NCBI GenBank assembly: GCA_963711565.1
Contig: CAVQEQ010000003.1
Location: forward strand, 1,120,001 to 1,184,000
Direction of reading: 5' to 3'
DNA: 64,000 nt
Source: an uncultured delta proteobacterium
GTDB lineage: Bacteria > Desulfobacterota > Binatia > Binatales > Binataceae
Part shown: positions 1 to 64,000 of the stretch, piece by piece
Numbering within the stretch: position 1 is the stretch's first letter
Layout of the letters: the number at the start of each line of letters is the position of its first letter
Notes under the pieces: model-generated
What the model saw: the letters and a program-made list of their open reading frames with translations, nothing else
Databases searched by the model: none
What the model was told of the DNA's origin: nothing
Position numbers and translations under genes: made by a program

Positions 1-486
1 GTCGAGCGACATGCGATCGCGCTCGACGCGTCCAACGCGGCGCGTTTCGTCGCCGCCAGCAATTTTGTAATCGATGCGACCGACAATCCCCTCGCGAAAT
101 TTCTGATCAACGACACTTGTATCGCGGCGCGGACGCCGTTCGTTTACGGCGGCGTAGTCGGGATGACGGGTCAGGCGATGACTGTGATCCCCGGCGAGAC
201 GGCGTGCATCCGCTGCGTGTTCGAAACGCCGCCCGATGAAAGCGAAATCCAGAGTTGCCGCGAGGCGGGGATCGTCGGTCCGGTCGCGGGCGCGATCGGC
301 GAGATGCAGGCGGGCGAGGCGATGCGCGCCGCGCGCGCGCAGAAGTTCTTGCTCTCGGGAAAAATTCTCACATACGACGCGTCCCGGTCGAGCCGGGTGC
401 GTATTACGGCGGTTAGACCGCGCCCCGGATGCGGTTGCGGCGCATGGAAGCAGGATCATCACGAATCGCAAGCGCCGGGCAGGTAA
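1..486 (+). CDS. ThiF/MoeB/HesA-family adenylyltransferase (E1-like), 5'-truncated by window edge
   Basis: Open frame from base 1: VIDATDN motif, PFVYGG, CIRC and C-terminal CGC Zn ligands, CREAGIVGPVAG. Confidence 0.9.
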   Translation, partial: VERHAIALDASNAARFVAASNFVIDATDNPLAKFLINDTCIAARTPFVYGGVVGMTGQAMTVIPGETACIRCVFETPPDESEIQSCREAGIVGPVAGAIGEMQAGEAMRAARAQKFLLSGKILTYDASRSSRVRITAVRPRPGCGCGAWKQDHHESQAPGR

Positions 487-503
487 CAGGAAACGAGGAG
501 ACG

Positions 504-1769
504 ATGAGCTACATCACCAATCTGAAATGTCGCGAGTGCGGCCAGGAGTATCCCATCAGTCCGCTCCACGTCTGCGAGACGTGCTTCGGGCCGCTCGAAG
601 TCACCTACGACTACGCGCGGATTCGTGCGGCGATCTCGCGCTCGATAATCGAGCGGCGCCCGCACAATCTGTGGCGCTATCGCGAATTGCTGCCGGTCGA
701 TTTCAACGAGAACGACGTTGTCGGCCCCAACTCCGGCTTCACGCCGCTGTTGCATTGCAAGCGGCTCGGCGCCGAGCTCGGCCTGAAAAATCTCTACATC
801 AAGGACGACACTGTCAATCATCCGACGTTGTCGTACAAGGACCGCGTCGTGTCGGTGTCTATCACCAAGGCGCGCGAGTTCGGCTTCACCACCGTGTCAT
901 GTGCAAGCACCGGCAACCTGGCGACTGCGGTCGCGGCGCACGCGGCACGCGCGGGACTGCAATGCTACATCTTCATGCCCGAAGGCGTGGAGGCCGGCAA
1001 AGTAGTCGGCTCGACGATCTACGGCGCCAAGGTCATCACGATTCGCGGCAACTACGACAACGTCAACCGGCTGTGCAGCGAGATCGCAGACAAGTACGGT
1101 TGGGCCTTCGTCAATATCAACCTGCGCCCGTTCTACACCGAAGGCGCGAAGACCTTTGGCTTTGAAGTCGCGGAGCAGCTCGGCTGGCGCTTGCCGGATC
1201 ACATCGTGGTGCCGACTGCCGGCGGCACGATTCTGCCGAAGATCGCGAAGGCGTTTAAGGAGATGAAGGAAGTCGGGCTCATCAAGAGCGGCGAGTTCAA
1301 GATTCACTCCGCGCAGGCCGCCGGCTCCGCGCCTGTCATTCACGCGCTGCACAAGCATACCGACCTGATAACGCCGGTGAAGCCCGACACGATCGCGAAG
1401 TCGATCGCGATCGGAAATCCGGCCGACGGTTTCTACGTGCTCAAGGCGGTGCGCGATTCCGGCGGATGGGGCGACGTCGCCACCGACCCGGAGATAATCG
1501 ACGCGATCAAGCTGCTCGCGCGCACCGAGGGAATCTTCGCCGAGCCCGCCGGCGGCACCACGCTCGCGGTCGCGCTCAAGCTGGCCAGGCAGGGGCGCAT
1601 CAAGCCTGAGGAGACCGTGGTCGTGTCGATTACTGGCAATGGCTACAAGACGCTCGAAGCGGTCGCGAGCACGATCGAACAACCGTCGATAATCGACGCG
1701 CGGCTGAAAGACTTCGACGCTTTGTTCGATCGGCTCACAGGAAAACGCGCCGCCGACAGCGCCGCGTAA
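504..1769 (+). CDS. Threonine synthase-like PLP enzyme with N-terminal Zn ribbon (possibly MetM-type O-phosphohomoserine sulfhydrylase)
   Basis: CRECG..CETC ribbon, PTLSYKDR (PLP Lys), CASTGN, EGAKT, TEGIFAEP; SD GAGGAG before ATG 504. Confidence 0.88.
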   Translation: MSYITNLKCRECGQEYPISPLHVCETCFGPLEVTYDYARIRAAISRSIIERRPHNLWRYRELLPVDFNENDVVGPNSGFTPLLHCKRLGAELGLKNLYIKDDTVNHPTLSYKDRVVSVSITKAREFGFTTVSCASTGNLATAVAAHAARAGLQCYIFMPEGVEAGKVVGSTIYGAKVITIRGNYDNVNRLCSEIADKYGWAFVNINLRPFYTEGAKTFGFEVAEQLGWRLPDHIVVPTAGGTILPKIAKAFKEMKEVGLIKSGEFKIHSAQAAGSAPVIHALHKHTDLITPVKPDTIAKSIAIGNPADGFYVLKAVRDSGGWGDVATDPEIIDAIKLLARTEGIFAEPAGGTTLAVALKLARQGRIKPEETVVVSITGNGYKTLEAVASTIEQPSIIDARLKDFDALFDRLTGKRAADSAA

Positions 1770-1840
1770 CAGCGGCTGCTTGTTTGGCAGAAGCGGCGAG
1801 CATAACTGTAAGAATTCAACCAGGAGGCTAGTCCCCAATC

Positions 1841-2119
1841 ATGGCAGTACGCGTCAGAGTTCCAACCCCACTTCGCAGATTCACCGCGGGCGTCGATGAA
1901 GTCCCGGCCGACGGCGCGTCGATCAAGGCGGTTATCGAAGACCTCGAACGGCGCCATCCGGGGATGCGCGAGCGGCTGCTCGATGAGAAAGGCGACATCC
2001 GCCGCTTCGTCAACATTTATCTGAACGGCGACGACATCCGCTTCCTCGACGCGATCAACTCCAAGGTAAAGGATGGCGACGACATCTCAATCGTTCCCGC
2101 GATTGCCGGCGGACGCTGA
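1841..2119 (+). CDS. MoaD/ThiS/CysO-family ubiquitin-like sulfur carrier
   Basis: VRVPTPLR N-terminus, FVNIYLNGDDIRF, C-terminal IVPAIAGG-R; SD GGAGG. Confidence 0.93.
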   Translation: MAVRVRVPTPLRRFTAGVDEVPADGASIKAVIEDLERRHPGMRERLLDEKGDIRRFVNIYLNGDDIRFLDAINSKVKDGDDISIVPAIAGGR

Positions 2120-2141
2120 CGCCTACGCGCGCGAGCGCGTC

Positions 2142-3134
2142 GTGCCGTTAGATGAGATCGTTCCGGCCGGGCGCGCTAACAGCGTGCTCGATCTGGTCGG
2201 CAATACTCCGTTGTTGGAGATCAAGCGGCTGACCGGCGGTTTGATGCCAGCGGGCGTGCGGATTTTCGCCAAGCTCGAGGGCTTCAACCCCGGCGGCTCG
2301 GTCAAGGATCGGCCGGCCAAGAAAATGCTCGAGGTGGGAATCGCCGCGGGCAAACTGAAACCGGGCAAGGTGATCCTCGACTCGACCTCCGGCAACACCG
2401 GGATCGCGTTGGCGATGCTTGGTGCGACGCTCGGCTATCCGGTCGAGCTGGTGATGCCGTCGAACGTGAGCCGCGAGCGCAAGAAGATCGTCGAAGCTTA
2501 CGGCGCGAAGATTCATTTCTCGGATCCGATGGAAGGCTCCGACGGCGCGATCGTCATGTGCCGCAAGATGATCGAGCAGAATCCGGCGCGCTACTTCAAG
2601 CCCGACCAGTACAACAACGAGGCCAACGCGCTGGCGCATTTCGAGACCACCGGCCCCGAAATCTGGCGTCAGACGCGCGGCCAAGTGACGCATTTCGCGG
2701 CCGCGATCGGCACCGGCGGCACCGTGATGGGCACCGGCAGATTTCTTAAATCGAAGAACCGCGCGATCAGAGTGATCGCAGTCGAGCCCGACGACGCGAT
2801 GCACGGGCTCGAGGGCCTCAAGCACATGGCGAGCTCGATTGTGCCGGGCATCTATCACGAAAAAGAGCTCGACGAGAAAATCCAGGTCGGCACCGAAGAG
2901 GCGTATGAGATGGTGTACGCGCTCGGGCAGACCGAGGGCATCCTGGTCGGCCAATCGTCGGGCGCTGCGATGATCGCGGCTCTCAAACTGGCGCGTACGA
3001 TTCGCGAAGGCACGATAGTCACCGTGTTCGCCGACTTCGGTGACAAATACCTCTCGACGAATTTGTGGATCGGATGGCAGGAATGGCGTCCCGAGCGCCT
3101 GCAACAAGTTATCGCCAAGTGGAAAAACAAATAA
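2142..3134 (+). CDS. cysM: Cysteine synthase B / O-phosphoserine sulfhydrylase (CysM-like)
   Basis: VGNTPL, NPGGSVKDR, TSGNTG, GTGGT, GQSSGA; start (GTG 2142) uncertain. Confidence 0.88.
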   Translation: MPLDEIVPAGRANSVLDLVGNTPLLEIKRLTGGLMPAGVRIFAKLEGFNPGGSVKDRPAKKMLEVGIAAGKLKPGKVILDSTSGNTGIALAMLGATLGYPVELVMPSNVSRERKKIVEAYGAKIHFSDPMEGSDGAIVMCRKMIEQNPARYFKPDQYNNEANALAHFETTGPEIWRQTRGQVTHFAAAIGTGGTVMGTGRFLKSKNRAIRVIAVEPDDAMHGLEGLKHMASSIVPGIYHEKELDEKIQVGTEEAYEMVYALGQTEGILVGQSSGAAMIAALKLARTIREGTIVTVFADFGDKYLSTNLWIGWQEWRPERLQQVIAKWKNK

Positions 3135-3139
3135 CGCAA

Positions 3140-3385
3140 ATGGAACGTATCCACGAACGCTACTACCTGAGCTATCCGCGCACGCTGATTAAGGAACCGA
3201 TCCTTTATCAGTTGGTGAAGAAGTTCGATCTCGTTTTCAATATCCGCGGCGCTAGCGTGTCGGAAGAGATGGGCCTGGTTGCCGTCGAGTTCGAAGGCAC
3301 CAACGATCAGATCGAACGCGCGCTGACGTGGCTGCGCAGCACCGGCGTCACCGTCGAGCCAATAGAAAAAAACGTGATCGAGTAG
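3140..3385 (+). CDS. Stand-alone NIL-domain protein
   Basis: 81 aa, EPILYQLVKKFDLVFNIRGASV...GVTVEPIE pattern typical of NIL domains. Confidence 0.82.
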   Translation: MERIHERYYLSYPRTLIKEPILYQLVKKFDLVFNIRGASVSEEMGLVAVEFEGTNDQIERALTWLRSTGVTVEPIEKNVIE

Positions 3386-3402
3386 GTCTGCGCGAGCGCG
3401 CG

Positions 3403-3975
3403 ATGACCCTAACTGACGCGCAAATCGATCGCTACAGCCGCCAGATAATCGTGCCGCATGTCGGCGGCCGCGGCCAGGAACGATTGCTCGCCGCGCGGAT
3501 ACTGCTCGCGGGCGATGCGCGCGATATCGAAGCGCCGCTTGCTTATCTGGTCGGCGCAGGAGTTGGATCGATCAGCGTCAAAGCCGCTGTAAGCATCGAA
3601 AAAATCGGCGCAATGCGCGAACTGAATCCCGACGTGATCGTAACGGATGAACTAAAAGCGCCGATCGACCTAGCGCTACTGATCGTCGGAAGTGAGGCCA
3701 CTCGAATAGTTGCGAAAGAGATCGCGAACGATCGCGGTGTGCGATCATTTGTGATAGCGCGACTCGACGCACCGGGAACAATCGCGATCATACCCGACAC
3801 GCACGGCCCGCAAATCGTCGAGGCACAGTTCGGCACGCGCTCCGAAGCCGCGGACTTTATCGCGATGCTCGCTACCGTCGAGGCATTCAAGCTGATCGCC
3901 GGCTACGCGGAAAATCCATCGCTCACTACAATCGAGTTCGACGGCTACGCGACCAGGGTCCGCGTTCATCCGTGA
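3403..3975 (+). CDS. Degenerate ThiF/MoeB-like protein
   Basis: LTDAQIDRYSRQII..GQERL and AYLVGAGVG match the MoeB N-terminus; no GxGxxG, DxxDN or CxxC. Confidence 0.75.
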   Translation: MTLTDAQIDRYSRQIIVPHVGGRGQERLLAARILLAGDARDIEAPLAYLVGAGVGSISVKAAVSIEKIGAMRELNPDVIVTDELKAPIDLALLIVGSEATRIVAKEIANDRGVRSFVIARLDAPGTIAIIPDTHGPQIVEAQFGTRSEAADFIAMLATVEAFKLIAGYAENPSLTTIEFDGYATRVRVHP

Positions 3976-4658
3976 TGTACAAACTCTGGATGTTCGATTT
4001 CGACAACACGATCGCGCGGCTCGAGCCCGAGGTCGATTGGGCTGGCGGACGAAAGATCCTCGAGCCATACCTGCGCTCGATAGGCGCGCCCGACGAATTG
4101 TTCACCCGAATCCCGCGCGGCAATCTCCCGCTCTATGACGCCTATCGCACACTCACCCTTCACGACTCCGACCAGCCGAATGTAACCGAAGTGCTCCAAC
4201 ATGCTTCGGCTATAATTGAGAAAATCGAATTGGCGGGAGTTGATCGCGCGCAACCGCTTGAAGGAGCAACCGAAATACTCGCAGCCCTGAAGGCGAGCGG
4301 CGCGGCAATCGCGATCGTCACATCCAACTCCTCGAAAACAGTTCAGCGATGGTTCGACCGACATGGCGGCGCATCAGTTGACGCGATCGTCGGACGCGAC
4401 ACATTGCTCGGACTCAAGCCGGCACCCGACATGGTGATTCGCGCACTCGAAACATATTCTGTCGATCGATCGGAGGCCGCATTCGTCGGCGACAGCGACG
4501 CCGACATCCGCGCCGCGCAAAGTTGCGGCGTGCGATTTTACGGTATCGCACCCACCGACACCGTGCGCGATCGATTGCTCGCGGCAGGCGCCACAGAAAT
4601 TTTCGCTTCGCCGGCCGCGCTCGCGATTCATCTGAACTTGTCCGCTCCGTCATCCTGA
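3975..4658 (+). CDS. HAD-family hydrolase (phosphoglycolate phosphatase-like)
   Basis: FDFDNT (motif I), VTSN, KPAP, VGDSDAD. Confidence 0.9.
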   Translation: MYKLWMFDFDNTIARLEPEVDWAGGRKILEPYLRSIGAPDELFTRIPRGNLPLYDAYRTLTLHDSDQPNVTEVLQHASAIIEKIELAGVDRAQPLEGATEILAALKASGAAIAIVTSNSSKTVQRWFDRHGGASVDAIVGRDTLLGLKPAPDMVIRALETYSVDRSEAAFVGDSDADIRAAQSCGVRFYGIAPTDTVRDRLLAAGATEIFASPAALAIHLNLSAPSS

Positions 4659-4743
4659 CGAAGCGAGCAACGCGAGCGGCAGGAAGGATCTCGGACAGCG
4701 CCGCGTTAAGCGCCGCCCGTACCGGTTTTGACATCGCGAAGCG
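4645..4743 (+). repeat. REP-like element, family B (GTCATCCTGAC...GAAGGA-CTCGGACAGC), copy 1
   Basis: Near-identical to 20106-20203 over the first ~55 bp and alignable over ~95 bp; supplies the HAD stop codon. Confidence 0.85.
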
Positions 4744-4832
4744 ATCCTTGCCGACTTGTTTCCTTCCATAAGATTAAGTAACTTGTGGAGTTCAGTAAGT
4801 AATCTATTCTTAAGGAGCATCAGTTTTAGCCG

Positions 4833-5375
4833 ATGGATCAAGGGTTTACCTTGTGGTTTACAGGCCTGTCCGGGGCCGGAAAATCAACGCTTGCGAATCT
4901 GGCCGCCGCTGAACTGCGCAAACGCGCGCATTGCGTCGAAATCCTCGACGGCGACGAAGTCCGCACCAATCTTTCCAAGGGCCTCGGGTTTTCCAAGGAG
5001 GATCGCGACATCAACATCCGGCGGATCGGCTACGTGTGCCATCTGCTGGCGCGCAACGGAGTCATCGCGATCTCGGCGGCGATTTCGCCCTACCGCGACG
5101 TGCGTGACGAAGTGCGGCGCAATCACGATCGCTTCTTCGAGGTGTACGTCCGCTGCACCATCGACAAGCTGGTCGAGCGCGACGTGAAGGGACTCTACAA
5201 AAAGGCGCTGGCCGGCGAGATCAAATCTTTCACCGGCGTGTCGGACCCCTACGAAGAACCGCTGAAACCCGAACTGATCGTCGATAGCAGCATCGAAACC
5301 GTCGATCAGAGCCTGGGCAAGTTGCTTGGCCGCCTCGAGGAGCTGAACTACATCAGCAAGGGAGCACGGCGATGA
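4833..5375 (+). CDS. cysC: Adenylyl-sulfate kinase
   Basis: [34 protein letters not shown]. Confidence 0.97.
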
Positions 5376-6547
5376 GCGTGCGCGACGACGCGATCTCGGC
5401 GCACGGCGGCGGCGAGCTGGTCGATCTGAAAGCGCCGGCGTCCGAACGCGGTGCGCTGGCCGCGCACGCGGCGAAGCTCGCGAGCGTCACGCTCAACGCG
5501 CGCGACATCGCCGACCTCGAGATGCTCGCGACCGGGGCGTTCTCGCCGCTGACCGGCTTCATGGGCGAGGCGGATTACACGCGCTCGCGCGACGCGATGC
5601 GGCTTGCGTCGGGCGTGCCGTGGTCGATTCCGATCACGCTCGGCGTCGATGAAGCGACTGCGAAATCTTTGAAGACCGGAACCGAGATCGCGCTCACGAC
5701 CGAAGATGGCAAGCGGCTGGCGATTCTCAAGCTCGCGGAAATCTACAAAGTCGATCGCAAGAACGAAGCGCAGAACGTGTTCGGCACCTCAGAGGACGCG
5801 CATCCGGGAGCGAAGAACGTCACCTCGATGCCGCCGTATTGCCTCGCGGGCAAGGTCACGTTGATCGAGGAGATACCGGGGCGCACGTTCCTGGAATTTC
5901 CGCGCGAGCCGCGGCAGACGCGCGCGGCGTTTCGCGAGCGTGGCTGGAAAAAGATCGTCGCCTTCCAGACTCGCAACCCGACTCATCGCGCGCACGAGTA
6001 TATCCAGAAAGCAGCGCTCGAAATCTGCGACGGCCTGATGATTCATCCGCTGGTCGGCGAGACCAAGGGCGACGACGTGCCCGCCGCCGTCCGGATGGAA
6101 ACCTACAAGGTGCTCCTTGACGCGTACTATCCGAAGGACCGCGCGATGATCGGCGTGTTCCCGGCGCATATGCGCTATGGCGGACCGCGCGAGGCGATTT
6201 TGCACGCGATCGCGCGGCGCAATTACGGATGCACGCACTTCATCGTGGGGCGCGATCACGCCGGCGTCGGCAATTACTACGGCAGCTACGACGCGCAGAA
6301 AATCTTCGAGCGCTTCAAGCCGGATGAACTCGGCATCACCCCGCTGACCTTCGAGAACACTTTTTACTGCAGGCGATGCAACTCGATGGCGTCGTTCAAG
6401 ACCTGCCCGCACTCGGATGCGGATCGCGTAATACTGTCAGGCACGAAAGTCCGCGAGATGCTGCGCGCCGGCGAAGCACCGCCGCCCGAATTCACGCGCC
6501 CCGAGCTCGCGGCGATTTTGGTGAAATCAATGCGCGCCGCGAAGTAG
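5372..6547 (+). CDS. sat: Sulfate adenylyltransferase
   Basis: [43 protein letters not shown]; ATGA overlap with cysC. Confidence 0.97.
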
Positions 6548-6552
6548 CTTTT

Positions 6553-6626
6553 AATACTGAGGTGCAGGGGTTACCCCTGCCCAAGGAAGTTTGAAACCCA
6601 CGGCGGGTTTCATTTCGATTAAGTTC
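6553..6626 (+). repeat. Double-hairpin repeat family A, full copy
   Basis: GCAGGGG-TTA-CCCCTGC-CCAAGGAAG..TGAAACCC-ACGGC-GGGTTTCA between convergent genes. Confidence 0.9.
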
Positions 6627-7497
6627 CTCTCTTGAGCGCGCGCTCCTTCGCGGCGCGCTTCGCGCGATTGGGGTCACCGGACCAGGTCCAGGCGTGCTCG
6701 GTGCGGCTGACGCCTACCAGCACGCCCAAGAACGCCGACGGGTGGATGAACAATTCGGCGAGACCGGCCTCGTCTTTGTGATGCGCCGCGAAACGCGCGC
6801 CGCGCGCTTGCAGGCGATTCTCGAGAGCACCGACGTCGTCGGTCTCGACGAAAAACATGTACAGCGAGTCGCCGCGGCGTTGATGGAACCGGCCCATCGC
6901 GAGGTTCGCGTCGGTGATTTGCGCGATCTCGATTCTGTCCAGGCGCGCGGGAGGATCGAACAGAGTGAGCGTGCCGGTGTAGCCGAACTGCTTGCTCTCA
7001 ATCGGGCTGAACTTCGCCACGTCGAGGACGAAGATGCGCGCGTAGCGGTCGGATGCCGCTTTCCAATCGCCGACGACGTTAGTGACTTCGTAGGCCCACT
7101 TGATCGCGCCGGCGGGTGCGCGCTCGTGATGCTGCGAGATGACGGTGCGCATCCCAAACGTCGCGCCGGGGTCGAGATACAGTTGTCCCGCGGATTGCTC
7201 GAAGCTGACGCCGCACTTCGCGAGATGATGCGCGGCAGCGTCGGGATCGTCCACCGAGAATCCCGCGCCGAATAATCCGCTGCCCCATTTCGAGACGAAA
7301 TCCTGGACCGCGCCGGTGCCGTCCGGTTCCAGAATCTCGATGAGGCTCGACCCGGCTTGCATCGTGGATCGCTTGGCGACGAGCGGCGTCGCCTTGTCGC
7401 GACGCACAAGTTCCCCGCCGAAGACTTCCGCGACGACCTTCTCGGCCGCACCGCTGTCGGCGACCGCTATCTGAACTCTGTCAACGCGTTTCAGCAT
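6619..7497 (-). CDS. Two-domain VOC/glyoxalase-family protein
   Basis: VDRVQIAVAD, IEILEP, IEIAQ; duplicated methylmalonyl-CoA epimerase-like modules. Confidence 0.82.
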   Translation of the reverse strand: MLKRVDRVQIAVADSGAAEKVVAEVFGGELVRRDKATPLVAKRSTMQAGSSLIEILEPDGTGAVQDFVSKWGSGLFGAGFSVDDPDAAAHHLAKCGVSFEQSAGQLYLDPGATFGMRTVISQHHERAPAGAIKWAYEVTNVVGDWKAASDRYARIFVLDVAKFSPIESKQFGYTGTLTLFDPPARLDRIEIAQITDANLAMGRFHQRRGDSLYMFFVETDDVGALENRLQARGARFAAHHKDEAGLAELFIHPSAFLGVLVGVSRTEHAWTWSGDPNRAKRAAKERALKRGT

Positions 7498-7516
7498 CGT
7501 CGATCCTTCCTCGCGG

Positions 7517-7930
7517 CTACTGGAGTGGCGGCTCGTCGTCGGGCGGCGCGATCACCGGCGACCCATGATGCATCACCATGAACCACGCGTTGCCGACGCG
7601 CTCGAACACATTGGTGGCGAGCACATTCGAGCGCTGCGTACCTTCGTAGCCTCGCTGCGTGAGGTTTTCCTCGACCACGACGATCGCGAGGTCGCCGCTG
7701 ATCATCACCTCGAGCTCGCCGAGCTCGAACTTCATCTCGAACACGTTGTCGAGGATGCGCTCCCAGCTCGACATGATCGGACCCCATCCGGAAAGTTTGC
7801 GCCATCCGGGATGGATACAAATGATGCGCGGGTCTTTCAGCCAGACCGCTTCCATCTTTTCCGCGTCAAGACTCTCGAACGCGTCGTAGAAAGCGCGGTT
7901 CGCAGCGAGCACTGATTCACGATCTGACAT
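7517..7930 (-). CDS. SnoaL/NTF2-like protein
   Basis: ANRAFYDAF, CIHPGW, ATNVFER..W..VMHHGS. Confidence 0.88.
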   Translation of the reverse strand: MSDRESVLAANRAFYDAFESLDAEKMEAVWLKDPRIICIHPGWRKLSGWGPIMSSWERILDNVFEMKFELGELEVMISGDLAIVVVEENLTQRGYEGTQRSNVLATNVFERVGNAWFMVMHHGSPVIAPPDDEPPLQ

Positions 7931-7981
7931 CAGATTTTACAGCGTAGTTTTTCCGATAAGCAGGCGCCAGCGGCGGTGGTG

Positions 7982-8788
7982 TCATGACGGTGGCGACGAT
8001 TTTTGCGCCAGCGCCGCGCCGGAGGCCTGGAATCGGATTGCGTCGTCGATCAGCGTCGCGATTTTGCGCGCGGCTTCCGCTATCGGAATGCCGCCGCGGT
8101 GGATGTTCGAGATGACGGTGCGGTCGGGCTCGATCGATTTGAGCGTGGGGCGATAGATCACGTACGCACTCAGGCTCTCGGCGGTGACGAGGCCCGGGCG
8201 CTCGCCGACGATCATGCAGATGACGTTGGGGCGCAGGATTTCGCCGAGATGGTCTTCGATTCGGACGCGGGCGTTGCGGATGAAGATCGGCGTCAGGAGG
8301 CGGTAGCGCGGCGCGAGCATCTTCGTAAGTGCGCGCAGGAGAGGCGCCGCGTTTTTCTCGACCGCGGCCGACGAGAGGCCGTCGCCGACGCATACCAGGA
8401 CGGTGGGAGTCGGAGATTTGGTGCGGCCGCCTCGGAACCTAACCCCTAACCCCTTCCCGCGCGGGAAGGGGGACCGGTGTAATGGAGGTTTGATGCGCGC
8501 GACCCGGGCCGCGTCGGCGTCGGTGAGACGGCGGCCGCGCTCGGGATAGCGGATGTAATCCTCGCGCGTGAGTGCTTGCGAATGAATTTCGAGCAGGCCG
8601 TTGCGCCGCGGCCAGTCGTGCGCGACTTCGGTCATCACCGCATCGACGGCGCGCGCGTGATCGGCGCGCAGCGAGAGCATCGCTGCCGTGGTGTAGCGCG
8701 TGCCAGCGCGTCCGAGGCCGAGCCGCGCGGGAGTGGACTTGCGCATTGCGTCAAAATCGGTGTTCGCGTCGGGATCGATCTTTTTCAA
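7982..8788 (-). CDS. eutC: Ethanolamine ammonia-lyase small subunit
   Basis: TPARLGLGRAG, DHARAVDAV, GDGLSS, VGERPGL, SLSAY, ISNIH; TTG start overlaps eutB stop (inferred). Confidence 0.93.
   Translation of the reverse strand: MKKIDPDANTDFDAMRKSTPARLGLGRAGTRYTTAAMLSLRADHARAVDAVMTEVAHDWPRRNGLLEIHSQALTREDYIRYPERGRRLTDADAARVARIKPPLHRSPFPRGKGLGVRFRGGRTKSPTPTVLVCVGDGLSSAAVEKNAAPLLRALTKMLAPRYRLLTPIFIRNARVRIEDHLGEILRPNVICMIVGERPGLVTAESLSAYVIYRPTLKSIEPDRTVISNIHRGGIPIAEAARKIATLIDDAIRFQASGAALAQKSSPPS
8434..8477. repeat. Palindromic element inside eutC
   Basis: Perfect 22-bp palindrome CCCCTTCCCGCGCGGGAAGGGG (8450-8471) preceded by AACCCCT x2. Confidence 0.8.
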
Positions 8789-10155
8789 TGCGAGTCCATC
8801 ACGATTCGTGCGTCGCCGGCGCGCGGTGTGAGATGGCCGTCGCGCAGGATGCCGCGACGCTCGCACCATTCCTCGAACTCGGGCGCGGGGCGCAGATTGA
8901 GTACCGCGCGCAGCGCCGCGGCGTCGTGGTAGCTGGTCGATTGATAGGAGAGCATCACGTCGTCGCCCATCGGCACCGCCATGAAGTAGTTGCATCCGGC
9001 GGACGCGAGCAGCACCGCGAGATTCTCGCAATCGTTCTGATCGGCGCGCGCGTGATTGGTGTAGCATGCGTCGGCGCCGTGCGGAACGCCGAGCAGCTTG
9101 CCCATCAGGTGATCCTCAAGGCCGGCGCGCGTGATCTGTTTCGCATCATATAGATACTCAGGCCCAATGAATCCAACGACGGTGTTGACGAGCAGCGGCG
9201 AGTAGCGGCGCGCCAGGCCGTAGCATCGCGCCTCGAGCGTGACCTGATCGGCGCCCTCGTGCGCGCCGGCGGACAGCTCCGAGCCCTGCCCGGTCTCGAA
9301 GTACATCAGATTGGGTGAACGCAGGCGGCCAGTCTCGCGAATCATCGCGTAGCCGTCATCGAGCATCGCGACCGTGATGCCGAAACCGGCGTTGCCCTTC
9401 TCAGTACCGGCGAGACTTTGAAACATGATGTCCATCGGCGCGCCGGCTTCAAGCGCGCGCATCTGGGTCGTGATATGGCCGAGCACGCAGTTCTGCGTCG
9501 GCACGCCGGTGCGATCGATAATGCCGGCGGTGAGTTCGAGCAGGCGGCGGATGTTGTCGGGCTCGTCGATGCACGGGTTGATGCCGATCAGCGCGTCGCC
9601 GGTCGCGTAGGCGAGGCCTTCGTAGGTAGCGGCGGCGATGCCGGTGAGATCGTCGCGCGGATGGTTGGGCTGCAGGCGCGTCGAGAGGCGGCCGGGAAGA
9701 CCAAGCGTGGTGCGCGCGTGAGTGACGACGCGAATCTTCGACGCGATCGCGATCAAGTCGAGATTGGTGCATAGCTTGGCGACCGCGGCGGCAATCTCGG
9801 CGGTGATGCCGCGACCGGCCGCGAGGATCGCGTCGCCGGTCGTCGCGTCGTCGAGCAGCCATTCGCGAAACTCGCCGACGGTATTGTTGCGCACGTTGGC
9901 GAAGGCGTCGCGGTCGAGCGCGTCGTCGATGACGCGCGTCACCTCGTCGCGATCGTAGGCGACGACCGGATGCTCGCGCAGATCGTTCAGCGTGAGATTG
10001 GCGAGCACGGTCTTGGCGGCGATGCGTTCCTGCTCGGAGCGCGCCGCGATACCGGCGAGTTCGTCGCCCGAGCGCGCTTCGTTGGCGCGCGCGAGCAGTT
10101 CCTTCACCGAGCGAAACCGATACGAAGTGCCGAGCAGTCGAGTCGAGAGTTTCAT
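8785..10155 (-). CDS. eutB: Ethanolamine ammonia-lyase large subunit
   Basis: RLQPNHP.DD, GDALIGINP, FQSLAG, MYFETGQGS, NTVVGFIGPEYL, CYTNH. Confidence 0.97.
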   Translation of the reverse strand: MKLSTRLLGTSYRFRSVKELLARANEARSGDELAGIAARSEQERIAAKTVLANLTLNDLREHPVVAYDRDEVTRVIDDALDRDAFANVRNNTVGEFREWLLDDATTGDAILAAGRGITAEIAAAVAKLCTNLDLIAIASKIRVVTHARTTLGLPGRLSTRLQPNHPRDDLTGIAAATYEGLAYATGDALIGINPCIDEPDNIRRLLELTAGIIDRTGVPTQNCVLGHITTQMRALEAGAPMDIMFQSLAGTEKGNAGFGITVAMLDDGYAMIRETGRLRSPNLMYFETGQGSELSAGAHEGADQVTLEARCYGLARRYSPLLVNTVVGFIGPEYLYDAKQITRAGLEDHLMGKLLGVPHGADACYTNHARADQNDCENLAVLLASAGCNYFMAVPMGDDVMLSYQSTSYHDAAALRAVLNLRPAPEFEEWCERRGILRDGHLTPRAGDARIVMDSH

Positions 10156-10174
10156 TCCAGCTTTTGAAGCACCA

Positions 10175-10543
10175 TCATGCGGCAAAGTGAAAAACGCGGA
10201 CGCTGCTGATCAGTGCGTCGCGCCATTCGATCAGCTCGAGCACGTGCACCGGCTTTGCGTCGAGGTTCGAATGGAGGCGGTACTCGACTGCCGCGCGATC
10301 GCCGGATTCGGTGACGGTGAGGATCTCGAAACGCAGTTCGCGATAGCGCTCGAGGCCGCGACGCGCATACACGGCGATTTCATGATGGCCATTCAGCTCG
10401 AGCCTGCCGAGTTCGGGATAGATTTTCGCGATAAGCGCGCTCTGATGAGTCGCGTCGCGAGTGTAGAGCGCGACGACGCGGGCCGGATCGCGGCTTTCCC
10501 ACGCGGATTTCCATGCTTCGACGCGGGCGCTCGATGTGGGCAT
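10175..10543 (-). CDS. SnoaL-like/NTF2 domain protein
   Basis: AWESRD..ALYTRDA pattern; co-oriented just upstream of eutB. Confidence 0.75.
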   Translation of the reverse strand: MPTSSARVEAWKSAWESRDPARVVALYTRDATHQSALIAKIYPELGRLELNGHHEIAVYARRGLERYRELRFEILTVTESGDRAAVEYRLHSNLDAKPVHVLELIEWRDALISSVRVFHFAA

Positions 10544-10731
10544 GGAAAGAACTTAACGCGGCGCATTGATAAGTGGAAATGGTGCGCGACGGCAGTTGGT
10601 ACCATCGGTAGTGGTTTTTGCGTGCGCGAGCTATCGCCACCGAGATTACGCTCATTACGGTAACCGCAAGAACCCAGTAATGATTGCCGCGTGCGTGACC
10701 GAAAGATATGGACTGTCATGTGGACTGATTA

Positions 10732-10938
10732 GTGAATCCGAGCAAGATCGTTTCAGTTGCGCCGATCTTCAATAGCGATCCCCAAAGCGTGCATATTGAG
10801 GTTCTCTGTTCTCTCTGCGGTGAGCTCGATAGCGTAGTGCTTAACCTCGAAGAACCAAGAAATCTGACCTGGCTACGGCGCCACGATTTCTATTTCCTCT
10901 GCGGGCGCCATCGCCGCCCTTCGGCCGGGTCGGCTTAG
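10732..10938 (+). CDS. Hypothetical small protein, possibly Zn-binding
   Basis: 68 aa with CSLC and CGRH in an otherwise unexplained gap; weak support. Confidence 0.35.
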   Translation: MNPSKIVSVAPIFNSDPQSVHIEVLCSLCGELDSVVLNLEEPRNLTWLRRHDFYFLCGRHRRPSAGSA

Positions 10939-11079
10939 GACGATCTGAGAGAATCAGCGCAACGGACAATTGCGCCGCAAAGTGTCCTCCACTCTAACGC
11001 TCCTCCAACGTAAAGCAGGGAATCGGACGGAGTCGGAGTAGCGCGCGATGCACGACGCCCGTAAGATACCAGTCCGCGT

Positions 11080-11886
11080 ATGAGACTGCTTCGACTGCTT
11101 GCCGCCATCGCTTTGCTCGCCGCTGTTTCGATTTTCGCGACGATTGTGCATGCGGCGCAGATGGGGAACCTCAAGCTCGATGTGCTCGGCGATAACGGCG
11201 CTGGAGCGAAAAATCCGGCGCATGTGATTGCGGCGAACGGCAAGGAGGTCGGACAGGTGATCGCGGGTTCGTCGATCACGCTGCCGCCGGGGGAGTACAA
11301 GCTAGTGCTGCCGATTGTCGGCGGGCAGATCGTCAAGGACGGCGTTCAGATCGAGGCGGGGCGCACGCATACCGTGCTGATCGAAAATGTCGCGGCGCTG
11401 CAGGTCAGCGTGAAGTACAAGACCGGCGCCGATCCCGGTTTCGGCGTGACCGTGACGACCACCGACCTCCCGCACACCAAGGTCGTCAGCTTTATTTCGG
11501 GCGATAAGTATCTGTTCGCGCCGCAACAGGTGGACGTACACGTCAACGCGCCGCCGCAGGGATACGACTGGCACGCGGTGGCGCTCGCGCCGGGGCATCG
11601 CGCGCTGCTGACGCTCGACGAAGTGGTGCAGGCCGATTTGCTCGTGCAGCCGGTGATGTCGAAAATCACGATCAACGATTCGACGCGGGTGGTCGTCCTG
11701 CGCGCGGGCACACAGACCAAAGTCGCGGAGAGCGACCCCGGCGGCGAGCATCGGTTCAAACTTGACCCGGGCGACTACGACGTTTTTGTGGAAAACCGCT
11801 CCGGCAAGGGCAGGCCGTTCGTGACCTCGGCTGGAATCCATCTCGATTCCGGTGCAAAGGTGGTACGGACGGTCCCGCTGGACTAA
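11080..11886 (+). CDS. Secreted hypothetical protein with repeated beta-sandwich modules
   Basis: Signal peptide (..VHA-A); LPPGEYKL and LDPGDYDV repeats. Confidence 0.75.
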   Translation: MRLLRLLAAIALLAAVSIFATIVHAAQMGNLKLDVLGDNGAGAKNPAHVIAANGKEVGQVIAGSSITLPPGEYKLVLPIVGGQIVKDGVQIEAGRTHTVLIENVAALQVSVKYKTGADPGFGVTVTTTDLPHTKVVSFISGDKYLFAPQQVDVHVNAPPQGYDWHAVALAPGHRALLTLDEVVQADLLVQPVMSKITINDSTRVVVLRAGTQTKVAESDPGGEHRFKLDPGDYDVFVENRSGKGRPFVTSAGIHLDSGAKVVRTVPLD

Positions 11887-11908
11887 GGAAAAAAAGAAGA
11901 GAGGTCAG

Positions 11909-12016
11909 ATGGCAAGCGAACGGCAAAAGGAAATCAAGCGGCGGCGCAAACGGAAAAAGTCCAGGCTGCAGGCGAAGACCAGGGAGTCAAGGAAGAAGGC
12001 CCGGAAGAAGAGGTAG
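11909..12016 (+). CDS. Very basic 35-aa small protein
   Basis: ATG 11909 after AGAGGT; MASERQKEIKRRRKRKKSRLQAKTRESRKKARKKR*; below the ORF-track cutoff. Confidence 0.6.
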   Translation: MASERQKEIKRRRKRKKSRLQAKTRESRKKARKKR

Positions 12017-12043
12017 GAAGAAATAATCGCCTGCGCGGCGGGC

Positions 12044-12070
12044 GGCAGGGGTGACCCCTGCACCCAGTGT
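12044..12070 (-). repeat. Repeat family A, half copy
   Basis: GGCAGGGGTGACCCCTGCACCCAGTGT (reverse complement of the first hairpin). Confidence 0.85.
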
Positions 12071-12161
12071 GAAGCGCAAAGTTGCGCGCGGCGCGCTACT
12101 TTGCTCTCAGGGGCGAGGCTCGATGGCGTACGCGGGGAAGAATTTCGGAGCGAGGTCTGAG

Positions 12162-12968
12162 ATGACATACGAGACGATCCTCTATGACGTGACGGATGAG
12201 ATTGCGACGGTTACGCTCAATCGTCCGGCCAAGATGAACTCGTACACCACGACCATGGGCGCGGAGATTACCGACGCGATGATTCGCGCCGATGCCGACG
12301 CTGTTGTGCGCGTGATCATGATCACTGGTGCGGGCGATCGCGCGTTCTGCGCGGGCGCCGATATGAGCATGTTCGCGTCGGACATCAAGACCCGCGAAGA
12401 AAAGCCGGCAGTGACCGAGCGTCGCGCACGCGCGGTCGTATCGCTGCCGCAGGTGATGCGCAATCTGTCCAAGCCGACGATTGCCGCGATCAACGGCTAC
12501 GCACTCGGCGTAGGATGCACGATTCCGCTGCTGTTCGACGTGCGAATCGCGTCGGACAACGCCAAGATGGGCGTGATCTTCCCGCGCGTCGGCCTGATGA
12601 GCGAGCTGGGATCGAGCTACCTGATGCCGCGGCTGATCGGGCTCGCGCGCACGGCCGAGATGATGCTGACGGGGCGGCAATACCCCGCCGGCGAATGCCT
12701 CGCGATGGGTCTCGTGAGCCGCGTCGTGCCTTTGGCGAACCTTATGACGACAGCGCGCGAGCTGGCGGGCGACATGCTGCAATGCTCGCCAACGTCGCTG
12801 GCGTACACGCGCAAGGCGCTGTACCAGGGACTCGACGGCACGCTCGAAACGGCGATGGCGTTCGAGGGCTTCGCGCTCGAGAAATGCTACGTGAGCCCCG
12901 AGCACAAGGAATACGTCGCGGCATTCCTGGAAAAGCGCAAACCAAATTTCAAAAAGGCGAAAGCGTAA
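12162..12968 (+). CDS. Enoyl-CoA hydratase/isomerase family protein
   Basis: TLNRP, AFCAGAD, KPTIAAING.A.G.G, FLEKRKP. Confidence 0.93.
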   Translation: MTYETILYDVTDEIATVTLNRPAKMNSYTTTMGAEITDAMIRADADAVVRVIMITGAGDRAFCAGADMSMFASDIKTREEKPAVTERRARAVVSLPQVMRNLSKPTIAAINGYALGVGCTIPLLFDVRIASDNAKMGVIFPRVGLMSELGSSYLMPRLIGLARTAEMMLTGRQYPAGECLAMGLVSRVVPLANLMTTARELAGDMLQCSPTSLAYTRKALYQGLDGTLETAMAFEGFALEKCYVSPEHKEYVAAFLEKRKPNFKKAKA

Positions 12969-13148
12969 GACCCACCAAGGAGGGCGGGACAAGGCCCATC
13001 GCAGAGACTTGACCGAGGCGATGCCAGAGACTAAGTTTTGCCAGTAGATAACTTAGTGAGTCTTATTTATCATCTTAATCAAAGCAGGCTCCGCCGTTGA
13101 GTTTGGCGGAGGTCATCAAAAAGAAATTCCAAGAGGCAGGTAAGGATT

Positions 13149-13787
13149 ATGGCACTTCATATCGGAAGCGTGGCACCGGATTTTACCCAGGAATCGACCG
13201 AGGGCCCGATTCATTTTCACGAATGGATTGGCGACAAGTGGGCGATTCTGTTCTCGCATCCCAAGGACTTCACCCCCGTCTGCACGACCGAGCTCGGCAC
13301 CGTGGCCAAGCTCAAGGGCGAGTTCGACAAGCGCAATATCAAGGCGATTGGCGTGAGCGTCGATGACGTGCCGTCGCATAAGAAGTGGGTCGGCGATATC
13401 GAGGAGACGCAGAACACCAAGCTGAACTTTCCGCTCCTCGGCGACGCCGACAAGAAAGTCGCGAAGCTCTACGACATGATTCATCCGGAATGGAACGACA
13501 CGCTGACGGTGCGCTCGGTTTTCGTGATCGATCACAACAAGAAAATCCGCCTGACGCTCACCTACCCCGCCAGCACTGGGCGCAACTTCCAGGAAATCCT
13601 GCGCGCGATCGACTCGCTGCAGCTCACCGACAAGTACTCGGTGGCGACGCCGGCCGACTGGAAGAAGGGCGAGGACGTGATCATCGTGCCGTCGCTGCAG
13701 GATCCTGAAGTTATCAAGCAGAAGTTCCCCAAGGGCTACAAGGCAGTGAGGCCGTACTTGCGCATCACGCCCGACCCGAGCAAGTAG
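13149..13787 (+). CDS. 1-Cys peroxiredoxin (Prx6 family)
   Basis: FSHPKDFTPVCTTE, YPASTGRNF, ATPADW. Confidence 0.96.
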   Translation: MALHIGSVAPDFTQESTEGPIHFHEWIGDKWAILFSHPKDFTPVCTTELGTVAKLKGEFDKRNIKAIGVSVDDVPSHKKWVGDIEETQNTKLNFPLLGDADKKVAKLYDMIHPEWNDTLTVRSVFVIDHNKKIRLTLTYPASTGRNFQEILRAIDSLQLTDKYSVATPADWKKGEDVIIVPSLQDPEVIKQKFPKGYKAVRPYLRITPDPSK

Positions 13788-13819
13788 CAGGGGTGACCCC
13801 TGCACCCAGTATTAAGAGA
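13787..13819 (-). repeat. Repeat family A, half copy
   Basis: GCAGGGGTGACCCCTGCACCCAGTATTAAGAGA immediately after the prx stop. Confidence 0.85.
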
Positions 13820-13852
13820 AGCGGCTCTCCTCGCGGAGGGCCGCTTTTGTTT
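13819..13852 (+). terminator. Rho-independent terminator
   Basis: AAGCGGCTCTCC-TCGC-GGAGGGCCGCTT followed by TTGTTT, between convergent genes. Confidence 0.8.
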
Positions 13853-13863
13853 GTCGTCATGCG

Positions 13864-14979
13864 TCAGGGGTCGAGATCGATCGCGCGCTTCTCGCGCGCG
13901 CTGCGCTCCGCCGCGACGCCTATCGCTACGGCCCGCAATCCGTCCTCCGCCGTGACTTCGACCGCGCCCTGACCGCGTATCGCGGCGAGGAACGCGCCGT
14001 GCTGATAGTAGGTCGCGCCGTGATGGTGCCCGGCGCGCAGCACCTGCTCATCGACCACGACGTGCTCGCGCTCGACTTTCTTCGGGGCGAATCCTACCCG
14101 CGGACTGAAGACGATGTCGCCGTCGGGAATCAGGACTTCGAGCTTCGCGCGATCGCCCACCGCCGCGATCTCCTGCTCGTTGCGCGAGCCTTCGGCGAAC
14201 ATGCACAGATCGAGCATCGCACGCGCGCCGTTGGCAAAATCGACGATCGTGTAACTATTGTCGATGATGTCGGGCTTCTCGCCGGCGTATCTTTCGTCCC
14301 GGTGATTTACGTCCATCGCGCCCGAGCAGAACACGCGGGTTGGCTCCGCATCGACGATCAGCCGCATCAGATCGAAAAAATGGCAGCACTTCTCGACCAT
14401 CGTTCCGCCCGTATTTCGGTTGAAGCGATTCCAATCGCCGACTTTCCGCAGGAATGGAAACCGATGCTCCCGAATCGCGAGCATCCGCAGGTTCCCGACC
14501 GCCCCAGCCTTCACCCGCGCGACGAACTCGGCCACCGGCGGCATGTAGCGATACTCCATGCCGACCCAGAAGACGCCGCCCGTCCGCTCCGTGTGCGCGA
14601 GCGCAGCGTCCACCGTTCGGCGCGCGTCGTCGAGCGTCGTGCACAACGGCTTCTCGCACAGGATATGCAATCCGGTGCCGAACAGCGGCTTGAGCGTGTC
14701 ATGATGAGTATGGTTGGGTGAGGCGACGATGACCGCATCGAGCGCAAAGCCGGAATTTCTCGCCGCGACTAGCGCGGCGCAATCGTCAAACGTCTCGACC
14801 TTGTTCGCATCCTCGCCGAGCGCCGCCTTCGCCTTGTCGAGCGATCTTCGCGTCGGATCGGAAAGCGCGACGATTTGCGCATCTGGACGAAGCTTGAGAT
14901 TCCTGATGTGCTCGATTCCCATCAGGCCCGTGCCGACGATCGCAAAGCGCACCTTGCCGCCGTCATGTTTCACCGCCAT
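13864..14979 (-). CDS. Gfo/Idh/MocA-fold protein, probable NAD+-dependent sulfoquinovosidase (SqgA/GH188-like)
   Basis: GTGLMG, CEKP, MEYRY, EHRFPFLRKV..WNR, EKCCHFFD, GHHHG; divergent from a SmoC-like LLM. Confidence 0.78.
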   Translation of the reverse strand: MAVKHDGGKVRFAIVGTGLMGIEHIRNLKLRPDAQIVALSDPTRRSLDKAKAALGEDANKVETFDDCAALVAARNSGFALDAVIVASPNHTHHDTLKPLFGTGLHILCEKPLCTTLDDARRTVDAALAHTERTGGVFWVGMEYRYMPPVAEFVARVKAGAVGNLRMLAIREHRFPFLRKVGDWNRFNRNTGGTMVEKCCHFFDLMRLIVDAEPTRVFCSGAMDVNHRDERYAGEKPDIIDNSYTIVDFANGARAMLDLCMFAEGSRNEQEIAAVGDRAKLEVLIPDGDIVFSPRVGFAPKKVEREHVVVDEQVLRAGHHHGATYYQHGAFLAAIRGQGAVEVTAEDGLRAVAIGVAAERSAREKRAIDLDP

Positions 14980-15038
14980 GAATTCTCACTCCGTCGCTCA
15001 GCCGAAAACTCTACTATGAATCCTGTCGAGTCGCTGCC

Positions 15039-16119
15039 GTGAGCGATCCATCGAAACTCCCGCCCGTCGAAGTGAGCTGGTTCTCCGCACTGTGCGACGA
15101 CGACTACGAATTCCTCGGCGTCCCCGACGAGCGCCTGCGCTCCAGCTACGAACATTGCCGCGACATCGTGCTCGGTGCGGAGCGCGGCGGCTTCGACAAT
15201 ATCCTGCTGCCGTCCGGCTATCAGCTCGGCATCGATACCATCGCGTTCGCCGGCGGGATCGCGCCGCTCATCAGCCGCATCCGCCTGCTGGTGGCGGTCC
15301 GATGCGGTGAGATGTGGCCGCCGCAGCTCGCGCGCCAAATCGCCACGCTCGATCGCATGCTCGGCGGACGGCTGACGATCAACATCATCTTCGAGCGAGC
15401 TGCCGGGGCAGCCGATGGAGTCCGGGCCGCGCTACCGGCGATGCGTCGAGGTCATGCGCATCCTGCGGACGCTGCTGGATAGTGAATCTCTCGCGATCGA
15501 CGGCGAGTTCTACAAGGTCAAACTCGAGCCGCCTCGCCTCGCGACGGTTTCGCGCCGGTGTCCCCCGATGTACTTCGGCGGCCTGTCAGACGACGCGCGC
15601 GAGGCCGCGGCCGAAGGATGCGACGTGTACCTGATGTGGCCGGACACACTCGACAACGTGAAGGCGATCATCGACGACCTGTCGGCTCGCGCGGCGCGCC
15701 GCGGACGCAAGCTCAGATTCGGCTATCGCGTGCACGTGGTGGTGCGCGAAACTGAATCCGAAGCGCGCGGCGCCGCCGATCGATTGTTGTCGCGGCTCGA
15801 CGCGGACGTGGGCGACCAGATCCTGCGCAAGTCCCTCGACCATCAATCGACCGGCACCCGCCGTCAGGCGGAACTACGCCAAGGCGCGACCGGCGACGGC
15901 TATATCGAAGAGAATCTGTGGACCGGCATCGGGCGCGCACGCTCGGGATGCGGCGCGGCAATCGTCGGCGACCCCGATCAGGTCCTGCGCAAGCTCAACG
16001 CCTATCGCCGCCTCGGAATCGAGGCCTTCATCCTGTCCGGCTATCCCCACGCCGCCGAATGCGACCTGTTCGCGCGCCACGTCCTGCCGCACCTGGATCA
16101 CGGCCCGCTGACCATCTGA
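15039..16119 (+). pseudogene. LLM-class flavin monooxygenase (sulfoquinovose monooxygenase SmoC-like), frameshifted
   Basis: EVSWFSALC.DDY..LGVPD, CGEM, NLWTGIGRARSGCGAA, LSGYPH; removing one T at 15390-15391 joins the two ORFs as INIISSELPG. Confidence 0.82.
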
Positions 16120-16197
16120 CCGCGGCCGGCGCACTTGACGCCGCTACGCGCGCAGACTGCAAGAAGGGCGCGTAACCTTCGTGGCGACGACCGGGGC

Positions 16198-16680
16198 CTA
16201 CTCCTCTGTCTCCGTCAGTTCGAATGTCCCCTTGCCCTTGCAGTGCCCGCCGCCCTTGACCAGGAACGTGCCCTCCATCGTGGGCGGCATCGCGTCAGGA
16301 TCGACGGTCGCCAGCACCTTGGCGGTACAATCGTGACTAGCCCCGCTCGTAGTATGAAATGTGATCTTGAGGTCGTCTTTGGAAATCTTGCCGCTGACGT
16401 TTCCGGCGGGAGTCTCATCGTCGGTTGTCACACTGAAAGTACCGCCGAGTTTTTTCTGATTTTGAGTGAGCACCAGCGTCATCGGACCCGGGCTGCTGCC
16501 GTCCTGAGTGTCCGTGCCGGTCCAGGTGCCCGCGACCTGGGTAATCGGTGGCTTGTTCTTCGCTTCGCCCGTGCCGGATTCGTCGGCATCCTGCGCGTGC
16601 GCGGCGGTCAGGCAAAGCAAAGCCAACAGTATCGACGACGCGGCGAATATCGCCCCGACGCGCTTCATTGGTAACTTCAT
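16198..16680 (-). CDS. Secreted hypothetical protein
   Basis: Signal peptide ending AHA-Q; GTWTGT beta-rich motif; start uncertain. Confidence 0.7.
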   Translation of the reverse strand: MKLPMKRVGAIFAASSILLALLCLTAAHAQDADESGTGEAKNKPPITQVAGTWTGTDTQDGSSPGPMTLVLTQNQKKLGGTFSVTTDDETPAGNVSGKISKDDLKITFHTTSGASHDCTAKVLATVDPDAMPPTMEGTFLVKGGGHCKGKGTFELTETEE

Positions 16681-16931
16681 ATCGTTCCTCCCCCTCAATC
16701 CCTTCGACGGAATTATGGCTGACAAACTAATGCCAATGCGGTTCATAGTACGATCTCAATCGTTAAAGGTTACAGAATCATTCGATTGTGACTTGTGTTT
16801 AGCAGAAGCGCGCTGGCTGTGTCTGGAAACAGACGGCTACGTCAAATCGGCGCGGAAGCGGGTGCTGTCCCCCGGGCGAGGGCGCTGAGGAAGAATGAAA
16901 GTGCCGATATAAGTTGCGCGAGGCCGCTTGG

Positions 16932-16974
16932 CTTGACACTGCAACTTGACAGTGTCAAGTATTCATCCTATGCT
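16932..16974 (+). promoter_or_regulatory. Sigma70 promoter overlapped by an operator palindrome
   Basis: TTGACA (16946-51), 17 bp, TATGCT (16969-74); palindrome ACTTGACA-G-TGTCAAGT 16944-16960. Confidence 0.85.
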
Positions 16975-17005
16975 CCGTCGCAGAACAAGATGAGGAGCAC
17001 CGCCG

Positions 17006-18283
17006 ATGGAACCTTCAGAATACGTCGCCCCGGATGGCTCGTGGATTCAGCCTGAAATCTTCTCCGACCCCGCGCTCTACGAACTCGAAAAACAGCGCGT
17101 GTTCGGACGCTCGTGGCTGCTGCTCGGCCATGAATCGCAATTGCCAAGGCCCGGATCATTTCTGCGCACGTTCATGGGCGAGGAGTCCGTGCTCGTGACG
17201 CGCGACCGCAACGGCAGCCTTCGCGCGCATCTCAACGCGTGCCGCCATCGCGGCTTCCAGGTATGCCAGGAGGATCGCGGCATCGCGCATCGCTTTCAGT
17301 GCCGCTACCACGGCTGGACCTACGACAGCGACGGCAGCCTGGCCGCGGTGCCCGGCGAGGCGTCGATCTACTACAACGAAATCGACAAGCAGAAATGGGG
17401 ACTGGCGCCGGTCGCGCGCCTCGACACGTACAAGGGACTGATCTTCGGCAATTTCGATCCGGACGCGCCGACGCTCGAGGACTTCCTCGGCGACATGGCA
17501 TGGTACCTCGACGTGATTCTCGACCGCCGCGCCGGCGGCACCGAATTCCTCGGGCCGCAGCGATGGCGTATCGCGAGCAACTGGAAAGTCGTCGCGGAGA
17601 ATCATTGCGGCGACGAGTACCACGTCGGCTTCGCGCACGGCTCGGTCTTCCCGCCCGACCTCGGCGCCAATCGCGCCACTCCCCTGCCGTTCGCGCGCGA
17701 AGTTCGCCCGGCTCTCGGCCACGGTCTCGGCATCAATATCTTCCCCGATGAAATGTCGCCCGCGGAGCATTTGACTCAGAGCCCGGCCGCCGACGCGCCG
17801 CCGGAAGTTCGCGATTACCTGATGCGCACGCAGGACGAAGTCGTCGAGCGCCTGGGCAAACAGCGCTCGCACATCGTGCTCATCCACGGCGCGGTGTGGC
17901 CGAATTTCGGAATGGTGCCAATCGTGAACTCGCTCCGCATCATCCAGCCCCGAGGCGTCGGCGAAGTCGAGATGTGGGCGTACAGCCTTGTCGATCGCGA
18001 CGCGCCGGCCGCGGTGAAGGCCTGGATAGCCAGCCTGACGACTCGCACGTTCGGACCCGCCGGCAGCTTCGAGCAGGACGACGCCGCCAACTGGGCCGCG
18101 GTGACGCGCTCGAGCCTCGGCGTCGAGGCGCGCAAGCATCGCCTCAACCTGCAGATGGGCCTTGGGCACGAGGAGCGCTCCGATCGCGTGCCCGGCGAAC
18201 TCGGCATGACGGCGAGCGAGATCAATCAGCGCGGCTTCTATCTCCGCTGGATGCGCGACATGTTCGGAGGTGAATGCCGATGA
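17006..18283 (+). CDS. Aromatic ring-hydroxylating Rieske dioxygenase alpha subunit (HcaE/BphA1-like)
   Basis: CRHRG..CRYHGW Rieske site; NWK..AEN..GDEYH...AH; FEQDD. Confidence 0.95.
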   Translation: MEPSEYVAPDGSWIQPEIFSDPALYELEKQRVFGRSWLLLGHESQLPRPGSFLRTFMGEESVLVTRDRNGSLRAHLNACRHRGFQVCQEDRGIAHRFQCRYHGWTYDSDGSLAAVPGEASIYYNEIDKQKWGLAPVARLDTYKGLIFGNFDPDAPTLEDFLGDMAWYLDVILDRRAGGTEFLGPQRWRIASNWKVVAENHCGDEYHVGFAHGSVFPPDLGANRATPLPFAREVRPALGHGLGINIFPDEMSPAEHLTQSPAADAPPEVRDYLMRTQDEVVERLGKQRSHIVLIHGAVWPNFGMVPIVNSLRIIQPRGVGEVEMWAYSLVDRDAPAAVKAWIASLTTRTFGPAGSFEQDDAANWAAVTRSSLGVEARKHRLNLQMGLGHEERSDRVPGELGMTASEINQRGFYLRWMRDMFGGECR

Positions 18284-18828
18284 ATGCGAGCGTGAACGCC
18301 GAGAATTTCACCCTGCTGCTCAGGGTCCAGCAATGGCTCTATCGCGAGGCGCGGATGCTTGACGAGCGCCGCTTCGATCTGTGGCTCGACCTGCTCGACG
18401 AACAGATCCGCTACCGAATCCCGAGCCGCGCCTATGTGCGGCAGGGGCACGTGAAGGATTTCTCGACCTGGTCGGTTGATCGCGAGTTGGAAGCGGCCGA
18501 CGCGCTGCCGTTGATCGACGACGATTTGCGCGCGCTGCGCAACCGAATCGAACGTTTGCAAACCGGGATGGCGTGGGCGGAGACGCCGCCCTCAATCGCG
18601 CGCCGGCTCGTCAGCAACGTGATGATTCTCGACGTGGAAGAGGCCGGGCGCCTGTCGGTCGTAAGCACGATTTTCCTGCACAAGGTCCGCGGCGACAGCC
18701 GAATGCTGTTCACGGCCGAGCGCCGCGATCGGCTCGTCCCCGTGGGCGACGGCTTCCGCTTGCAGGAACGCTACGTCGTTCTCGACGACGTAGTTCTCGC
18801 GTCGGAGAACCTGTCGCTCCTCTTCTGA
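18280..18828 (+). CDS. Ring-hydroxylating dioxygenase beta subunit
   Basis: LYREARMLD....WLDL, AWAETPPS..RRLVSNV, NLSLLF; ATGA overlap, SD GGAGGTGA. Confidence 0.93.
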   Translation: MNASVNAENFTLLLRVQQWLYREARMLDERRFDLWLDLLDEQIRYRIPSRAYVRQGHVKDFSTWSVDRELEAADALPLIDDDLRALRNRIERLQTGMAWAETPPSIARRLVSNVMILDVEEAGRLSVVSTIFLHKVRGDSRMLFTAERRDRLVPVGDGFRLQERYVVLDDVVLASENLSLLF

Positions 18829-19433
18829 GCGATTCGTTTCGTCGTCGCGCCCGCCTGGCTGAACATTTCCGCGGTCGTGTCGATGAACGATGCGATCGAC
18901 ACTCCGCGCAGCGTTGCGGCGAGCGGGCCGTCGAGCCACAAGGTCGCGACGCCGTGCACAGCGGCCCAGAGCGCGTTCGCGACTTCGATCAGCCGCTTGT
19001 CGTCAATCGCGGCGCGCGGATGGCATCCGGCAAGCGTATCGACCAGCCGCTGAAAGGTCAGCATCGCCGCCGCGCCCGTCTCGGGATAGCGCCGCATATT
19101 GACCAGCTCCGGCCGGAACATCACGCCGTAATGGACGGGATTGTCGATCGCGAAGGTCATGTAGGCGCGCAGCAGATGCCGCAGAATTTCCGGCGGACGT
19201 TTACGGCGATACCTCGTGCGCGCATCCACCAGCCGCTCGTCGAGCCGGCTGAACCCCTCGTGCGCGATCGCCGCAAGAATCCCCTCGCGATTATTGAAGT
19301 GATGATACGGCGTCTGATGACTCACGCCGGCCCGCCGCGACATCTCGCGAAAGCTCAAGCCGCCCAGCCCATGCTCGCCAATCAGCCGAACGCTCTCATC
19401 CACCAGCCTCTTCTTGGCCTCAGCCGCCTTCAT
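18771..19433 (-). CDS. TetR/AcrR regulator with WHG-type C-terminal domain
   Basis: LSFREMSRRAGVSHQTPYHHF HTH; WAAVHG. Confidence 0.92.
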   Translation of the reverse strand: MKAAEAKKRLVDESVRLIGEHGLGGLSFREMSRRAGVSHQTPYHHFNNREGILAAIAHEGFSRLDERLVDARTRYRRKRPPEILRHLLRAYMTFAIDNPVHYGVMFRPELVNMRRYPETGAAAMLTFQRLVDTLAGCHPRAAIDDKRLIEVANALWAAVHGVATLWLDGPLAATLRGVSIASFIDTTAEMFSQAGATTKRIAQKRSDRFSDARTTSSRTT

Positions 19434-19450
19434 CAAGCCAAGTATAAACC

Positions 19451-19554
19451 TCTCTTAACACCGGGTGCAGAGCCCGTCCTGAGCCAAGCCGAAGGAGGTC
19501 ACCCCTGCCCAAGGAAGCATGAAACCCACGGCGGGTTTCATTACAATTGAGTTC
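19451..19554 (+). repeat. Repeat family A, full copy with a nested insertion
   Basis: CCGGGTGCAG[AGCCCGTCCTGAGCCAAGCCGAAGGA]GGTCACCCCTGCCCAAGGAAGCATGAAACCCACGGCGGGTTTCA. Confidence 0.88.
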
Positions 19555-19578
19555 TGCGTTTGCAATCTGGAGGCACAC

Positions 19579-20010
19579 ATGAAGATTCCGCAAATGTTGC
19601 ACGAGCTGATCGCGAAGGCGCCGCTAGGTCATCTGACGACGCTGAATCGCGACGGCAGCCCGCAGGTCACGTTGATCTGGGTTGGAATCGAGAACGACGA
19701 GTTCGTAATCGGCCACCTGGCGTTGCATCAGAAGATCAAAAACATCCGGCGCGATCCGCGAGTCGCGTTGTCCCTGATCGGCGACAAGACGAGTCTGCAG
19801 GGGATGCGCGAATACCTGGTGGTTTACGGCAACGCGCGCATCACCGAAGGCGGCGCCGTTCCCCTTCTGCAACGCCTCGCCCCACTTTACTTAGGCCCAA
19901 AAGCCAACTTCCCTCCGCCAAGCATGCAGCAGATTCCCGGCTACATCACGAGAATCGCGCCGTCCCGATTCTCGGGCATCGGCCCGTGGGCCGAGAAATC
20001 CGCTGAGTGA
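19579..20010 (+). CDS. PPOX-class (pyridoxamine-phosphate oxidase-like) probable F420-dependent oxidoreductase
   Basis: TLNRDGSPQVT.IW, KIKNIRRDPRVALS; SD GGAGG. Confidence 0.88.
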   Translation: MKIPQMLHELIAKAPLGHLTTLNRDGSPQVTLIWVGIENDEFVIGHLALHQKIKNIRRDPRVALSLIGDKTSLQGMREYLVVYGNARITEGGAVPLLQRLAPLYLGPKANFPPPSMQQIPGYITRIAPSRFSGIGPWAEKSAE

Positions 20011-20105
20011 GCGATCGTCGAATCACGGGCCGACGTAGGCCGACGATTAGGACACAATTCCCTCAAAGTCGGTCGGCTGGATGAGATCAGCAGCGGGGCG
20101 CGCCC

Positions 20106-20203
20106 CTCCGTCATCCTGACGATGCGAGCAACGCGAGCTGAGGAAGGACCTCGGACAGCTTCGCGCACGCGAAGCCGGTTCCGGTTCTGAAATCGCGCAT
20201 GCG
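20106..20203 (+). repeat. REP-like element family B, copy 2
   Basis: CTCCGTCATCCTGACGATGCGAGCAACGCGAGCTGAGGAAGGACCTCGGACAGC, matches 4645-4743. Confidence 0.85.
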
Positions 20204-20266
20204 CGAACCACACGATGACTGATGCTCATTTTTGTCGCTCCGTCTGCTAAGCTCGTCCACCGAAAA

Positions 20267-23200
20267 GTGCATCCGCTCGAAACCTATCTTCGCGATTTGT
20301 CTGAGGCGCACGCCGCCGGCGTTCCTGAGACGACCCATTATCCCGCACTGCGGGCGCTGCTCAACGAAATCGGCGGCACGCTCAAGCCGAAAGTGCGATG
20401 CGTCATAAATCCAAAGAGCAAGGGTGCAGGAATTCCCGACGGCGGGCTCTATACCCCTGATCAATTGCCAAAGGGCGGCGACCCGGAACCGCCGCTCGGG
20501 ACGCTGCCTGCGCGCGGAGCGATCGAGGCGAAATCAACCACGGACGATGCGTTCGCCGTCGCAAAGTCGGAACAGGTCGAAAAATACCTCAAGCTTTACC
20601 GCCAAGTGCTGGTCACCAACCTGCGCGATTTTGTCCTGATCGCATTGGATGGTGACGGTGGCCCGCGAATTCTTGAAAGCTACAAGCTCGCCGTCGATGA
20701 GGAATCGTTCTGGAGTGCGGCTGCGCATCCGCAGGCGATGGCGAAGCGAGAGGGAGATCGTTTCGCCGATTTCATCCGGCGCGTAATGCTCCATCCGGCG
20801 CCACTGGCTTCTCCCAAAAACGTCGCATGGTTTCTTGCGTCGTATGCGCGCGAGGCGCGCTGGCGAATCGAGAACCATCCGATACCTGCGCTGGCTGCAT
20901 TGCGCGAGGCGCTCGAACAAGGGCTTGGGCTCAAGTTCGAAGGCCCGGAAGGCGAACATTTCTTCCGCTCCACGCTGGTCCAGACGCTCTTCTATGGCGC
21001 GTTTGCGGCGTGGGTTTTGTGGAGCAAGGAGCATCCGTTTTCCGACCTCAGGGTAAAGTTCAACTGGAAGCTCGCCGGCGACCATCTTCATGTCCCGATT
21101 GTCGGGGTGCTGTTTCATCAACTGATCGAACCGTCGCAACTGAAGGCGCTTGGAATCGACGAAGTCCTGGATTGGGCCGGCGACGTGCTCAACCGTGTGG
21201 ATCGGGGGGCGTTCTTCAAAGCTTTCGAGGAGGAGCATGCGGTCCAGTATTTCTACGAACCATTTCTGGAAGCGTATGATCCTGCGCTGCGCAAACAGCT
21301 CGGAGTCTGGTACACGCCGCCTGAGATCGTGACCTACATGGTTGAGCGAGTCGATTCCGTTTTGCGCTCTGAACTCCATATCGCGGACGGGCTCGCAGAT
21401 CCGCGCGTGGTCGTACTCGATCCGTGCTGTGGAACGGGCAGCTACGTGGTCGAAGTGTTGCGGCGGATAGAAAAAACGCTGATCGAGAAGGGCAAGACTG
21501 CGCTGACGGCGAACGCGGTCAAAAAAGCTTCGATAGAACGCGTCTTCGGTTTCGAAATCATGCCCGCGCCGTACGTGATCTCGCATCTGCAAGTCGGAAT
21601 TGCTTTGCAGCAAATCGGCGCACCTCTATCTGAAGATGCGAACGAACGCGCGGCGGTCTATCTGACGAACTCGCTCACTGGCTGGGAGCCGCCGAAAGGT
21701 CCGAAGCAACACATAGTCGCGTTTCCGCAGTTGGAGCAGGAGCGCGACGCCGCCGAAGAGGTGAAACGGACCAAGCCGATCATCGTGATTCTGGGCAACC
21801 CGCCTTACAACGCTTTTGCGGGCGTCAGTCCAGCCGAAGAGATGGGTTTGGTCGAGCCGTACAAGGAAGGACTCGTCGCGGAGTGGAAGATCAAGAAGTT
21901 CAATCTCGACGATCTATACGTCCGATTCTTTCGGATCGCGGAGAGAAGAATCACAGAGGGCAAAACAGGCACTGGCATCGTCGCGTTCATTTCTAACTTT
22001 TCCTACATCGAGGATGCTTCGTTCGTAGTGATGCGGCAGCGGTTGATCTCGGAGTTCGACCGAATCTGGATCGACTGTATGAACGGCGACAGCCGCGAGA
22101 CCGGCAAATTGACTCCTGATGGAAAGCCCGATCCAAGCGTGTTCTCGACCGAATATAACCATGAGGGAATTCGAGTCGGCACGGCGGTAGCAGTGATGGC
22201 CCGCGCGGAATCGAACGCAAAGCGGGCAAGCGTCGGCTTCCGTGAATTTTGGGGCACGTCGAAGCGCCAGGACTTGATCGATTCATTGAACGCTAAACAT
22301 TTTGATGCACGATATGAACCCGCAAACCCCGAGAAGTCCAACCGCTATTCGTTCAGACCCTCAAAGTCGTCGAAGCAGTATTCGAGCTGGCCGAAAATCG
22401 TCGAGTTATGCGCGATGCCACCGGTAAATGGTCTAATGGAGAAGCGCGGAGGCGCGCTCATCAATATTGATCGAGCTAAGCTGGCAGAGCGCATGCACGC
22501 GTACTTCAATCCGAAGCTCGATTGGACCGAGTACTCGGCGCTCGGTTATGGCCTAGTCGAGGAGCAGGCGGGATTTGATCCGAAGACCGCGCGTCGGAAG
22601 GCTCTTGAAAGTGAGGTGTACGACGCGGAGCGGATTGTTCGCTACGCGATAAGACCATTCGACACAAGATGGTGCTATTACACTGCGGTGCCTCCGATTT
22701 GGAATCGGGCGAGGCCGCAGCTATGGGCTCAAAACCACAATGGGAACGAGTTCCTGATCACCCGCCCGGCGGGCGTTGCATCGCCCGAAGGAGTTCCGTT
22801 CCATTTCACGCGCTGCTTGGGTGACAATGATTTGCTCCGCGGCCATGCCTATTACACTCCGACGACATTGAAGGGACCGATATCCAGGAAAAACCTCAGT
22901 TCGCTCGGCAAATCATATTTAGAGAAAATCGAGCTCCCATCGCCAAAAGACGATCTTCTATTGTCGCACTCTCTAGCGGTCGGATACGCGCCGTCATATT
23001 TGTCGGAAAACGCTGACGGCATACGAGGAGACTGGCCGAGAATCCCACTGCCGGACTCCAAAGACGCACTCATCCGCTCCGCAGAACTCGGCCGTCAGAT
23101 CGCGGCCCTGCTCGACACTGAAAATTCGGTTGCGGGAGTTACGGCAGGTGCGATCCGTCCCGAACTGAAAGAAATCGCCGTTATCTGGAGCGACGGAGGC

Positions 23201-23668
23201 GGCTCTCTTGAGCCAGCGAAGGGACACCTGGCCTTGAGGGCGGGATGGGGTCATGCCAGCAAGGAAGGGGCCGTAATGCCAGGTAAGGGTCTCGCGAAGG
23301 TACGCGACTACAGGAAGTCCGAGCTAACTGCATTAGAGGAAGGCGCCAAGAAACTCGGCGTGTCGCCCATTGAACTGCTGACGCCGCTTGGCGTGCAGAC
23401 GATGGACATCCATTTGAACAACGTCGCGTACTGGAAGAACATCCCGGCGCGGGTCTGGGAATACACGATCGGCGGCTATCAGGTGATCAAAAAGTGGCTA
23501 AGCTACCGCGAGCGCGACCTGCTCGGCCGCGACTTGAGTACCGATGAGGTTGACGAGGTTACCGCGATGGCCCGGCGCATCGCGGCGATTGTATTGCTCG
23601 AGCCGTCGCTCGACGCGAATTACGCAAGCATAAAGTCCGCCACCTACGATTGGCCTTCAGGCAGCTAA
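20267..23668 (+). CDS. Single-chain restriction-modification enzyme (Type IIG/ISP-like: PD-(D/E)xK nuclease + N6-adenine MTase + target-recognition domain)
   Basis: PDGG..IEAK, GVWYTPPEIV, LDPCCGTG, GNPPY, C-terminal IGGYQVIKKWL; no helicase motifs; start 20222 or 20267. Confidence 0.88.
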   Translation: MHPLETYLRDLSEAHAAGVPETTHYPALRALLNEIGGTLKPKVRCVINPKSKGAGIPDGGLYTPDQLPKGGDPEPPLGTLPARGAIEAKSTTDDAFAVAKSEQVEKYLKLYRQVLVTNLRDFVLIALDGDGGPRILESYKLAVDEESFWSAAAHPQAMAKREGDRFADFIRRVMLHPAPLASPKNVAWFLASYAREARWRIENHPIPALAALREALEQGLGLKFEGPEGEHFFRSTLVQTLFYGAFAAWVLWSKEHPFSDLRVKFNWKLAGDHLHVPIVGVLFHQLIEPSQLKALGIDEVLDWAGDVLNRVDRGAFFKAFEEEHAVQYFYEPFLEAYDPALRKQLGVWYTPPEIVTYMVERVDSVLRSELHIADGLADPRVVVLDPCCGTGSYVVEVLRRIEKTLIEKGKTALTANAVKKASIERVFGFEIMPAPYVISHLQVGIALQQIGAPLSEDANERAAVYLTNSLTGWEPPKGPKQHIVAFPQLEQERDAAEEVKRTKPIIVILGNPPYNAFAGVSPAEEMGLVEPYKEGLVAEWKIKKFNLDDLYVRFFRIAERRITEGKTGTGIVAFISNFSYIEDASFVVMRQRLISEFDRIWIDCMNGDSRETGKLTPDGKPDPSVFSTEYNHEGIRVGTAVAVMARAESNAKRASVGFREFWGTSKRQDLIDSLNAKHFDARYEPANPEKSNRYSFRPSKSSKQYSSWPKIVELCAMPPVNGLMEKRGGALINIDRAKLAERMHAYFNPKLDWTEYSALGYGLVEEQAGFDPKTARRKALESEVYDAERIVRYAIRPFDTRWCYYTAVPPIWNRARPQLWAQNHNGNEFLITRPAGVASPEGVPFHFTRCLGDNDLLRGHAYYTPTTLKGPISRKNLSSLGKSYLEKIELPSPKDDLLLSHSLAVGYAPSYLSENADGIRGDWPRIPLPDSKDALIRSAELGRQIAALLDTENSVAGVTAGAIRPELKEIAVIWSDGGGSLEPAKGHLALRAGWGHASKEGAVMPGKGLAKVRDYRKSELTALEEGAKKLGVSPIELLTPLGVQTMDIHLNNVAYWKNIPARVWEYTIGGYQVIKKWLSYRERDLLGRDLSTDEVDEVTAMARRIAAIVLLEPSLDANYASIKSATYDWPSGS

Positions 23669-23682
23669 TCACGTGGATGGGA

Positions 23683-23800
23683 GACGGAATAAATTCCGTC
23701 GTACGAACTTTTCTCGCTGACCCGCGAGGCGGAAGCCGAAAATTCCATGACGGAGAGAAGTAATCCGGGATTCTTCGCCGCGGCGGCTCTGAATGACAAC
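23683..23800 (-). repeat. Hairpin plus GTCAT-type REP-like element
   Basis: GACGGAAT-AA-ATTCCGTC hairpin; minus strand GTCATTCAGAGCCGCCGCGGCGAAGAATCCCGG. Confidence 0.6.
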
Positions 23801-23812
23801 GAGCTTCCGGTG

Positions 23813-25573
23813 CTACATCCCCAGATACGCTGGGACGAACAACCCCATATCCAGCGTCCCCCAGCCGCTGGCTTTGTCGTAGCCGGGGCCGGCGGAAAAT
23901 CCGGTGACGCCGTTGAAGTTCGTGTTGCCCATCGTCACGTCGCGGATTCCGGTCGTCGCGCCGTTGGCTTGCACGCCTAGCTGGTAGATTCGCGTGTTCA
24001 AATTGCCGACCGGAGCGCCGTTGGCCTGCGAGATCAGCTGGCTGATGCCTGCCCATGTCGGAGCGCCGATGCTGGTGCCGCCGACGCAGCATGTCACGGT
24101 CGGCACGCCGTCACCGTCGCGGCTGCCGTAGAAGAAACCGGGCGATTCGGGACTGGCGCCGAACGAGATGTCGGGAACGTCGCGCTTCTTGTCGGTGGGG
24201 ATGATCCCCTTCTGAAACTTGGGCTTCTTGAAGTATCTACTCTCGCCGCCCCCAGCCGCGCCTGAGCCGTCATTCCATACCGACTCTGCGACGAAGCCGA
24301 CGTCGTTACCGGCTTCGTAGTCAGGTGTGAACTCGGTGCCGCCAATCGCGGTCACGTTTGGCGAGCCCGCCAGTTCATTGATGCTGCGCGTCGTGCCGGT
24401 GACGCAGCTTTCCGTCTTTGCATCGACCTTCAATCCCGCGGCACCGTTGTCGCCGGTCGCGACGAACACCGACTGACCTTGCGCGGCCGCCTGCGCGAAA
24501 AATCCGTTCTGAGTTTTGTAGAAGCCCTTCGATCCGCCGCAGAAGCCGAAGCTGATGCCGATCGCGGTGCACGGGCTGTTCTTTTCCCGCACCGCCGCGT
24601 GGATTGCGTCGAGAATCGCCGACGACGCCGAGTGCTGTTCATCGCCGAGATAAATCCGGATGTTCGAGCCGGGCGCGACCGCGTGCGAGTAGCTCACATC
24701 GACCATCGTCTCGAGTTCGTCGCTGTTCTGCCCCGGGTCCACGCCGTCAACCAGGACCGTACTGAAGTTCGATCCGGTGAGCGCGGGCAGGCCGAACTGG
24801 CTGTTGAACTCGTTCGCGGCAACCTCGTCGATATTGGAATCCTCGACCACCGCAACGCATCCGTTGCCGCTGCCGTCGAGGTCGCGGTTCAACAGCGGCG
24901 TCTCGTCGTAGAAAGTATAAATGTCGGCGGGACCGAAGGCCGGCCCCGTATCATCGACGACCGAGGCCGGCGAAGCGCCGCCCGGCGCCGGCTTCGACGC
25001 GCGACGGATAAGCGGCGCGCTGTGGAGCAGGTTGTCGAGGCCGCGGATCGATTCGATCAGTGGTGCCAACTCGGCCGGCACAGTCGGGTCGCGGAGGTTC
25101 GAATACAGGCGGCCGTCTGCCGTCGCGGCAATCTTCACGCTGAAAACGTTTTGCGCCTCCGCGACCGTGCCGGTGAAAGAGATCTCACGCGTCGAGGCGT
25201 CGGCAGAAGTGACGGCGAAACCCTTCCGCTTGAGCCATCGCGTGACGCGCGCGAGGTCGGCGTCGGTGGGTCCGAAGCGGCTGGTAAACTCGTCGGGCGT
25301 CAGCCATCGATGGTACTCCGGCGACGCGGGATCCTGCTGAGCGGCGATCAATCGTGCGAGGTCGCCGGAGTTGCGTAGCGCCATCGTAAGACGCATCGCG
25401 AGCGTCTGCGAAGGCGATGCGGCCGCCGCGCCTACGATCCCGGCGGCTTCGTCGGGATGGTTGCCGTCGAGGATGGTCGCGGGACCATCGGCCGCCGCCG
25501 GATGAGCGAGCGCGACAATCAAACAAAGCGCTGCCGGGAGGATAAACCGCCGCGACGCCCCAAACCTGCCCAT
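23813..25573 (-). CDS. S53 (sedolisin/kumamolisin) serine peptidase with prodomain
   Basis: Signal peptide, YHRWLTPDEF prodomain, ExxxD (ETMVD), TGDNG, GGTS..AP, GYD..SGWG. Confidence 0.92.
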   Translation of the reverse strand: MGRFGASRRFILPAALCLIVALAHPAAADGPATILDGNHPDEAAGIVGAAAASPSQTLAMRLTMALRNSGDLARLIAAQQDPASPEYHRWLTPDEFTSRFGPTDADLARVTRWLKRKGFAVTSADASTREISFTGTVAEAQNVFSVKIAATADGRLYSNLRDPTVPAELAPLIESIRGLDNLLHSAPLIRRASKPAPGGASPASVVDDTGPAFGPADIYTFYDETPLLNRDLDGSGNGCVAVVEDSNIDEVAANEFNSQFGLPALTGSNFSTVLVDGVDPGQNSDELETMVDVSYSHAVAPGSNIRIYLGDEQHSASSAILDAIHAAVREKNSPCTAIGISFGFCGGSKGFYKTQNGFFAQAAAQGQSVFVATGDNGAAGLKVDAKTESCVTGTTRSINELAGSPNVTAIGGTEFTPDYEAGNDVGFVAESVWNDGSGAAGGGESRYFKKPKFQKGIIPTDKKRDVPDISFGASPESPGFFYGSRDGDGVPTVTCCVGGTSIGAPTWAGISQLISQANGAPVGNLNTRIYQLGVQANGATTGIRDVTMGNTNFNGVTGFSAGPGYDKASGWGTLDMGLFVPAYLGM

Positions 25574-25690
25574 CAAACTTGTAGATCCTCCCATTAATAT
25601 AAACGAATCGGGGGTCGATTGATTCAACGCGAGCCAAACGCGCAATGGAGCAAAATATAACAACTAGTAGAGACCCAGGGAAGGAACAAT

Positions 25691-25773
25691 CACCGGGTGC
25701 AGGGGTCACCCCTGCCGAAGGAAGTATGAAACCCACCGCGGGTTTCATGTGAGATTAAATGACCTGCCCTTCC
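25691..25773 (+). repeat. Repeat family A, full copy
   Basis: CACCGGGTGCAGGGGTCACCCCTGCCGAAGGAAGTATGAAACCCACCGCGGGTTTCA...TGCCCTTCC. Confidence 0.9.
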
Positions 25774-25784
25774 GAATTGCCGCG

Positions 25785-25813
25785 TTGACAAGAGCAGCCG
25801 CGCACCGGACAAT
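25785..25813 (+). promoter_or_regulatory. Sigma70 promoter of rpoZ
   Basis: TTGACA, 17 bp, GACAAT; ATG only 9 bp after the -10 box. Confidence 0.6.
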
Positions 25814-25822
25814 CATCTCCTA

Positions 25823-26017
25823 ATGGCACGAATTACCGTAGAAGATTGCCTGGAGAACATCCCCAACCGCTTCGAGCTTGTGCTCGGCGCGGCGCGGCGC
25901 GCCAAACAGTTGCTCAAGGGCGCGCGCCCACTGGTGGAATCGGACAACAAGGAAGTAGTCACGGCGCTGCGCGAAATCGCCGCCGGCAAGGTCACGATCG
26001 AACAGCCCGACGCCTGA
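25823..26017 (+). CDS. rpoZ: RNA polymerase omega subunit
   Basis: [32 protein letters not shown]. Confidence 0.97.
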
Positions 26018-26122
26018 CCGGGCGCGATCGGATATCAACCGACACGGCTCGAAGCCGACAGCGGCCAGAGCATTAGTGGTCCGCATCTCTTCCCTGCATT
26101 GTGGTGAAGCTGGAGCCGTTCT

Positions 26123-27271
<1,149 letters not shown>

Positions 27272-27357
27272 GTATTCTTTATCTACCCCATTGCCGCTGA
27301 TAGGCGCCGCTTGCGATAATGACAATCGAGGCGGATTGCGCAAGGAGCTTGCAATCA

Positions 27358-28089
27358 ATGCGAGAACGCAGTTGCGCGCTGGTGGTGGTGGGTAACGAAA
27401 TCCTTTCCGGCAAGGTTCAGGACTCGAACGCGTACTTCGCGGCTCGCGAGCTGCGCAAGATTGGCGTCGCCCTCGCTCGCATCGCAACTATCCCCGATGA
27501 ACTCGATCTGATCGCCGGCGAAGTCGCGTACTGCTCGCGCAACTTCGATTTCGTAATCACTTCTGGCGGCGTCGGCCCGACGCATGACGATCTCACGATG
27601 GAAGGAGTGGCGCGCGCGTTCAAGCGGCGCCTCGTGATGAATCCTGTGCTCGAGGCGCTCGTCCGCGAGCATTTCCGCGAGCGCTCGCTCAACGCCGGCA
27701 TGAGGATGGCCCAGGTGCCCGAGGGTGCGGTGCTCAACGACGCCGGCGACATCCGCTTTCCGACCGTGCAGATCGAAAACGTGTACGTGCTGCCGGGAAT
27801 CCCGCAACTGTTCGAGGCCAAGCTGCGCGGGCTCAGCAGCCGCTTCGCAACCGACCCGTATTTCATGCGCGCGATCTATCTCAGCGCGAACGAAGGCGCG
27901 ATCGCCGAGCACCTGAACGAATGCATGCGCAGTTTTCCCGAGTTGATGCTGGGTTCGTATCCGCGGATCGGAGATCCCGATTACCGCGTGAAGTTAACGC
28001 TCGAGTCGAAAAACGCGGAGTATCTCGAGCGCGCGTTTCGTCATCTGATGCGGCTGCTGCCGGCCGATGCGGTGGTCAAAACTGAGTAG
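27358..28089 (+). CDS. CinA-like molybdopterin-binding domain protein
   Basis: GNEILSG..QDSN, SGGVGPTHDDLT, LPGIP. Confidence 0.88.
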   Translation: MRERSCALVVVGNEILSGKVQDSNAYFAARELRKIGVALARIATIPDELDLIAGEVAYCSRNFDFVITSGGVGPTHDDLTMEGVARAFKRRLVMNPVLEALVREHFRERSLNAGMRMAQVPEGAVLNDAGDIRFPTVQIENVYVLPGIPQLFEAKLRGLSSRFATDPYFMRAIYLSANEGAIAEHLNECMRSFPELMLGSYPRIGDPDYRVKLTLESKNAEYLERAFRHLMRLLPADAVVKTE

Positions 28090-28131
28090 CAAATTACCCG
28101 TGGTGGTGGTGGAGGAAATCAGGAGGAAATC

Positions 28132-28731
28132 ATGAGGCAAGGAAATTTCAGATTCGGATTGATCGCAATCGGACTCGCGGTGATGCTCGCGATGCCGGCC
28201 GGTCCGCTCTCGCAATACGCCGCGGCCCAATCCGCGCAGCCGGTCGGCGCCCCGGGCGGAACGCAGATCCCGCAGCCGCCGGACAATAGCGTCAACTGGC
28301 CCGGCGCGGGCTACGGTGCCGGCGCGCTGCTCTGCAACGTGCTCTACATCCCGGCCAAGCTGACCTACGCGATCCTCGGTGGAATCGTCGGCGGCGGAAC
28401 CTACCTGGTGACCGCCGGCAATCAGCAGGCGGCCAACACGGTCTGGCGCAGCTCGCTCGGCGGCGATTACGTGGTAACGCCGCAGATGCTCGCGGGGACG
28501 CAGCCGATCAATTTCAGCGGGCCGACGAGCACCCCGCCCAACGTCCCGGCGCCCTCGACGAGCTCATCGTCGAGCATGACGACGACAACCGCGAGCTCCG
28601 GTGGCATCGCGCCGATCACGCCGCTGCCGGCGGCGGGCACGTCCGCAAATAGTTCGTCGCCAACCGGCGGCCAGCCGCTCGATCACGGCGCTGGCCCCGC
28701 AGGCGGACCCTCGGGCGCGAACATCGAGTAG
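28132..28731 (+). CDS. Secreted/membrane hypothetical protein with Ser/Thr/Pro-rich tail
   Basis: SD AGGAGG, signal peptide, hydrophobic core. Confidence 0.75.
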   Translation: MRQGNFRFGLIAIGLAVMLAMPAGPLSQYAAAQSAQPVGAPGGTQIPQPPDNSVNWPGAGYGAGALLCNVLYIPAKLTYAILGGIVGGGTYLVTAGNQQAANTVWRSSLGGDYVVTPQMLAGTQPINFSGPTSTPPNVPAPSTSSSSSMTTTTASSGGIAPITPLPAAGTSANSSSPTGGQPLDHGAGPAGGPSGANIE

Positions 28732-28755
28732 TCGCAGCTAAACGGCGAGTCGTGC

Positions 28756-29106
28756 ATGAAGAAAATCCGTTTCTTTTGGAAATCGACATGCACGACTTGC
28801 CGCGACGCAAGAAACTTCCTGCGCAATGACGTGGGCGCCGCCCTCGACGAACGCGACTACGCGAAGATCCCTCTGCGCGAATCCGAACTGAAGGATCTGT
28901 TCGCCGGCCGCGACCCGCGCGATTACCTAAACCCGCGCAGTCCGGCTTTCAAGGCGATGGGTCTGGAGGGCAAATCGCTGACACCCGAACAGGCGTTGGC
29001 CCTGATGGCAAAGGAACCGAATCTAATCAAGCGCCCAATCGTAGTCGTCGGCAAAGAAATGATCGCCGGCTTCGACCGCGAACGGCTGCGCTCTGCACTG
29101 AAGTAG
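28756..29106 (+). CDS. ArsC/Spx/MgsR-family protein
   Basis: CTTCR, PNLIKRP, GFD. Confidence 0.9.
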   Translation: MKKIRFFWKSTCTTCRDARNFLRNDVGAALDERDYAKIPLRESELKDLFAGRDPRDYLNPRSPAFKAMGLEGKSLTPEQALALMAKEPNLIKRPIVVVGKEMIAGFDRERLRSALK

Positions 29107-29239
29107 CCACCGCTGAGAGCAGACAGTATGTACTGCCGTCGTTCGGAGAGGTTGACTCGACTGAGCACTACAGGGCCGGACTCACACCCGATCTCGGCTT
29201 GCGCTAGAATAGTCACGACCTTAGAGGGCAAAAACTGCG

Positions 29240-31054
29240 ATGGACAACACGAGTTCGGAACAGCGGATTGGCGACTATCGGTTGCTGTCAAAGATTGGCG
29301 AGGGCAAATCAGGCGTGGTGCACCTAGCAACGCCCGCAGTCACCAAGCCGTTCGCGGTTCCCGGACAGCCGGTCGCTCTCAAGATCTATCGTCCTGAAAT
29401 TCTACACGAACCGAATCAAGTGGACCGGATCGAGAATGAGGCGCGGGTCGGGCAGGAGATCGCGCACCCCAACGTCGCGAGAATCTACGAGCACGAGATA
29501 CTAAGAAATGCCACTTCCAAGGAGATCGACCAGGCATTCTTAGTGATGGAGTACGTGGACGGAATAACACTTCACAAGTGGCTCTCGATGTTTCATCGGA
29601 TTTCCGACCGCTTGTTGCTGAGGATATTTCGCCAACTGGTCGATGGCACCAACGCGCTACACGAAAAAGGCGTGATCCATCGGGACATCAAGCCCACGAA
29701 CATCCTCGTCTCTTCGACTTTCCAGGCGAAAATTACCGACTTCGGCGTGGTTAAGGTTAAAGACACGCCGCCTGGCGGGAGCACTCCGGAAGACAAGTTC
29801 CTCGGCACAATACGCAACGCGTCACCCGAACTTCTTTTTGGAGAAAAGTTCGATCATCGCGCCGACCTCTATTCACTTGGAACTGTATTGTTCGCGCTGC
29901 TTCATGGCGTTGAGATTTTCGCCGCAGAGAATCAGTTCGCTCGACTCATTGAACTCAAGAAACATCAAGATCCGGAGTTCGATACGGCATTCGCCGGCAA
30001 GCCGATCCGCAGTAGGCTTGCGGCTCTCGCGAAGAAGTTATTGAGTCGCGACCCAATGGAGCGGCCCGAATCGGCCCAAGCCGTCCAGCAGGAAATCGCG
30101 GAGATTGAAAAACTTATGCCCACGGGTGAGGACGAGCCCGAGCCCCTCCATGGTTACATCGCCACGGCATTGACCGGATTGGGTCCAGACGTACGCGAGG
30201 CCATAGTTTTCGCTTCACATTCCATCGTGGCAGAGTGTAAGGAACACGAGCTCTACGTATATCAGCCTCGACTAGCGTCCGATCCCGTCTCTCATTCAGA
30301 CGTGAGCGCCGAGGAGGTTTATCGATTGGATCGGGGTCGAGTGGTCGCGGCCGATGTCCTTTTCGTGTTGGCCAATCAGCCTAGTCTCGGGGTCGGACAG
30401 GAGATTGAGATCGCTTCAAGCTATGGCAAGCCGACGATATTGATAGCGCGTGAAGGAGTCACGGTTTCCCGGATGACCAAGGGTAGCTATGCGAACTTGA
30501 TCGGTGAGATCACTTACGCCTCGCCCGAGGATCTTCACAAAAAACTCGGAGAGCTGCTGCGGACCAACATCGGAAGGCTGCGTTCACTCAGGGCGGGTCT
30601 CAATGTCCGCGCCGTGACGCCACTTGCCGATCGATTTTCAGAGGCTCGGAAGGCCGCAGGCTATTCGCTGGCAGAGGCTGCGATGAAGTGTGGAATTTCT
30701 CAGGCACTCTTGCGCGCGATCGAGAACGGGCAGAATGATAATTTCGGAATCGTGATCATCAACAAGCTGTGCGTTCTATATGGCATTTCTGTAGACGAGC
30801 TCCTGAAGACCGAGCCGGTCAGGGCGAAGCCTACAGGACCTGATCCGAACGTGCGCCGGTTGGAGAGCGTTGCACGACGCTTAAGCTGGCCGACCACGGA
30901 TCTTCTTGAGCTTCGCGATGAATATTCCGCAGAGCTAGCGGCTTCGGGTGCTCACACAGACATCTCTGAGGAAGAGTGGGAACAACGGCACGCTGCATCA
31001 CAGAAGCAGAAGCTCAAAGAAGCAACTCATCAAAAGAAATTCGAGGGTTTTTGA
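29240..31054 (+). CDS. Ser/Thr kinase - NDT/DNPH1-like N-glycosidase - XRE HTH fusion protein
   Basis: GEGKSG, VALK, HRDIKPTN, DFG, SPE, DLYSLG; then GYIA..D...AD...PSLGVGQE..GKP..SRM; then Cro/C1-type HTH ending YGISVDELL. Confidence 0.88.
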   Translation: MDNTSSEQRIGDYRLLSKIGEGKSGVVHLATPAVTKPFAVPGQPVALKIYRPEILHEPNQVDRIENEARVGQEIAHPNVARIYEHEILRNATSKEIDQAFLVMEYVDGITLHKWLSMFHRISDRLLLRIFRQLVDGTNALHEKGVIHRDIKPTNILVSSTFQAKITDFGVVKVKDTPPGGSTPEDKFLGTIRNASPELLFGEKFDHRADLYSLGTVLFALLHGVEIFAAENQFARLIELKKHQDPEFDTAFAGKPIRSRLAALAKKLLSRDPMERPESAQAVQQEIAEIEKLMPTGEDEPEPLHGYIATALTGLGPDVREAIVFASHSIVAECKEHELYVYQPRLASDPVSHSDVSAEEVYRLDRGRVVAADVLFVLANQPSLGVGQEIEIASSYGKPTILIAREGVTVSRMTKGSYANLIGEITYASPEDLHKKLGELLRTNIGRLRSLRAGLNVRAVTPLADRFSEARKAAGYSLAEAAMKCGISQALLRAIENGQNDNFGIVIINKLCVLYGISVDELLKTEPVRAKPTGPDPNVRRLESVARRLSWPTTDLLELRDEYSAELAASGAHTDISEEEWEQRHAASQKQKLKEATHQKKFEGF

Positions 31055-31056
31055 TC

Positions 31057-31878
31057 GTGGACGCAACTCACCGTCGCTTCGAGACGCTATTCGACAGCAT
31101 CCGCCATCGTCGAGGCAGTTGGCGAGCCACGGTTGCTGAGAAACTGCGAATGGTTAGACTTGCTGTCCAAGAGGCTGGATGCGGAGCGGTCCCTACAGAT
31201 CTTACGCGTCTCGCTCGGCACCTTCGCGTTGTGAAAATTACCGAAAGATCGCTCACGATGCGCGGGCGCATCCTTCGCTCCGAGCTGGGTTACGAGATCC
31301 AGATAAACGAGGAACTACCGGATACATCGAAACGCGACGTTCTCGCGCACGAGCTTTCTCATCTGGTTGTCGAGGATAGAAGTATTGCGACTTCGAACAG
31401 GCTCAATCGCGAGCGCAGTGATTTCGCTTCCTCCTACGGCTCCGTTGAGAAACTATGCGACGAATGCGCGTTCGAGATACTGTTGCCACTTGGCTGGCTG
31501 CGCGATAGGTTGCGCGGCACTCGACCGTCCGCCGAGGTCTTGCGTAACATCGCAGAGGCTGCGGGATGCAGTGTCGAATACGCAGCCAAGCGGATATGGA
31601 CCGAGGCACTGTGGGATTGCAGATTTTCGGTTTGGCAGAGCGCAGGGGATAGAACATTTGCGTTGCGGTCCTACCCGCCCGAGCCGGCTGAGACGCTCGC
31701 GTCATGGGCTCTTGAGTTAGCTGCTAAATCCGCCCCGTCCTCGCTGTCCCCGCATGGCAATCAGAGCCTTCGTGAGATCTCTGCGCGATTCGAATGTATG
31801 GGCGTTCGACGCACCGTGGCTTGTCTTGTGGAAGAATCAACGGTTTTGGTCGTTGACCTAGGCAAATCAAAGCCTTAA
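31057..31878 (+). CDS. ImmA/IrrE-family (M78) Zn metallopeptidase
   Basis: PTDL..LA, IQIN, AHELSH (HExxH), E..CD..A..ILLP, IAEAAGCS; GTG 2 bp after the upstream stop. Confidence 0.88.
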   Translation: MDATHRRFETLFDSIRHRRGSWRATVAEKLRMVRLAVQEAGCGAVPTDLTRLARHLRVVKITERSLTMRGRILRSELGYEIQINEELPDTSKRDVLAHELSHLVVEDRSIATSNRLNRERSDFASSYGSVEKLCDECAFEILLPLGWLRDRLRGTRPSAEVLRNIAEAAGCSVEYAAKRIWTEALWDCRFSVWQSAGDRTFALRSYPPEPAETLASWALELAAKSAPSSLSPHGNQSLREISARFECMGVRRTVACLVEESTVLVVDLGKSKP

Positions 31879-31962
31879 CCCGGAGCGTGCTTCAGCATCG
31901 TGCGCGCGCGTGCAATAGCCTGTGCGCGATGCTATTTCCTGAGTCAGGCGAGGTGTTTCTTC

Positions 31963-33381
31963 ATGCCATTCTCTGACGATCTCTTTTTCGCTCCCGCTCA
32001 TAAACTTGCTGCGATGTTGCGCGCGCGCGACGTTTCCTCGGTGGAAATGGTCGACGCGTTTATCGAACGGATCGAGTCGGTGAATCGCGGCCTCAATGCC
32101 GTCGTCACTCTGGTCGAGGATCGCGCGGGGCGCGAGGCTGAGGAGTCCGACCGGCGTCTATCGGGCAAAGGCGAGATTCGCCCGCTCGAAGGCCTGCCGA
32201 TTACGATCAAGGATTCGATCATCACCGAGGGCGTGCGCTCGACCTGGGGCATGAAGCATTTCGAGCATCACGTCGCCACGCAGGACGCGCCGACGGTGGC
32301 GCGGCTGCGTGCGGCCGGTGCGATCGTAATCGGAAAAACCAACACTCCCGAAATGACGATGGACTACGACTGCGACAATCCCGTCTTCGGACAGACCAAC
32401 AATCCGTGGAATCATGAACGCGTGCCCGGCGGCTCGAGCGGCGGCGAGGCGGCCGCGCTGGCGGTCGGGATGTCGCCGCTGGGAATGGGCTCGGACTATC
32501 GCGGATCGATCCGCGTGCCCGCGCATTTCTGCGGTATCGTCGGGCTCAAGCCGACGTGGGGAACGATTCCCGGCAACGGGCATATGGCGCCGAGCATTGC
32601 GGCGCCTCCGCCAATCGCGCACATGGCGACAATCGGTCCGATGGCGCGCTACGTCGATGATCTCACGCTCGCCTACAACATCGTGAAGGGGCAGCATCAC
32701 AGCGCGCCGTATACGGTGCCGACCGCAGACGCGCATCCGGAGAACGTGGATCTGAAGAAAGTTCGATGCGCGATCTTCACCGACGCGTGCAATGTGCCGG
32801 TCACGTCCGACATTCGCGCCGCGATTGAGCGCGCCGGCCGCGAGCTGCAGAAGATGGGTATCGTCGTCGAAGCCGTGAAGCCGCCGGTCGATGACGGCGA
32901 GCGTTTGTGGTGGGCGTACCAGAGCGCTGACGGCGGTCAGCTGGCGCTGGAAGAATTGGGCGAGGCCGTGAAACTTTCGCGCGAGCGGCTGCGGAGCGTG
33001 ATGGTCGCGGGCGAGGCCAAGTCGGCGGCCGAGTTCTTCAAGATCGCGATCGAACGCGACGCGTGGCGCGTGCAGTTGGCGGAGTTCATGGAACGCTACC
33101 CGATCATTCTCGGCCCGACGTTCTGCGTCACGGCGTTCAAACACGGTGCGACCGAAGTCGAAATCAACGGCAACAAATATCCGCACTTTCTCGCCGGCTG
33201 GCCGGTGGCGTGGGGAAATTGCGCGGGACTGCCGGGCGTCGTCGTGCCGTGCGGAAAAGATCGCGAGGGGCTGCCGATCGGATTGCAGATAAGCGGGCGC
33301 GCATTCGGCGAGGAAACCGTGCTCGCAGTCGCCAAGGCAGCGGAGACGGCAATGGGCGGGTATCAGAAACCTCCGCTGTGA
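31963..33381 (+). CDS. Amidase signature-family enzyme
   Basis: IKD, GKTN, PGGSSGG, GSDYRGSIRVPA, GLPIGLQ. Confidence 0.93.
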   Translation: MPFSDDLFFAPAHKLAAMLRARDVSSVEMVDAFIERIESVNRGLNAVVTLVEDRAGREAEESDRRLSGKGEIRPLEGLPITIKDSIITEGVRSTWGMKHFEHHVATQDAPTVARLRAAGAIVIGKTNTPEMTMDYDCDNPVFGQTNNPWNHERVPGGSSGGEAAALAVGMSPLGMGSDYRGSIRVPAHFCGIVGLKPTWGTIPGNGHMAPSIAAPPPIAHMATIGPMARYVDDLTLAYNIVKGQHHSAPYTVPTADAHPENVDLKKVRCAIFTDACNVPVTSDIRAAIERAGRELQKMGIVVEAVKPPVDDGERLWWAYQSADGGQLALEELGEAVKLSRERLRSVMVAGEAKSAAEFFKIAIERDAWRVQLAEFMERYPIILGPTFCVTAFKHGATEVEINGNKYPHFLAGWPVAWGNCAGLPGVVVPCGKDREGLPIGLQISGRAFGEETVLAVAKAAETAMGGYQKPPL

Positions 33382-33387
33382 GCGGGG

Positions 33388-33487
33388 GGAAGGGCAAATC
33401 AGTTCATTGCATGTGAAACCCGCCGTGGGTTTCACCCTTCCTTGGGCATCGACACCGTCGCGGGGGGTGACCCCTGCACCGGTGTTA
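33388..33487 (-). repeat. Repeat family A, full copy with a 15-bp insertion
   Basis: Minus strand: CCGGTGCAGGGGTCACCCC[CCGCGACGGTGTCGA]TGCCCAAGGAAGGGTGAAACCCACGGCGGGTTTCA...TGCCCTTCC. Confidence 0.88.
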
Positions 33488-34477
33488 TGCGGACTTCTCG
33501 GCCTTCTCGACTGCGTCGCTGTTGCGTTCGGCGCGTTCTCCCCGCGCTGGACGCTCGGGCTTGTCTCCCGTCTTGTCGCCGCGCGCGCGGGGCACGATGT
33601 TGCTCGTGGTCAGCACCTCGATAAACTTGCGCACCGCGGGCGAGAGCTCGCGGCCGCGTTTGTAGATGATCGCAAGCGGGCGCAGGAATGTGCCTTCCTG
33701 GAATTCGAGCATCCGCAGCGTGCCGCGCAGTATTTCGTTCTCGACCGTCATGCGCGGCACAATCGCGCATCCCAGGCCGATCTCGACGGCGCGCTTGATG
33801 GTCTCGATGTTGTCGAATTCGAGCACGTAGGTCGGCTTGACGCCGTGCTCGCGCAGGATTCGATCGGAGGCCTTGCGGGTCGGGATGTCGCGTTCGTAGC
33901 CGACGAACTTCTGACCCGCCAGCTGTCCGACATTTACCTTCGAGTGTTTCGCGAGCGGATTGTCGGGCGGCACGGCGAGCACCAGTTCGTCGTGGCGAAA
34001 CGGCACCGACACGATCTGGCTGCGCTTGGCCGGGTAGGCGACGACGCCGAGATCGACTTTGCCCTCGATGAGATCTTCGTAGATCTTGTTCGAGCGCAGA
34101 TACTCGAGATGCACGTTGACCGCCGGATAGTTGCGCAGAAATTCGGTCAGATAGGGCGGCAACTCGTGCAGGCCGACGCTGTAAACGGTGCCGACGCGGA
34201 TCGCGCCGGCGACTACCGAGCCGATCTCGCGCAGCCTATTTTCCAATTCCAGAAAACGGCGCACGATTTCCTTGCTGGCGGTGTATAGAATCTGGCCGGC
34301 CGGTGTGGGTTTGACTCCGGCTCGTCCGCGTTCTATCAATCGGCAGTCGTACTTTTCTTCCAGGCTTCGGACCTGCTGGCTGACCGCCGATTGAGTAACG
34401 AAGTTTTGTGACGCGGCATAAGAAAAGCTTCCGCTCTCGATTATGTCGCAGAAGACCTTTAGCGTTTCGATGTGCAT
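33485..34477 (-). CDS. LysR-family transcriptional regulator (CysL/CmpR-like)
   Basis: SFS.AA...VTQSAVSQQVRSLEE HTH; ETIKRAVEIGLG. Confidence 0.95.
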   Translation of the reverse strand: MHIETLKVFCDIIESGSFSYAASQNFVTQSAVSQQVRSLEEKYDCRLIERGRAGVKPTPAGQILYTASKEIVRRFLELENRLREIGSVVAGAIRVGTVYSVGLHELPPYLTEFLRNYPAVNVHLEYLRSNKIYEDLIEGKVDLGVVAYPAKRSQIVSVPFRHDELVLAVPPDNPLAKHSKVNVGQLAGQKFVGYERDIPTRKASDRILREHGVKPTYVLEFDNIETIKRAVEIGLGCAIVPRMTVENEILRGTLRMLEFQEGTFLRPLAIIYKRGRELSPAVRKFIEVLTTSNIVPRARGDKTGDKPERPARGERAERNSDAVEKAEKSA

Positions 34478-34715
34478 ATTGCTGGCTTGACGTATAAGGC
34501 TACGTGATACTTAAATCGGAGGCAACTAGTAGGCGCGATAAGAGAGTTTTCGCCTCGAACCAGCGTGCGGAACGAATCGGCGCGGGTCAAGAGGGGGCAA
34601 TACCGAGAGCGATATTTTAGTCATCCTTAAGAACAATCAACCCGGACGGAATTTTGGCGGTTAGAGGCCCCGAATTTGGATTTGAACACCCTTCAGAAAT
34701 CGCATGGAGCGCAAG

Positions 34716-35885
34716 ATGTCGGATTTATTAAGAGACCTCGACTTTTTTCACCTCGACGACCTGCTGACCGACGAAGAGCGAATGGCTCGCGACACGGCCA
34801 AGCGGTTCGTCGATCGCGAGATTCTGCCACTGATCGAGCGCAATTTTGCGAGTGAAACCTTCCCAATGCATCTCGTACCGCAAATGGCGGAGCTTGGGAT
34901 GTTCGGAGCTAACCTGAAGGGCTACGGATGCGCGGGCATGAATAACGTAGCCTACGGCCTGATCATGCAGGAGCTCGAAGCTGGAGACTCGGGGCTGCGG
35001 TCGTTCGCGTCGGTGCAGAGCGCGCTTTCGATGTACGCGATTTATGCAAACGGCAGCGAGGAACAGAAGCAGCGCTACTTGCCGGAAATGGCGAAGGGAA
35101 AATTGATCGGATGCTTCGGGCTGACGGAACCGGACCACGGCTCGGACCCCGGCGGGATGGAAACGCGGGCGCGCCGCGACGGCGACGGCTGGATTCTCAA
35201 CGGGACCAAGCGATGGATCACGAACGGCTCGATCGCCGACATCGCGATCGTGTGGGCGAAGGTCGATGAGGGCATAACCGGCTTCCTGGTCGAGAAGGGG
35301 ATGCCGGGATTCTCGACGCGCGACATCCACGGGAAATTTTCGATGCGCGCGTCAATCACGTCCGAGTTGATTCTGGAAGACGTGCGAATTCCGAAGACTG
35401 CGCATCTCGAGAAAGCGCGCGGGCTGAAGGGTCCGCTCGGATGCCTGACGCAGGCGCGTTACGGAATCGCGTGGGGCGCGATCGGCGCCGCGCGATCGTG
35501 CTTCCATTGCGCGCTGGACTATACGAAATCGCGCAAACAATTCTCGCGTCCGCTGGCGGGCTATCAACTCGTGCAGGCGAAGTTGGTGAAGATGCTGACC
35601 GAGATCACCAAGGCTCAGATGGTTTGCCTGCGTCTCGCGCATCTTAAGGATCAAGGCAAGATGCGTCCCGAGCACGTGTCTTTCGCGAAGCGGAACAACG
35701 TCAACGAGGCGCTGAAGATCGCACGCGACGCTCGCGACATGCTGGGCGCCAACGGGATCGTCAACGAGTACCCGGTGATTCGCCACATGCTGAATCTCGA
35801 GACGGTGAATACCTACGAGGGCACCTTCGACGTGCACACGTTGATCCTCGGCCGCGACATCACAGGCGAGAACGCGTTCGAGTAG
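34716..35885 (+). CDS. gcdH: Acyl-CoA dehydrogenase, glutaryl-CoA dehydrogenase-like
   Basis: DSGLRSFASVQS, FGLTEPDHGSDP, WITNG, ARYGIAWG, NTYEGT. Confidence 0.85.
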   Translation: MSDLLRDLDFFHLDDLLTDEERMARDTAKRFVDREILPLIERNFASETFPMHLVPQMAELGMFGANLKGYGCAGMNNVAYGLIMQELEAGDSGLRSFASVQSALSMYAIYANGSEEQKQRYLPEMAKGKLIGCFGLTEPDHGSDPGGMETRARRDGDGWILNGTKRWITNGSIADIAIVWAKVDEGITGFLVEKGMPGFSTRDIHGKFSMRASITSELILEDVRIPKTAHLEKARGLKGPLGCLTQARYGIAWGAIGAARSCFHCALDYTKSRKQFSRPLAGYQLVQAKLVKMLTEITKAQMVCLRLAHLKDQGKMRPEHVSFAKRNNVNEALKIARDARDMLGANGIVNEYPVIRHMLNLETVNTYEGTFDVHTLILGRDITGENAFE

Positions 35886-35948
35886 GCGTCGGCTCTTACC
35901 ACGGTCGCTATCGGTCGTGCTAGAACTCCGAGTCAGGGAGAACTCACC

Positions 35949-36311
35949 ATGATTAAGGCAAAGGCGTTCAATCATGCGGCGTTTCGCGTCAGCAACGTCG
36001 AGAAGGCGACTGCCTTCTACGAAAACGTGATCGGGCTGAAGCGGTTGCCGCGTCCCAACTTCGGATTCGGCGGCGCGTGGTACGGGATCGGCAACAACGC
36101 GCTGCATATTATCTCGAGCGAGAACCGCGGCCAGAGGCCCGATCCGCTCGGCGCGCACGTCGCGTTCAACGTCGAGGACTTCGAGGAGACCAAGCGCACG
36201 CTCAAGGAAATGGGCATCGAGTTTCTCGAGGGGCCAAACATGGGCGCGGGCCGTCAACTGTGGATCCTCGATCCCGACGGCAACACGGTCGAGCTACGCA
36301 CGGAAAAGTAA
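35949..36311 (+). CDS. VOC/glyoxalase family protein
   Basis: NHAAF, FY..VIGL..LPRP, HVAF, DPDGNTVEL. Confidence 0.9.
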   Translation: MIKAKAFNHAAFRVSNVEKATAFYENVIGLKRLPRPNFGFGGAWYGIGNNALHIISSENRGQRPDPLGAHVAFNVEDFEETKRTLKEMGIEFLEGPNMGAGRQLWILDPDGNTVELRTEK

Positions 36312-37277
36312 ATGAGCTCACTTCGGTTCGGCCCGGACAATTCGGCGGCAACCTACGTCGCTCACGCGTACCCGGAGCATACGATCGACACCGGCGAGGC
36401 CGTCATCAACTACGCGGTCGCGGGAAAGCCCGACAAGCCCGCGCTGCTACTGATCCCGGGGCAGACAGAATCGTGGTGGGGCTATGAGAATGCGATGGGC
36501 CTGCTGCAGGAGCATTTCCAGGCGTTTGCGGTCAACCTGCGCGGGCAGGGAAGATCGAGCAGGACGCCGGGGCGCTACACCGTCGATAATTTCGGCAACG
36601 ACCTTGTGCGCTTCATCGCGCTCGCGATCGGGCGACCCGTAATCGTCAGCGGTCTTTCGTCAGGCGGCGTGATCTCGGCGTGGCTGTCCGCATACGCGAC
36701 ACCGGGCACGATCCGCGGCGCTGTCTACGAAGACCCGCCGCTGTTCTCCTCGGAGGTCAACACGTCGTGCGGACCGCCTATGCCGCAGACGATCGGGCCG
36801 ATCTTCAAGTTGATGAGCAAATACCTTGGCGACCAGTGGAGCGTCGGCAACTGGGACGGAATGCTCGAAGCGGCCAAGACCGAACTTCCCAACTGGCTTT
36901 CGCAGGCGATCGTCCCAATGATGTTCAGTGGCGACGGCCAAATCCCGCAGCGAATGAAGGAATACGATCCCGAGTGGGCGCGCGCGTTCTGGGAGGGCAC
37001 AGTATTCGCGAGCTGCGACCATGCGCGGATGCTCGCCAGCGTCAAATGCCCGGTGTTGTACACGCACCATTTCCGCTACGTGGACGAAAACGACGGCCAT
37101 TTGATGGGCGCCGCTTCGGACGTGCAGGCAAAGCGCGTGTGTGAGCTGGTCAAGCTCGCCGGCCAGACGATTGACTACCGGTCGTTCCCGCAAATGCCGC
37201 ACTCGATGCACGGCGAAGCGCCCAAACAGTTCGCCGATCTGCTCGTCGAGTTCGCGGCGAAGCTCGGGAAGTCTTAA
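36312..37277 (+). CDS. Alpha/beta hydrolase, ZenA (zearalenone lactonase)-like
   Basis: LRGQGRS, DNFGNDLVRFI, GLSSGG nucleophile elbow, LGDQWS, KEYDPEW. Confidence 0.85.
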   Translation: MSSLRFGPDNSAATYVAHAYPEHTIDTGEAVINYAVAGKPDKPALLLIPGQTESWWGYENAMGLLQEHFQAFAVNLRGQGRSSRTPGRYTVDNFGNDLVRFIALAIGRPVIVSGLSSGGVISAWLSAYATPGTIRGAVYEDPPLFSSEVNTSCGPPMPQTIGPIFKLMSKYLGDQWSVGNWDGMLEAAKTELPNWLSQAIVPMMFSGDGQIPQRMKEYDPEWARAFWEGTVFASCDHARMLASVKCPVLYTHHFRYVDENDGHLMGAASDVQAKRVCELVKLAGQTIDYRSFPQMPHSMHGEAPKQFADLLVEFAAKLGKS

Positions 37278-38704
37278 ATCCCTGCGAGCTTGCGCGCGTA
37301 CGCGGCGACCGTCTTGAAGTCGTACTCGCGGTAGGCCTGCAGCTTCTCGGCTTCGAAGCCGCCTTCCGCGTGCACCGCGAGCACTTCCTGGTAGCCCCCG
37401 AAATCCGACGACGTCAGATCGCCAATCAGGTTCAGCAGACGCAGCCGCTTCTCGGAGTCGAAGCCCTTCGCACCGCCCATGTATTTCAGCACGTAAGCGC
37501 GCGTCGCCTCGCTCGTGAGATCTTCGGCGGCCGGGCCCGTCACCAGCAGGCCGCCGGCGAGATCCTGCACGATTTGCACGGCCTGATGGTAATTGTGCGC
37601 GAAGTGATATTTCGCGACGTTGGTTAGCAACGTGTTCGGCACCGCGACGCCGTCCTCGTAAGTGCAGGTGCGCGCGGCATGCTCGATCAGTCCGCGCACC
37701 GTGGTGTGGTACGCCGCGAGATGCGTGAGCTTGTCGCGCACGTGACCCGCGCGCGAGATTCCGTTGGCCTCGGCGATCGCATGGCCGGCGCCCGCCATCA
37801 GTTCGAGCAGCGGCAGTTTGTACGACACCGCGGTGAAGCGATGGAATCGCACGAAGGTCAGCGCGAGCAATCCGGCGAAATCGATCTCGCCTTGGAGGAA
37901 CACGCGCTCCTTCGGCACGAACACGTCGTCGAAGACAGTCAGCGTCTCCATCATCTTGTGCCGCGCGCTGATCGGATGCTCGAAATCATTTTTATCCGAG
38001 CTCCCGTGCGGCGACGCGAGCAGCTTCAGCCCCGGCGTGTTGATCGGTAGCGCGAACGCGACCGCGTAAGCCTTGTCCTCGGCGCGCATCGCACGCGTCG
38101 GCAGCACGATCACTTCGTTAGTATTGGTCGAGACGCTGGTGTGAACCTTCGCACCGCGCACGACGATTCCGTCGGGACGCTCCTCGACGATGCGCACGTA
38201 ATAATCCGGATGGTCCTGCTGCGTCGGGCCCAGCGCGCGATCGCCTTTGACGTCGGTTTGCGCCACTGCCACAGCGAGATCGTTGTCGCGGCAATTGCGG
38301 TAGTACTTGCGGATGCGCTCGCGATACTCGGGCTTGCCGGCAGCCGCGAGCCGCTCGCCGATGATATGCAGCGCGAGGAGAGCGTCGGTGCCGATTTCCT
38401 TGATCAGCACCACCAGCGTCGCACCCTCGCGCGTCGAAGCCGCAATCAGCTCACTGCGCTTGAGCAGGTCGTCGCCATTCTGCGGAACGTGATAATAGCG
38501 GCTGTATTCGTCGGCGCCCTCTTTCACCACGGCGAGTTCGCGATACTTTGGATCGTGCGCCATCCGGTAGTCGAGCGCGGCATGCTCGACGGCGATTCCG
38601 ATAACGGGATGTGTCGTTACGTCCGCGACTTTTTCGCCGCGAAAGAACACCGCGCGGCCATCGCGCAGCGAGCTTTTATATTGTTCCGCCGTCCGTAGTG
38701 CCAT
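37274..38704 (-). CDS. 4-hydroxyphenylacetate 3-hydroxylase-family (group D flavin monooxygenase) large subunit
   Basis: SLRDGR, AQTDVKGDR, GIVVRGAKVH, FDDVFVP.ERVF; lacks the Fe-S Cys of 4-hydroxybutyryl-CoA dehydratase. Confidence 0.85.
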   Translation of the reverse strand: MALRTAEQYKSSLRDGRAVFFRGEKVADVTTHPVIGIAVEHAALDYRMAHDPKYRELAVVKEGADEYSRYYHVPQNGDDLLKRSELIAASTREGATLVVLIKEIGTDALLALHIIGERLAAAGKPEYRERIRKYYRNCRDNDLAVAVAQTDVKGDRALGPTQQDHPDYYVRIVEERPDGIVVRGAKVHTSVSTNTNEVIVLPTRAMRAEDKAYAVAFALPINTPGLKLLASPHGSSDKNDFEHPISARHKMMETLTVFDDVFVPKERVFLQGEIDFAGLLALTFVRFHRFTAVSYKLPLLELMAGAGHAIAEANGISRAGHVRDKLTHLAAYHTTVRGLIEHAARTCTYEDGVAVPNTLLTNVAKYHFAHNYHQAVQIVQDLAGGLLVTGPAAEDLTSEATRAYVLKYMGGAKGFDSEKRLRLLNLIGDLTSSDFGGYQEVLAVHAEGGFEAEKLQAYREYDFKTVAAYARKLAGI

Positions 38705-38823
38705 CGTCGATTTATCCTCTTCAGTAATCGCGCCGCTATTGGCGTTCAGTTGCGACGCGTGCGAAACGCCAATATAGAAGCGGTGAGCGTTCGCTGTCCA
38801 ACAGCCTGCGCGGGAGAAGCGCA

Positions 38824-39588
38824 ATGGCGAGTCCGAAGATGTTTGATTTGAGCGGCGAGGTCGCCGTCGTCACGGGCGGCAACGGCGGAATTGGGAGTGG
38901 GATCGCGCTTGGATTTGCCGAGGCGGGAGCGGCGGTCGCGATCCTCGCGCGCAACGAGGAGAAGAATCGCGCAGTGGTGGACGAGCTCACGAAGGCGGGC
39001 GTGCCGGCGCTCGCCGTACACCTCGACGTGACGCGGCGCGATGACCTGCGGCCCGCGATGGAAGAAGTCGAGCGCAAGCTGGGACCGATCTCGATTCTCG
39101 TCAACAACGCCGGCATCGCGATCATGCGCAGCACGTTGAAGTTCAGAGCCGAGGACTGGGATCGCGTGATCGAAACGAACCTGAACTCGTGCTTTTTCCT
39201 GTCGCAGATCGCGGCGCAATCGATGGTCACGCGCAAGCGCGGCAAGATTATCAATATCGCGAGCGAGTACTCGCGCTTCGGCGCGCAGAGCGGGATTCCC
39301 TACGCGGCGGCGAAAGGCGCGCTGGTGCAGACGACCAGGACGATGGCGATCGAGCTTGCGCCGCATAACATCCAGGTCAACGCGATCGTGCCGGGATGGA
39401 TCGACACCGAGATGACGGTGGGCGCGCAGAGCGGCCCGATGTTCCAGGAGATAATCATGCGCACGCCGGCCGGCCGTTTCGGCAAGCCCGAGGAAATGGC
39501 GGGTGCAGCAGTATTCCTCGCCTCGCACGCGTCGGACTTCGTGACGGGCTCGACCGTCTACGTCGATGGCGGCTACGCGATCAGGTGA
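38824..39588 (+). CDS. SDR oxidoreductase (KduD/FabG-like)
   Basis: TGGNGGIG, NNAG, YAAAK. Confidence 0.94.
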   Translation: MASPKMFDLSGEVAVVTGGNGGIGSGIALGFAEAGAAVAILARNEEKNRAVVDELTKAGVPALAVHLDVTRRDDLRPAMEEVERKLGPISILVNNAGIAIMRSTLKFRAEDWDRVIETNLNSCFFLSQIAAQSMVTRKRGKIINIASEYSRFGAQSGIPYAAAKGALVQTTRTMAIELAPHNIQVNAIVPGWIDTEMTVGAQSGPMFQEIIMRTPAGRFGKPEEMAGAAVFLASHASDFVTGSTVYVDGGYAIR

Positions 39589-39598
39589 ACGAGCAACG

Positions 39599-39970
39599 TT
39601 GTCGACGAAATTCTACGAACTCCACGGCGTCCGCGTCGTCGAATGCGTGGCGGACGGAGCGCGGCTGCAAACCTATCAAGACGCCGTCGATTTGATCGGC
39701 AAGTCATTTGAGAATCACGCCACCCTGATCGTGCTTCCGGTCGAGTGCCTTGACGATGATTTCTTCCGCTTGAGCACGCGCATCGCCGGCGAGCTGATAC
39801 AGAAATTCGTGCAATATCAGCGGCGCCTCGCGATCGTCGGTGACATCTCGCGTCATCTGGCTGAGAGTTCCGCCTTGCGCGCTTTCGTGGCGGAGTCGAA
39901 TCGCGGCAAGGAAGTGTGGTTCCTCGCGAGCCTCGATGAACTCGAGCGACGGCTCGCGCCGACGGTTTAA
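39599..39970 (+). CDS. DUF4180-like protein
   Basis: FF.LSTRIAGE..QKFVQY, AIVGD, FV.ESNRG. Confidence 0.8.
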   Translation: MSTKFYELHGVRVVECVADGARLQTYQDAVDLIGKSFENHATLIVLPVECLDDDFFRLSTRIAGELIQKFVQYQRRLAIVGDISRHLAESSALRAFVAESNRGKEVWFLASLDELERRLAPTV

Positions 39971-40003
39971 CGCAAGCGGCGCGGCGGCGTAAGATGCCGC
40001 ATC

Positions 40004-41545
40004 ATGGCTCGACGCAAAACTCCCTCCTCCGTCAATAATGAACCTGCGCGTCATGAGCACGGCCTGCCGGCGCTTAAGCCGCTGCGCGTGCTCGTGGCGG
40101 GCGAGGTAATCCTCGATCGATATTTGTGGGGCGACGTCTCACGGATTTCGCCGGAGGCGCCGATCCCGATTCTGCGCGTGCAGCGGCGCGAGGAGAAGCC
40201 GGGCAACGCGGGTTTCGTGATGGCGAACTTGCGCGCGCTCGGCGCGGAGGTGAGCGCGCTGAGCGTCGTCGGCTCGGATCGCAACGGCAGCCTGCTGCGC
40301 GAAATTTTCGCCGATCTCGGAATCGATACGCGCTCGATTCTGATCGATCCCGACCGCCCCACGATCGTCAAGGACCGGATGCTCGGCAGCGTGCAGGCGG
40401 CCCATCGCGCGACCCAGCAACTTCTGCGCGTCGACGAGGAAGACCCGACTCCGCTCAAGCCGCCGCGCGAGCGCGAGTTGATTGCGCGCCTCAAGTCGGA
40501 ACTTCGCAACTGCGACGGCGTGCTGATTTCGGATATCGACAAGGGGATGCTGACGCCGGCGGTGCTGCGCGCGCTGATCGACGGCGGCCGCGCGCGCGGT
40601 ATCCCGGTGATAGTCGATCCGCGCCGGACGGATGATTTTTCGATCTATCGCGGCGCCACAGCGCTCACGCCCAATCGCTACGAGACTGAAGTCGCGACCG
40701 GGATGCGGCTCACCGACCGCGGCGCGTGGCGGAAAGCGGCCGAGACTCTCGTGCGCAAGCTCGGGCTGGAGGCGTGCCTCATAACGCTCGATCGCGACGG
40801 CATGTATCTCGCCGAGCGCGGCGGCAAGGACACTTACGTCTCGACCGCGCCGCGCGAAGTTTACGACGTAACGGGCGCGGGCGACGTGGTGCTGAGCGTG
40901 TTCGGGATGTTTTCGATCGCGGGACTCGGCTTCTCGTCGGCCGCGACGATCGCGAACCTGGCCGCGAGCATCGAGGTGACGCGCATCGGCACCGAAGTGA
41001 TCACGCGCGAAGATCTTGCGCGCGCATTGAGTCCCGCGCACGCCAGCTACGAGCGCAAAATCCATTCGGTCGATGAACTCAAGGCTGCGCTCGAGCGCGA
41101 GCGTCGCGCCGGCCGGCGGATCGCATTCACCAACGGATGTTTCGATCTGATCCACGCAGGCCATATCCAGAGTCTCGCGTTTGCACGCGCGCAGGCCGAC
41201 GTGCTGGTGGTCGGCCTCAACAGCGATCGCAGCGTGCGGCAGCTCAAGGGCGACGGCCGGCCGGTTTATCCCGCCGCTGAGCGCGCGCGAATCCTGGCCG
41301 CGCTCGAGGCGGTGGACTACGTAGTCGTGTTCGAGGAAGCGCGCGCCGAGAAACTTATTCGCGCGGTCAAGCCCGACGTTCTGATCAAGGGCGAAGACTG
41401 GCGCGGCAAGCAGGTTGACGGCCAATCGTTCGTAGAGTCACGGGGCGGCAGAGTCGCGCTCGCGCCGATTCTGGGCGGACGCTCGACGAGCGCGACTATT
41501 GATCGGATGGGCTCGAGGGCGGGCGCGGGAAAAAACGGCGCGTGA
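40004..41545 (+). CDS. hldE: Bifunctional heptose-7-phosphate kinase / heptose-1-phosphate adenylyltransferase
   Basis: RISPEAPIP, DVTGAGD, FTNGCFDLIHAGH, GLNSD. Confidence 0.96.
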   Translation: MARRKTPSSVNNEPARHEHGLPALKPLRVLVAGEVILDRYLWGDVSRISPEAPIPILRVQRREEKPGNAGFVMANLRALGAEVSALSVVGSDRNGSLLREIFADLGIDTRSILIDPDRPTIVKDRMLGSVQAAHRATQQLLRVDEEDPTPLKPPRERELIARLKSELRNCDGVLISDIDKGMLTPAVLRALIDGGRARGIPVIVDPRRTDDFSIYRGATALTPNRYETEVATGMRLTDRGAWRKAAETLVRKLGLEACLITLDRDGMYLAERGGKDTYVSTAPREVYDVTGAGDVVLSVFGMFSIAGLGFSSAATIANLAASIEVTRIGTEVITREDLARALSPAHASYERKIHSVDELKAALERERRAGRRIAFTNGCFDLIHAGHIQSLAFARAQADVLVVGLNSDRSVRQLKGDGRPVYPAAERARILAALEAVDYVVVFEEARAEKLIRAVKPDVLIKGEDWRGKQVDGQSFVESRGGRVALAPILGGRSTSATIDRMGSRAGAGKNGA

Positions 41546-43166
41546 TCTGATCGGTGAATTGCTTGAGTTCCGGCAACGCGAGTATCCAGGCGCCGAAGAG
41601 ATAGAGTCCGCCGTAAGTTGAAAGGATCGCGAGCCCCTGGATGCGCGGTCCGAATCCCGCCATGTGAAGCTTCATGAAGAAACCGATCGCGGCTGCTCCC
41701 AGAGCCAGCGCCCACAACTTCGCCAGGTACGAGCGCTCGAGCCCGGTCCATCCGATACGCTGATTGAGCGCCCATCGCAGCAGCGCAAACTCGACCCATC
41801 CGGAGACTCCCGCCGAAACCGTCAGCCCGGCAACGCCCCACTTTTGCGCGATTCCAAGCATGTGCGGCAGTGGAATCGCGGATAGGTAGCCGAGCACGAG
41901 CGTGAGCACGACACGGATCAGTGCGAAGCGAAGCGGTGTGCGGGTATCGAAGAGTGCGTAGAACGCCGAGTTGTACAGTCGGCCCATCGTCGCCGCTAGC
42001 AACCCGATTCCCGAACCCGCGAGCACGGCCCACACGTAAACTGCATCGGCGCGGGTGAACGCGCCGGATTGATAAATCATCGCAACGATCACGTCGCCGA
42101 GAATCAGGAAAGCCGCGGACGACGGGACCGTCATGAACGCGATTTGGCGCAGTCCCCGGTTGAGTCGCGAGCGCAGAATCGTGCTCATCTGTTCGGGCAT
42201 CGCACCCGCCGCCCGCGACATCGTGGGCAACTCCGACGCGGCCACCGAGTATCCGAACAGGCTGATCGGCACCATGTAGAGCAACTGCCCGTAGTTGAGG
42301 GCGGCGACGGCGCCGGTGGGCAACAGGCTCGCCAGGACATTGTCGATGTAAGCGCTGAGGTTGATGACGCCACGGCTGACGACCACGGGCGTCAGATTGT
42401 GGAACACGGATCGCAATGGTGCGGCGATGCGCGCGAAGTCGATGCGATGCTTCCTCAAGAGCGCCAGCGTTTGCGGAACCTGCACGGCGATTTGCAACGC
42501 GGAGCCGACGACCGAGCCCCACGAGATCGCGATCGCGAGGCCATCTTGCGAGCGGCGCGGACCGTAGTAGAGCAATGCGCCGATCATCGCGATGTTCCAT
42601 GCTACCGGCGCGGTGTACGAGATGAAGAATTTGTGATGACTGTTGAGCACGCCGAGGAACCACGCCGACATCACGAGCAAGCCAGCGCCGGGAAACAGGA
42701 TGCGCACGATCTGAATCGTCAAATCGCGCTTGTCGCCCTCGAAGCCCGGCGCGATCACGTCGATGAGATATGGCGTCACCAGCACGCCGATCGCGACCAG
42801 CACCGTTACGCCGATAGTCAGAATCGCGCCGACGCCCCAAGCGACCATGTCCGCGGTTTCCTGGTCACCCTCGCCGAGCAGTTTTCCGTAAACCGGGATG
42901 AACGACGCGGAGAGGACGCCCTCGCCGAACAGATTCTGCAGAATGTTGGGGATGCGAAAGCCGGCCTTGAACGCGTCGGCGGTAGCCGAGTCGCCGAGGA
43001 AATGCGCGAAGATGCTGTCGCGGACGAGACCGGCAAGCCGGCTGAGCAGAACGCCCGCGGCGATGACGCCGGCCTGGTTCGCGCCCGATCCGCTCGTGCT
43101 CGCAACGCCGGGACGCGGCTTGACGCGCGGTTCGTCACGTTCCTGTTTGGGTGCGATTTCGGACAA
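41496..43166 (-). CDS. murJ: Lipid II flippase
   Basis: SRLAGLVRD, FRIPN...LFGEG.LSASFIP, multi-pass membrane protein. Confidence 0.95.
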   Translation of the reverse strand: MSEIAPKQERDEPRVKPRPGVASTSGSGANQAGVIAAGVLLSRLAGLVRDSIFAHFLGDSATADAFKAGFRIPNILQNLFGEGVLSASFIPVYGKLLGEGDQETADMVAWGVGAILTIGVTVLVAIGVLVTPYLIDVIAPGFEGDKRDLTIQIVRILFPGAGLLVMSAWFLGVLNSHHKFFISYTAPVAWNIAMIGALLYYGPRRSQDGLAIAISWGSVVGSALQIAVQVPQTLALLRKHRIDFARIAAPLRSVFHNLTPVVVSRGVINLSAYIDNVLASLLPTGAVAALNYGQLLYMVPISLFGYSVAASELPTMSRAAGAMPEQMSTILRSRLNRGLRQIAFMTVPSSAAFLILGDVIVAMIYQSGAFTRADAVYVWAVLAGSGIGLLAATMGRLYNSAFYALFDTRTPLRFALIRVVLTLVLGYLSAIPLPHMLGIAQKWGVAGLTVSAGVSGWVEFALLRWALNQRIGWTGLERSYLAKLWALALGAAAIGFFMKLHMAGFGPRIQGLAILSTYGGLYLFGAWILALPELKQFTDQITRRFFPRPPSSPSDQ

Positions 43167-43245
43167 ATTTACCTCTGACGCAGGAAGTATAGCGACCGCT
43201 TCAAGCGCGTAGTAGCAGGCGTCGAAAGCGCGCTACAATCCTGGC

Positions 43246-44394
43246 GTGAGCTTTTCGCTGTACGTCCATATTCCGTGGTGCCAGTCGAAATGCCCGTACT
43301 GCGATTTCAATTCGCACGCGGCGGCGTCGTGGCCGGAAGCGGATTACACGTGCGCGCTGATTTCGGAGCTTGAGAACAGGGCGATCACGTCATCGTATTC
43401 CGGCCAGCGCATCAGAACGGTTTTTTTTGGCGGCGGAACGCCGTCGTTGTTCGATCCCAAATCCATCGGGGAGATCATCGATGCCGCCGATCGCGTTTGC
43501 GGAATCGAAGCCGATGCAGAGATAACGCTCGAAGCAAATCCCGGCACCGTCAACCTTGCGAAGCTCGCCGGGATGCGCGCGGCGGGCGTGAACCGAATCA
43601 GTTTCGGCGCCCAGTCGTTCAATGCGGCGACGCTCAAATTTCTCGGCCGGATTCATAGCGCCGACGAAACCCGCGCGGCGGCAAAGATGGCGCACCGTGC
43701 CGGCTTCGATCGACTCAATCTCGATTTGATCTTCGCGGTCCCCGGCCAGACGGTCACTGATGTTCTGTTCGATATCGAATCTGTGGTCGCGCTCGAGCCC
43801 GATCACATCTCGGCTTACAACCTGACCTTCGAAGAGGGCACGGCATTTTTCACGGACTTGAAGCGCGGACGAATCAAGCAACTCGCGACGGACGAGCAGG
43901 CCGCGATGTATCAAGCGGTGCGCGAGGAAATCCCGCGGCGCGGCTACGCGATGTATGAAATTTCGAACTACGCGGCGCTGGGACACGAGGCGCGCCACAA
44001 TCTGACGTACTGGCGCGGCCAGACCTACCTGGGAATCGGCGCGGGCGCTCACAGTTACGCGGGCGATGGGCGCGGCGGACGGCGATGGTGGAACGAGAAG
44101 CTCCCAGCGCGATACATCGCCGCGATCGAGGAGCGCGCTAATGCCGAGGCCGGTGCCGAGACGATCGATGAAGCCACCGCGCAGAGCGAGTTCGTGTTCC
44201 TGAATCTGCGGCTGCGCGAAGGCTTCGCGCTGGCCGATTTTCACCAGCGCTTCGGCCGCAACTTCGAATGCATCTTCGGCGGCATCGCCACGCCGCTGTT
44301 CAATGACGGATTGCTGTCGCTCGAGAGCGGCCGGATCAAGCTGACAGATCGCGGCCTCGAGATGGCTGACTCAGTTTTCGCCGAATTCGTTTAG
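43246..44394 (+). CDS. hemW: Radical SAM heme chaperone
   Basis: YVHIPWCQSKCPYCDF, GGGTPS, YEISNY, HNLTYW. Confidence 0.94.
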   Translation: MSFSLYVHIPWCQSKCPYCDFNSHAAASWPEADYTCALISELENRAITSSYSGQRIRTVFFGGGTPSLFDPKSIGEIIDAADRVCGIEADAEITLEANPGTVNLAKLAGMRAAGVNRISFGAQSFNAATLKFLGRIHSADETRAAAKMAHRAGFDRLNLDLIFAVPGQTVTDVLFDIESVVALEPDHISAYNLTFEEGTAFFTDLKRGRIKQLATDEQAAMYQAVREEIPRRGYAMYEISNYAALGHEARHNLTYWRGQTYLGIGAGAHSYAGDGRGGRRWWNEKLPARYIAAIEERANAEAGAETIDEATAQSEFVFLNLRLREGFALADFHQRFGRNFECIFGGIATPLFNDGLLSLESGRIKLTDRGLEMADSVFAEFV

Positions 44395-44405
44395 GCTCAA
44401 TCAGA

Positions 44406-45497
44406 TCAACGCATTTCTCGCTCGACGACTTCCGGCCGATAGACCGACATATTCTCGATCAACTTTTGAAACGTCATGGAATTGCATACGTAGGTCATGA
44501 CCATGCTTCCGGTTGGCGGCGAGAACTCCGGATGTTCCTTAGCCGCGTAGCAAAACGTGTCGCGATCGTATTGCGGGTCGCCCTTGCTCATCTGTGGGAA
44601 CGAGTAAATGGGTTCGGGTTCCGACCACGGTCCTTCGAGGGTCGGCGCTTCCCTGACAACTATTTCGCCCGAGAAAAGCTCTGGGCCATTCTGTACCGCG
44701 ATCCACTTGTTGATCGATGCGTGATAGCGGACGCTCATTTCGGTCGCTCCGCGATCGATTACGATTCGCGCATTGTTTAAGTCGCCGGCAGCTTTCCACG
44801 CGCCGTCGTTTGTAAGGTATCTGATAGAGTCGCGGGGCCGATCTATCTGCTTGATCGCGATACGCGCCAGAATCATCGGATGGCTCTTGTGCTGCGCGTC
44901 GTCCAACACAGCGTACAAATAAACATAGTCGCCACTCACGATCGTCGTTACACCTGGGAACGCCAATTTGCTGTCCGAGAGATCGAGATACTTAACCGTC
45001 CAGCGCGCCGGATCATCAAGCGGATTACTAATTCTCGCCAGGCTGACTCCGATCATTTCGAAGCCGAACGGACTATCTTTCGGCTCGTGGACGATCTTCG
45101 CCAGAGCAACGTACAAAGTTCCGCTCAAGTAGAAGCCGTCGAGCGGCCAATAGTGGAACCGTTCGACGCCGGACGTGAAAAATGGCTGCGGCACCTCGGC
45201 GCCGCGATTTCTCCAGTAGTAGCGAATGCTCCAGCTTCCTTTCGCGCATGAAGATATTGCGATCGTGTTGGACACCATTCTGGATCCGCTGCGAGTCTTT
45301 CGACTGGGATCGCCGACAAACGAATCACCAAATAACCAGACAGCCTCGGTGTCTGATAAGCGGATGGAGTAGGCGGCGTCGCCGCCGAGCCAGCCCTCGT
45401 TGTACGGAAACGACGGGGTGCATATTGCCGCGACGCCGGATGCTGAGCAGACGACGATGCACGTCGCGAACGCAAAGAGTCCGAGCGCGCGGATCAT
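44406..45497 (-). CDS. Secreted DUF4185/DUF5005-like beta-propeller protein
   Basis: Signal peptide, GGDAAYS..WLFGDSF, GPWS, YAAKEHP. Confidence 0.65.
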   Translation of the reverse strand: MIRALGLFAFATCIVVCSASGVAAICTPSFPYNEGWLGGDAAYSIRLSDTEAVWLFGDSFVGDPSRKTRSGSRMVSNTIAISSCAKGSWSIRYYWRNRGAEVPQPFFTSGVERFHYWPLDGFYLSGTLYVALAKIVHEPKDSPFGFEMIGVSLARISNPLDDPARWTVKYLDLSDSKLAFPGVTTIVSGDYVYLYAVLDDAQHKSHPMILARIAIKQIDRPRDSIRYLTNDGAWKAAGDLNNARIVIDRGATEMSVRYHASINKWIAVQNGPELFSGEIVVREAPTLEGPWSEPEPIYSFPQMSKGDPQYDRDTFCYAAKEHPEFSPPTGSMVMTYVCNSMTFQKLIENMSVYRPEVVEREMR

Positions 45498-45525
45498 ATA
45501 TTCGACGGAGTGGCGGCGCGCTCGT

Positions 45526-47154
45526 TCAGGAGATGCGCGCGATCGTTGCGTCGAGCAGTTCGACGACGCGTGCTGGTGTGGCGAGGCGGATGAACGCGCC
45601 GAGGCGCGGGCCGCGTTCCTGCCCCAGAATCGAGCGATACAGCAGCGGAAAAATCTTGCCGGGCTTGTCGTAGTTTTCGCGGCCGAGATCGTAAATCTTC
45701 TTCTCGATCTCTTCGGCGCTCGCATCCTGATTTTCGCGCAGGTACCTGTCGAGCGTTTTCAGTTGCGCGCGTTCCGCATCCGTCGGTATGTGGATTTTTT
45801 TCGTCGGCTCGACGAAGTCGCGGTAGAAGTTCAGCGCACATTCCATCAGCGCGCGGCCCATTTTCTCGGTTTCAGGATCGCTCGCGATCGACGCATCGTA
45901 ACGCTCGATATATTTCCAGATGAAATCGCGATCCGAACTGCCGAGCGCGGCGACCGCGTTCATCATTAATCCGAACGTGAGCGCCGAGTTAAATCTTTGC
46001 GGCGTCGTGCTCTGGATCACATATTCGAGCACCGACTCGCGACGTTGCTCCTCCGATGCCGCCGCATATTCGCGCAGCGCATCGAGGTATTCATCGACGT
46101 ATTGCGGAATCGACTCGAGGAACAACTTGCGCGCGCGCCGCGGATTGAGCAGCAGGAACATTTTGAGCACTTCGATCGGCGCGTAACGCGTCCACTGATC
46201 AACCGTCACGCCGCGCCCGACTGACTTCGAGACCTTGCGGCCTTCCTCGTCGAGGAACATCTCGAACGGAAATCCCAGCGGCGGCCGCGCGCCCATCACG
46301 CGGAGTATTTGTCCCGAGAGCCGCGCCGAGTCGGTGAGGTCCTTGCCGTACAATTCATAATCGACCTTGAGCACGTACCATCGCAGCGCCCAATCGACTT
46401 TCCACTGCACCTTCGCTTTACCGCCGAGGACAGACTGCTCGCCGCTAAAACCGCATCCCGATACCCCGCCCGCGCTCTTTTCGCAGATGAACTCGACGGA
46501 CGCGCGCTCGGAGTGATAGGCCGTCACCGCGCGCTCGACGACCTGCCCGCACTTCGGACAGATCGGCATGAACGGCGACCATCCCGCGCGATTCTCCTCG
46601 CGCAGCGTCGGCGCGATGATCGCGATGATCTCTGCGTGCTTCTCGAGGATCAGTTTCAGTCCGTCGTCGAAGCGCCCCGACGAGTACATCTCCGACGCGC
46701 GAGCCAATTCGTATTCAACCTCAACCGGCGCGAGGAATCCGCCGAGTTGCGCAAGCATGTGATCGGCAAAACTTGCGCAGCATCCGAACGGGTCGGGAAT
46801 CTTGGAGACGGGAACGCCCAGATACTGCTCAACGTCCTCGCGGTTAGGCACATTCTCCGGCACTTTGCGGAGTCCGTCGAGATCGTCGATGAAAACGATC
46901 AGCCGCGACGGCCGCGACGGCTCGAGCAGACGGAACGCCTTGCGCACGAACGACGGGCGAAGAATCTCCGCCATCGTGCCCAGATGCGGCAAGCCCGACG
47001 GCCCGAAGCCGCTCTGAAAAATTACCGGACGAGCGGGCTCGTACGCAGCGACCCTCTCCGCAAGCCTCCGCGCTTCCTCATGCGGCCAAAGTTCCGCGCC
47101 CGCCGCGCCGCCGGATTGCGAATCGGATTTTTCTGATTTAGACGCGCCTGCCAT
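45526..47154 (-). CDS. lysS: Class I lysyl-tRNA synthetase
   Basis: WP.EEA, GPSGLPHLGT, DGLRKVP, KVQWKVDWALRW, KVSKS, GPRLG. Confidence 0.95.
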   Translation of the reverse strand: MAGASKSEKSDSQSGGAAGAELWPHEEARRLAERVAAYEPARPVIFQSGFGPSGLPHLGTMAEILRPSFVRKAFRLLEPSRPSRLIVFIDDLDGLRKVPENVPNREDVEQYLGVPVSKIPDPFGCCASFADHMLAQLGGFLAPVEVEYELARASEMYSSGRFDDGLKLILEKHAEIIAIIAPTLREENRAGWSPFMPICPKCGQVVERAVTAYHSERASVEFICEKSAGGVSGCGFSGEQSVLGGKAKVQWKVDWALRWYVLKVDYELYGKDLTDSARLSGQILRVMGARPPLGFPFEMFLDEEGRKVSKSVGRGVTVDQWTRYAPIEVLKMFLLLNPRRARKLFLESIPQYVDEYLDALREYAAASEEQRRESVLEYVIQSTTPQRFNSALTFGLMMNAVAALGSSDRDFIWKYIERYDASIASDPETEKMGRALMECALNFYRDFVEPTKKIHIPTDAERAQLKTLDRYLRENQDASAEEIEKKIYDLGRENYDKPGKIFPLLYRSILGQERGPRLGAFIRLATPARVVELLDATIARIS

Positions 47155-47170
47155 CGGTTGGATTTCTTCC

Positions 47171-47422
47171 TTAGTCTTCCGGCTTGTCGGGATTCTTGCC
47201 GCGCAGCACGCTCGCGACCGCCTCGTGTATCCACGGATCGATCTGCAAGTCGCGATTTTTCTCCGAGGCGAGCCGGAGTTTAACCGCGCAGTTGCCGCAG
47301 ATAAAGGCCTGCCGGCGAAAGCCCGCCGTATCCTCGACGGAAATACGCAGCAGCCAGTCGGCAAATTCGCGGCGACAGATTGCGCAGTGATATTTGCTGG
47401 AATCTGAACTTGGTGAATCCAT
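47171..47422 (-). CDS. Small Zn-finger-like protein
   Basis: CAIC...CGNC, co-oriented 16 bp upstream of lysS. Confidence 0.65.
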   Translation of the reverse strand: MDSPSSDSSKYHCAICRREFADWLLRISVEDTAGFRRQAFICGNCAVKLRLASEKNRDLQIDPWIHEAVASVLRGKNPDKPED

Positions 47423-47653
47423 AGCCGCCTGTTATTCTATATCATTGCGTCAACTCTTTGCGCTGTGATATTCCCCTTCCACCGATGAATTCCACGACGA
47501 TTCGCCAAGATCGCGACTCCTGCCCGCATTTTCGGACCGCTGGTCCCGTTATTCGGGTTGTTCGCACCACGGCCGCCCGCACTCGAGCTATCCGCGACTA
47601 AACTATCGATTCTTCCCGTCGTCGCTCGACGCGACACGGGTTTATTTCATTTT

Positions 47654-48694
47654 ATGGATCAGGCGTTCACCAAGCAGAAGATCAAGGAATTGCGCGCGAT
47701 GGTCGGCGAGGGCGATCGCGTCGCGATCATCCTGCAGGACGACCCCGATCCCGACGCGATGTCGAGCGGGATAGCTCTGCGTGCTCTGCTCGGGCGCAAC
47801 CGGCAGACCACACCGTTGTTCGCGTTCAAGCCCGTCACGCGGCCGGAAAATCTCACGATGGTGCATCTGCTGGAGATTCAAATCCAGCCGGCCACGACCG
47901 AGGACCTGCGCGCGTTCGACAAGATCGCGATGGTCGACGTACAGCCGCCGTTCTTCGGCGAGAAAATTCCGCGCGCCGATATCGCGATCGATCATCATCC
48001 CGGCTACCCCGGCGGCGCTGCTCCGTTCGAGGACGTGCGCATCAAGTACGGCGCTACCGCCACGATCATGACCGAGTACCTGCTTACGGCCGACGAAAAG
48101 ATCAGCGAGCGGCTGGCGACCGCGCTGCTCTACGGAATTCGCAGCGACACTTTGGCCCTGTCGCGCCGCGTCACCGACGACGATCTGCAAGCGTTCGCTC
48201 ATCTCACTCCGCTCGCCAACTACAGTCTGCTCCGGCAAATGGATCGTCCCGAGCTCCCTCTGAGTTTCGCGCAAATCCTGGCTCGCGCGATGAAACGGAT
48301 GGTCGTCAGGGATCGCCTGGTCGTACTCAATCTCGGAACCGTCAAGCGCGACGATCTGATCGTGCAGATGGCGGATTTCTGTCTGCAGTTCGAGGGAGTG
48401 TCCTGGGTCGCGGTCGCCGGCAAGCTCGACGGCAAACTCGTCATAAGCGTTCGCAACCACGGGATGAGCGGTGAGAACGCGGGCGAGACAGTGAAAAGCC
48501 TGTTCGCCGATATCGGCAGCGCCGGCGGCCATCGCAACATGTCCAAGGCTGTGATCCCGCTGCGAGCGTGGCGCCGGCGCGAGAGCACTACGCGTGACTC
48601 GCAAATCGAAGCGCGTCTGCGCGAATTGTTCACCGCAGGCATCAAGGCCGAAGCTGCCGCCATTCGCAACCCGCCCGGCCGCAATGGCAACTGA
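47654..48694 (+). CDS. DHH/DHHA1 phosphoesterase
   Basis: DPDPDA, IDHH, GI.SDT, AGGH. Confidence 0.92.
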   Translation: MDQAFTKQKIKELRAMVGEGDRVAIILQDDPDPDAMSSGIALRALLGRNRQTTPLFAFKPVTRPENLTMVHLLEIQIQPATTEDLRAFDKIAMVDVQPPFFGEKIPRADIAIDHHPGYPGGAAPFEDVRIKYGATATIMTEYLLTADEKISERLATALLYGIRSDTLALSRRVTDDDLQAFAHLTPLANYSLLRQMDRPELPLSFAQILARAMKRMVVRDRLVVLNLGTVKRDDLIVQMADFCLQFEGVSWVAVAGKLDGKLVISVRNHGMSGENAGETVKSLFADIGSAGGHRNMSKAVIPLRAWRRRESTTRDSQIEARLRELFTAGIKAEAAAIRNPPGRNGN

Positions 48695-48781
48695 CGCGCA
48701 TTGCAGTCTGCATCGAGCCGGCCGTTTACCGGTTCCGCCGATTTCCATATCGTAGTTGTCGTCCATGATTCTTTTGCTGCG

Positions 48782-50236
48782 ATGAGTTCTGAGCCCTCCA
48801 AGCTTCGCGCGCTTGAATTCCTGGCGCCGATGATCGTCGGCTGCGCGCTGTTCATGGAGATGCTCGACTCGACGGTCATCTCGACCGCGTTGCCGGTGAT
48901 GGCCAAGGCGTTGGGCGAGGATCCGATCAAGCTCAATCTCGCGATTACTTCCTACCTGCTGAGCCTCGCCGTTTTCATCCCGGTCAGCGGTTGGATGGCG
49001 GATCGATTCGGCGCGCGCACAGTCTTTCGATCCGCGATAGTAATCTTCACCATCGGTTCGGTGCTATGCGGAGTTTCGCAATCGCTGTCGCAACTGGTCG
49101 CGGCGCGTATCGCGCAGGGCTTCGGCGGGGCGATGATGGTCCCTGTCGGCCGCATCATTGTCCTGAAAACCGTCGCCAAGGCCGACTTGGTGACCGCGAT
49201 GTCGTACTTGACGGTGCCGGCGGTGCTGGGTCCGGTGGTCGGGCCGCCGGTCGGCGGGTTCATCGTGACGTATTATTCGTGGCGTTGGATTTTCTTCATC
49301 AACGTGCCCATTGGCCTGATCGGCATCACGCTGGTCACCTGGTACATCCCCAACATCCGCGAGGACAAGGTCTTCCCGCTCGACTTCCGCGGCTTTCTGC
49401 TAACAGGCCTGGGGCTGGCAGGGATGGTCTCCGCGTTCGAGTCGATCGGCCGCGGCGTTATCCCCGCGAGTATCATCATGTGCGTGATGGCCGGCGGCGG
49501 AATCTGCATGGCGCTCTACATACTTCACGCCAAGCGCATCGACTACCCGATCATCGACCTGGGGTTGATGAAAGTCCCGACCTTCCTGGTGGCGACGTTG
49601 GGCGGCGGACTCTATCGCATGGGTATTGGCGCGTTGCCGTTCCTGTTGGCGATGCTGCTGCAGTTGGTTTTCGGACTCAGCCCGTTCGCCTCCGGGATGC
49701 TGACCTTCGCCAGCGCCGCCGGCGCGATGTTGATGAAAGTAACCGCACCACCCATCATCCGCCGTCTGGGCTTTCGCTCAGTGTTGATCGGCAACGGCGC
49801 CCTCAGCGCTTTCATCATGATGGGCTACGCGCTGTTCCGCTCGACGACGCCCCATTACATCATCGTGCTGGCGCTCCTGACGGGCGGGTTCTTCCGATCG
49901 CTGCAATTCACCGCGCTGGGAACCCTGGCCTATGCCGACGTGCCCAATTCGTCGATGAGCAGCGCGAGCACTCTGGCGAGCATGGCGCAGCAACTGTTCC
50001 TGAGCCTCGGCGTGGCGCTCGGCGCGACGCTGTTGCACATGAGCCTGACAGCGAGCGGCTCCTCTCATCTGTTAACGCATGATTTCACACCGGCCTTCGT
50101 GGTCATGGGAGTTCTCGCGCTGCTGTCGTCGTTGTTCTTCGTCCCGCTCGAATATCACGCGGGCGACGAAGTGAGCGGCCGCCAGCGCGGCGTCGAGCTC
50201 GCGCGCACGCCGCAGACAGTCACGGAAGCGGATTGA
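48782..50236 (+). CDS. MFS transporter, DHA2 family
   Basis: LDSTVISTALP, GWMADRFG, WRWIFFINVPIG. Confidence 0.94.
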   Translation: MSSEPSKLRALEFLAPMIVGCALFMEMLDSTVISTALPVMAKALGEDPIKLNLAITSYLLSLAVFIPVSGWMADRFGARTVFRSAIVIFTIGSVLCGVSQSLSQLVAARIAQGFGGAMMVPVGRIIVLKTVAKADLVTAMSYLTVPAVLGPVVGPPVGGFIVTYYSWRWIFFINVPIGLIGITLVTWYIPNIREDKVFPLDFRGFLLTGLGLAGMVSAFESIGRGVIPASIIMCVMAGGGICMALYILHAKRIDYPIIDLGLMKVPTFLVATLGGGLYRMGIGALPFLLAMLLQLVFGLSPFASGMLTFASAAGAMLMKVTAPPIIRRLGFRSVLIGNGALSAFIMMGYALFRSTTPHYIIVLALLTGGFFRSLQFTALGTLAYADVPNSSMSSASTLASMAQQLFLSLGVALGATLLHMSLTASGSSHLLTHDFTPAFVVMGVLALLSSLFFVPLEYHAGDEVSGRQRGVELARTPQTVTEAD

Positions 50237-50279
50237 TCGCGCGCAGTCGTTTACCGAGACCGTCGATACCTTTATCGTA

Positions 50280-50561
50280 ATGCTCGTGAACGTGGCGGAG
50301 GCGACTGTGGAGGTAAAGAACCGGCTCGGACTTCATCTCCGGGCCGCGTCCGCACTCGCGCAAACGGCGGCAAAATTCACCTCGAAAATCATGATCGGCA
50401 CCGGCACGGACGACCTCGTTAACGCCAAGAGCATGACGAACCTCATGATGCTCGGCGCTGCGCAAGGCTCCAGGCTAAAGATCCGCGCCGAGGGCGCAGA
50501 CGCGCGCGAAGCCCTGAAGGCGGTACAGACGCTGTTCGACGAGAAGTTCGGAGAGGAGTGA
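50280..50561 (+). CDS. ptsH: Phosphocarrier HPr
   Basis: GLHLRAA (His15), NAKSM (Ser46), FGEE. Confidence 0.95.
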   Translation: MLVNVAEATVEVKNRLGLHLRAASALAQTAAKFTSKIMIGTGTDDLVNAKSMTNLMMLGAAQGSRLKIRAEGADAREALKAVQTLFDEKFGEE

Positions 50562-50850
50562 CCTCACCTCTTTGTCCGAATCCTAGCCTCTCATTGTCCG
50601 AGGATGAGGTGAGGATTAGCCCCCATATCTTGATTCTGTCCGATTGGTCAGTTATACCTTCACTACCTGAAAATCTGAGGCGTGCTGCCGTTTTTTCGCT
50701 TTTTTCCCTCTCCGGCAGGCGCTATGCTGACCCTCTTGAACAGAACTAAATTGAACCCCTCAGTCACGCGCGCCGCCGCCCGCATCAGTTGAGTTCCGGT
50801 CTGCCGCGGGCATCGAGAAAAAGGCGCTTTGCAAGGAGCAATCGCGAATA

Positions 50851-52038
50851 ATGCCGCTTAAGGATTTCCTTTTCACCTCCGAGTCGGTCTCCGAAGGCCA
50901 TCCCGACAAGATGTGCGACCAGATTTCCGACGCCGTCCTCGACGCGCTACTCGCCGAGGACTCCAACTCACGAGTCGCGCTCGAGTCGCTCGCCAAGACC
51001 GGGCTGATCGTGCTCGCGGGCGAGATCACCAGCCGCGCGAAGCCCGACTACGTCAAAATCGCGCGCCAGACCGCGGTCGAGATTGGCTACAACAGCACCG
51101 AGGTCGGTTTCGACGGCAACAGTTGCGCTGTCCTCACCGCCATCGAGCCGCAGTCAGCCGATATTTCCCAAGGCGTCACCGAGGGCGAAGGACTCCACAA
51201 AGAACAGGGCGCCGGCGATCAGGGCCTGATGTTCGGGTTCGCATGCGACGAGACGCCTGAGATCATGCCGCTGCCGATCGCGATGGCGCATCGGCTGATG
51301 GAAAATCTCACCAAACTCCGCAAAACCCGTCAGCTCGATTTTCTGCGCCCCGACGCCAAGAGCCAGGTCACCGTGCGCTACGTCAACGGCCGCCCGGTCG
51401 AAGTAACCGCGGTCGTCATCTCGACGCAGCATTCGCCCGAAGTCAAATACGAAAGAATCCGCGAGTCGATCATCGAGGAACTGATCAAGAAGACGATTCC
51501 CGCGCAGTACCTGACGCGCTCGACAGTCTACCACGTGAATCCGACCGGCAGCTTCATCATCGGCGGACCGCATGGCGATTGCGGGCTCACCGGCCGCAAA
51601 ATTATCGTCGATACCTACGGCGGCTACGGCCGTCATGGCGGCGGCGCGTTCTCGGGCAAAGATCCGAGCAAGGTCGATCGCTCGGCCTGCTACATGGCCC
51701 GTCACGTCGCGAAAAATGTCGTCGCGGCCGGACTCGCGACGAAATGCGAAATCCAGGTCGCGTATGCGATTGGCGTCGCCGAGCCGGTTTCGATCCTCGT
51801 CAACACCTTCGACACCGGCAAGGTGCCCGAGAACAAGCTCTCCGCAACCCTGCGCGAGCTGTTCGATTTCCGGCCCGCCGGCATCATCAAGACGCTCAAC
51901 TTGAAGCGCCCGATCTATCAGCCGACCGCCGCCTACGGGCATTTCGGCCGCAACCCGCATGACGGACTGTTCCCGTGGGAGCGCGTCGACATGGCCGAGA
52001 CTCTGCGCAACGCCTTCGGCCTCAACGGCCGCAGCTGA
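50851..52038 (+). CDS. metK: S-adenosylmethionine synthetase
   Basis: [28 protein letters not shown]. Confidence 0.98.
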
Positions 52039-52103
52039 TCGCGCTCGCGGGCCGCTTCACCAAATCAGATAGTAACTTTCCTGAAAGACGGAGATTCATC
52101 ACG

Positions 52104-53420
52104 ATGGCCACGACGGCGAGAAAGCTCAAAGCACTCCCCAAATCCCGCACCAACGGCAACGGCCGCGACTTCGACGTGCACGATCTTGGACTTGCCGAGG
52201 CCGGCCGCAAACGAATCGAATGGGCCGACAAGCAGATGCCCGTGCTGCGCCGCCTGCGCGAGCGATTCGCCAAGGAGCAGCCGCTCAAGGGCCAGCGCAT
52301 GGGCGCATGCCTGCATATCACCTGCGAGACCGCCAACCTGCTCCGCACGCTCAAGGCGGGCGGCGCTGAAGTGATCGCGTGCGCGTCGAATCCGCTCTCG
52401 ACCCAGGATGACGTCGCGGCGGCGCTCGTCGATCAATACGGTATCCCCACCTTCGCCATCCACGGCGAAGATCGCGACACCTACTACGCACATCTGCGCG
52501 CGGTGCTCGAGCGTCGTCCGACGATCACGATGGACGACGGCGCCGACCTCGTCAGCCTGCTCCACACCGAGTTCGCCAACCAGGCCGACGACGTGAAGGC
52601 CAGCATGGAGGAAACGACGACGGGCGTGATCCGGCTGCGCGCGATGGCGAAAGACGGCGCGCTCAAAATTCCAGTCGTGGCCGTTAACGACGCGCAAACC
52701 AAGCATCTGTTCGACAATCGCTATGGCACGGGACAGTCCACGCTCGACGGCATAATCCGCGCCACCGGCGTGCTGATTGCCGGCTCGGTCGTGGTCGTCG
52801 CGGGCTACGGCTATTGCGGCCGCGGTATCGCGTCACGCGCGCGCGGCCTCGGCGCCGACGTAGTCGTGACGGAGGTCAATCCGATTCGCGCGCTGGAAGC
52901 CGCGATGGACGGGTTCCGCGTGATGAAGATGGTCGAGGCGGCGAAGGTCGGCGACATTTTCATCACGGCGACCGGTGACAAGCACGTGCTGACCTCCGCG
53001 CACTTTACCCAGATGAAGGACGGCGCGTTCCTGAGCAACTCGGGCCATTTCGATATCGAGATCAACGTCGCGTACCTGAATGACGCCGCCAAAAAAGTCG
53101 ATCGCGACGTGACCCGCAATATCGACGCGTACCATCTCTCCAACGGCCGCATTGTCTATCTGCTCGGTGAAGGTCGCTTGGTAAACCTCGCGTGCGCCGA
53201 AGGCCATCCCGCTCAGGTGATGGACATGAGCTTCGCGACGCAAGCGATGGCCTCGGAGTGGGCGGCGAAGGGCGCCCAGCTCGCGGTCAAGGTTCACGAA
53301 GTACCGGTCGAGATCGAAGAAGAGATCGCCGCAGTGAAGTTAGCCGCGATGAGTATCAAGATCGACACGCTCACGGCTGAGCAGCGCAAATACCTGGCAA
53401 GCTGGGAATCCGGCACCTAG
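52104..53420 (+). CDS. ahcY: Adenosylhomocysteinase
   Basis: [33 protein letters not shown]. Confidence 0.97.
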
Positions 53421-53458
53421 CCCTTCGTTGAAAAAATTCTAGAGGGGCGGCCAGCGGC

Positions 53459-53860
53459 TTAGGCCTGTGCCACTCGTTCCTGCGCCTCCTTCAGGACCTC
53501 CTCAACTCTGGCTAACAGTTGAGCGGCGGTAAAAGGCGCAGGGAATGTCGCAAACCCTTCAAGGTCATCGCGATATTTGATCCTGTCGTCATCCGGGAGA
53601 CCGGCGACGACGAGCACGGCCATTTTCTGGTTCCTTTCGTGCAGATACTTGGCGGCCTGATAGCCGGAGATGCTGTCAACGTGGGGGCGAATAATCAGCA
53701 TGTCGATCCCGCCGTCGGCGAGCAGGTCAACGGCCCCGCCAAAACTACCTGTCGCCGAGACTACGTAACCCGCTTGTCGTAGCGTCTCCGTCAGAATGGT
53801 TCGAACTACGCCCTCAGAACTGAGGAGCAGGATCGATGCGGTGTTCTCGGCTTTGTCCAT
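53459..53860 (-). CDS. Atypical (pseudo-)receiver domain protein
   Basis: CheY-like pattern, but the acidic pair, phospho-Asp and conserved Lys are all replaced. Confidence 0.72.
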   Translation of the reverse strand: MDKAENTASILLLSSEGVVRTILTETLRQAGYVVSATGSFGGAVDLLADGGIDMLIIRPHVDSISGYQAAKYLHERNQKMAVLVVAGLPDDDRIKYRDDLEGFATFPAPFTAAQLLARVEEVLKEAQERVAQA

Positions 53861-54038
53861 TCCAATTCCCGGAGCGGAAAAGAATCTCGATCAATGACGA
53901 ACCGGCACGCGACGCTCTACCTTCATTTTCGGTGCAGTTGGCGTCATCCTTATACAGCTATAGCAGCGATGAGCATTTGGATGAAATCGCGCTTTCCTTA
54001 CATGGCAACGAGGTAACCTGCGCATCGAGGTCCCACCG

Positions 54039-54818
54039 ATGAAGCCAGAAAGAATCGACATCGAGCAGGCCCGCCACGCTACGGGACTCCGAATCGTCAC
54101 GCTTGCGATGGTTCCCAGCCCGTGGGGTGAAGCCCTCAAGGGCATCCTGCATATCAAGCAACTGCCACATGCGCGCATCGGCCACATGTTCGGCTCGCCG
54201 ACCAAAACGCTTCAAGAATGGACCGCGCAAGACAGTTTTCCCGTAATGGCATGGAACGACGAGCGTCCGCGCACCACGTGGATCGAGCAACTCTATCTCG
54301 CCGAGCGCTTGGCGCCGACGCCGCGCCTCATCCCGGAGCGGCTCGAGGACCGAATCCTGATGTTCGGCTACAGCAACGAGCTATGCGGCGAGAACGGCAT
54401 CGGATGGACCGAGCGGCTGCGCGGAGTGCATGAGCAGGTCACGAAACCCGGCGGCGATCCGGCAGGCGTGTCGGCATACTTGGGGAAGAAATACGGTTAC
54501 ACGTCGGAAATCGGCAGGGGCGCGACTGAAAGAATCGTATCGGGACTGAATGCGCTAACTGCGCGGCTCGAACAGCAGAAGGCGCGCGGCAGCCGATTCT
54601 TCATCGGCGACTCGCTCTCGGCGATGGACGTCTACTGGGCCGCATTCTCGAACGCGATGAAACCGCTAGCGCCCGAGCTATGCCCGATGCCGGAAATGAT
54701 TCGCGAGATGTTCACGACCACCGAGCCGAGCATCGTCGCCGCAACCAGGCCGATACTGATCGAGCACCGCGACTTCATCTTTAAGAATTACCTCGAGCTG
54801 CCGGTGGATCTGTCGTAA
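54039..54818 (+). CDS. Glutathione S-transferase-like protein
   Basis: PSPWGEA, P.LIP, FFIGDSLSAMD. Confidence 0.75.
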   Translation: MKPERIDIEQARHATGLRIVTLAMVPSPWGEALKGILHIKQLPHARIGHMFGSPTKTLQEWTAQDSFPVMAWNDERPRTTWIEQLYLAERLAPTPRLIPERLEDRILMFGYSNELCGENGIGWTERLRGVHEQVTKPGGDPAGVSAYLGKKYGYTSEIGRGATERIVSGLNALTARLEQQKARGSRFFIGDSLSAMDVYWAAFSNAMKPLAPELCPMPEMIREMFTTTEPSIVAATRPILIEHRDFIFKNYLELPVDLS

Positions 54819-54833
54819 CTGCGAAATGCTCCC

Positions 54834-54878
54834 GAGGACGGGGAAGCGCTCAACGTTGACTACATCGACTATCATTGA
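54834..54878 (+). pseudogene. higB: C-terminal remnant of a HigB/RelE toxin
   Basis: EDGEALNVDYIDYH* 12 bp upstream of higA; no in-frame start. Confidence 0.75.
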
Positions 54879-54890
54879 AGGAATCGCACG

Positions 54891-55178
54891 ATGACAATGC
54901 ACAATCCGCCGCATCCGGGCGAAGTGATTCGCGAACTTTGTCTCGAGCCGCTCGGCGTTTCCGTGACTGCCGCGGCCAGGAGTCTCGGCGTCACGCGCAA
55001 GGCCTTGTCGGAACTGCTCAACGGCAAATCGAGAGTCAGTCCCTCGATGGCGTTGCGGCTCGCTATCGCCTTCGACACGTCGCCCGAGAGCTGGCTCAAC
55101 ATGCAACAGCAGTACGACCTTTACCGCGCACGAAAGAACCCGGCCCTTCGGCGGGTCAAGCGGCTGAAGGCGGCTTGA
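54891..55178 (+). CDS. higA: HigA-family antitoxin
   Basis: [29 protein letters not shown]. Confidence 0.93.
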
Positions 55179-55185
55179 TCATCGA

Positions 55186-56949
55186 CTAGCGCACTTTGAG
55201 CTCTTCGTCGGGTGTCTGATCCAGGTAGTCACCCGCGGGCAGACGATGCGGATTGCGATCGCGGATTGCCTTCACCAGATGAATTAGCGCTTCGATCAAT
55301 TCGTGCTCGCTGAGGCGCGGATACAGCACCCGCGCGAGACGGCTGCCGTCGCGGGCGCCCCCTACCATCAGCACGTAGTCATTCTTGCCGTAGCCTACGA
55401 TTCCGATCTCGGCGGTCGGCGGACGCGAGCAACTGTTCGGGCATCCGGCCATCCGGATCATCACGTCGACATTGCCCAGTCCCTCGCGCTCCAACTCCGC
55501 AAGGTAGCGCGGCAATGCGCGCTCGGCGTGTGTCATCGCCAAGCCGCAGGTCGGCTTCGCGGGACATGCCATCGCGAGCCGCCGAATCGCCGGTACCTGG
55601 CCGTCGAAGGGCACACCATGCTCGGCAAGAATGCGCTCAATCCATTCGCGACGCGCATCCGGAACGTGCGCCAGTATCAGATGCTGATTGGGCGTGATGC
55701 GCACGCCGATTCCGTCCACTTCCGCGACTATGCGGCGGATCGCGCTGCGATATTTGATCGTCTCCTCGTCGCGCACACGTCCGCTCGGAATCAGAATTCC
55801 CGTGTAGCTGAGATCGCCGGTGCCGGCTTCCCGATGCCATCCCAAATGATCGCGCACGTGCGGCAGCGGGACCGGCTCGGCGTCGGCCAGCGCGATTGCA
55901 AAGCGCTCGCGTAGAGTCTTCTTCACCGCATCGACTCCGAGGCGGCGAATCGTGTACTTCCATCGCGCCGCGCGCCGGTTGCGGCGTTCGCCATGCTCGC
56001 GCTGGATCGTCGCGATCGCTCGCACAGTTTCGAGCACCTGCTCGCGTTGCACCACGCCGAGGTAGAGCGCAAGCAGCGGCATCGTGTCGGGCTGGTTGTG
56101 CGTCGCGCCCATCCCGCCGCCGCTGTAGAGATCGTAGCCGGTGACCTTGCGCCCCTCGATGCGCGGAAGGAAGCCGACATCGTTTGTCAGCAGGTCGACG
56201 CTGTTGTCGTGCGGATGCGCAAAGCCGACTTTGAACTTGCGCGGCAGATATTGCGCTCCATAGATCGGCTCTTCCGAGTCGAGCGGTGCCACCTGCTGAC
56301 CGCTCTCGTCGGCGAGGAGCACCTGGTAGTAGGCCGAACTCCGCGGCGCCATCTCGCGCGCCACCGCGTGCGCTAGTTCGTGCGAGTCGAGCGGCAGCTC
56401 AGCGTCGAGATCGTCGATCGGACTCGCGACCGTATTGCGATTCACGTCGCCGCACGCGCCGAGTGTCGTAAGCTGGTAGCCGTTGTCGCTGAGGCTCGTG
56501 TTGATCGCGCGAATCAGTGCGCTGAGATTGTGCCCGCGCACGTAGTGGAATTGAACGCCCTGCCGCGCCGTGAGACGGAGGCTGCCGTCGGCGTAGCGGT
56601 CGGCGGCCATGTCGAGCGCGAGCCATTGCGCCGGCGTGAGCTCGCCCGCGGGAATCTTGACCCGCACCATGAAAATAAAGTCGCCGTCCTTCTTGCCGCT
56701 TTCGTTGCGCTCGCGCTGTTTGTAGATGCCGAAATGCTTCGAAATTTCTTTCGCGTGCTCGCTGATCGTCTCGGCCTGCCGCGCGCTGAGCGCGTCGATC
56801 TCCGAGCGCATCGTGTGCCGGCTCTCGTGCGTCGAATGGACGTAGAAGAGCCCCTCGCTCGCATGCTTGAGGCGCTCGACGGTGGACATTTCCGCCGCGC
56901 TCGCGTTTTCGAGCGTCACGGGCTCGTGGCGGTGATGCTTTGGTTCCAT
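55186..56949 (-). CDS. Sulfite reductase hemoprotein (CysI/Sir-like)
   Basis: GACGDVNRN, YLPRKFK, CPAKPTC and GCPNSC siroheme/4Fe-4S ligands. Confidence 0.93.
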   Translation of the reverse strand: MEPKHHRHEPVTLENASAAEMSTVERLKHASEGLFYVHSTHESRHTMRSEIDALSARQAETISEHAKEISKHFGIYKQRERNESGKKDGDFIFMVRVKIPAGELTPAQWLALDMAADRYADGSLRLTARQGVQFHYVRGHNLSALIRAINTSLSDNGYQLTTLGACGDVNRNTVASPIDDLDAELPLDSHELAHAVAREMAPRSSAYYQVLLADESGQQVAPLDSEEPIYGAQYLPRKFKVGFAHPHDNSVDLLTNDVGFLPRIEGRKVTGYDLYSGGGMGATHNQPDTMPLLALYLGVVQREQVLETVRAIATIQREHGERRNRRAARWKYTIRRLGVDAVKKTLRERFAIALADAEPVPLPHVRDHLGWHREAGTGDLSYTGILIPSGRVRDEETIKYRSAIRRIVAEVDGIGVRITPNQHLILAHVPDARREWIERILAEHGVPFDGQVPAIRRLAMACPAKPTCGLAMTHAERALPRYLAELEREGLGNVDVMIRMAGCPNSCSRPPTAEIGIVGYGKNDYVLMVGGARDGSRLARVLYPRLSEHELIEALIHLVKAIRDRNPHRLPAGDYLDQTPDEELKVR

Positions 56950-56971
56950 CGCAGAAGTTGTAAGGCGCGCG

Positions 56972-57676
56972 CTAGTCGTCGATCTTGACGTGCGACCAGC
57001 GGCGGTAGATCTCGCCGCATCCGACCGACGCCGCTATGAGCAGCAGCGCGAGAAAAAATTTCGGCGACAGCGGATGCCATAGGGCGTCGCCGAGAAAGGC
57101 GTAGAGGATCGTCCCCGGAATCATGCCGATCATCGTCGCCCAGAAGTAATCGTGAAACGTGATCGGAGACGCACCCGCTAACAGGTTCAGCGCGTTGTAC
57201 GGAATCACGGGGACAAAGCGGAGGTAGAGTATTATCTGGAAACCGTGCTTCGCGATTCGCTGCAACATCGCGCGGAATCGTTCGCCGACGATTCGCTCGA
57301 CGAACGACTTGCCGAGAAATCTTCCCGCCGCGAACGCGACGATCGCGCCAATGTCGCCGCCGATCAGCGAGTACACCGAGCCCCATACGGCGCCGAACGC
57401 CAGCCCGCCCGCGATCGTCATCACCGCGCCGGGTACCAGGAACGACGGCCCCACCGCGTAGAGCAGCATGTAAACGACGGGGCCCCACGCGCCCCACTGA
57501 ACCACCTGGGCCTTGACTGTCGCGGGATCGCTGAACCAATTCCAGTGTTCGATGAGAAGCCAGATTGAGCCGCCGACGATGATCGCGATAAGCGCGACCT
57601 TGACGAAGTTCATCAGCGACGAGCCGCTTGCGCTGGGCTTGTCCGGTTGAGTTCCGATTGGGTTGACGGCTGCCAC
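56972..57676 (-). CDS. TVP38/TMEM64 (VTT/DedA) membrane protein
   Basis: PG..MTIAGGLAFG, LRFVPVIPY, GMIPG; start uncertain. Confidence 0.88.
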   Translation of the reverse strand: MAAVNPIGTQPDKPSASGSSLMNFVKVALIAIIVGGSIWLLIEHWNWFSDPATVKAQVVQWGAWGPVVYMLLYAVGPSFLVPGAVMTIAGGLAFGAVWGSVYSLIGGDIGAIVAFAAGRFLGKSFVERIVGERFRAMLQRIAKHGFQIILYLRFVPVIPYNALNLLAGASPITFHDYFWATMIGMIPGTILYAFLGDALWHPLSPKFFLALLLIAASVGCGEIYRRWSHVKIDD

Positions 57677-57803
57677 GATCCCTAGATGATATTGGGCGGC
57701 GCCGCGGTGAGACAAGGCTTCGCGTGCGCGTTGTCGGGGCGTCGCGATGCTACTAAAGTCGGCGCAGTGATCAACTCATGAAATCTCCAGGGAAGAAACT
57801 TCA

Positions 57804-58586
57804 ATGAACGAACTCGCGGATAAAGTCGCAATCATCACCGGCGGCGGCTACGGAATCGGCAAACAGATCGCGCTGAAGTACGGCGCGGCCGGCGCGAAGA
57901 TCGTAGTCGCGGCGCGGTCCGTTGAACCGATGAAACAGACCTGCGCCGAACTCGAGCGCCTCGGCGCGCGCGCGATTCACGTGAGCACTGACGTCTCCAA
58001 GGAAGCCGACTGCGCGAAGATGGCAGCCGAGACGATTAAGGCATTCGGCCGCATCGATATCCTCGTCAACAACGCCGGCATTTCGGGGCCGACCAAGCGG
58101 ATAACCGACATGTCGCTGGCCGAATGGCAGGAGACGATTGATATCGACCTGACCGGAACCTGGCTCGCGACGCGCGCGGTGCTGCCGACGATGGACAAGC
58201 AACGCGCCGGCAACGTTATCAACATTTCGTCAGGCGCGGGCCGGCGTGGCTTTCCGCTGCGCTCGCCATACGCGGCGGCAAAGTGGGCAATGATTGGCCT
58301 CACGCAAACGATTGCCGGCGAATGGGGTCAGCGCGGCATCCGATGCAACTGCATTTGCCCCGGCGCGATCGAGGGCGAACGAATCGAGCGCGTGATGCGC
58401 GCGCGGGCCGAAGCGTTGAAGCAGCCTTACGAGCAAATCAGGGCCGGCTTCGTGTCGCAGGCCGCGATGGCCAGGATGGCGACGGAGGAAGAAGTCGCGC
58501 GCGTAGCGCTGTTCCTCGCGCTCGACACGTCGGCGGGAATGACCGGTCAGACGATCAACGTCGATTGCGGCAGCATCATGAATTAG
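57804..58586 (+). CDS. SDR oxidoreductase
   Basis: TGGGYGIG, NNAG, YAAAK. Confidence 0.94.
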   Translation: MNELADKVAIITGGGYGIGKQIALKYGAAGAKIVVAARSVEPMKQTCAELERLGARAIHVSTDVSKEADCAKMAAETIKAFGRIDILVNNAGISGPTKRITDMSLAEWQETIDIDLTGTWLATRAVLPTMDKQRAGNVINISSGAGRRGFPLRSPYAAAKWAMIGLTQTIAGEWGQRGIRCNCICPGAIEGERIERVMRARAEALKQPYEQIRAGFVSQAAMARMATEEEVARVALFLALDTSAGMTGQTINVDCGSIMN

Positions 58587-58598
58587 GGCGCGGCTTCC

Positions 58599-59357
58599 GT
58601 GCGCAGACAGAGTCCCGGACGGCGCGCGCAACGATTGCCGCATCACCAAGTCCTGATTGCCGGCCTGCAGAAAAATCGGCGGAACCGCGCGCACTCCCAG
58701 GCGAACGACAGCTACCTGAGCAGCGGCCATCACTATTACAACGTCTCGATTCCGACTCTCAGGACGCTCGCGAAAGCGTGGCTGAAGGAGAATGGCGGAA
58801 TTCCGGACGCGGAGTTCATCGCCGTTCTCGACGGTCTCTATCGCGGGAAATCGTATGAAGAGAAGGTGCTCGCGAGCATCCTGCTCTCGTATCATCGAAC
58901 CGCGCCCGGAACGATCGGGCCAAAGCTGCTTGATGACTGGCTCGATCATCTTGTCGGATGGGCGGAGATCGATTCGCTTTGCGTGTGCTGGGCGTCGGAT
59001 GCGAGAAGCAATTTCACGAACGACGAGATCCTCGCCAATTGGAGCACATGGGCGCGATTCATACGGACCCTCTCGCGCGACCAGAACATCAACAAGCGCC
59101 GCGCGGCGTTGGTCTTCCTGACCGTCCCGCTTCGCTATTCGGAGGATAAAAGACTCGCCGCGCTTGGGTTCGAAGTGATCGAAAAGCTGAAGCCTCAGCG
59201 ACACATCATAATCACCAAGGCGGTGTCCTGGCTGCTGCGCAGCATGGTGCGGCACCACAAACGCGCGGTCGCCGCTTACGTCCGGGAAAACCGGCATTCG
59301 CTTCCTGCGATCGCGGTGCGCGAAACTTCCCGCAAGATCGCGACGGGACGGAAGTAG
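58599..59357 (+). CDS. DNA alkylation repair protein (AlkD-like)
   Basis: GWAEID, RRAALV, ITKAVSWLLR; start uncertain. Confidence 0.82.
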   Translation: MRRQSPGRRAQRLPHHQVLIAGLQKNRRNRAHSQANDSYLSSGHHYYNVSIPTLRTLAKAWLKENGGIPDAEFIAVLDGLYRGKSYEEKVLASILLSYHRTAPGTIGPKLLDDWLDHLVGWAEIDSLCVCWASDARSNFTNDEILANWSTWARFIRTLSRDQNINKRRAALVFLTVPLRYSEDKRLAALGFEVIEKLKPQRHIIITKAVSWLLRSMVRHHKRAVAAYVRENRHSLPAIAVRETSRKIATGRK

Positions 59358-59381
59358 GCAGCTACCAGAGCGAGGAATGAA

Positions 59382-60257
59382 TCAACGCGCGATGTCGTGG
59401 TCGCGGACGGTGCCGGCGAAGCCGCCGCTCTCGAGGCGCTTCATCAACTCGCGCGCGAGCACGGGCGAGCGATGGCGTCCGCCGGTGCATCCGAGACCGA
59501 CCGTCAGGTAACTCTTGCCCTCGCGCTGATAAAGCGGAATCAGAAAATCGAAAAGTCTGCCGACCTCGTCGATAAAGCGCCGCGACTCCGGCTGCGCCAT
59601 CACGTACTCGCGCACGCGCGGGTCGTTTCCCGTGAGCGGCCTCAACTCGGGGACGAAAAACGGATTCGGAATAAACCGCACGTCGAGCACAACGTCCATC
59701 CCGACCGGCAAGCCGTACTTGTAGCCGAACGAGACGATCGATACCGACATCCGCGATCCCGCGCTCGCTCCGAGCACTGCCGCCGTGACCACCTCGCGCA
59801 GTTCGTGGACGGTGAGGTTGGTGGTGTCGATCACGCGATTGGCGCGTTCGCGCATCTCGGCCAGCGCGAGGCGTTCGACACGAATGCTCTCGGCCACGGT
59901 CGCACCACTCGCGGCCATCGGATGCGGCCGGCGGCTCTCAGAGTAACGGCGCGCGAGCACGTCGTCGGAGGCGTCGAGAAAAATTACTTCGGGATGGATT
60001 CCGGCCGCGTCGAGTTCCGCGAATATCCCCGGCCATTGCGGGAAGAACAGCCGTTCGCGCGAGTCCACTCCGAGCGCGACACCCTTGAGCGCGGGATCGC
60101 GGCTCGCGGCGAGCATCGCGACGTTGGGCGCCAGCGCGACCGGAAGATTGTTGACGCAGTAGAAGCCGAGGTCCTCGAGCACGCGCATCGCCGACACGCG
60201 CCCCGAACCCGAGACACCGGTGACGATTATCAGGCGAGGTGGCTGAGGCGAGCTCAT
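59382..60257 (-). CDS. rapZ: RNase adapter RapZ
   Basis: RRYSESRRPHP, SFGYKYG, DVRF.PNP, GCTGG.HRS. Confidence 0.95.
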   Translation of the reverse strand: MSSPQPPRLIIVTGVSGSGRVSAMRVLEDLGFYCVNNLPVALAPNVAMLAASRDPALKGVALGVDSRERLFFPQWPGIFAELDAAGIHPEVIFLDASDDVLARRYSESRRPHPMAASGATVAESIRVERLALAEMRERANRVIDTTNLTVHELREVVTAAVLGASAGSRMSVSIVSFGYKYGLPVGMDVVLDVRFIPNPFFVPELRPLTGNDPRVREYVMAQPESRRFIDEVGRLFDFLIPLYQREGKSYLTVGLGCTGGRHRSPVLARELMKRLESGGFAGTVRDHDIAR

Positions 60258-60275
60258 CGAACGCGACTGGTCGTC

Positions 60276-60737
60276 TCAGTACTTGTTGTCTTCTTCCTTG
60301 ATCAGCGAGTACAGCTCGGCGCCGTCTTTGGCGGCGAGCAGATGGCTTCGAAAAGACGCTTCCTTGAGCAATCGCGAAACGCGCGCGAGCGCCTTCAGAT
60401 GCAGACTGGCGGAATCCTCAGGCGCGACGAGTACAAAAAATATCTGCGACGGCTCACCATCGAGCGAATCGAAATCGACTCCCTCCGCATGGCGGCCGAA
60501 TGCTCCGATAATCTTCGTCACCCCGCGCAATTTGCCGTGCGGGATCGCGATGCCGTCGCCGATCGCCGTCGAGCCCAGCCGCTCGCGCTCGGCCAGCACC
60601 GCGGTCAGGTCGGCGAGCTTGATCTCCGTGTACCTGGCGGCCAGCGCTTTCGCGAGTTCACTCAGGACGTCGGGCTTGGTTGTGCCCTTCAGGTCGGGAA
60701 TGACCAGGTCAGGGCTGAGAATATCGGTAATTTTCAT
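60276..60737 (-). CDS. ptsN: PTS EIIA(Ntr)
   Basis: RERLGSTAIG.GIAIPH, FDSLDG, HLKAL. Confidence 0.92.
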   Translation of the reverse strand: MKITDILSPDLVIPDLKGTTKPDVLSELAKALAARYTEIKLADLTAVLAERERLGSTAIGDGIAIPHGKLRGVTKIIGAFGRHAEGVDFDSLDGEPSQIFFVLVAPEDSASLHLKALARVSRLLKEASFRSHLLAAKDGAELYSLIKEEDNKY

Positions 60738-60816
60738 TTCGTCGTTTTACGTCCAGTGCAAAATCAAAATTGAAATATCGGGATTCGCGAACCCGCGGCG
60801 AATCGGATGCCGCGAA

Positions 60817-61242
60817 TCAAATTTCCTCACTGCCGCTCAGGACCTCGCCGGTCGAGGGCGATCTGACTTTTTTCGCCTTGAATTTTTCCAGATGCTTTTT
60901 CAGTTGGCGTCCGACTTTGTCGGTGAGCAAATCGATCACCGAGTAGAGATCCTTGGTTTCTTCCTGCGCGCTCACTGACAGGCGCCCTGATTTGACAGTA
61001 ACTTCGCCGTGCTGCCGATATTTGTCAACCGTGAGAATCAGATGAGCCTGGCAGGTCCGCTTGAGCAACTTGCCGACGTGCGCGAGTTTTCGTTCCGCAT
61101 ACACCCGCAGCGCATCGGTCGGCTCGACATGCCGGAACGTCACCGTAACTTCGGTCACCGGGGCGTTTGCGAGCCGCGCCGCGCGCCGCACTTTTCGGAT
61201 TGCCGCGCGCCCGCGCTTGCCCTGCTTTTCGTTCTTGCTCAT
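60817..61242 (-). CDS. hpf: Ribosome hibernation promoting factor
   Basis: VTFRHVEPTDAL..YAE.KL, DLYSVID, RQLKK; located after rpoN. Confidence 0.9.
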   Translation of the reverse strand: MSKNEKQGKRGRAAIRKVRRAARLANAPVTEVTVTFRHVEPTDALRVYAERKLAHVGKLLKRTCQAHLILTVDKYRQHGEVTVKSGRLSVSAQEETKDLYSVIDLLTDKVGRQLKKHLEKFKAKKVRSPSTGEVLSGSEEI

Positions 61243-61273
61243 CTGCTCTCTCGATTGCCGCTGCCCGGCGCCG

Positions 61274-62839
61274 TCATCCGATCTGCTTGCGATTCGCCGA
61301 CGGCGGGATTCCCATCGCCTGTCGATACTTGGCCACCGTGCGGCGCGCGATATTGATCTGCCTGGCGCGCAACATTTCCGCGATCGCCTGATCCGAGAGC
61401 GGGCTTTGCGGAGTCTCCAACGTCACCATCCCGCGGATCTGTTCCTTGACCGTTTCGGCGCTCACGTCCTCGCCGCCGGCGCCCTTGACGCCCGAGGTAA
61501 AGAAAAATTTCAGCTCGTAAATCCCCTGCGGCGTATGCGCGTACTTGTTGGCGGTTGCGCGGCTGATCGTGGACTCGTGCATCCCGATGTCTTCGGCAAC
61601 GTCCTTCAGCACCAGCGGTTTCAGCAGGCTGATGCCGTGATCGAAGAACGCGCGCTGGAATTTCACGATCGAGGTCGCCACTTTGAAGATCGTCTGCTGG
61701 CGCTGGTAGATCGATTTCACCAGCCATCGCGCCGAGCGCAGCCGCTCCGCCAGGTACTCGCGCGTCTCGGGCGCGACGTCGGCGTCGTTGAGCACGCGCT
61801 GGTAGTAACCGGCCAGGCGCAGGCGCGGCACCGCGTCGCGATTGAGCGTGACGACGTACTCTTCGCCGACTTTGTGGATATAAACGTCGGGCGTCACGTA
61901 GGTCGGCTCGTCGCCGCCGTAGTCGCGTCCCGGCTTGGGCTCGAGCAGCGAGATTATCTTGGCCGCCTGCCCGACTGTTTCGATCGGCACGCCGAGGACT
62001 TTCGCGATTTCGGCGTAGCGATGCTTCTCGAGCAGGTCCAGGTGATTGCTGATAATTCGCGCGGCCAGCGATTCTTCCATCCCGAGATTCTGCAACTGCG
62101 CGAGCAGGCATTCGCGCAGATCGCGCGCGGCGACGCCGGGCGGATCGAAACGCTGCACCCGCGCAAGCACCCGCTCGACTTCGGCGGGCGCGACTTCAAG
62201 CTGCGCCGCCAGCTCATCGACAGGAGTTTCCAGGTATCCGTCTTCGTTGAGATTGTAGATGATAGTCGCGCCGATCGGCTGGTCGGATTCGGGCAAGCTC
62301 GACATTCTTAGCTGCCACATCATGTAGTCTTCGAGCGAACTTCGGCGCAGCGGCGTGTTTTCGAGCGCGCTGCGATGGTCGTCGTCGTTGTCGGCCGGCG
62401 CGCTTTCCTGCCAGTTGTTCGAGTAGGTCTCGAGATACTCGCGCCAGTCGAGCTTTTCGAGATTGTTGAGTTCCTTGATCTCGAGCGCGGCGTCGCGCGC
62501 CTCGACTTCGATGGTGGACGCGGGTTTCTCCTCGCGCGATCCCGTCTCCCAGTCGTCATCGGAGTTCGCGCCATTGAGGCCGTCGGTCTCAGGCGGCAGC
62601 GGTTCTCCATCGGCTTCCGCGGATGCTTCAGGATCCGACCTCTCGGATTCCGACGCGGCTTCGGCGGGACTTTGATCGAGCGGCTCGAGCATCGGATTCT
62701 GCTCGAGTTCCGATTGCACGATCGCTTCCAGCTCCGGGAGCGAAAGCTGCAGAATCTTGATCGCCTGCTGCAGCTGCGGCGTCATCACCAGTTGCTGGCG
62801 AAGCCGCAGATCCTGACCGAGTTTTACTTCCAGCGCCAT
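61274..62839 (-). CDS. rpoN: RNA polymerase sigma-54
   Basis: LVMTPQLQQAIKILQL, HESTISR, RpoN box ARRTVAKYR. Confidence 0.98.
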   Translation of the reverse strand: MALEVKLGQDLRLRQQLVMTPQLQQAIKILQLSLPELEAIVQSELEQNPMLEPLDQSPAEAASESERSDPEASAEADGEPLPPETDGLNGANSDDDWETGSREEKPASTIEVEARDAALEIKELNNLEKLDWREYLETYSNNWQESAPADNDDDHRSALENTPLRRSSLEDYMMWQLRMSSLPESDQPIGATIIYNLNEDGYLETPVDELAAQLEVAPAEVERVLARVQRFDPPGVAARDLRECLLAQLQNLGMEESLAARIISNHLDLLEKHRYAEIAKVLGVPIETVGQAAKIISLLEPKPGRDYGGDEPTYVTPDVYIHKVGEEYVVTLNRDAVPRLRLAGYYQRVLNDADVAPETREYLAERLRSARWLVKSIYQRQQTIFKVATSIVKFQRAFFDHGISLLKPLVLKDVAEDIGMHESTISRATANKYAHTPQGIYELKFFFTSGVKGAGGEDVSAETVKEQIRGMVTLETPQSPLSDQAIAEMLRARQINIARRTVAKYRQAMGIPPSANRKQIG

Positions 62840-62850
62840 CGCAGAATTGC

Positions 62851-64000
62851 CTACTGTTCCGCCGTATCTCCCGGCGTCGCGCTCGCTCCTGGCGACGAGT
62901 CGGAGTGAGGAAAGAGCACCGCGTGCGCGCAATCGACCACGCTCTGGCTGGTATTCAGATACACCGTGATCTTGCAACCGGTAATCTGATCGTTGCCGTC
63001 GTGCGCGACCGGACTGCCGGTCAAAATCACGGTGCGCTTGGTCTGGTCCATGACGCCGTGCTTGCCCGTCGCCCACCGCGTGCCCTGGCTCAGCCGCACG
63101 TTGCCGTCGGCGACCATGTCCTTCATCTGTTTGAAGTCCTTGTCGAAATAGTTCACGCGCAACTGGTCGCTGGTAAGTTGTGAGTCGGCCTGGGTCGCGT
63201 GAACGTTGCCAGTCCACAGGACCGAATGATTCGTGTAGTCGAGCGACATCGACGTGGACTTGATGTAGATCGGCGCCTTGCTGTTGCCGAACTGCATCCC
63301 GCCAAAGGCACCGCCCTGGTCAGGCGGATTCGATGCGAGATTAGTTTCGCCGCCGGCCGCCGTGCCCGACGCCGTCTTATGAGCCTTGTGCGGTGCGGCA
63401 GCCTCGGCCGGCGCACTGGCAACCGGCGGAGCCGTCGCCGCGGGTGGCGGCGATGGCGGTTCGGGATTGGCGGCGTCAGCCGGAACCGGCGCGAGCACCA
63501 TCGGCGGCGCGATCGCGCCGGGTGGAGCAGTCGCCGCCGTCGTCACTGGCGTTGAATCGGGAACAGCCGCCGCAGGAGCGGTCGTGGTAGTCGTGGCAAT
63601 CGAGGGCGCTGCGGCGGGCGCGGCGTCCGCTGCGGTCACCGGCACTGCCGGCGCCGCTGGCGGAACTGGGGCAGGCGCGGCTGCAACGGGAGGCGGCGAA
63701 GGCGGTACCGGCGCAGGAACGGCTGCGACTGCCGGCGCCGCTGCCGGAGGCAGCGGCGCGATAGGCTTGACTGCCGTGGACGGCGCGGCCGCAGGCGCGA
63801 CGTCTGCGGCGGTCACCGGCACGTCCGGCACCGACGACGGCGCCGCGGCGGGCGCGACCGCGACGGCAGGCGCCGCGGGCGGCGCTTCTGCCGGAGCCGT
63901 CGCGACTGCCGGCTGGGCCTGCGTGCCGCTGTCCGCCGCGGGCGCAGCCGGCGGCGCGCCGGGTACTCCACCGGTCACACTGATCGAATCGTCGCCCGAT
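62851..64000 (-). CDS. lptA: LptA/OstA-domain protein with long Ala/Pro-rich N-terminal region (start outside window)
   Basis: C-terminal PIYIKS..TGNVHATQ..GNV..LTGSP..ITG.KIT; located upstream of rpoN. Confidence 0.82.
   Translation of the reverse strand, partial: SGDDSISVTGGVPGAPPAAPAADSGTQAQPAVATAPAEAPPAAPAVAVAPAAAPSSVPDVPVTAADVAPAAAPSTAVKPIAPLPPAAAPAVAAVPAPVPPSPPPVAAAPAPVPPAAPAVPVTAADAAPAAAPSIATTTTTAPAAAVPDSTPVTTAATAPPGAIAPPMVLAPVPADAANPEPPSPPPAATAPPVASAPAEAAAPHKAHKTASGTAAGGETNLASNPPDQGGAFGGMQFGNSKAPIYIKSTSMSLDYTNHSVLWTGNVHATQADSQLTSDQLRVNYFDKDFKQMKDMVADGNVRLSQGTRWATGKHGVMDQTKRTVILTGSPVAHDGNDQITGCKITVYLNTSQSVVDCAHAVLFPHSDSSPGASATPGDTAEQ

What the first reader, a model, noticed from the sequence alone, without database searches (positions are those of the whole stretch)
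29240..31878. Candidate new defence/stress system: kinase-NDT(DNPH1-like)-HTH fusion paired with an IrrE/ImmA metallopeptidase
Seen: two genes 2 bp apart, visibly more A/T-rich than their neighbours (CTA/TTA/ATA codons), between an ArsC/Spx gene and an amidase. Gene 1 has an intact Hanks kinase (aa ~10-290), a nucleoside-deoxyribosyltransferase-fold domain (aa ~302-440) and an XRE HTH (aa ~462-522). Gene 2 is an HExxH M78 peptidase with a C-terminal extension. Established: M78 peptidases cleave partner XRE repressors after DNA damage (ImmA/ImmR, IrrE/DdrO, CapP/CapH); NDT-fold proteins are toxic effectors of retrons (Eco1 effector, Sen2 RcaT); Ser/Thr kinases such as Stk2 cause abortive infection. 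Inference: the fusion represses itself through the HTH, and peptidase cleavage on infection or DNA damage releases a toxic kinase and/or nucleotide glycosidase. I know of no described system with this architecture.
Basis: partly seen in the sequence, partly recalled or inferred. Interest (0 to 1): 0.92.

Follow-up and report, generated by a model that had tools for sequence, protein, structure and literature searches.

The report
Protease-gated kinase–nucleotide glycosidase cassette
A rare, horizontally acquired two-gene cassette encodes a protein kinase fused to a DNPH1-like nucleotide glycosidase and a repressor-type DNA-binding tail, always followed by an IrrE/CapP-type zinc protease, and is likely an undescribed DNA-damage- or phage-triggered toxin/defence switch.

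Summary
Gene 1 (29240-31054, 604 aa) is an intact Hanks kinase, a DNPH1/MilB-like nucleoside-deoxyribosyltransferase-fold domain, an ImmR/DdrO/CapH-like XRE HTH, a flexible linker and a three-helix tail. Gene 2 starts 2 nt later (31057-31878, 273 aa). It is a full IrrE/PprI/CapP-type M78 peptidase (VIA Z 16.5-17.5) with a GAF-like C-terminal domain.

The pair is a 2.8-kb low-GC3 insert between the ArsC stop and the amidase promoter region. No match to it appeared in 46 same-genus genomes, or in 400 other genomes of the phylum. The same intergenic site is empty in some sisters. In others it holds a RelE/ParE toxin gene or a Schlafen-AlbA_2 gene.

About 40-50 homologues of the fusion exist in 5.8 billion protein clusters, under labels from several phyla. 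In 9 of 9 foreign loci with downstream DNA, the peptidase gene directly follows the fusion gene. No other neighbour is conserved.

My reading is a self-contained CapH/CapP-style switch whose repressor module is fused to its own effector. Cleavage, autorepression, toxicity and anti-phage function are all inferred. I found no description of this architecture. Verdict: real, new variant of a known kind, interest about 0.7.

The parts
29107..31900 (.). 2.8-kb accessory insert (whole cassette with its own leader) between the ArsC stop and the conserved amidase-upstream hairpin
   Evidence: DNA search in 46 same-genus genomes: the flanks match at 70-87% identity, and no listed match covers query 1822-4580. 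Junction alignment A5. GC and GC3 dip.
29181..29210 (+). Promoter-like site (CTCACA-18-TAGAAT), about 30 nt before the ATG
   Evidence: Consensus scan: 2 sites found against 1.1 +/- 1.2 in shuffles, so not significant alone. A TAGAAT box also lies upstream of the fusion gene in L018 and L019, and TAGATT in L026.
29240..31054 (+). Gene 1: kinase / NDT-like / HTH / tail fusion, 604 aa
29276..30094 (+). Hanks Ser/Thr kinase domain (aa 13-285)
   Evidence: Pfam Pkinase E 1.8e-42. Invariant in 29 family members: K48, E67, H147-R148-D149, K151, N154, D167, G169, T182, P196-E197, D209, R275.
30143..30589 (+). DNPH1/MilB-like nucleoside-deoxyribosyltransferase-fold domain (aa 302-450); the most conserved part of the family
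   Evidence: VIA Z 15.0 to DNPH1 4kxl. Foldseek MilB E 1e-5. phmmer to rat Rcl pairs QPSLGVGQEIEIA with QPSLGVGYELGRA. Y306, D364, S382, E388 and S410 are invariant. 59% mean identity to the window protein.
30623..30805 (+). XRE-type helix-turn-helix (aa 462-522)
   Evidence: Pfam HTH_31/HTH_3. ImmR DNA-binding domain 7t8i: Z 12.6, rmsd 1.6 A, 65 of 65 residues, 37% identity. PDB profile hits SinR 3.5e-11, DdrO 4e-8 and 7t5u 8e-7. PADLOC capH E 2e-6.
30806..30841 (+). Variable Pro/Ala/Ser-rich linker (aa 523-534)
   Evidence: 10-13% identity across the family. pLDDT dips to 68 in the model.
30842..31051 (+). Three-helix C-terminal tail (aa 535-604): predicted dimerisation/cleavage module. The candidate scissile bond L558-R559 is an inference.
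   Evidence: Helices at model residues 242-253, 258-275 and 283-309. L541, A567, W580 and R583 are invariant; L558 is present in 26 of 29 and R559 in 25 of 29 members. Same layout as DdrO: HTH, linker, three-helix CTD (PMC6868357, passages).
31057..31878 (+). Gene 2: IrrE/PprI/CapP-type M78 metallopeptidase, 273 aa, GTG start 2 nt after the gene 1 stop
   Evidence: Pfam Peptidase_M78 E 3.8e-11. PADLOC capP E 6.9e-16. VIA Z 17.5 to PprI-ssDNA 8sln, 17.0 to IrrE 3dte, 16.5 to CapP 7t5t; the next unrelated chain scores 4.7.
31348..31362 (+). HExxH zinc motif (H98, E99, H102)
   Evidence: Invariant in 12 aligned peptidases. E131 is nearly invariant and is the likely third ligand. Same arrangement as CapP H97/E98/H101/E128 (PMC13228613, Results read).
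31612..31866 (+). C-terminal GAF/PAS-like domain of the peptidase (aa 186-270)
   Evidence: Strands at 189-267 in the model. This range is covered by the full-length alignments to IrrE/PprI/CapP, and also matches PAS/LOV/phytochrome domains at Z 3-4.
28756..29106 (+). Left flank: ArsC-family gene, conserved in the genus
31905..31928 (+). Right boundary: conserved hairpin upstream of the amidase gene (ATG 31963). It is host sequence, not part of the cassette.

Best explanation
This is a self-contained, horizontally moving two-gene cassette that likely works as a protease-gated toxin or defence switch. Its CapH/DdrO-type repressor module (HTH, linker and helical tail) is fused to the C-terminus of its own effector, an active-looking Ser/Thr kinase plus a DNPH1-like nucleotide N-glycosidase.

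Shown:
- the domain content of both proteins;
- conserved catalytic residues in all three enzymes;
- strict gene pairing;
- accessory status at a variable hotspot.

Inferred, step by step:
1. At rest the fusion would dimerise through its tail, bind its own promoter and clamp its own level.
2. Single-stranded DNA from DNA damage or phage replication would activate the IrrE/CapP-like peptidase.
3. The peptidase would cut the tail, possibly at the conserved L558-R559 bond. This follows the hydrophobic-Arg sites of DdrO (L106/R107) and CapH (F82/R83).
4. Loss of dimerisation and DNA binding would derepress the cassette and free the enzyme.
5. The kinase (protein phosphorylation) and the glycosidase (hydrolysis of dNMP/NMP, perhaps modified ones) would then arrest growth or starve a replicating phage.
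For: Anatomy:
- Kinase catalytic residues are invariant in 29 members.
- The NDT-like domain is closest to DNPH1 and MilB (Z 15.0 and 14.0). Its Tyr, Asp, Glu and two Ser residues pair with the Rcl motif region and are invariant.
- The HTH is most like ImmR, DdrO, CapH and SinR.
- A Pro/Ala-rich variable linker is followed by a conserved three-helix tail.
- The peptidase has an invariant HExxH and a near-invariant E131, and matches IrrE/PprI/CapP over its full length.

Pairing:
- A peptidase homologue follows directly downstream in 9 of 9 foreign loci that have downstream DNA, out of 11 loci fetched. L019 and L021 end too soon to tell.
- No other neighbour is shared among 7 loci annotated, so any effector must lie within the pair.

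Mobility:
- GC3 is 0.58-0.62 against 0.72-0.85 in neighbours.
- No listed match in 46 same-genus genomes and none in 400 other genomes of the phylum.
- The homologues carry labels from different phyla.
- At the same ArsC-amidase site, sisters carry a RelE/ParE toxin gene (TIGR02683, 76.2 bits against a 62.85 cut-off) or a SLFN_AlbA_2 gene, or nothing.

Precedents in papers:
- ssDNA-activated CapP cleaves CapH in its dimerisation domain (PMC13228613, Introduction and Results read).
- IrrE cleaves the DdrO C-terminal domain (PMC6868357, passages).
- The CapK/CapS regulator pair has been co-opted into a VapC toxin-antitoxin system (PMC13373217, abstract).
- NDT-like RcaT retron effectors are toxic depending on oligomeric state (10.64898/2026.10.13.758329, passages).
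Against: - No cleavage, DNA binding, toxicity or phage protection is shown.
- Upstream regions of 10 family loci show no excess of palindromes over shuffles. No inverted repeat was found in the window leader.
- Defence-gene neighbourhood is weak. Of 7 annotated foreign loci, 1 has a methylase plus Tsp45I pair and 1 has RHS genes. The other five hold metabolic, stress-protein or unassigned genes and no defence gene.
- The family was not found on plasmids, phages or viral contigs.
- The PADLOC hits of the kinase (mad6, PD-T4-6) are generic kinase-domain matches. NCBIfam MAD6 scores 107.6 bits against a 460 cut-off.
- The NDT-like domain matches no PADLOC model.
- L558-R559 is conserved in 25-26 of 29 members, not all, and lies inside a predicted helix.
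- A fusion that keeps its enzymes after tail cleavage needs an extra assumption to be harmless at rest: a dose effect, or inhibition in the uncut dimer.
Confidence: 0.5

Rival explanations
1. A mobile DNA-damage stress-response module rather than an anti-phage system. The IrrE/DdrO-like switch would induce a DNPH1-like enzyme that clears damaged or aberrant (deoxy)nucleoside monophosphates from the pool after DNA damage. The kinase would act as a signalling output.
For: IrrE/DdrO controls DNA-repair genes in Deinococcus (PMC6868357 abstract; PMC13228613 Introduction). The closest structures are DNPH1 bound to hmdUMP and MilB bound to hmCMP, which are enzymes acting on modified NMPs. Most foreign contexts are metabolic rather than defence islands.
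Against: A beneficial repair function would not be expected to be this rare and patchy: 0 of 46 genus genomes and 0 of 400 genomes of the phylum. It would also not be expected at a hotspot shared with toxin-antitoxin and Schlafen-like cargo. The kinase has no obvious role in pool cleaning.
Confidence: 0.2
2. A selfish addiction (toxin-antitoxin-like) cassette with no defence role. The kinase/glycosidase would be a toxin kept in check by its own repressor tail and by the peptidase, and the pair would persist by post-segregational killing.
For: Compact two-gene layout with a 2-nt gap. Sporadic distribution. A RelE/ParE toxin gene occupies the same site in sisters. COG2856/XRE pairs have been proposed as toxin-antitoxin-like; this is recalled, not checked here.
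Against: Not found on plasmids, where addiction modules are common. The peptidase has the full ssDNA-sensing IrrE/CapP architecture, which points to a signal-triggered switch rather than simple differential stability.
Confidence: 0.12
3. A one-component transcription factor acting in trans. The NDT-like domain would be a nucleotide-sensing domain and the kinase an accessory. The protein would regulate genes elsewhere, and the peptidase would merely turn it over.
For: It has an HTH with a dimerisation-type tail. NDT/SLOG/TIR-like folds can serve as nucleotide sensors; this is recalled, not checked here.
Against: All residues that pair with the DNPH1/Rcl catalytic and phosphate-binding motif are invariant, and the kinase catalytic set is intact. 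This argues for enzymes, not sensors. The HTH is the least conserved domain (34% identity). The host lineage lacks the cassette, so there is no conserved regulon for it to control.
Confidence: 0.08

Closest known systems
CapH + CapP (regulators of CBASS, DISARM, Bub and other immune operons)
   Same: Both have an M78 peptidase with HExxH plus Glu, a central HTH-like domain and a C-terminal GAF-like domain (Z 16.5 to CapP 7t5t; PADLOC capP E 6.9e-16). In both, the partner carries an XRE HTH followed by a helical C-terminal module (PADLOC capH E 2e-6). In both, the two genes are adjacent.
   Different: Here the CapH-like module is the C-terminal third of a 604-aa two-enzyme protein. There is no separate regulated operon, since no neighbour is conserved. 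No Cys lies in the loop between HExxH and E131 of the window peptidase (sequence), so it probably lacks the cysteine switch described for CapP (PMC13228613). The Lau et al. 2022 preprint has 0 occurrences of 'kinase' or 'toxin' and mentions only CapH-CapP fusions (passages).
IrrE/PprI + DdrO (Deinococcus radiation response)
   Same: These are the best structural matches of the peptidase (Z 17.0-17.5). The substrate layout is the same: HTH, flexible linker and three-helix C-terminal domain (against PMC6868357). DdrO is cut at Leu-Arg, and a conserved Leu-Arg sits in the tail here.
   Different: DdrO is a 129-aa stand-alone repressor of a chromosomal regulon and is core to its genus. Here the module is fused to enzymes and is accessory. 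Similarity of the tail fold to the DdrO C-terminal domain was not tested.
ImmA + ImmR (ICEBs1 and prophage anti-repressor protease and repressor)
   Same: The HTH of the fusion is the closest structural match to the ImmR DNA-binding domain (Z 12.6, 37% identity). Both pair an M78 protease with an XRE repressor.
   Different: ImmA/ImmR control the excision of mobile elements. No integrase, excisionase or phage genes accompany this cassette.
DNPH1/Rcl and MilB/BcmB (nucleoside 5'-monophosphate N-glycosidases of the NDT fold)
   Same: Same fold (Z 14-15). The motif QPSLGVGxE, the upstream Asp and the downstream Ser align and are invariant in the family.
   Different: Identity is only about 20%. 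The Pfam score is below the gathering cut-off. The domain is fused between a kinase and an HTH. Its substrate is unknown.
Retron NDT-like effectors (RcaT of Retron-Sen2 and Retron-Eco1)
   Same: An NDT-fold toxic effector held inactive until a trigger arrives, with dimerisation through the NDT-like domain (10.64898/2026.10.13.758329, passages).
   Different: No reverse transcriptase or ncRNA is present: Rfam finds nothing in 28700-32200. The middle domain matches no PADLOC model. Its structural neighbours are DNPH1 and MilB.
Defence Ser/Thr kinases (Stk2, PD-T4-6, MADS Mad6, BREX PglW)
   Same: Hanks kinase domain. PADLOC mad6 E 1.2e-57 and PD-T4-6 E 9e-57.
   Different: The matches cover only the generic kinase domain. 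NCBIfam scores are far below cut-offs: MAD6 107.6 against 460 and PglW 58.6 against 990. None of those systems has an NDT domain, an HTH or an M78 partner, to my knowledge (recalled).
CapK/CapS-like pair co-opted into a VapC toxin-antitoxin system
   Same: The concept is the same: a DNA-damage-sensing regulator pair reused to control a toxin directly (PMC13373217, abstract).
   Different: The proteins are unrelated. CapK is a GHKL/anti-sigma-type kinase, not a Hanks kinase, and there is no peptidase.

Membership tests
CapH/CapP - IrrE/DdrO - ImmA/ImmR protease-repressor pairs | M78 (COG2856) peptidase with HExxH and a downstream Glu ligand | tested here: met
   H98, E99 and H102 are invariant and E131 nearly invariant in 12 peptidases. 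Pfam Peptidase_M78 scores 43.3 bits against a 22 cut-off.
CapH/CapP - IrrE/DdrO - ImmA/ImmR protease-repressor pairs | Three-domain peptidase: catalytic domain, central HTH-like domain, C-terminal GAF-like domain | tested here: met
   VIA alignments span model residues 19-273. PprI 8sln Z 17.5 (216 aligned), IrrE 3dte Z 17.0, CapP 7t5t Z 16.5; the next unrelated chain scores 4.7.
CapH/CapP - IrrE/DdrO - ImmA/ImmR protease-repressor pairs | Substrate has an XRE HTH followed by a linker and a helical oligomerisation domain | tested here: inconclusive
   The HTH is met. A variable linker and a three-helix tail are present. The tail fold was not compared with the DdrO or CapH C-terminal domains, and oligomerisation is untested.
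CapH/CapP - IrrE/DdrO - ImmA/ImmR protease-repressor pairs | The two genes are adjacent and inherited together | tested here: met
   9 of 9 foreign loci with downstream DNA, plus the window.
CapH/CapP - IrrE/DdrO - ImmA/ImmR protease-repressor pairs | A small stand-alone repressor controls a separate adjacent operon or regulon | tested here: not met
   The HTH module is fused to a kinase and an NDT-like domain in all 29 full-length members aligned. No neighbour is conserved in 7 loci.
CapH/CapP - IrrE/DdrO - ImmA/ImmR protease-repressor pairs | ssDNA-stimulated cleavage of the repressor | not testable with these tools
   Needs biochemistry. Complex prediction never ran because its queue was full.
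Nucleoside 2-deoxyribosyltransferase / DNPH1 superfamily (PF05014 clan) | Flavodoxin-like NDT fold | tested here: met
   DNPH1 4kxl Z 15.0, rmsd 2.2 A, 130 of 136 residues; MilB Z 14.0; NDTs Z 12.8-14.4. Foldseek E 1e-5.
Nucleoside 2-deoxyribosyltransferase / DNPH1 superfamily (PF05014 clan) | Catalytic Glu nucleophile in the G-x-G-x-E motif, with the partner Asp and Tyr | tested here: met
   E388 aligns with the Glu of Rcl GVGYE and D364 with the Rcl Asp. Y306, D364 and E388 are invariant in 29 members. The residue roles in Rcl are recalled, not taken from a call.
Nucleoside 2-deoxyribosyltransferase / DNPH1 superfamily (PF05014 clan) | Pfam gathering score | tested here: not met
   22.4 bits against a 28.8 cut-off. 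Three family members carry a precomputed PF05014 hit (P0022, P0027, P0035).
Hanks-type Ser/Thr protein kinases (PF00069) | Full set of catalytic motifs (VAIK Lys, alphaC Glu, HRD, DFG, APE-like) | tested here: met
   Pfam 146 bits against a 31.7 cut-off. K48, E67, H147-R148-D149, N154, D167, G169 and P196-E197 are invariant.
PD-T4-6 / MADS Mad6 defence kinases | Family-specific score beyond the generic kinase domain | tested here: not met
   NCBIfam antiphage_MADS6 scores 107.6 bits against a 460 cut-off. The PADLOC hits cover only residues 3-305.
Retron with NDT-like effector | Reverse transcriptase and msr/msd ncRNA next to the effector | tested here: not met
   The only genes in the insert are the two described. 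There is no Rfam match in 28700-32200.

The most novel reading that the evidence does not exclude
A new class of single-polypeptide immune effector on a proteolytic leash. An ssDNA-sensing IrrE/CapP-type protease cuts the DdrO-like tail of an autorepressing kinase/N-glycosidase. This turns a DNA-tethered, self-limited protein into a free toxin. Its DNPH1/MilB-like domain destroys nucleoside monophosphates, possibly the hydroxymethylated dCMP or dUMP that phages with modified DNA must synthesise. This would be the first case where the CapH/CapP logic gates an effector protein directly rather than an operon, and a nucleotide-level defence aimed at phage-specific precursors.
Probability: 0.18. 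Interest if true: 0.88.

Novelty: new variant of a known kind. Interest (0 to 1): 0.7.

Why it matters
Protease-repressor pairs of the CapP/CapH, IrrE/DdrO and ImmA/ImmR type are known as transcriptional switches placed in front of separate operons. Here the cleavable repressor module is welded to two enzymes, and the pair travels alone.

If the inferred mechanism holds, the same ssDNA-sensing protease can control an effector protein directly. It would also add a DNPH1-like nucleotide glycosidase, joined to a Ser/Thr kinase, to the known bacterial toxin and defence effectors.

The system is small: two genes and 2.8 kb. Clear point mutants are available (kinase K48/D149, glycosidase E388, peptidase E99, tail L558/R559). 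The idea is therefore directly testable in E. coli.

Tried and rejected
- **Complex prediction** (fusion residues 455-604 with the peptidase) never ran. The queue was full, and the calls in between were not sent on. There is therefore no computational test of binding.
The family size rests on the word-indexed searches and the pattern scans.
- **Operator search.** No inverted repeat with a seed of 6 was found in the window leader. Imperfect 7-nt palindromes upstream of 10 family members were not above shuffle means overall (window 1 against 2.3; the largest excess was L025, 6 against 2.6). This neither supports nor excludes autorepression.
- **Kinase-less NDT-HTH forms.** The 16 hits of 170-543 aa are mostly proteins from short contigs of 1-5 kb. 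Five had their sequences read (P0044-P0048). P0045 ends in the same 30 residues as the full 608-aa ORF of L024, so it is an internal-start gene call of that ORF, and P0047, P0046 and P0048 begin inside the NDT-like domain. The idea of a separate short form is dropped for lack of evidence.
- **Small 130-aa XRE proteins** in G128 and G239 match the HTH and part of the tail. They are not next to an M78 gene, so they were not used.
- **CapK/CapS as a relative of the kinase** is rejected. CapK is a GHKL-type kinase (PMC13373217, abstract and passages).
- **Mobile-element carriage.** There was no tblastn match in plasmids or phages and none in viral contigs.
- **Literature.** Searches found no paper describing a kinase-NDT-HTH fusion with an M78 partner; one search was only the look-up of the CapK/CapS paper. 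One search failed on a slash in a term, and one search was noisy. Subscription journals are not covered.
- **Earlier notes of this scan** held nothing on this architecture.

Full report
**Observation**

The window holds an ORF at 29240-31054 (+, 604 aa), with its stop TGA at 31052-31054. The public protein collection holds exactly this 273-aa product (P0039).

Pfam on gene 1 finds Pkinase (13-285, E 1.8e-42) and HTH_31/HTH_3 (462-521). It also finds a sub-threshold Nuc_deoxyrib_tr hit (327-405, 22.4 bits against a 28.8 cut-off). Gene 2 is Peptidase_M78 (71-180, E 3.8e-11). The flanks are ArsC and Amidase.

The region is compositionally foreign. GC is 0.51-0.58 against 0.62-0.65 on both sides. 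GC3 is 0.62 and 0.58 against 0.72-0.85 in 11 neighbouring genes. CTA and ATA codons are several-fold enriched over most neighbours, with ArsC, the glyoxalase gene and the LysR gene as exceptions.

**Gene 1 in detail**

An alignment of 29 full-length relatives (A1) keeps every kinase catalytic element invariant: K48, E67, H147-R148-D149, K151, N154, D167 and G169 of DFG, P196-E197, D209 and R275.

The middle domain is the best conserved part of the protein. Mean identity to the window protein is 59% there, against 50% for the kinase, 45% for the tail, 34% for the HTH and 10-17% for the linkers.

An AlphaFold2 model of residues 295-604 (33-row alignment, pLDDT 88.5, pTM 0.71) gave these matches:
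- Foldseek ranks MilB, DNPH1 and NDT structures first, with E 1e-5 to 5e-4.
- VIA-align gives DNPH1 4kxl Z 15.0 (rmsd 2.2 A, 130 of 136 residues), DNPH1 bound to hmdUMP Z 14.9, MilB Z 14.0 and NDTs Z 12.8-14.4.

phmmer pairs QPSLGVGQEIEIA of the window protein with QPSLGVGYELGRA of rat Rcl. It also pairs the upstream YRLD with HEQD and the downstream SRM with SAM. The corresponding residues Y306, D364, S382, E388 and S410 are invariant in the family. That these are the catalytic and phosphate-binding residues of Rcl/DNPH1 is my recollection, not a tool result. The domain therefore looks like an active nucleoside-monophosphate N-glycosidase. It matches no PADLOC model.

The HTH (model residues 165-230) superposes on the ImmR DNA-binding domain with Z 12.6, rmsd 1.6 A and 37% identity. 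The profile search of the PDB ranks these hits:
- SinR, E 3.5e-11.
- DdrO (6jq1 at 4e-8, 6rmq at 4e-7).
- 7t5u, E 8e-7. This is probably the CapH N-terminal domain; the name is recalled.
- ImmR 7t8i, E 8e-6.

PADLOC's capH model matches residues 461-544 (E 2e-6).

After the HTH comes a Pro/Ala/Ser-rich variable linker (523-534), then three helices (536-547, 552-569, 577-603). These carry invariant L541, A567, W580 and R583 and a well-kept L558-R559 (26 and 25 of 29 members).

This is the layout of DdrO: an HTH, a flexible linker and a three-helix dimerisation domain, cut by IrrE at L106/R107 (PMC6868357, passages). CapH is cut at F82/R83 in its dimerisation domain (PMC13228613, Results).

**Gene 2 in detail**

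In 12 aligned peptidases, H98, E99 and H102 are invariant and E131 is nearly so. This mirrors CapP H97/E98/H101/E128.

The model (pLDDT 80.1) aligns over its whole length to PprI with ssDNA (8sln, Z 17.5, 216 residues), PprI (8slm, 17.2), IrrE (3dte, 17.0) and CapP (7t5t, 16.5). The first unrelated chain scores 4.7. Foldseek gives E 1.8e-9 to 1.3e-7.

In PprI and CapP these form the ssDNA groove.

The loop between HExxH and E131 has low confidence (residues 109-125) and holds no Cys. The CapP cysteine switch is thus probably absent.

**A conserved pair**

The C-terminal half finds 38 proteins in 5.8 billion clusters. They are 38-96% identical and mostly about 600 aa, and all carry the kinase where the sequence is complete. 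Source labels include Pirellulales, Betaproteobacteria and Cyanobacteriota.

Shorter hits are mostly proteins from short contigs. Of the five whose sequences I read, P0045 is an internal-start gene call of the L024 ORF and three begin inside the NDT-like domain.

Pattern scans fetched 2 loci from 185,579 species genomes and 9 from metagenomes. In all 9 loci that extend past the fusion gene, a homologue of the peptidase follows within a few codons (tblastn E 4e-52 to 9e-9). L019 and L021 end too early to tell.

Nothing else is shared. Neighbours across 7 loci include riboflavin, glycerol and glycan genes, a USP-CBS protein, RHS genes (L025) and a methylase plus Tsp45I restriction pair (L020). 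The cassette is thus autonomous, and any effector must be inside it.

It was not found on plasmids, phages or viral contigs.

**Accessory status and site**

A 6.1-kb DNA query across the site matched both flanks in most of 46 same-genus genomes, at 70-87% identity. No listed match touches query 1822-4580, which is the cassette (77 weaker matches were unlisted). These counts include the two unpublished genomes G018 and G023. Without them the count is 0 of 44.

The protein search in 24 genus genomes and 16 class relatives found only kinase-domain matches. They end by residue 317 at 26-36% identity.

The C-terminal profile found no full match in 400 other genomes of the phylum.

The junction alignment places the insert between the ArsC stop and a hairpin conserved upstream of the amidase ATG (31963). 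The state of the site varies among sisters:
- G009 and G050 have 20-30 bp there.
- Others have 100-150 bp with a GGCAGGGGTAACCCCTGC palindrome.
- Others have 0.8-2.3 kb of different cargo.
- G001 has a RelE/ParE toxin gene (TIGR02683, 76.2 bits against 62.85) with a neighbouring small ORF.
- G022 carries a homologue of that neighbouring ORF, beside a short ORF that resembles the toxin only in part; neither G022 ORF matched a family.
- G051 has a 402-aa SLFN_AlbA_2 protein.

The site is a small hotspot for accessory, conflict-type genes.

**Mechanism**

Shown:
- Three enzymes that look active.
- A repressor-type HTH-linker-tail module of the kind cut by this protease family.
- Strict pairing of the two genes.
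- Autonomy of the cassette.
- Horizontal spread.

Inferred: the fusion dimerises through its tail and represses its own promoter. A TAGAAT -10-like box lies about 30 nt upstream here and in L018 and L019, but no operator was detected. ssDNA would activate the peptidase, which would cut the tail (candidate site L558-R559). Dimerisation and DNA binding would then be lost. The kinase and glycosidase would rise in amount and be freed to act, arresting growth or depleting nucleotides.

Fusing the effector to its own repressor would clamp its resting level. I put this at about 0.5. Rivals are a DNA-damage nucleotide-sanitation module (0.2), a plain addiction cassette (0.12) and a trans-acting one-component regulator (0.08).

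**Known or new**

The parts are known. The combination was not found in any of the following:
- PADLOC, as a system.
- NCBIfam: no model is met.
- The literature searches.
- The Lau et al. 2022 CapH/CapP preprint, which lists only CapH-CapP fusions (passages).

Earlier notes of this scan hold other M78-HTH variants, but none with this architecture.

I file it as working like CapH/CapP and IrrE/DdrO but not as a member of that kind of regulator. The defining feature of a separate repressor controlling a separate operon is not met.

**What could not be done**

The tail fold was not compared with the DdrO or CapH C-terminal domains. Supplements of the cited papers were not opened.

Noticed in passing
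window 20222-23665 (+): A 1148-aa ORF with N6_Mtase and Type_ISP_C domains (a Type ISP/IIG-like restriction-modification enzyme). Its GC3 is 0.67, lower than its neighbours. It lies 5.6 kb upstream of the cassette and is separated from it by housekeeping genes, including rpoZ and a sigma-70 family gene.
   Followed up: partly
window 31905-31928 and alignment A5: The hairpin CGCGCGTGCAATAGCCTGTGCGCG, followed by GATGCTATTTCCTGAG, lies upstream of the amidase ATG (31963). It is conserved in all 8 sister genomes aligned and may be a regulatory element of the amidase gene.
   Followed up: no
L031 3318-4523 (-), L029 3372-4006 (-), L028 3321-3883 (-): The same ArsC-amidase intergenic site carries other cargo in sister genomes. 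G051 has a 402-aa SLFN_AlbA_2 protein. G001 has a RelE/ParE-family toxin gene with an adjacent 136-aa ORF that matched no Pfam or NCBIfam model. G022 has a 112-aa homologue of that ORF.
   Followed up: partly
L033, L035-L037, L039, L040: The 'empty' sites of several sister genomes hold a shared palindrome GGCAGGGGTAACCCCTGC, and nearby GTGAAACCC...GGGTTTCAC repeats. This may be a REP-like element or a terminator.
   Followed up: no
L017 about 6001-6007: In the Pirellulales MAG the fusion gene changes frame between the kinase and the NDT-like part (tblastn pieces 5078-6007 and 6001-6870 in different frames). This is either a frameshifted pseudogene or an assembly error.
   Followed up: no
L020 2896-4923 (+): Directly downstream of the cassette in this metagenome contig lie an N6_N4 DNA methylase and a Tsp45I-family restriction enzyme. 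This is the only clear defence neighbour among the 7 loci annotated.
   Followed up: no
L046 1513-1905 (+), L043 1382-1774 (-): 130-aa XRE proteins in two other genomes of the phylum match the HTH and part of the tail profile (E 1e-12 to 1e-14). They lie within about 140 bp of a roughly 420-aa ORF that was not scanned against any family library. No M78 gene is nearby.
   Followed up: partly
window 29200-29210; L018, L019, L026 upstream regions: A TAGAAT (TAGATT in L026) -10-like box recurs 25-55 nt upstream of the fusion gene start in 4 of 10 family loci. This suggests the cassette brings its own promoter.
   Followed up: partly
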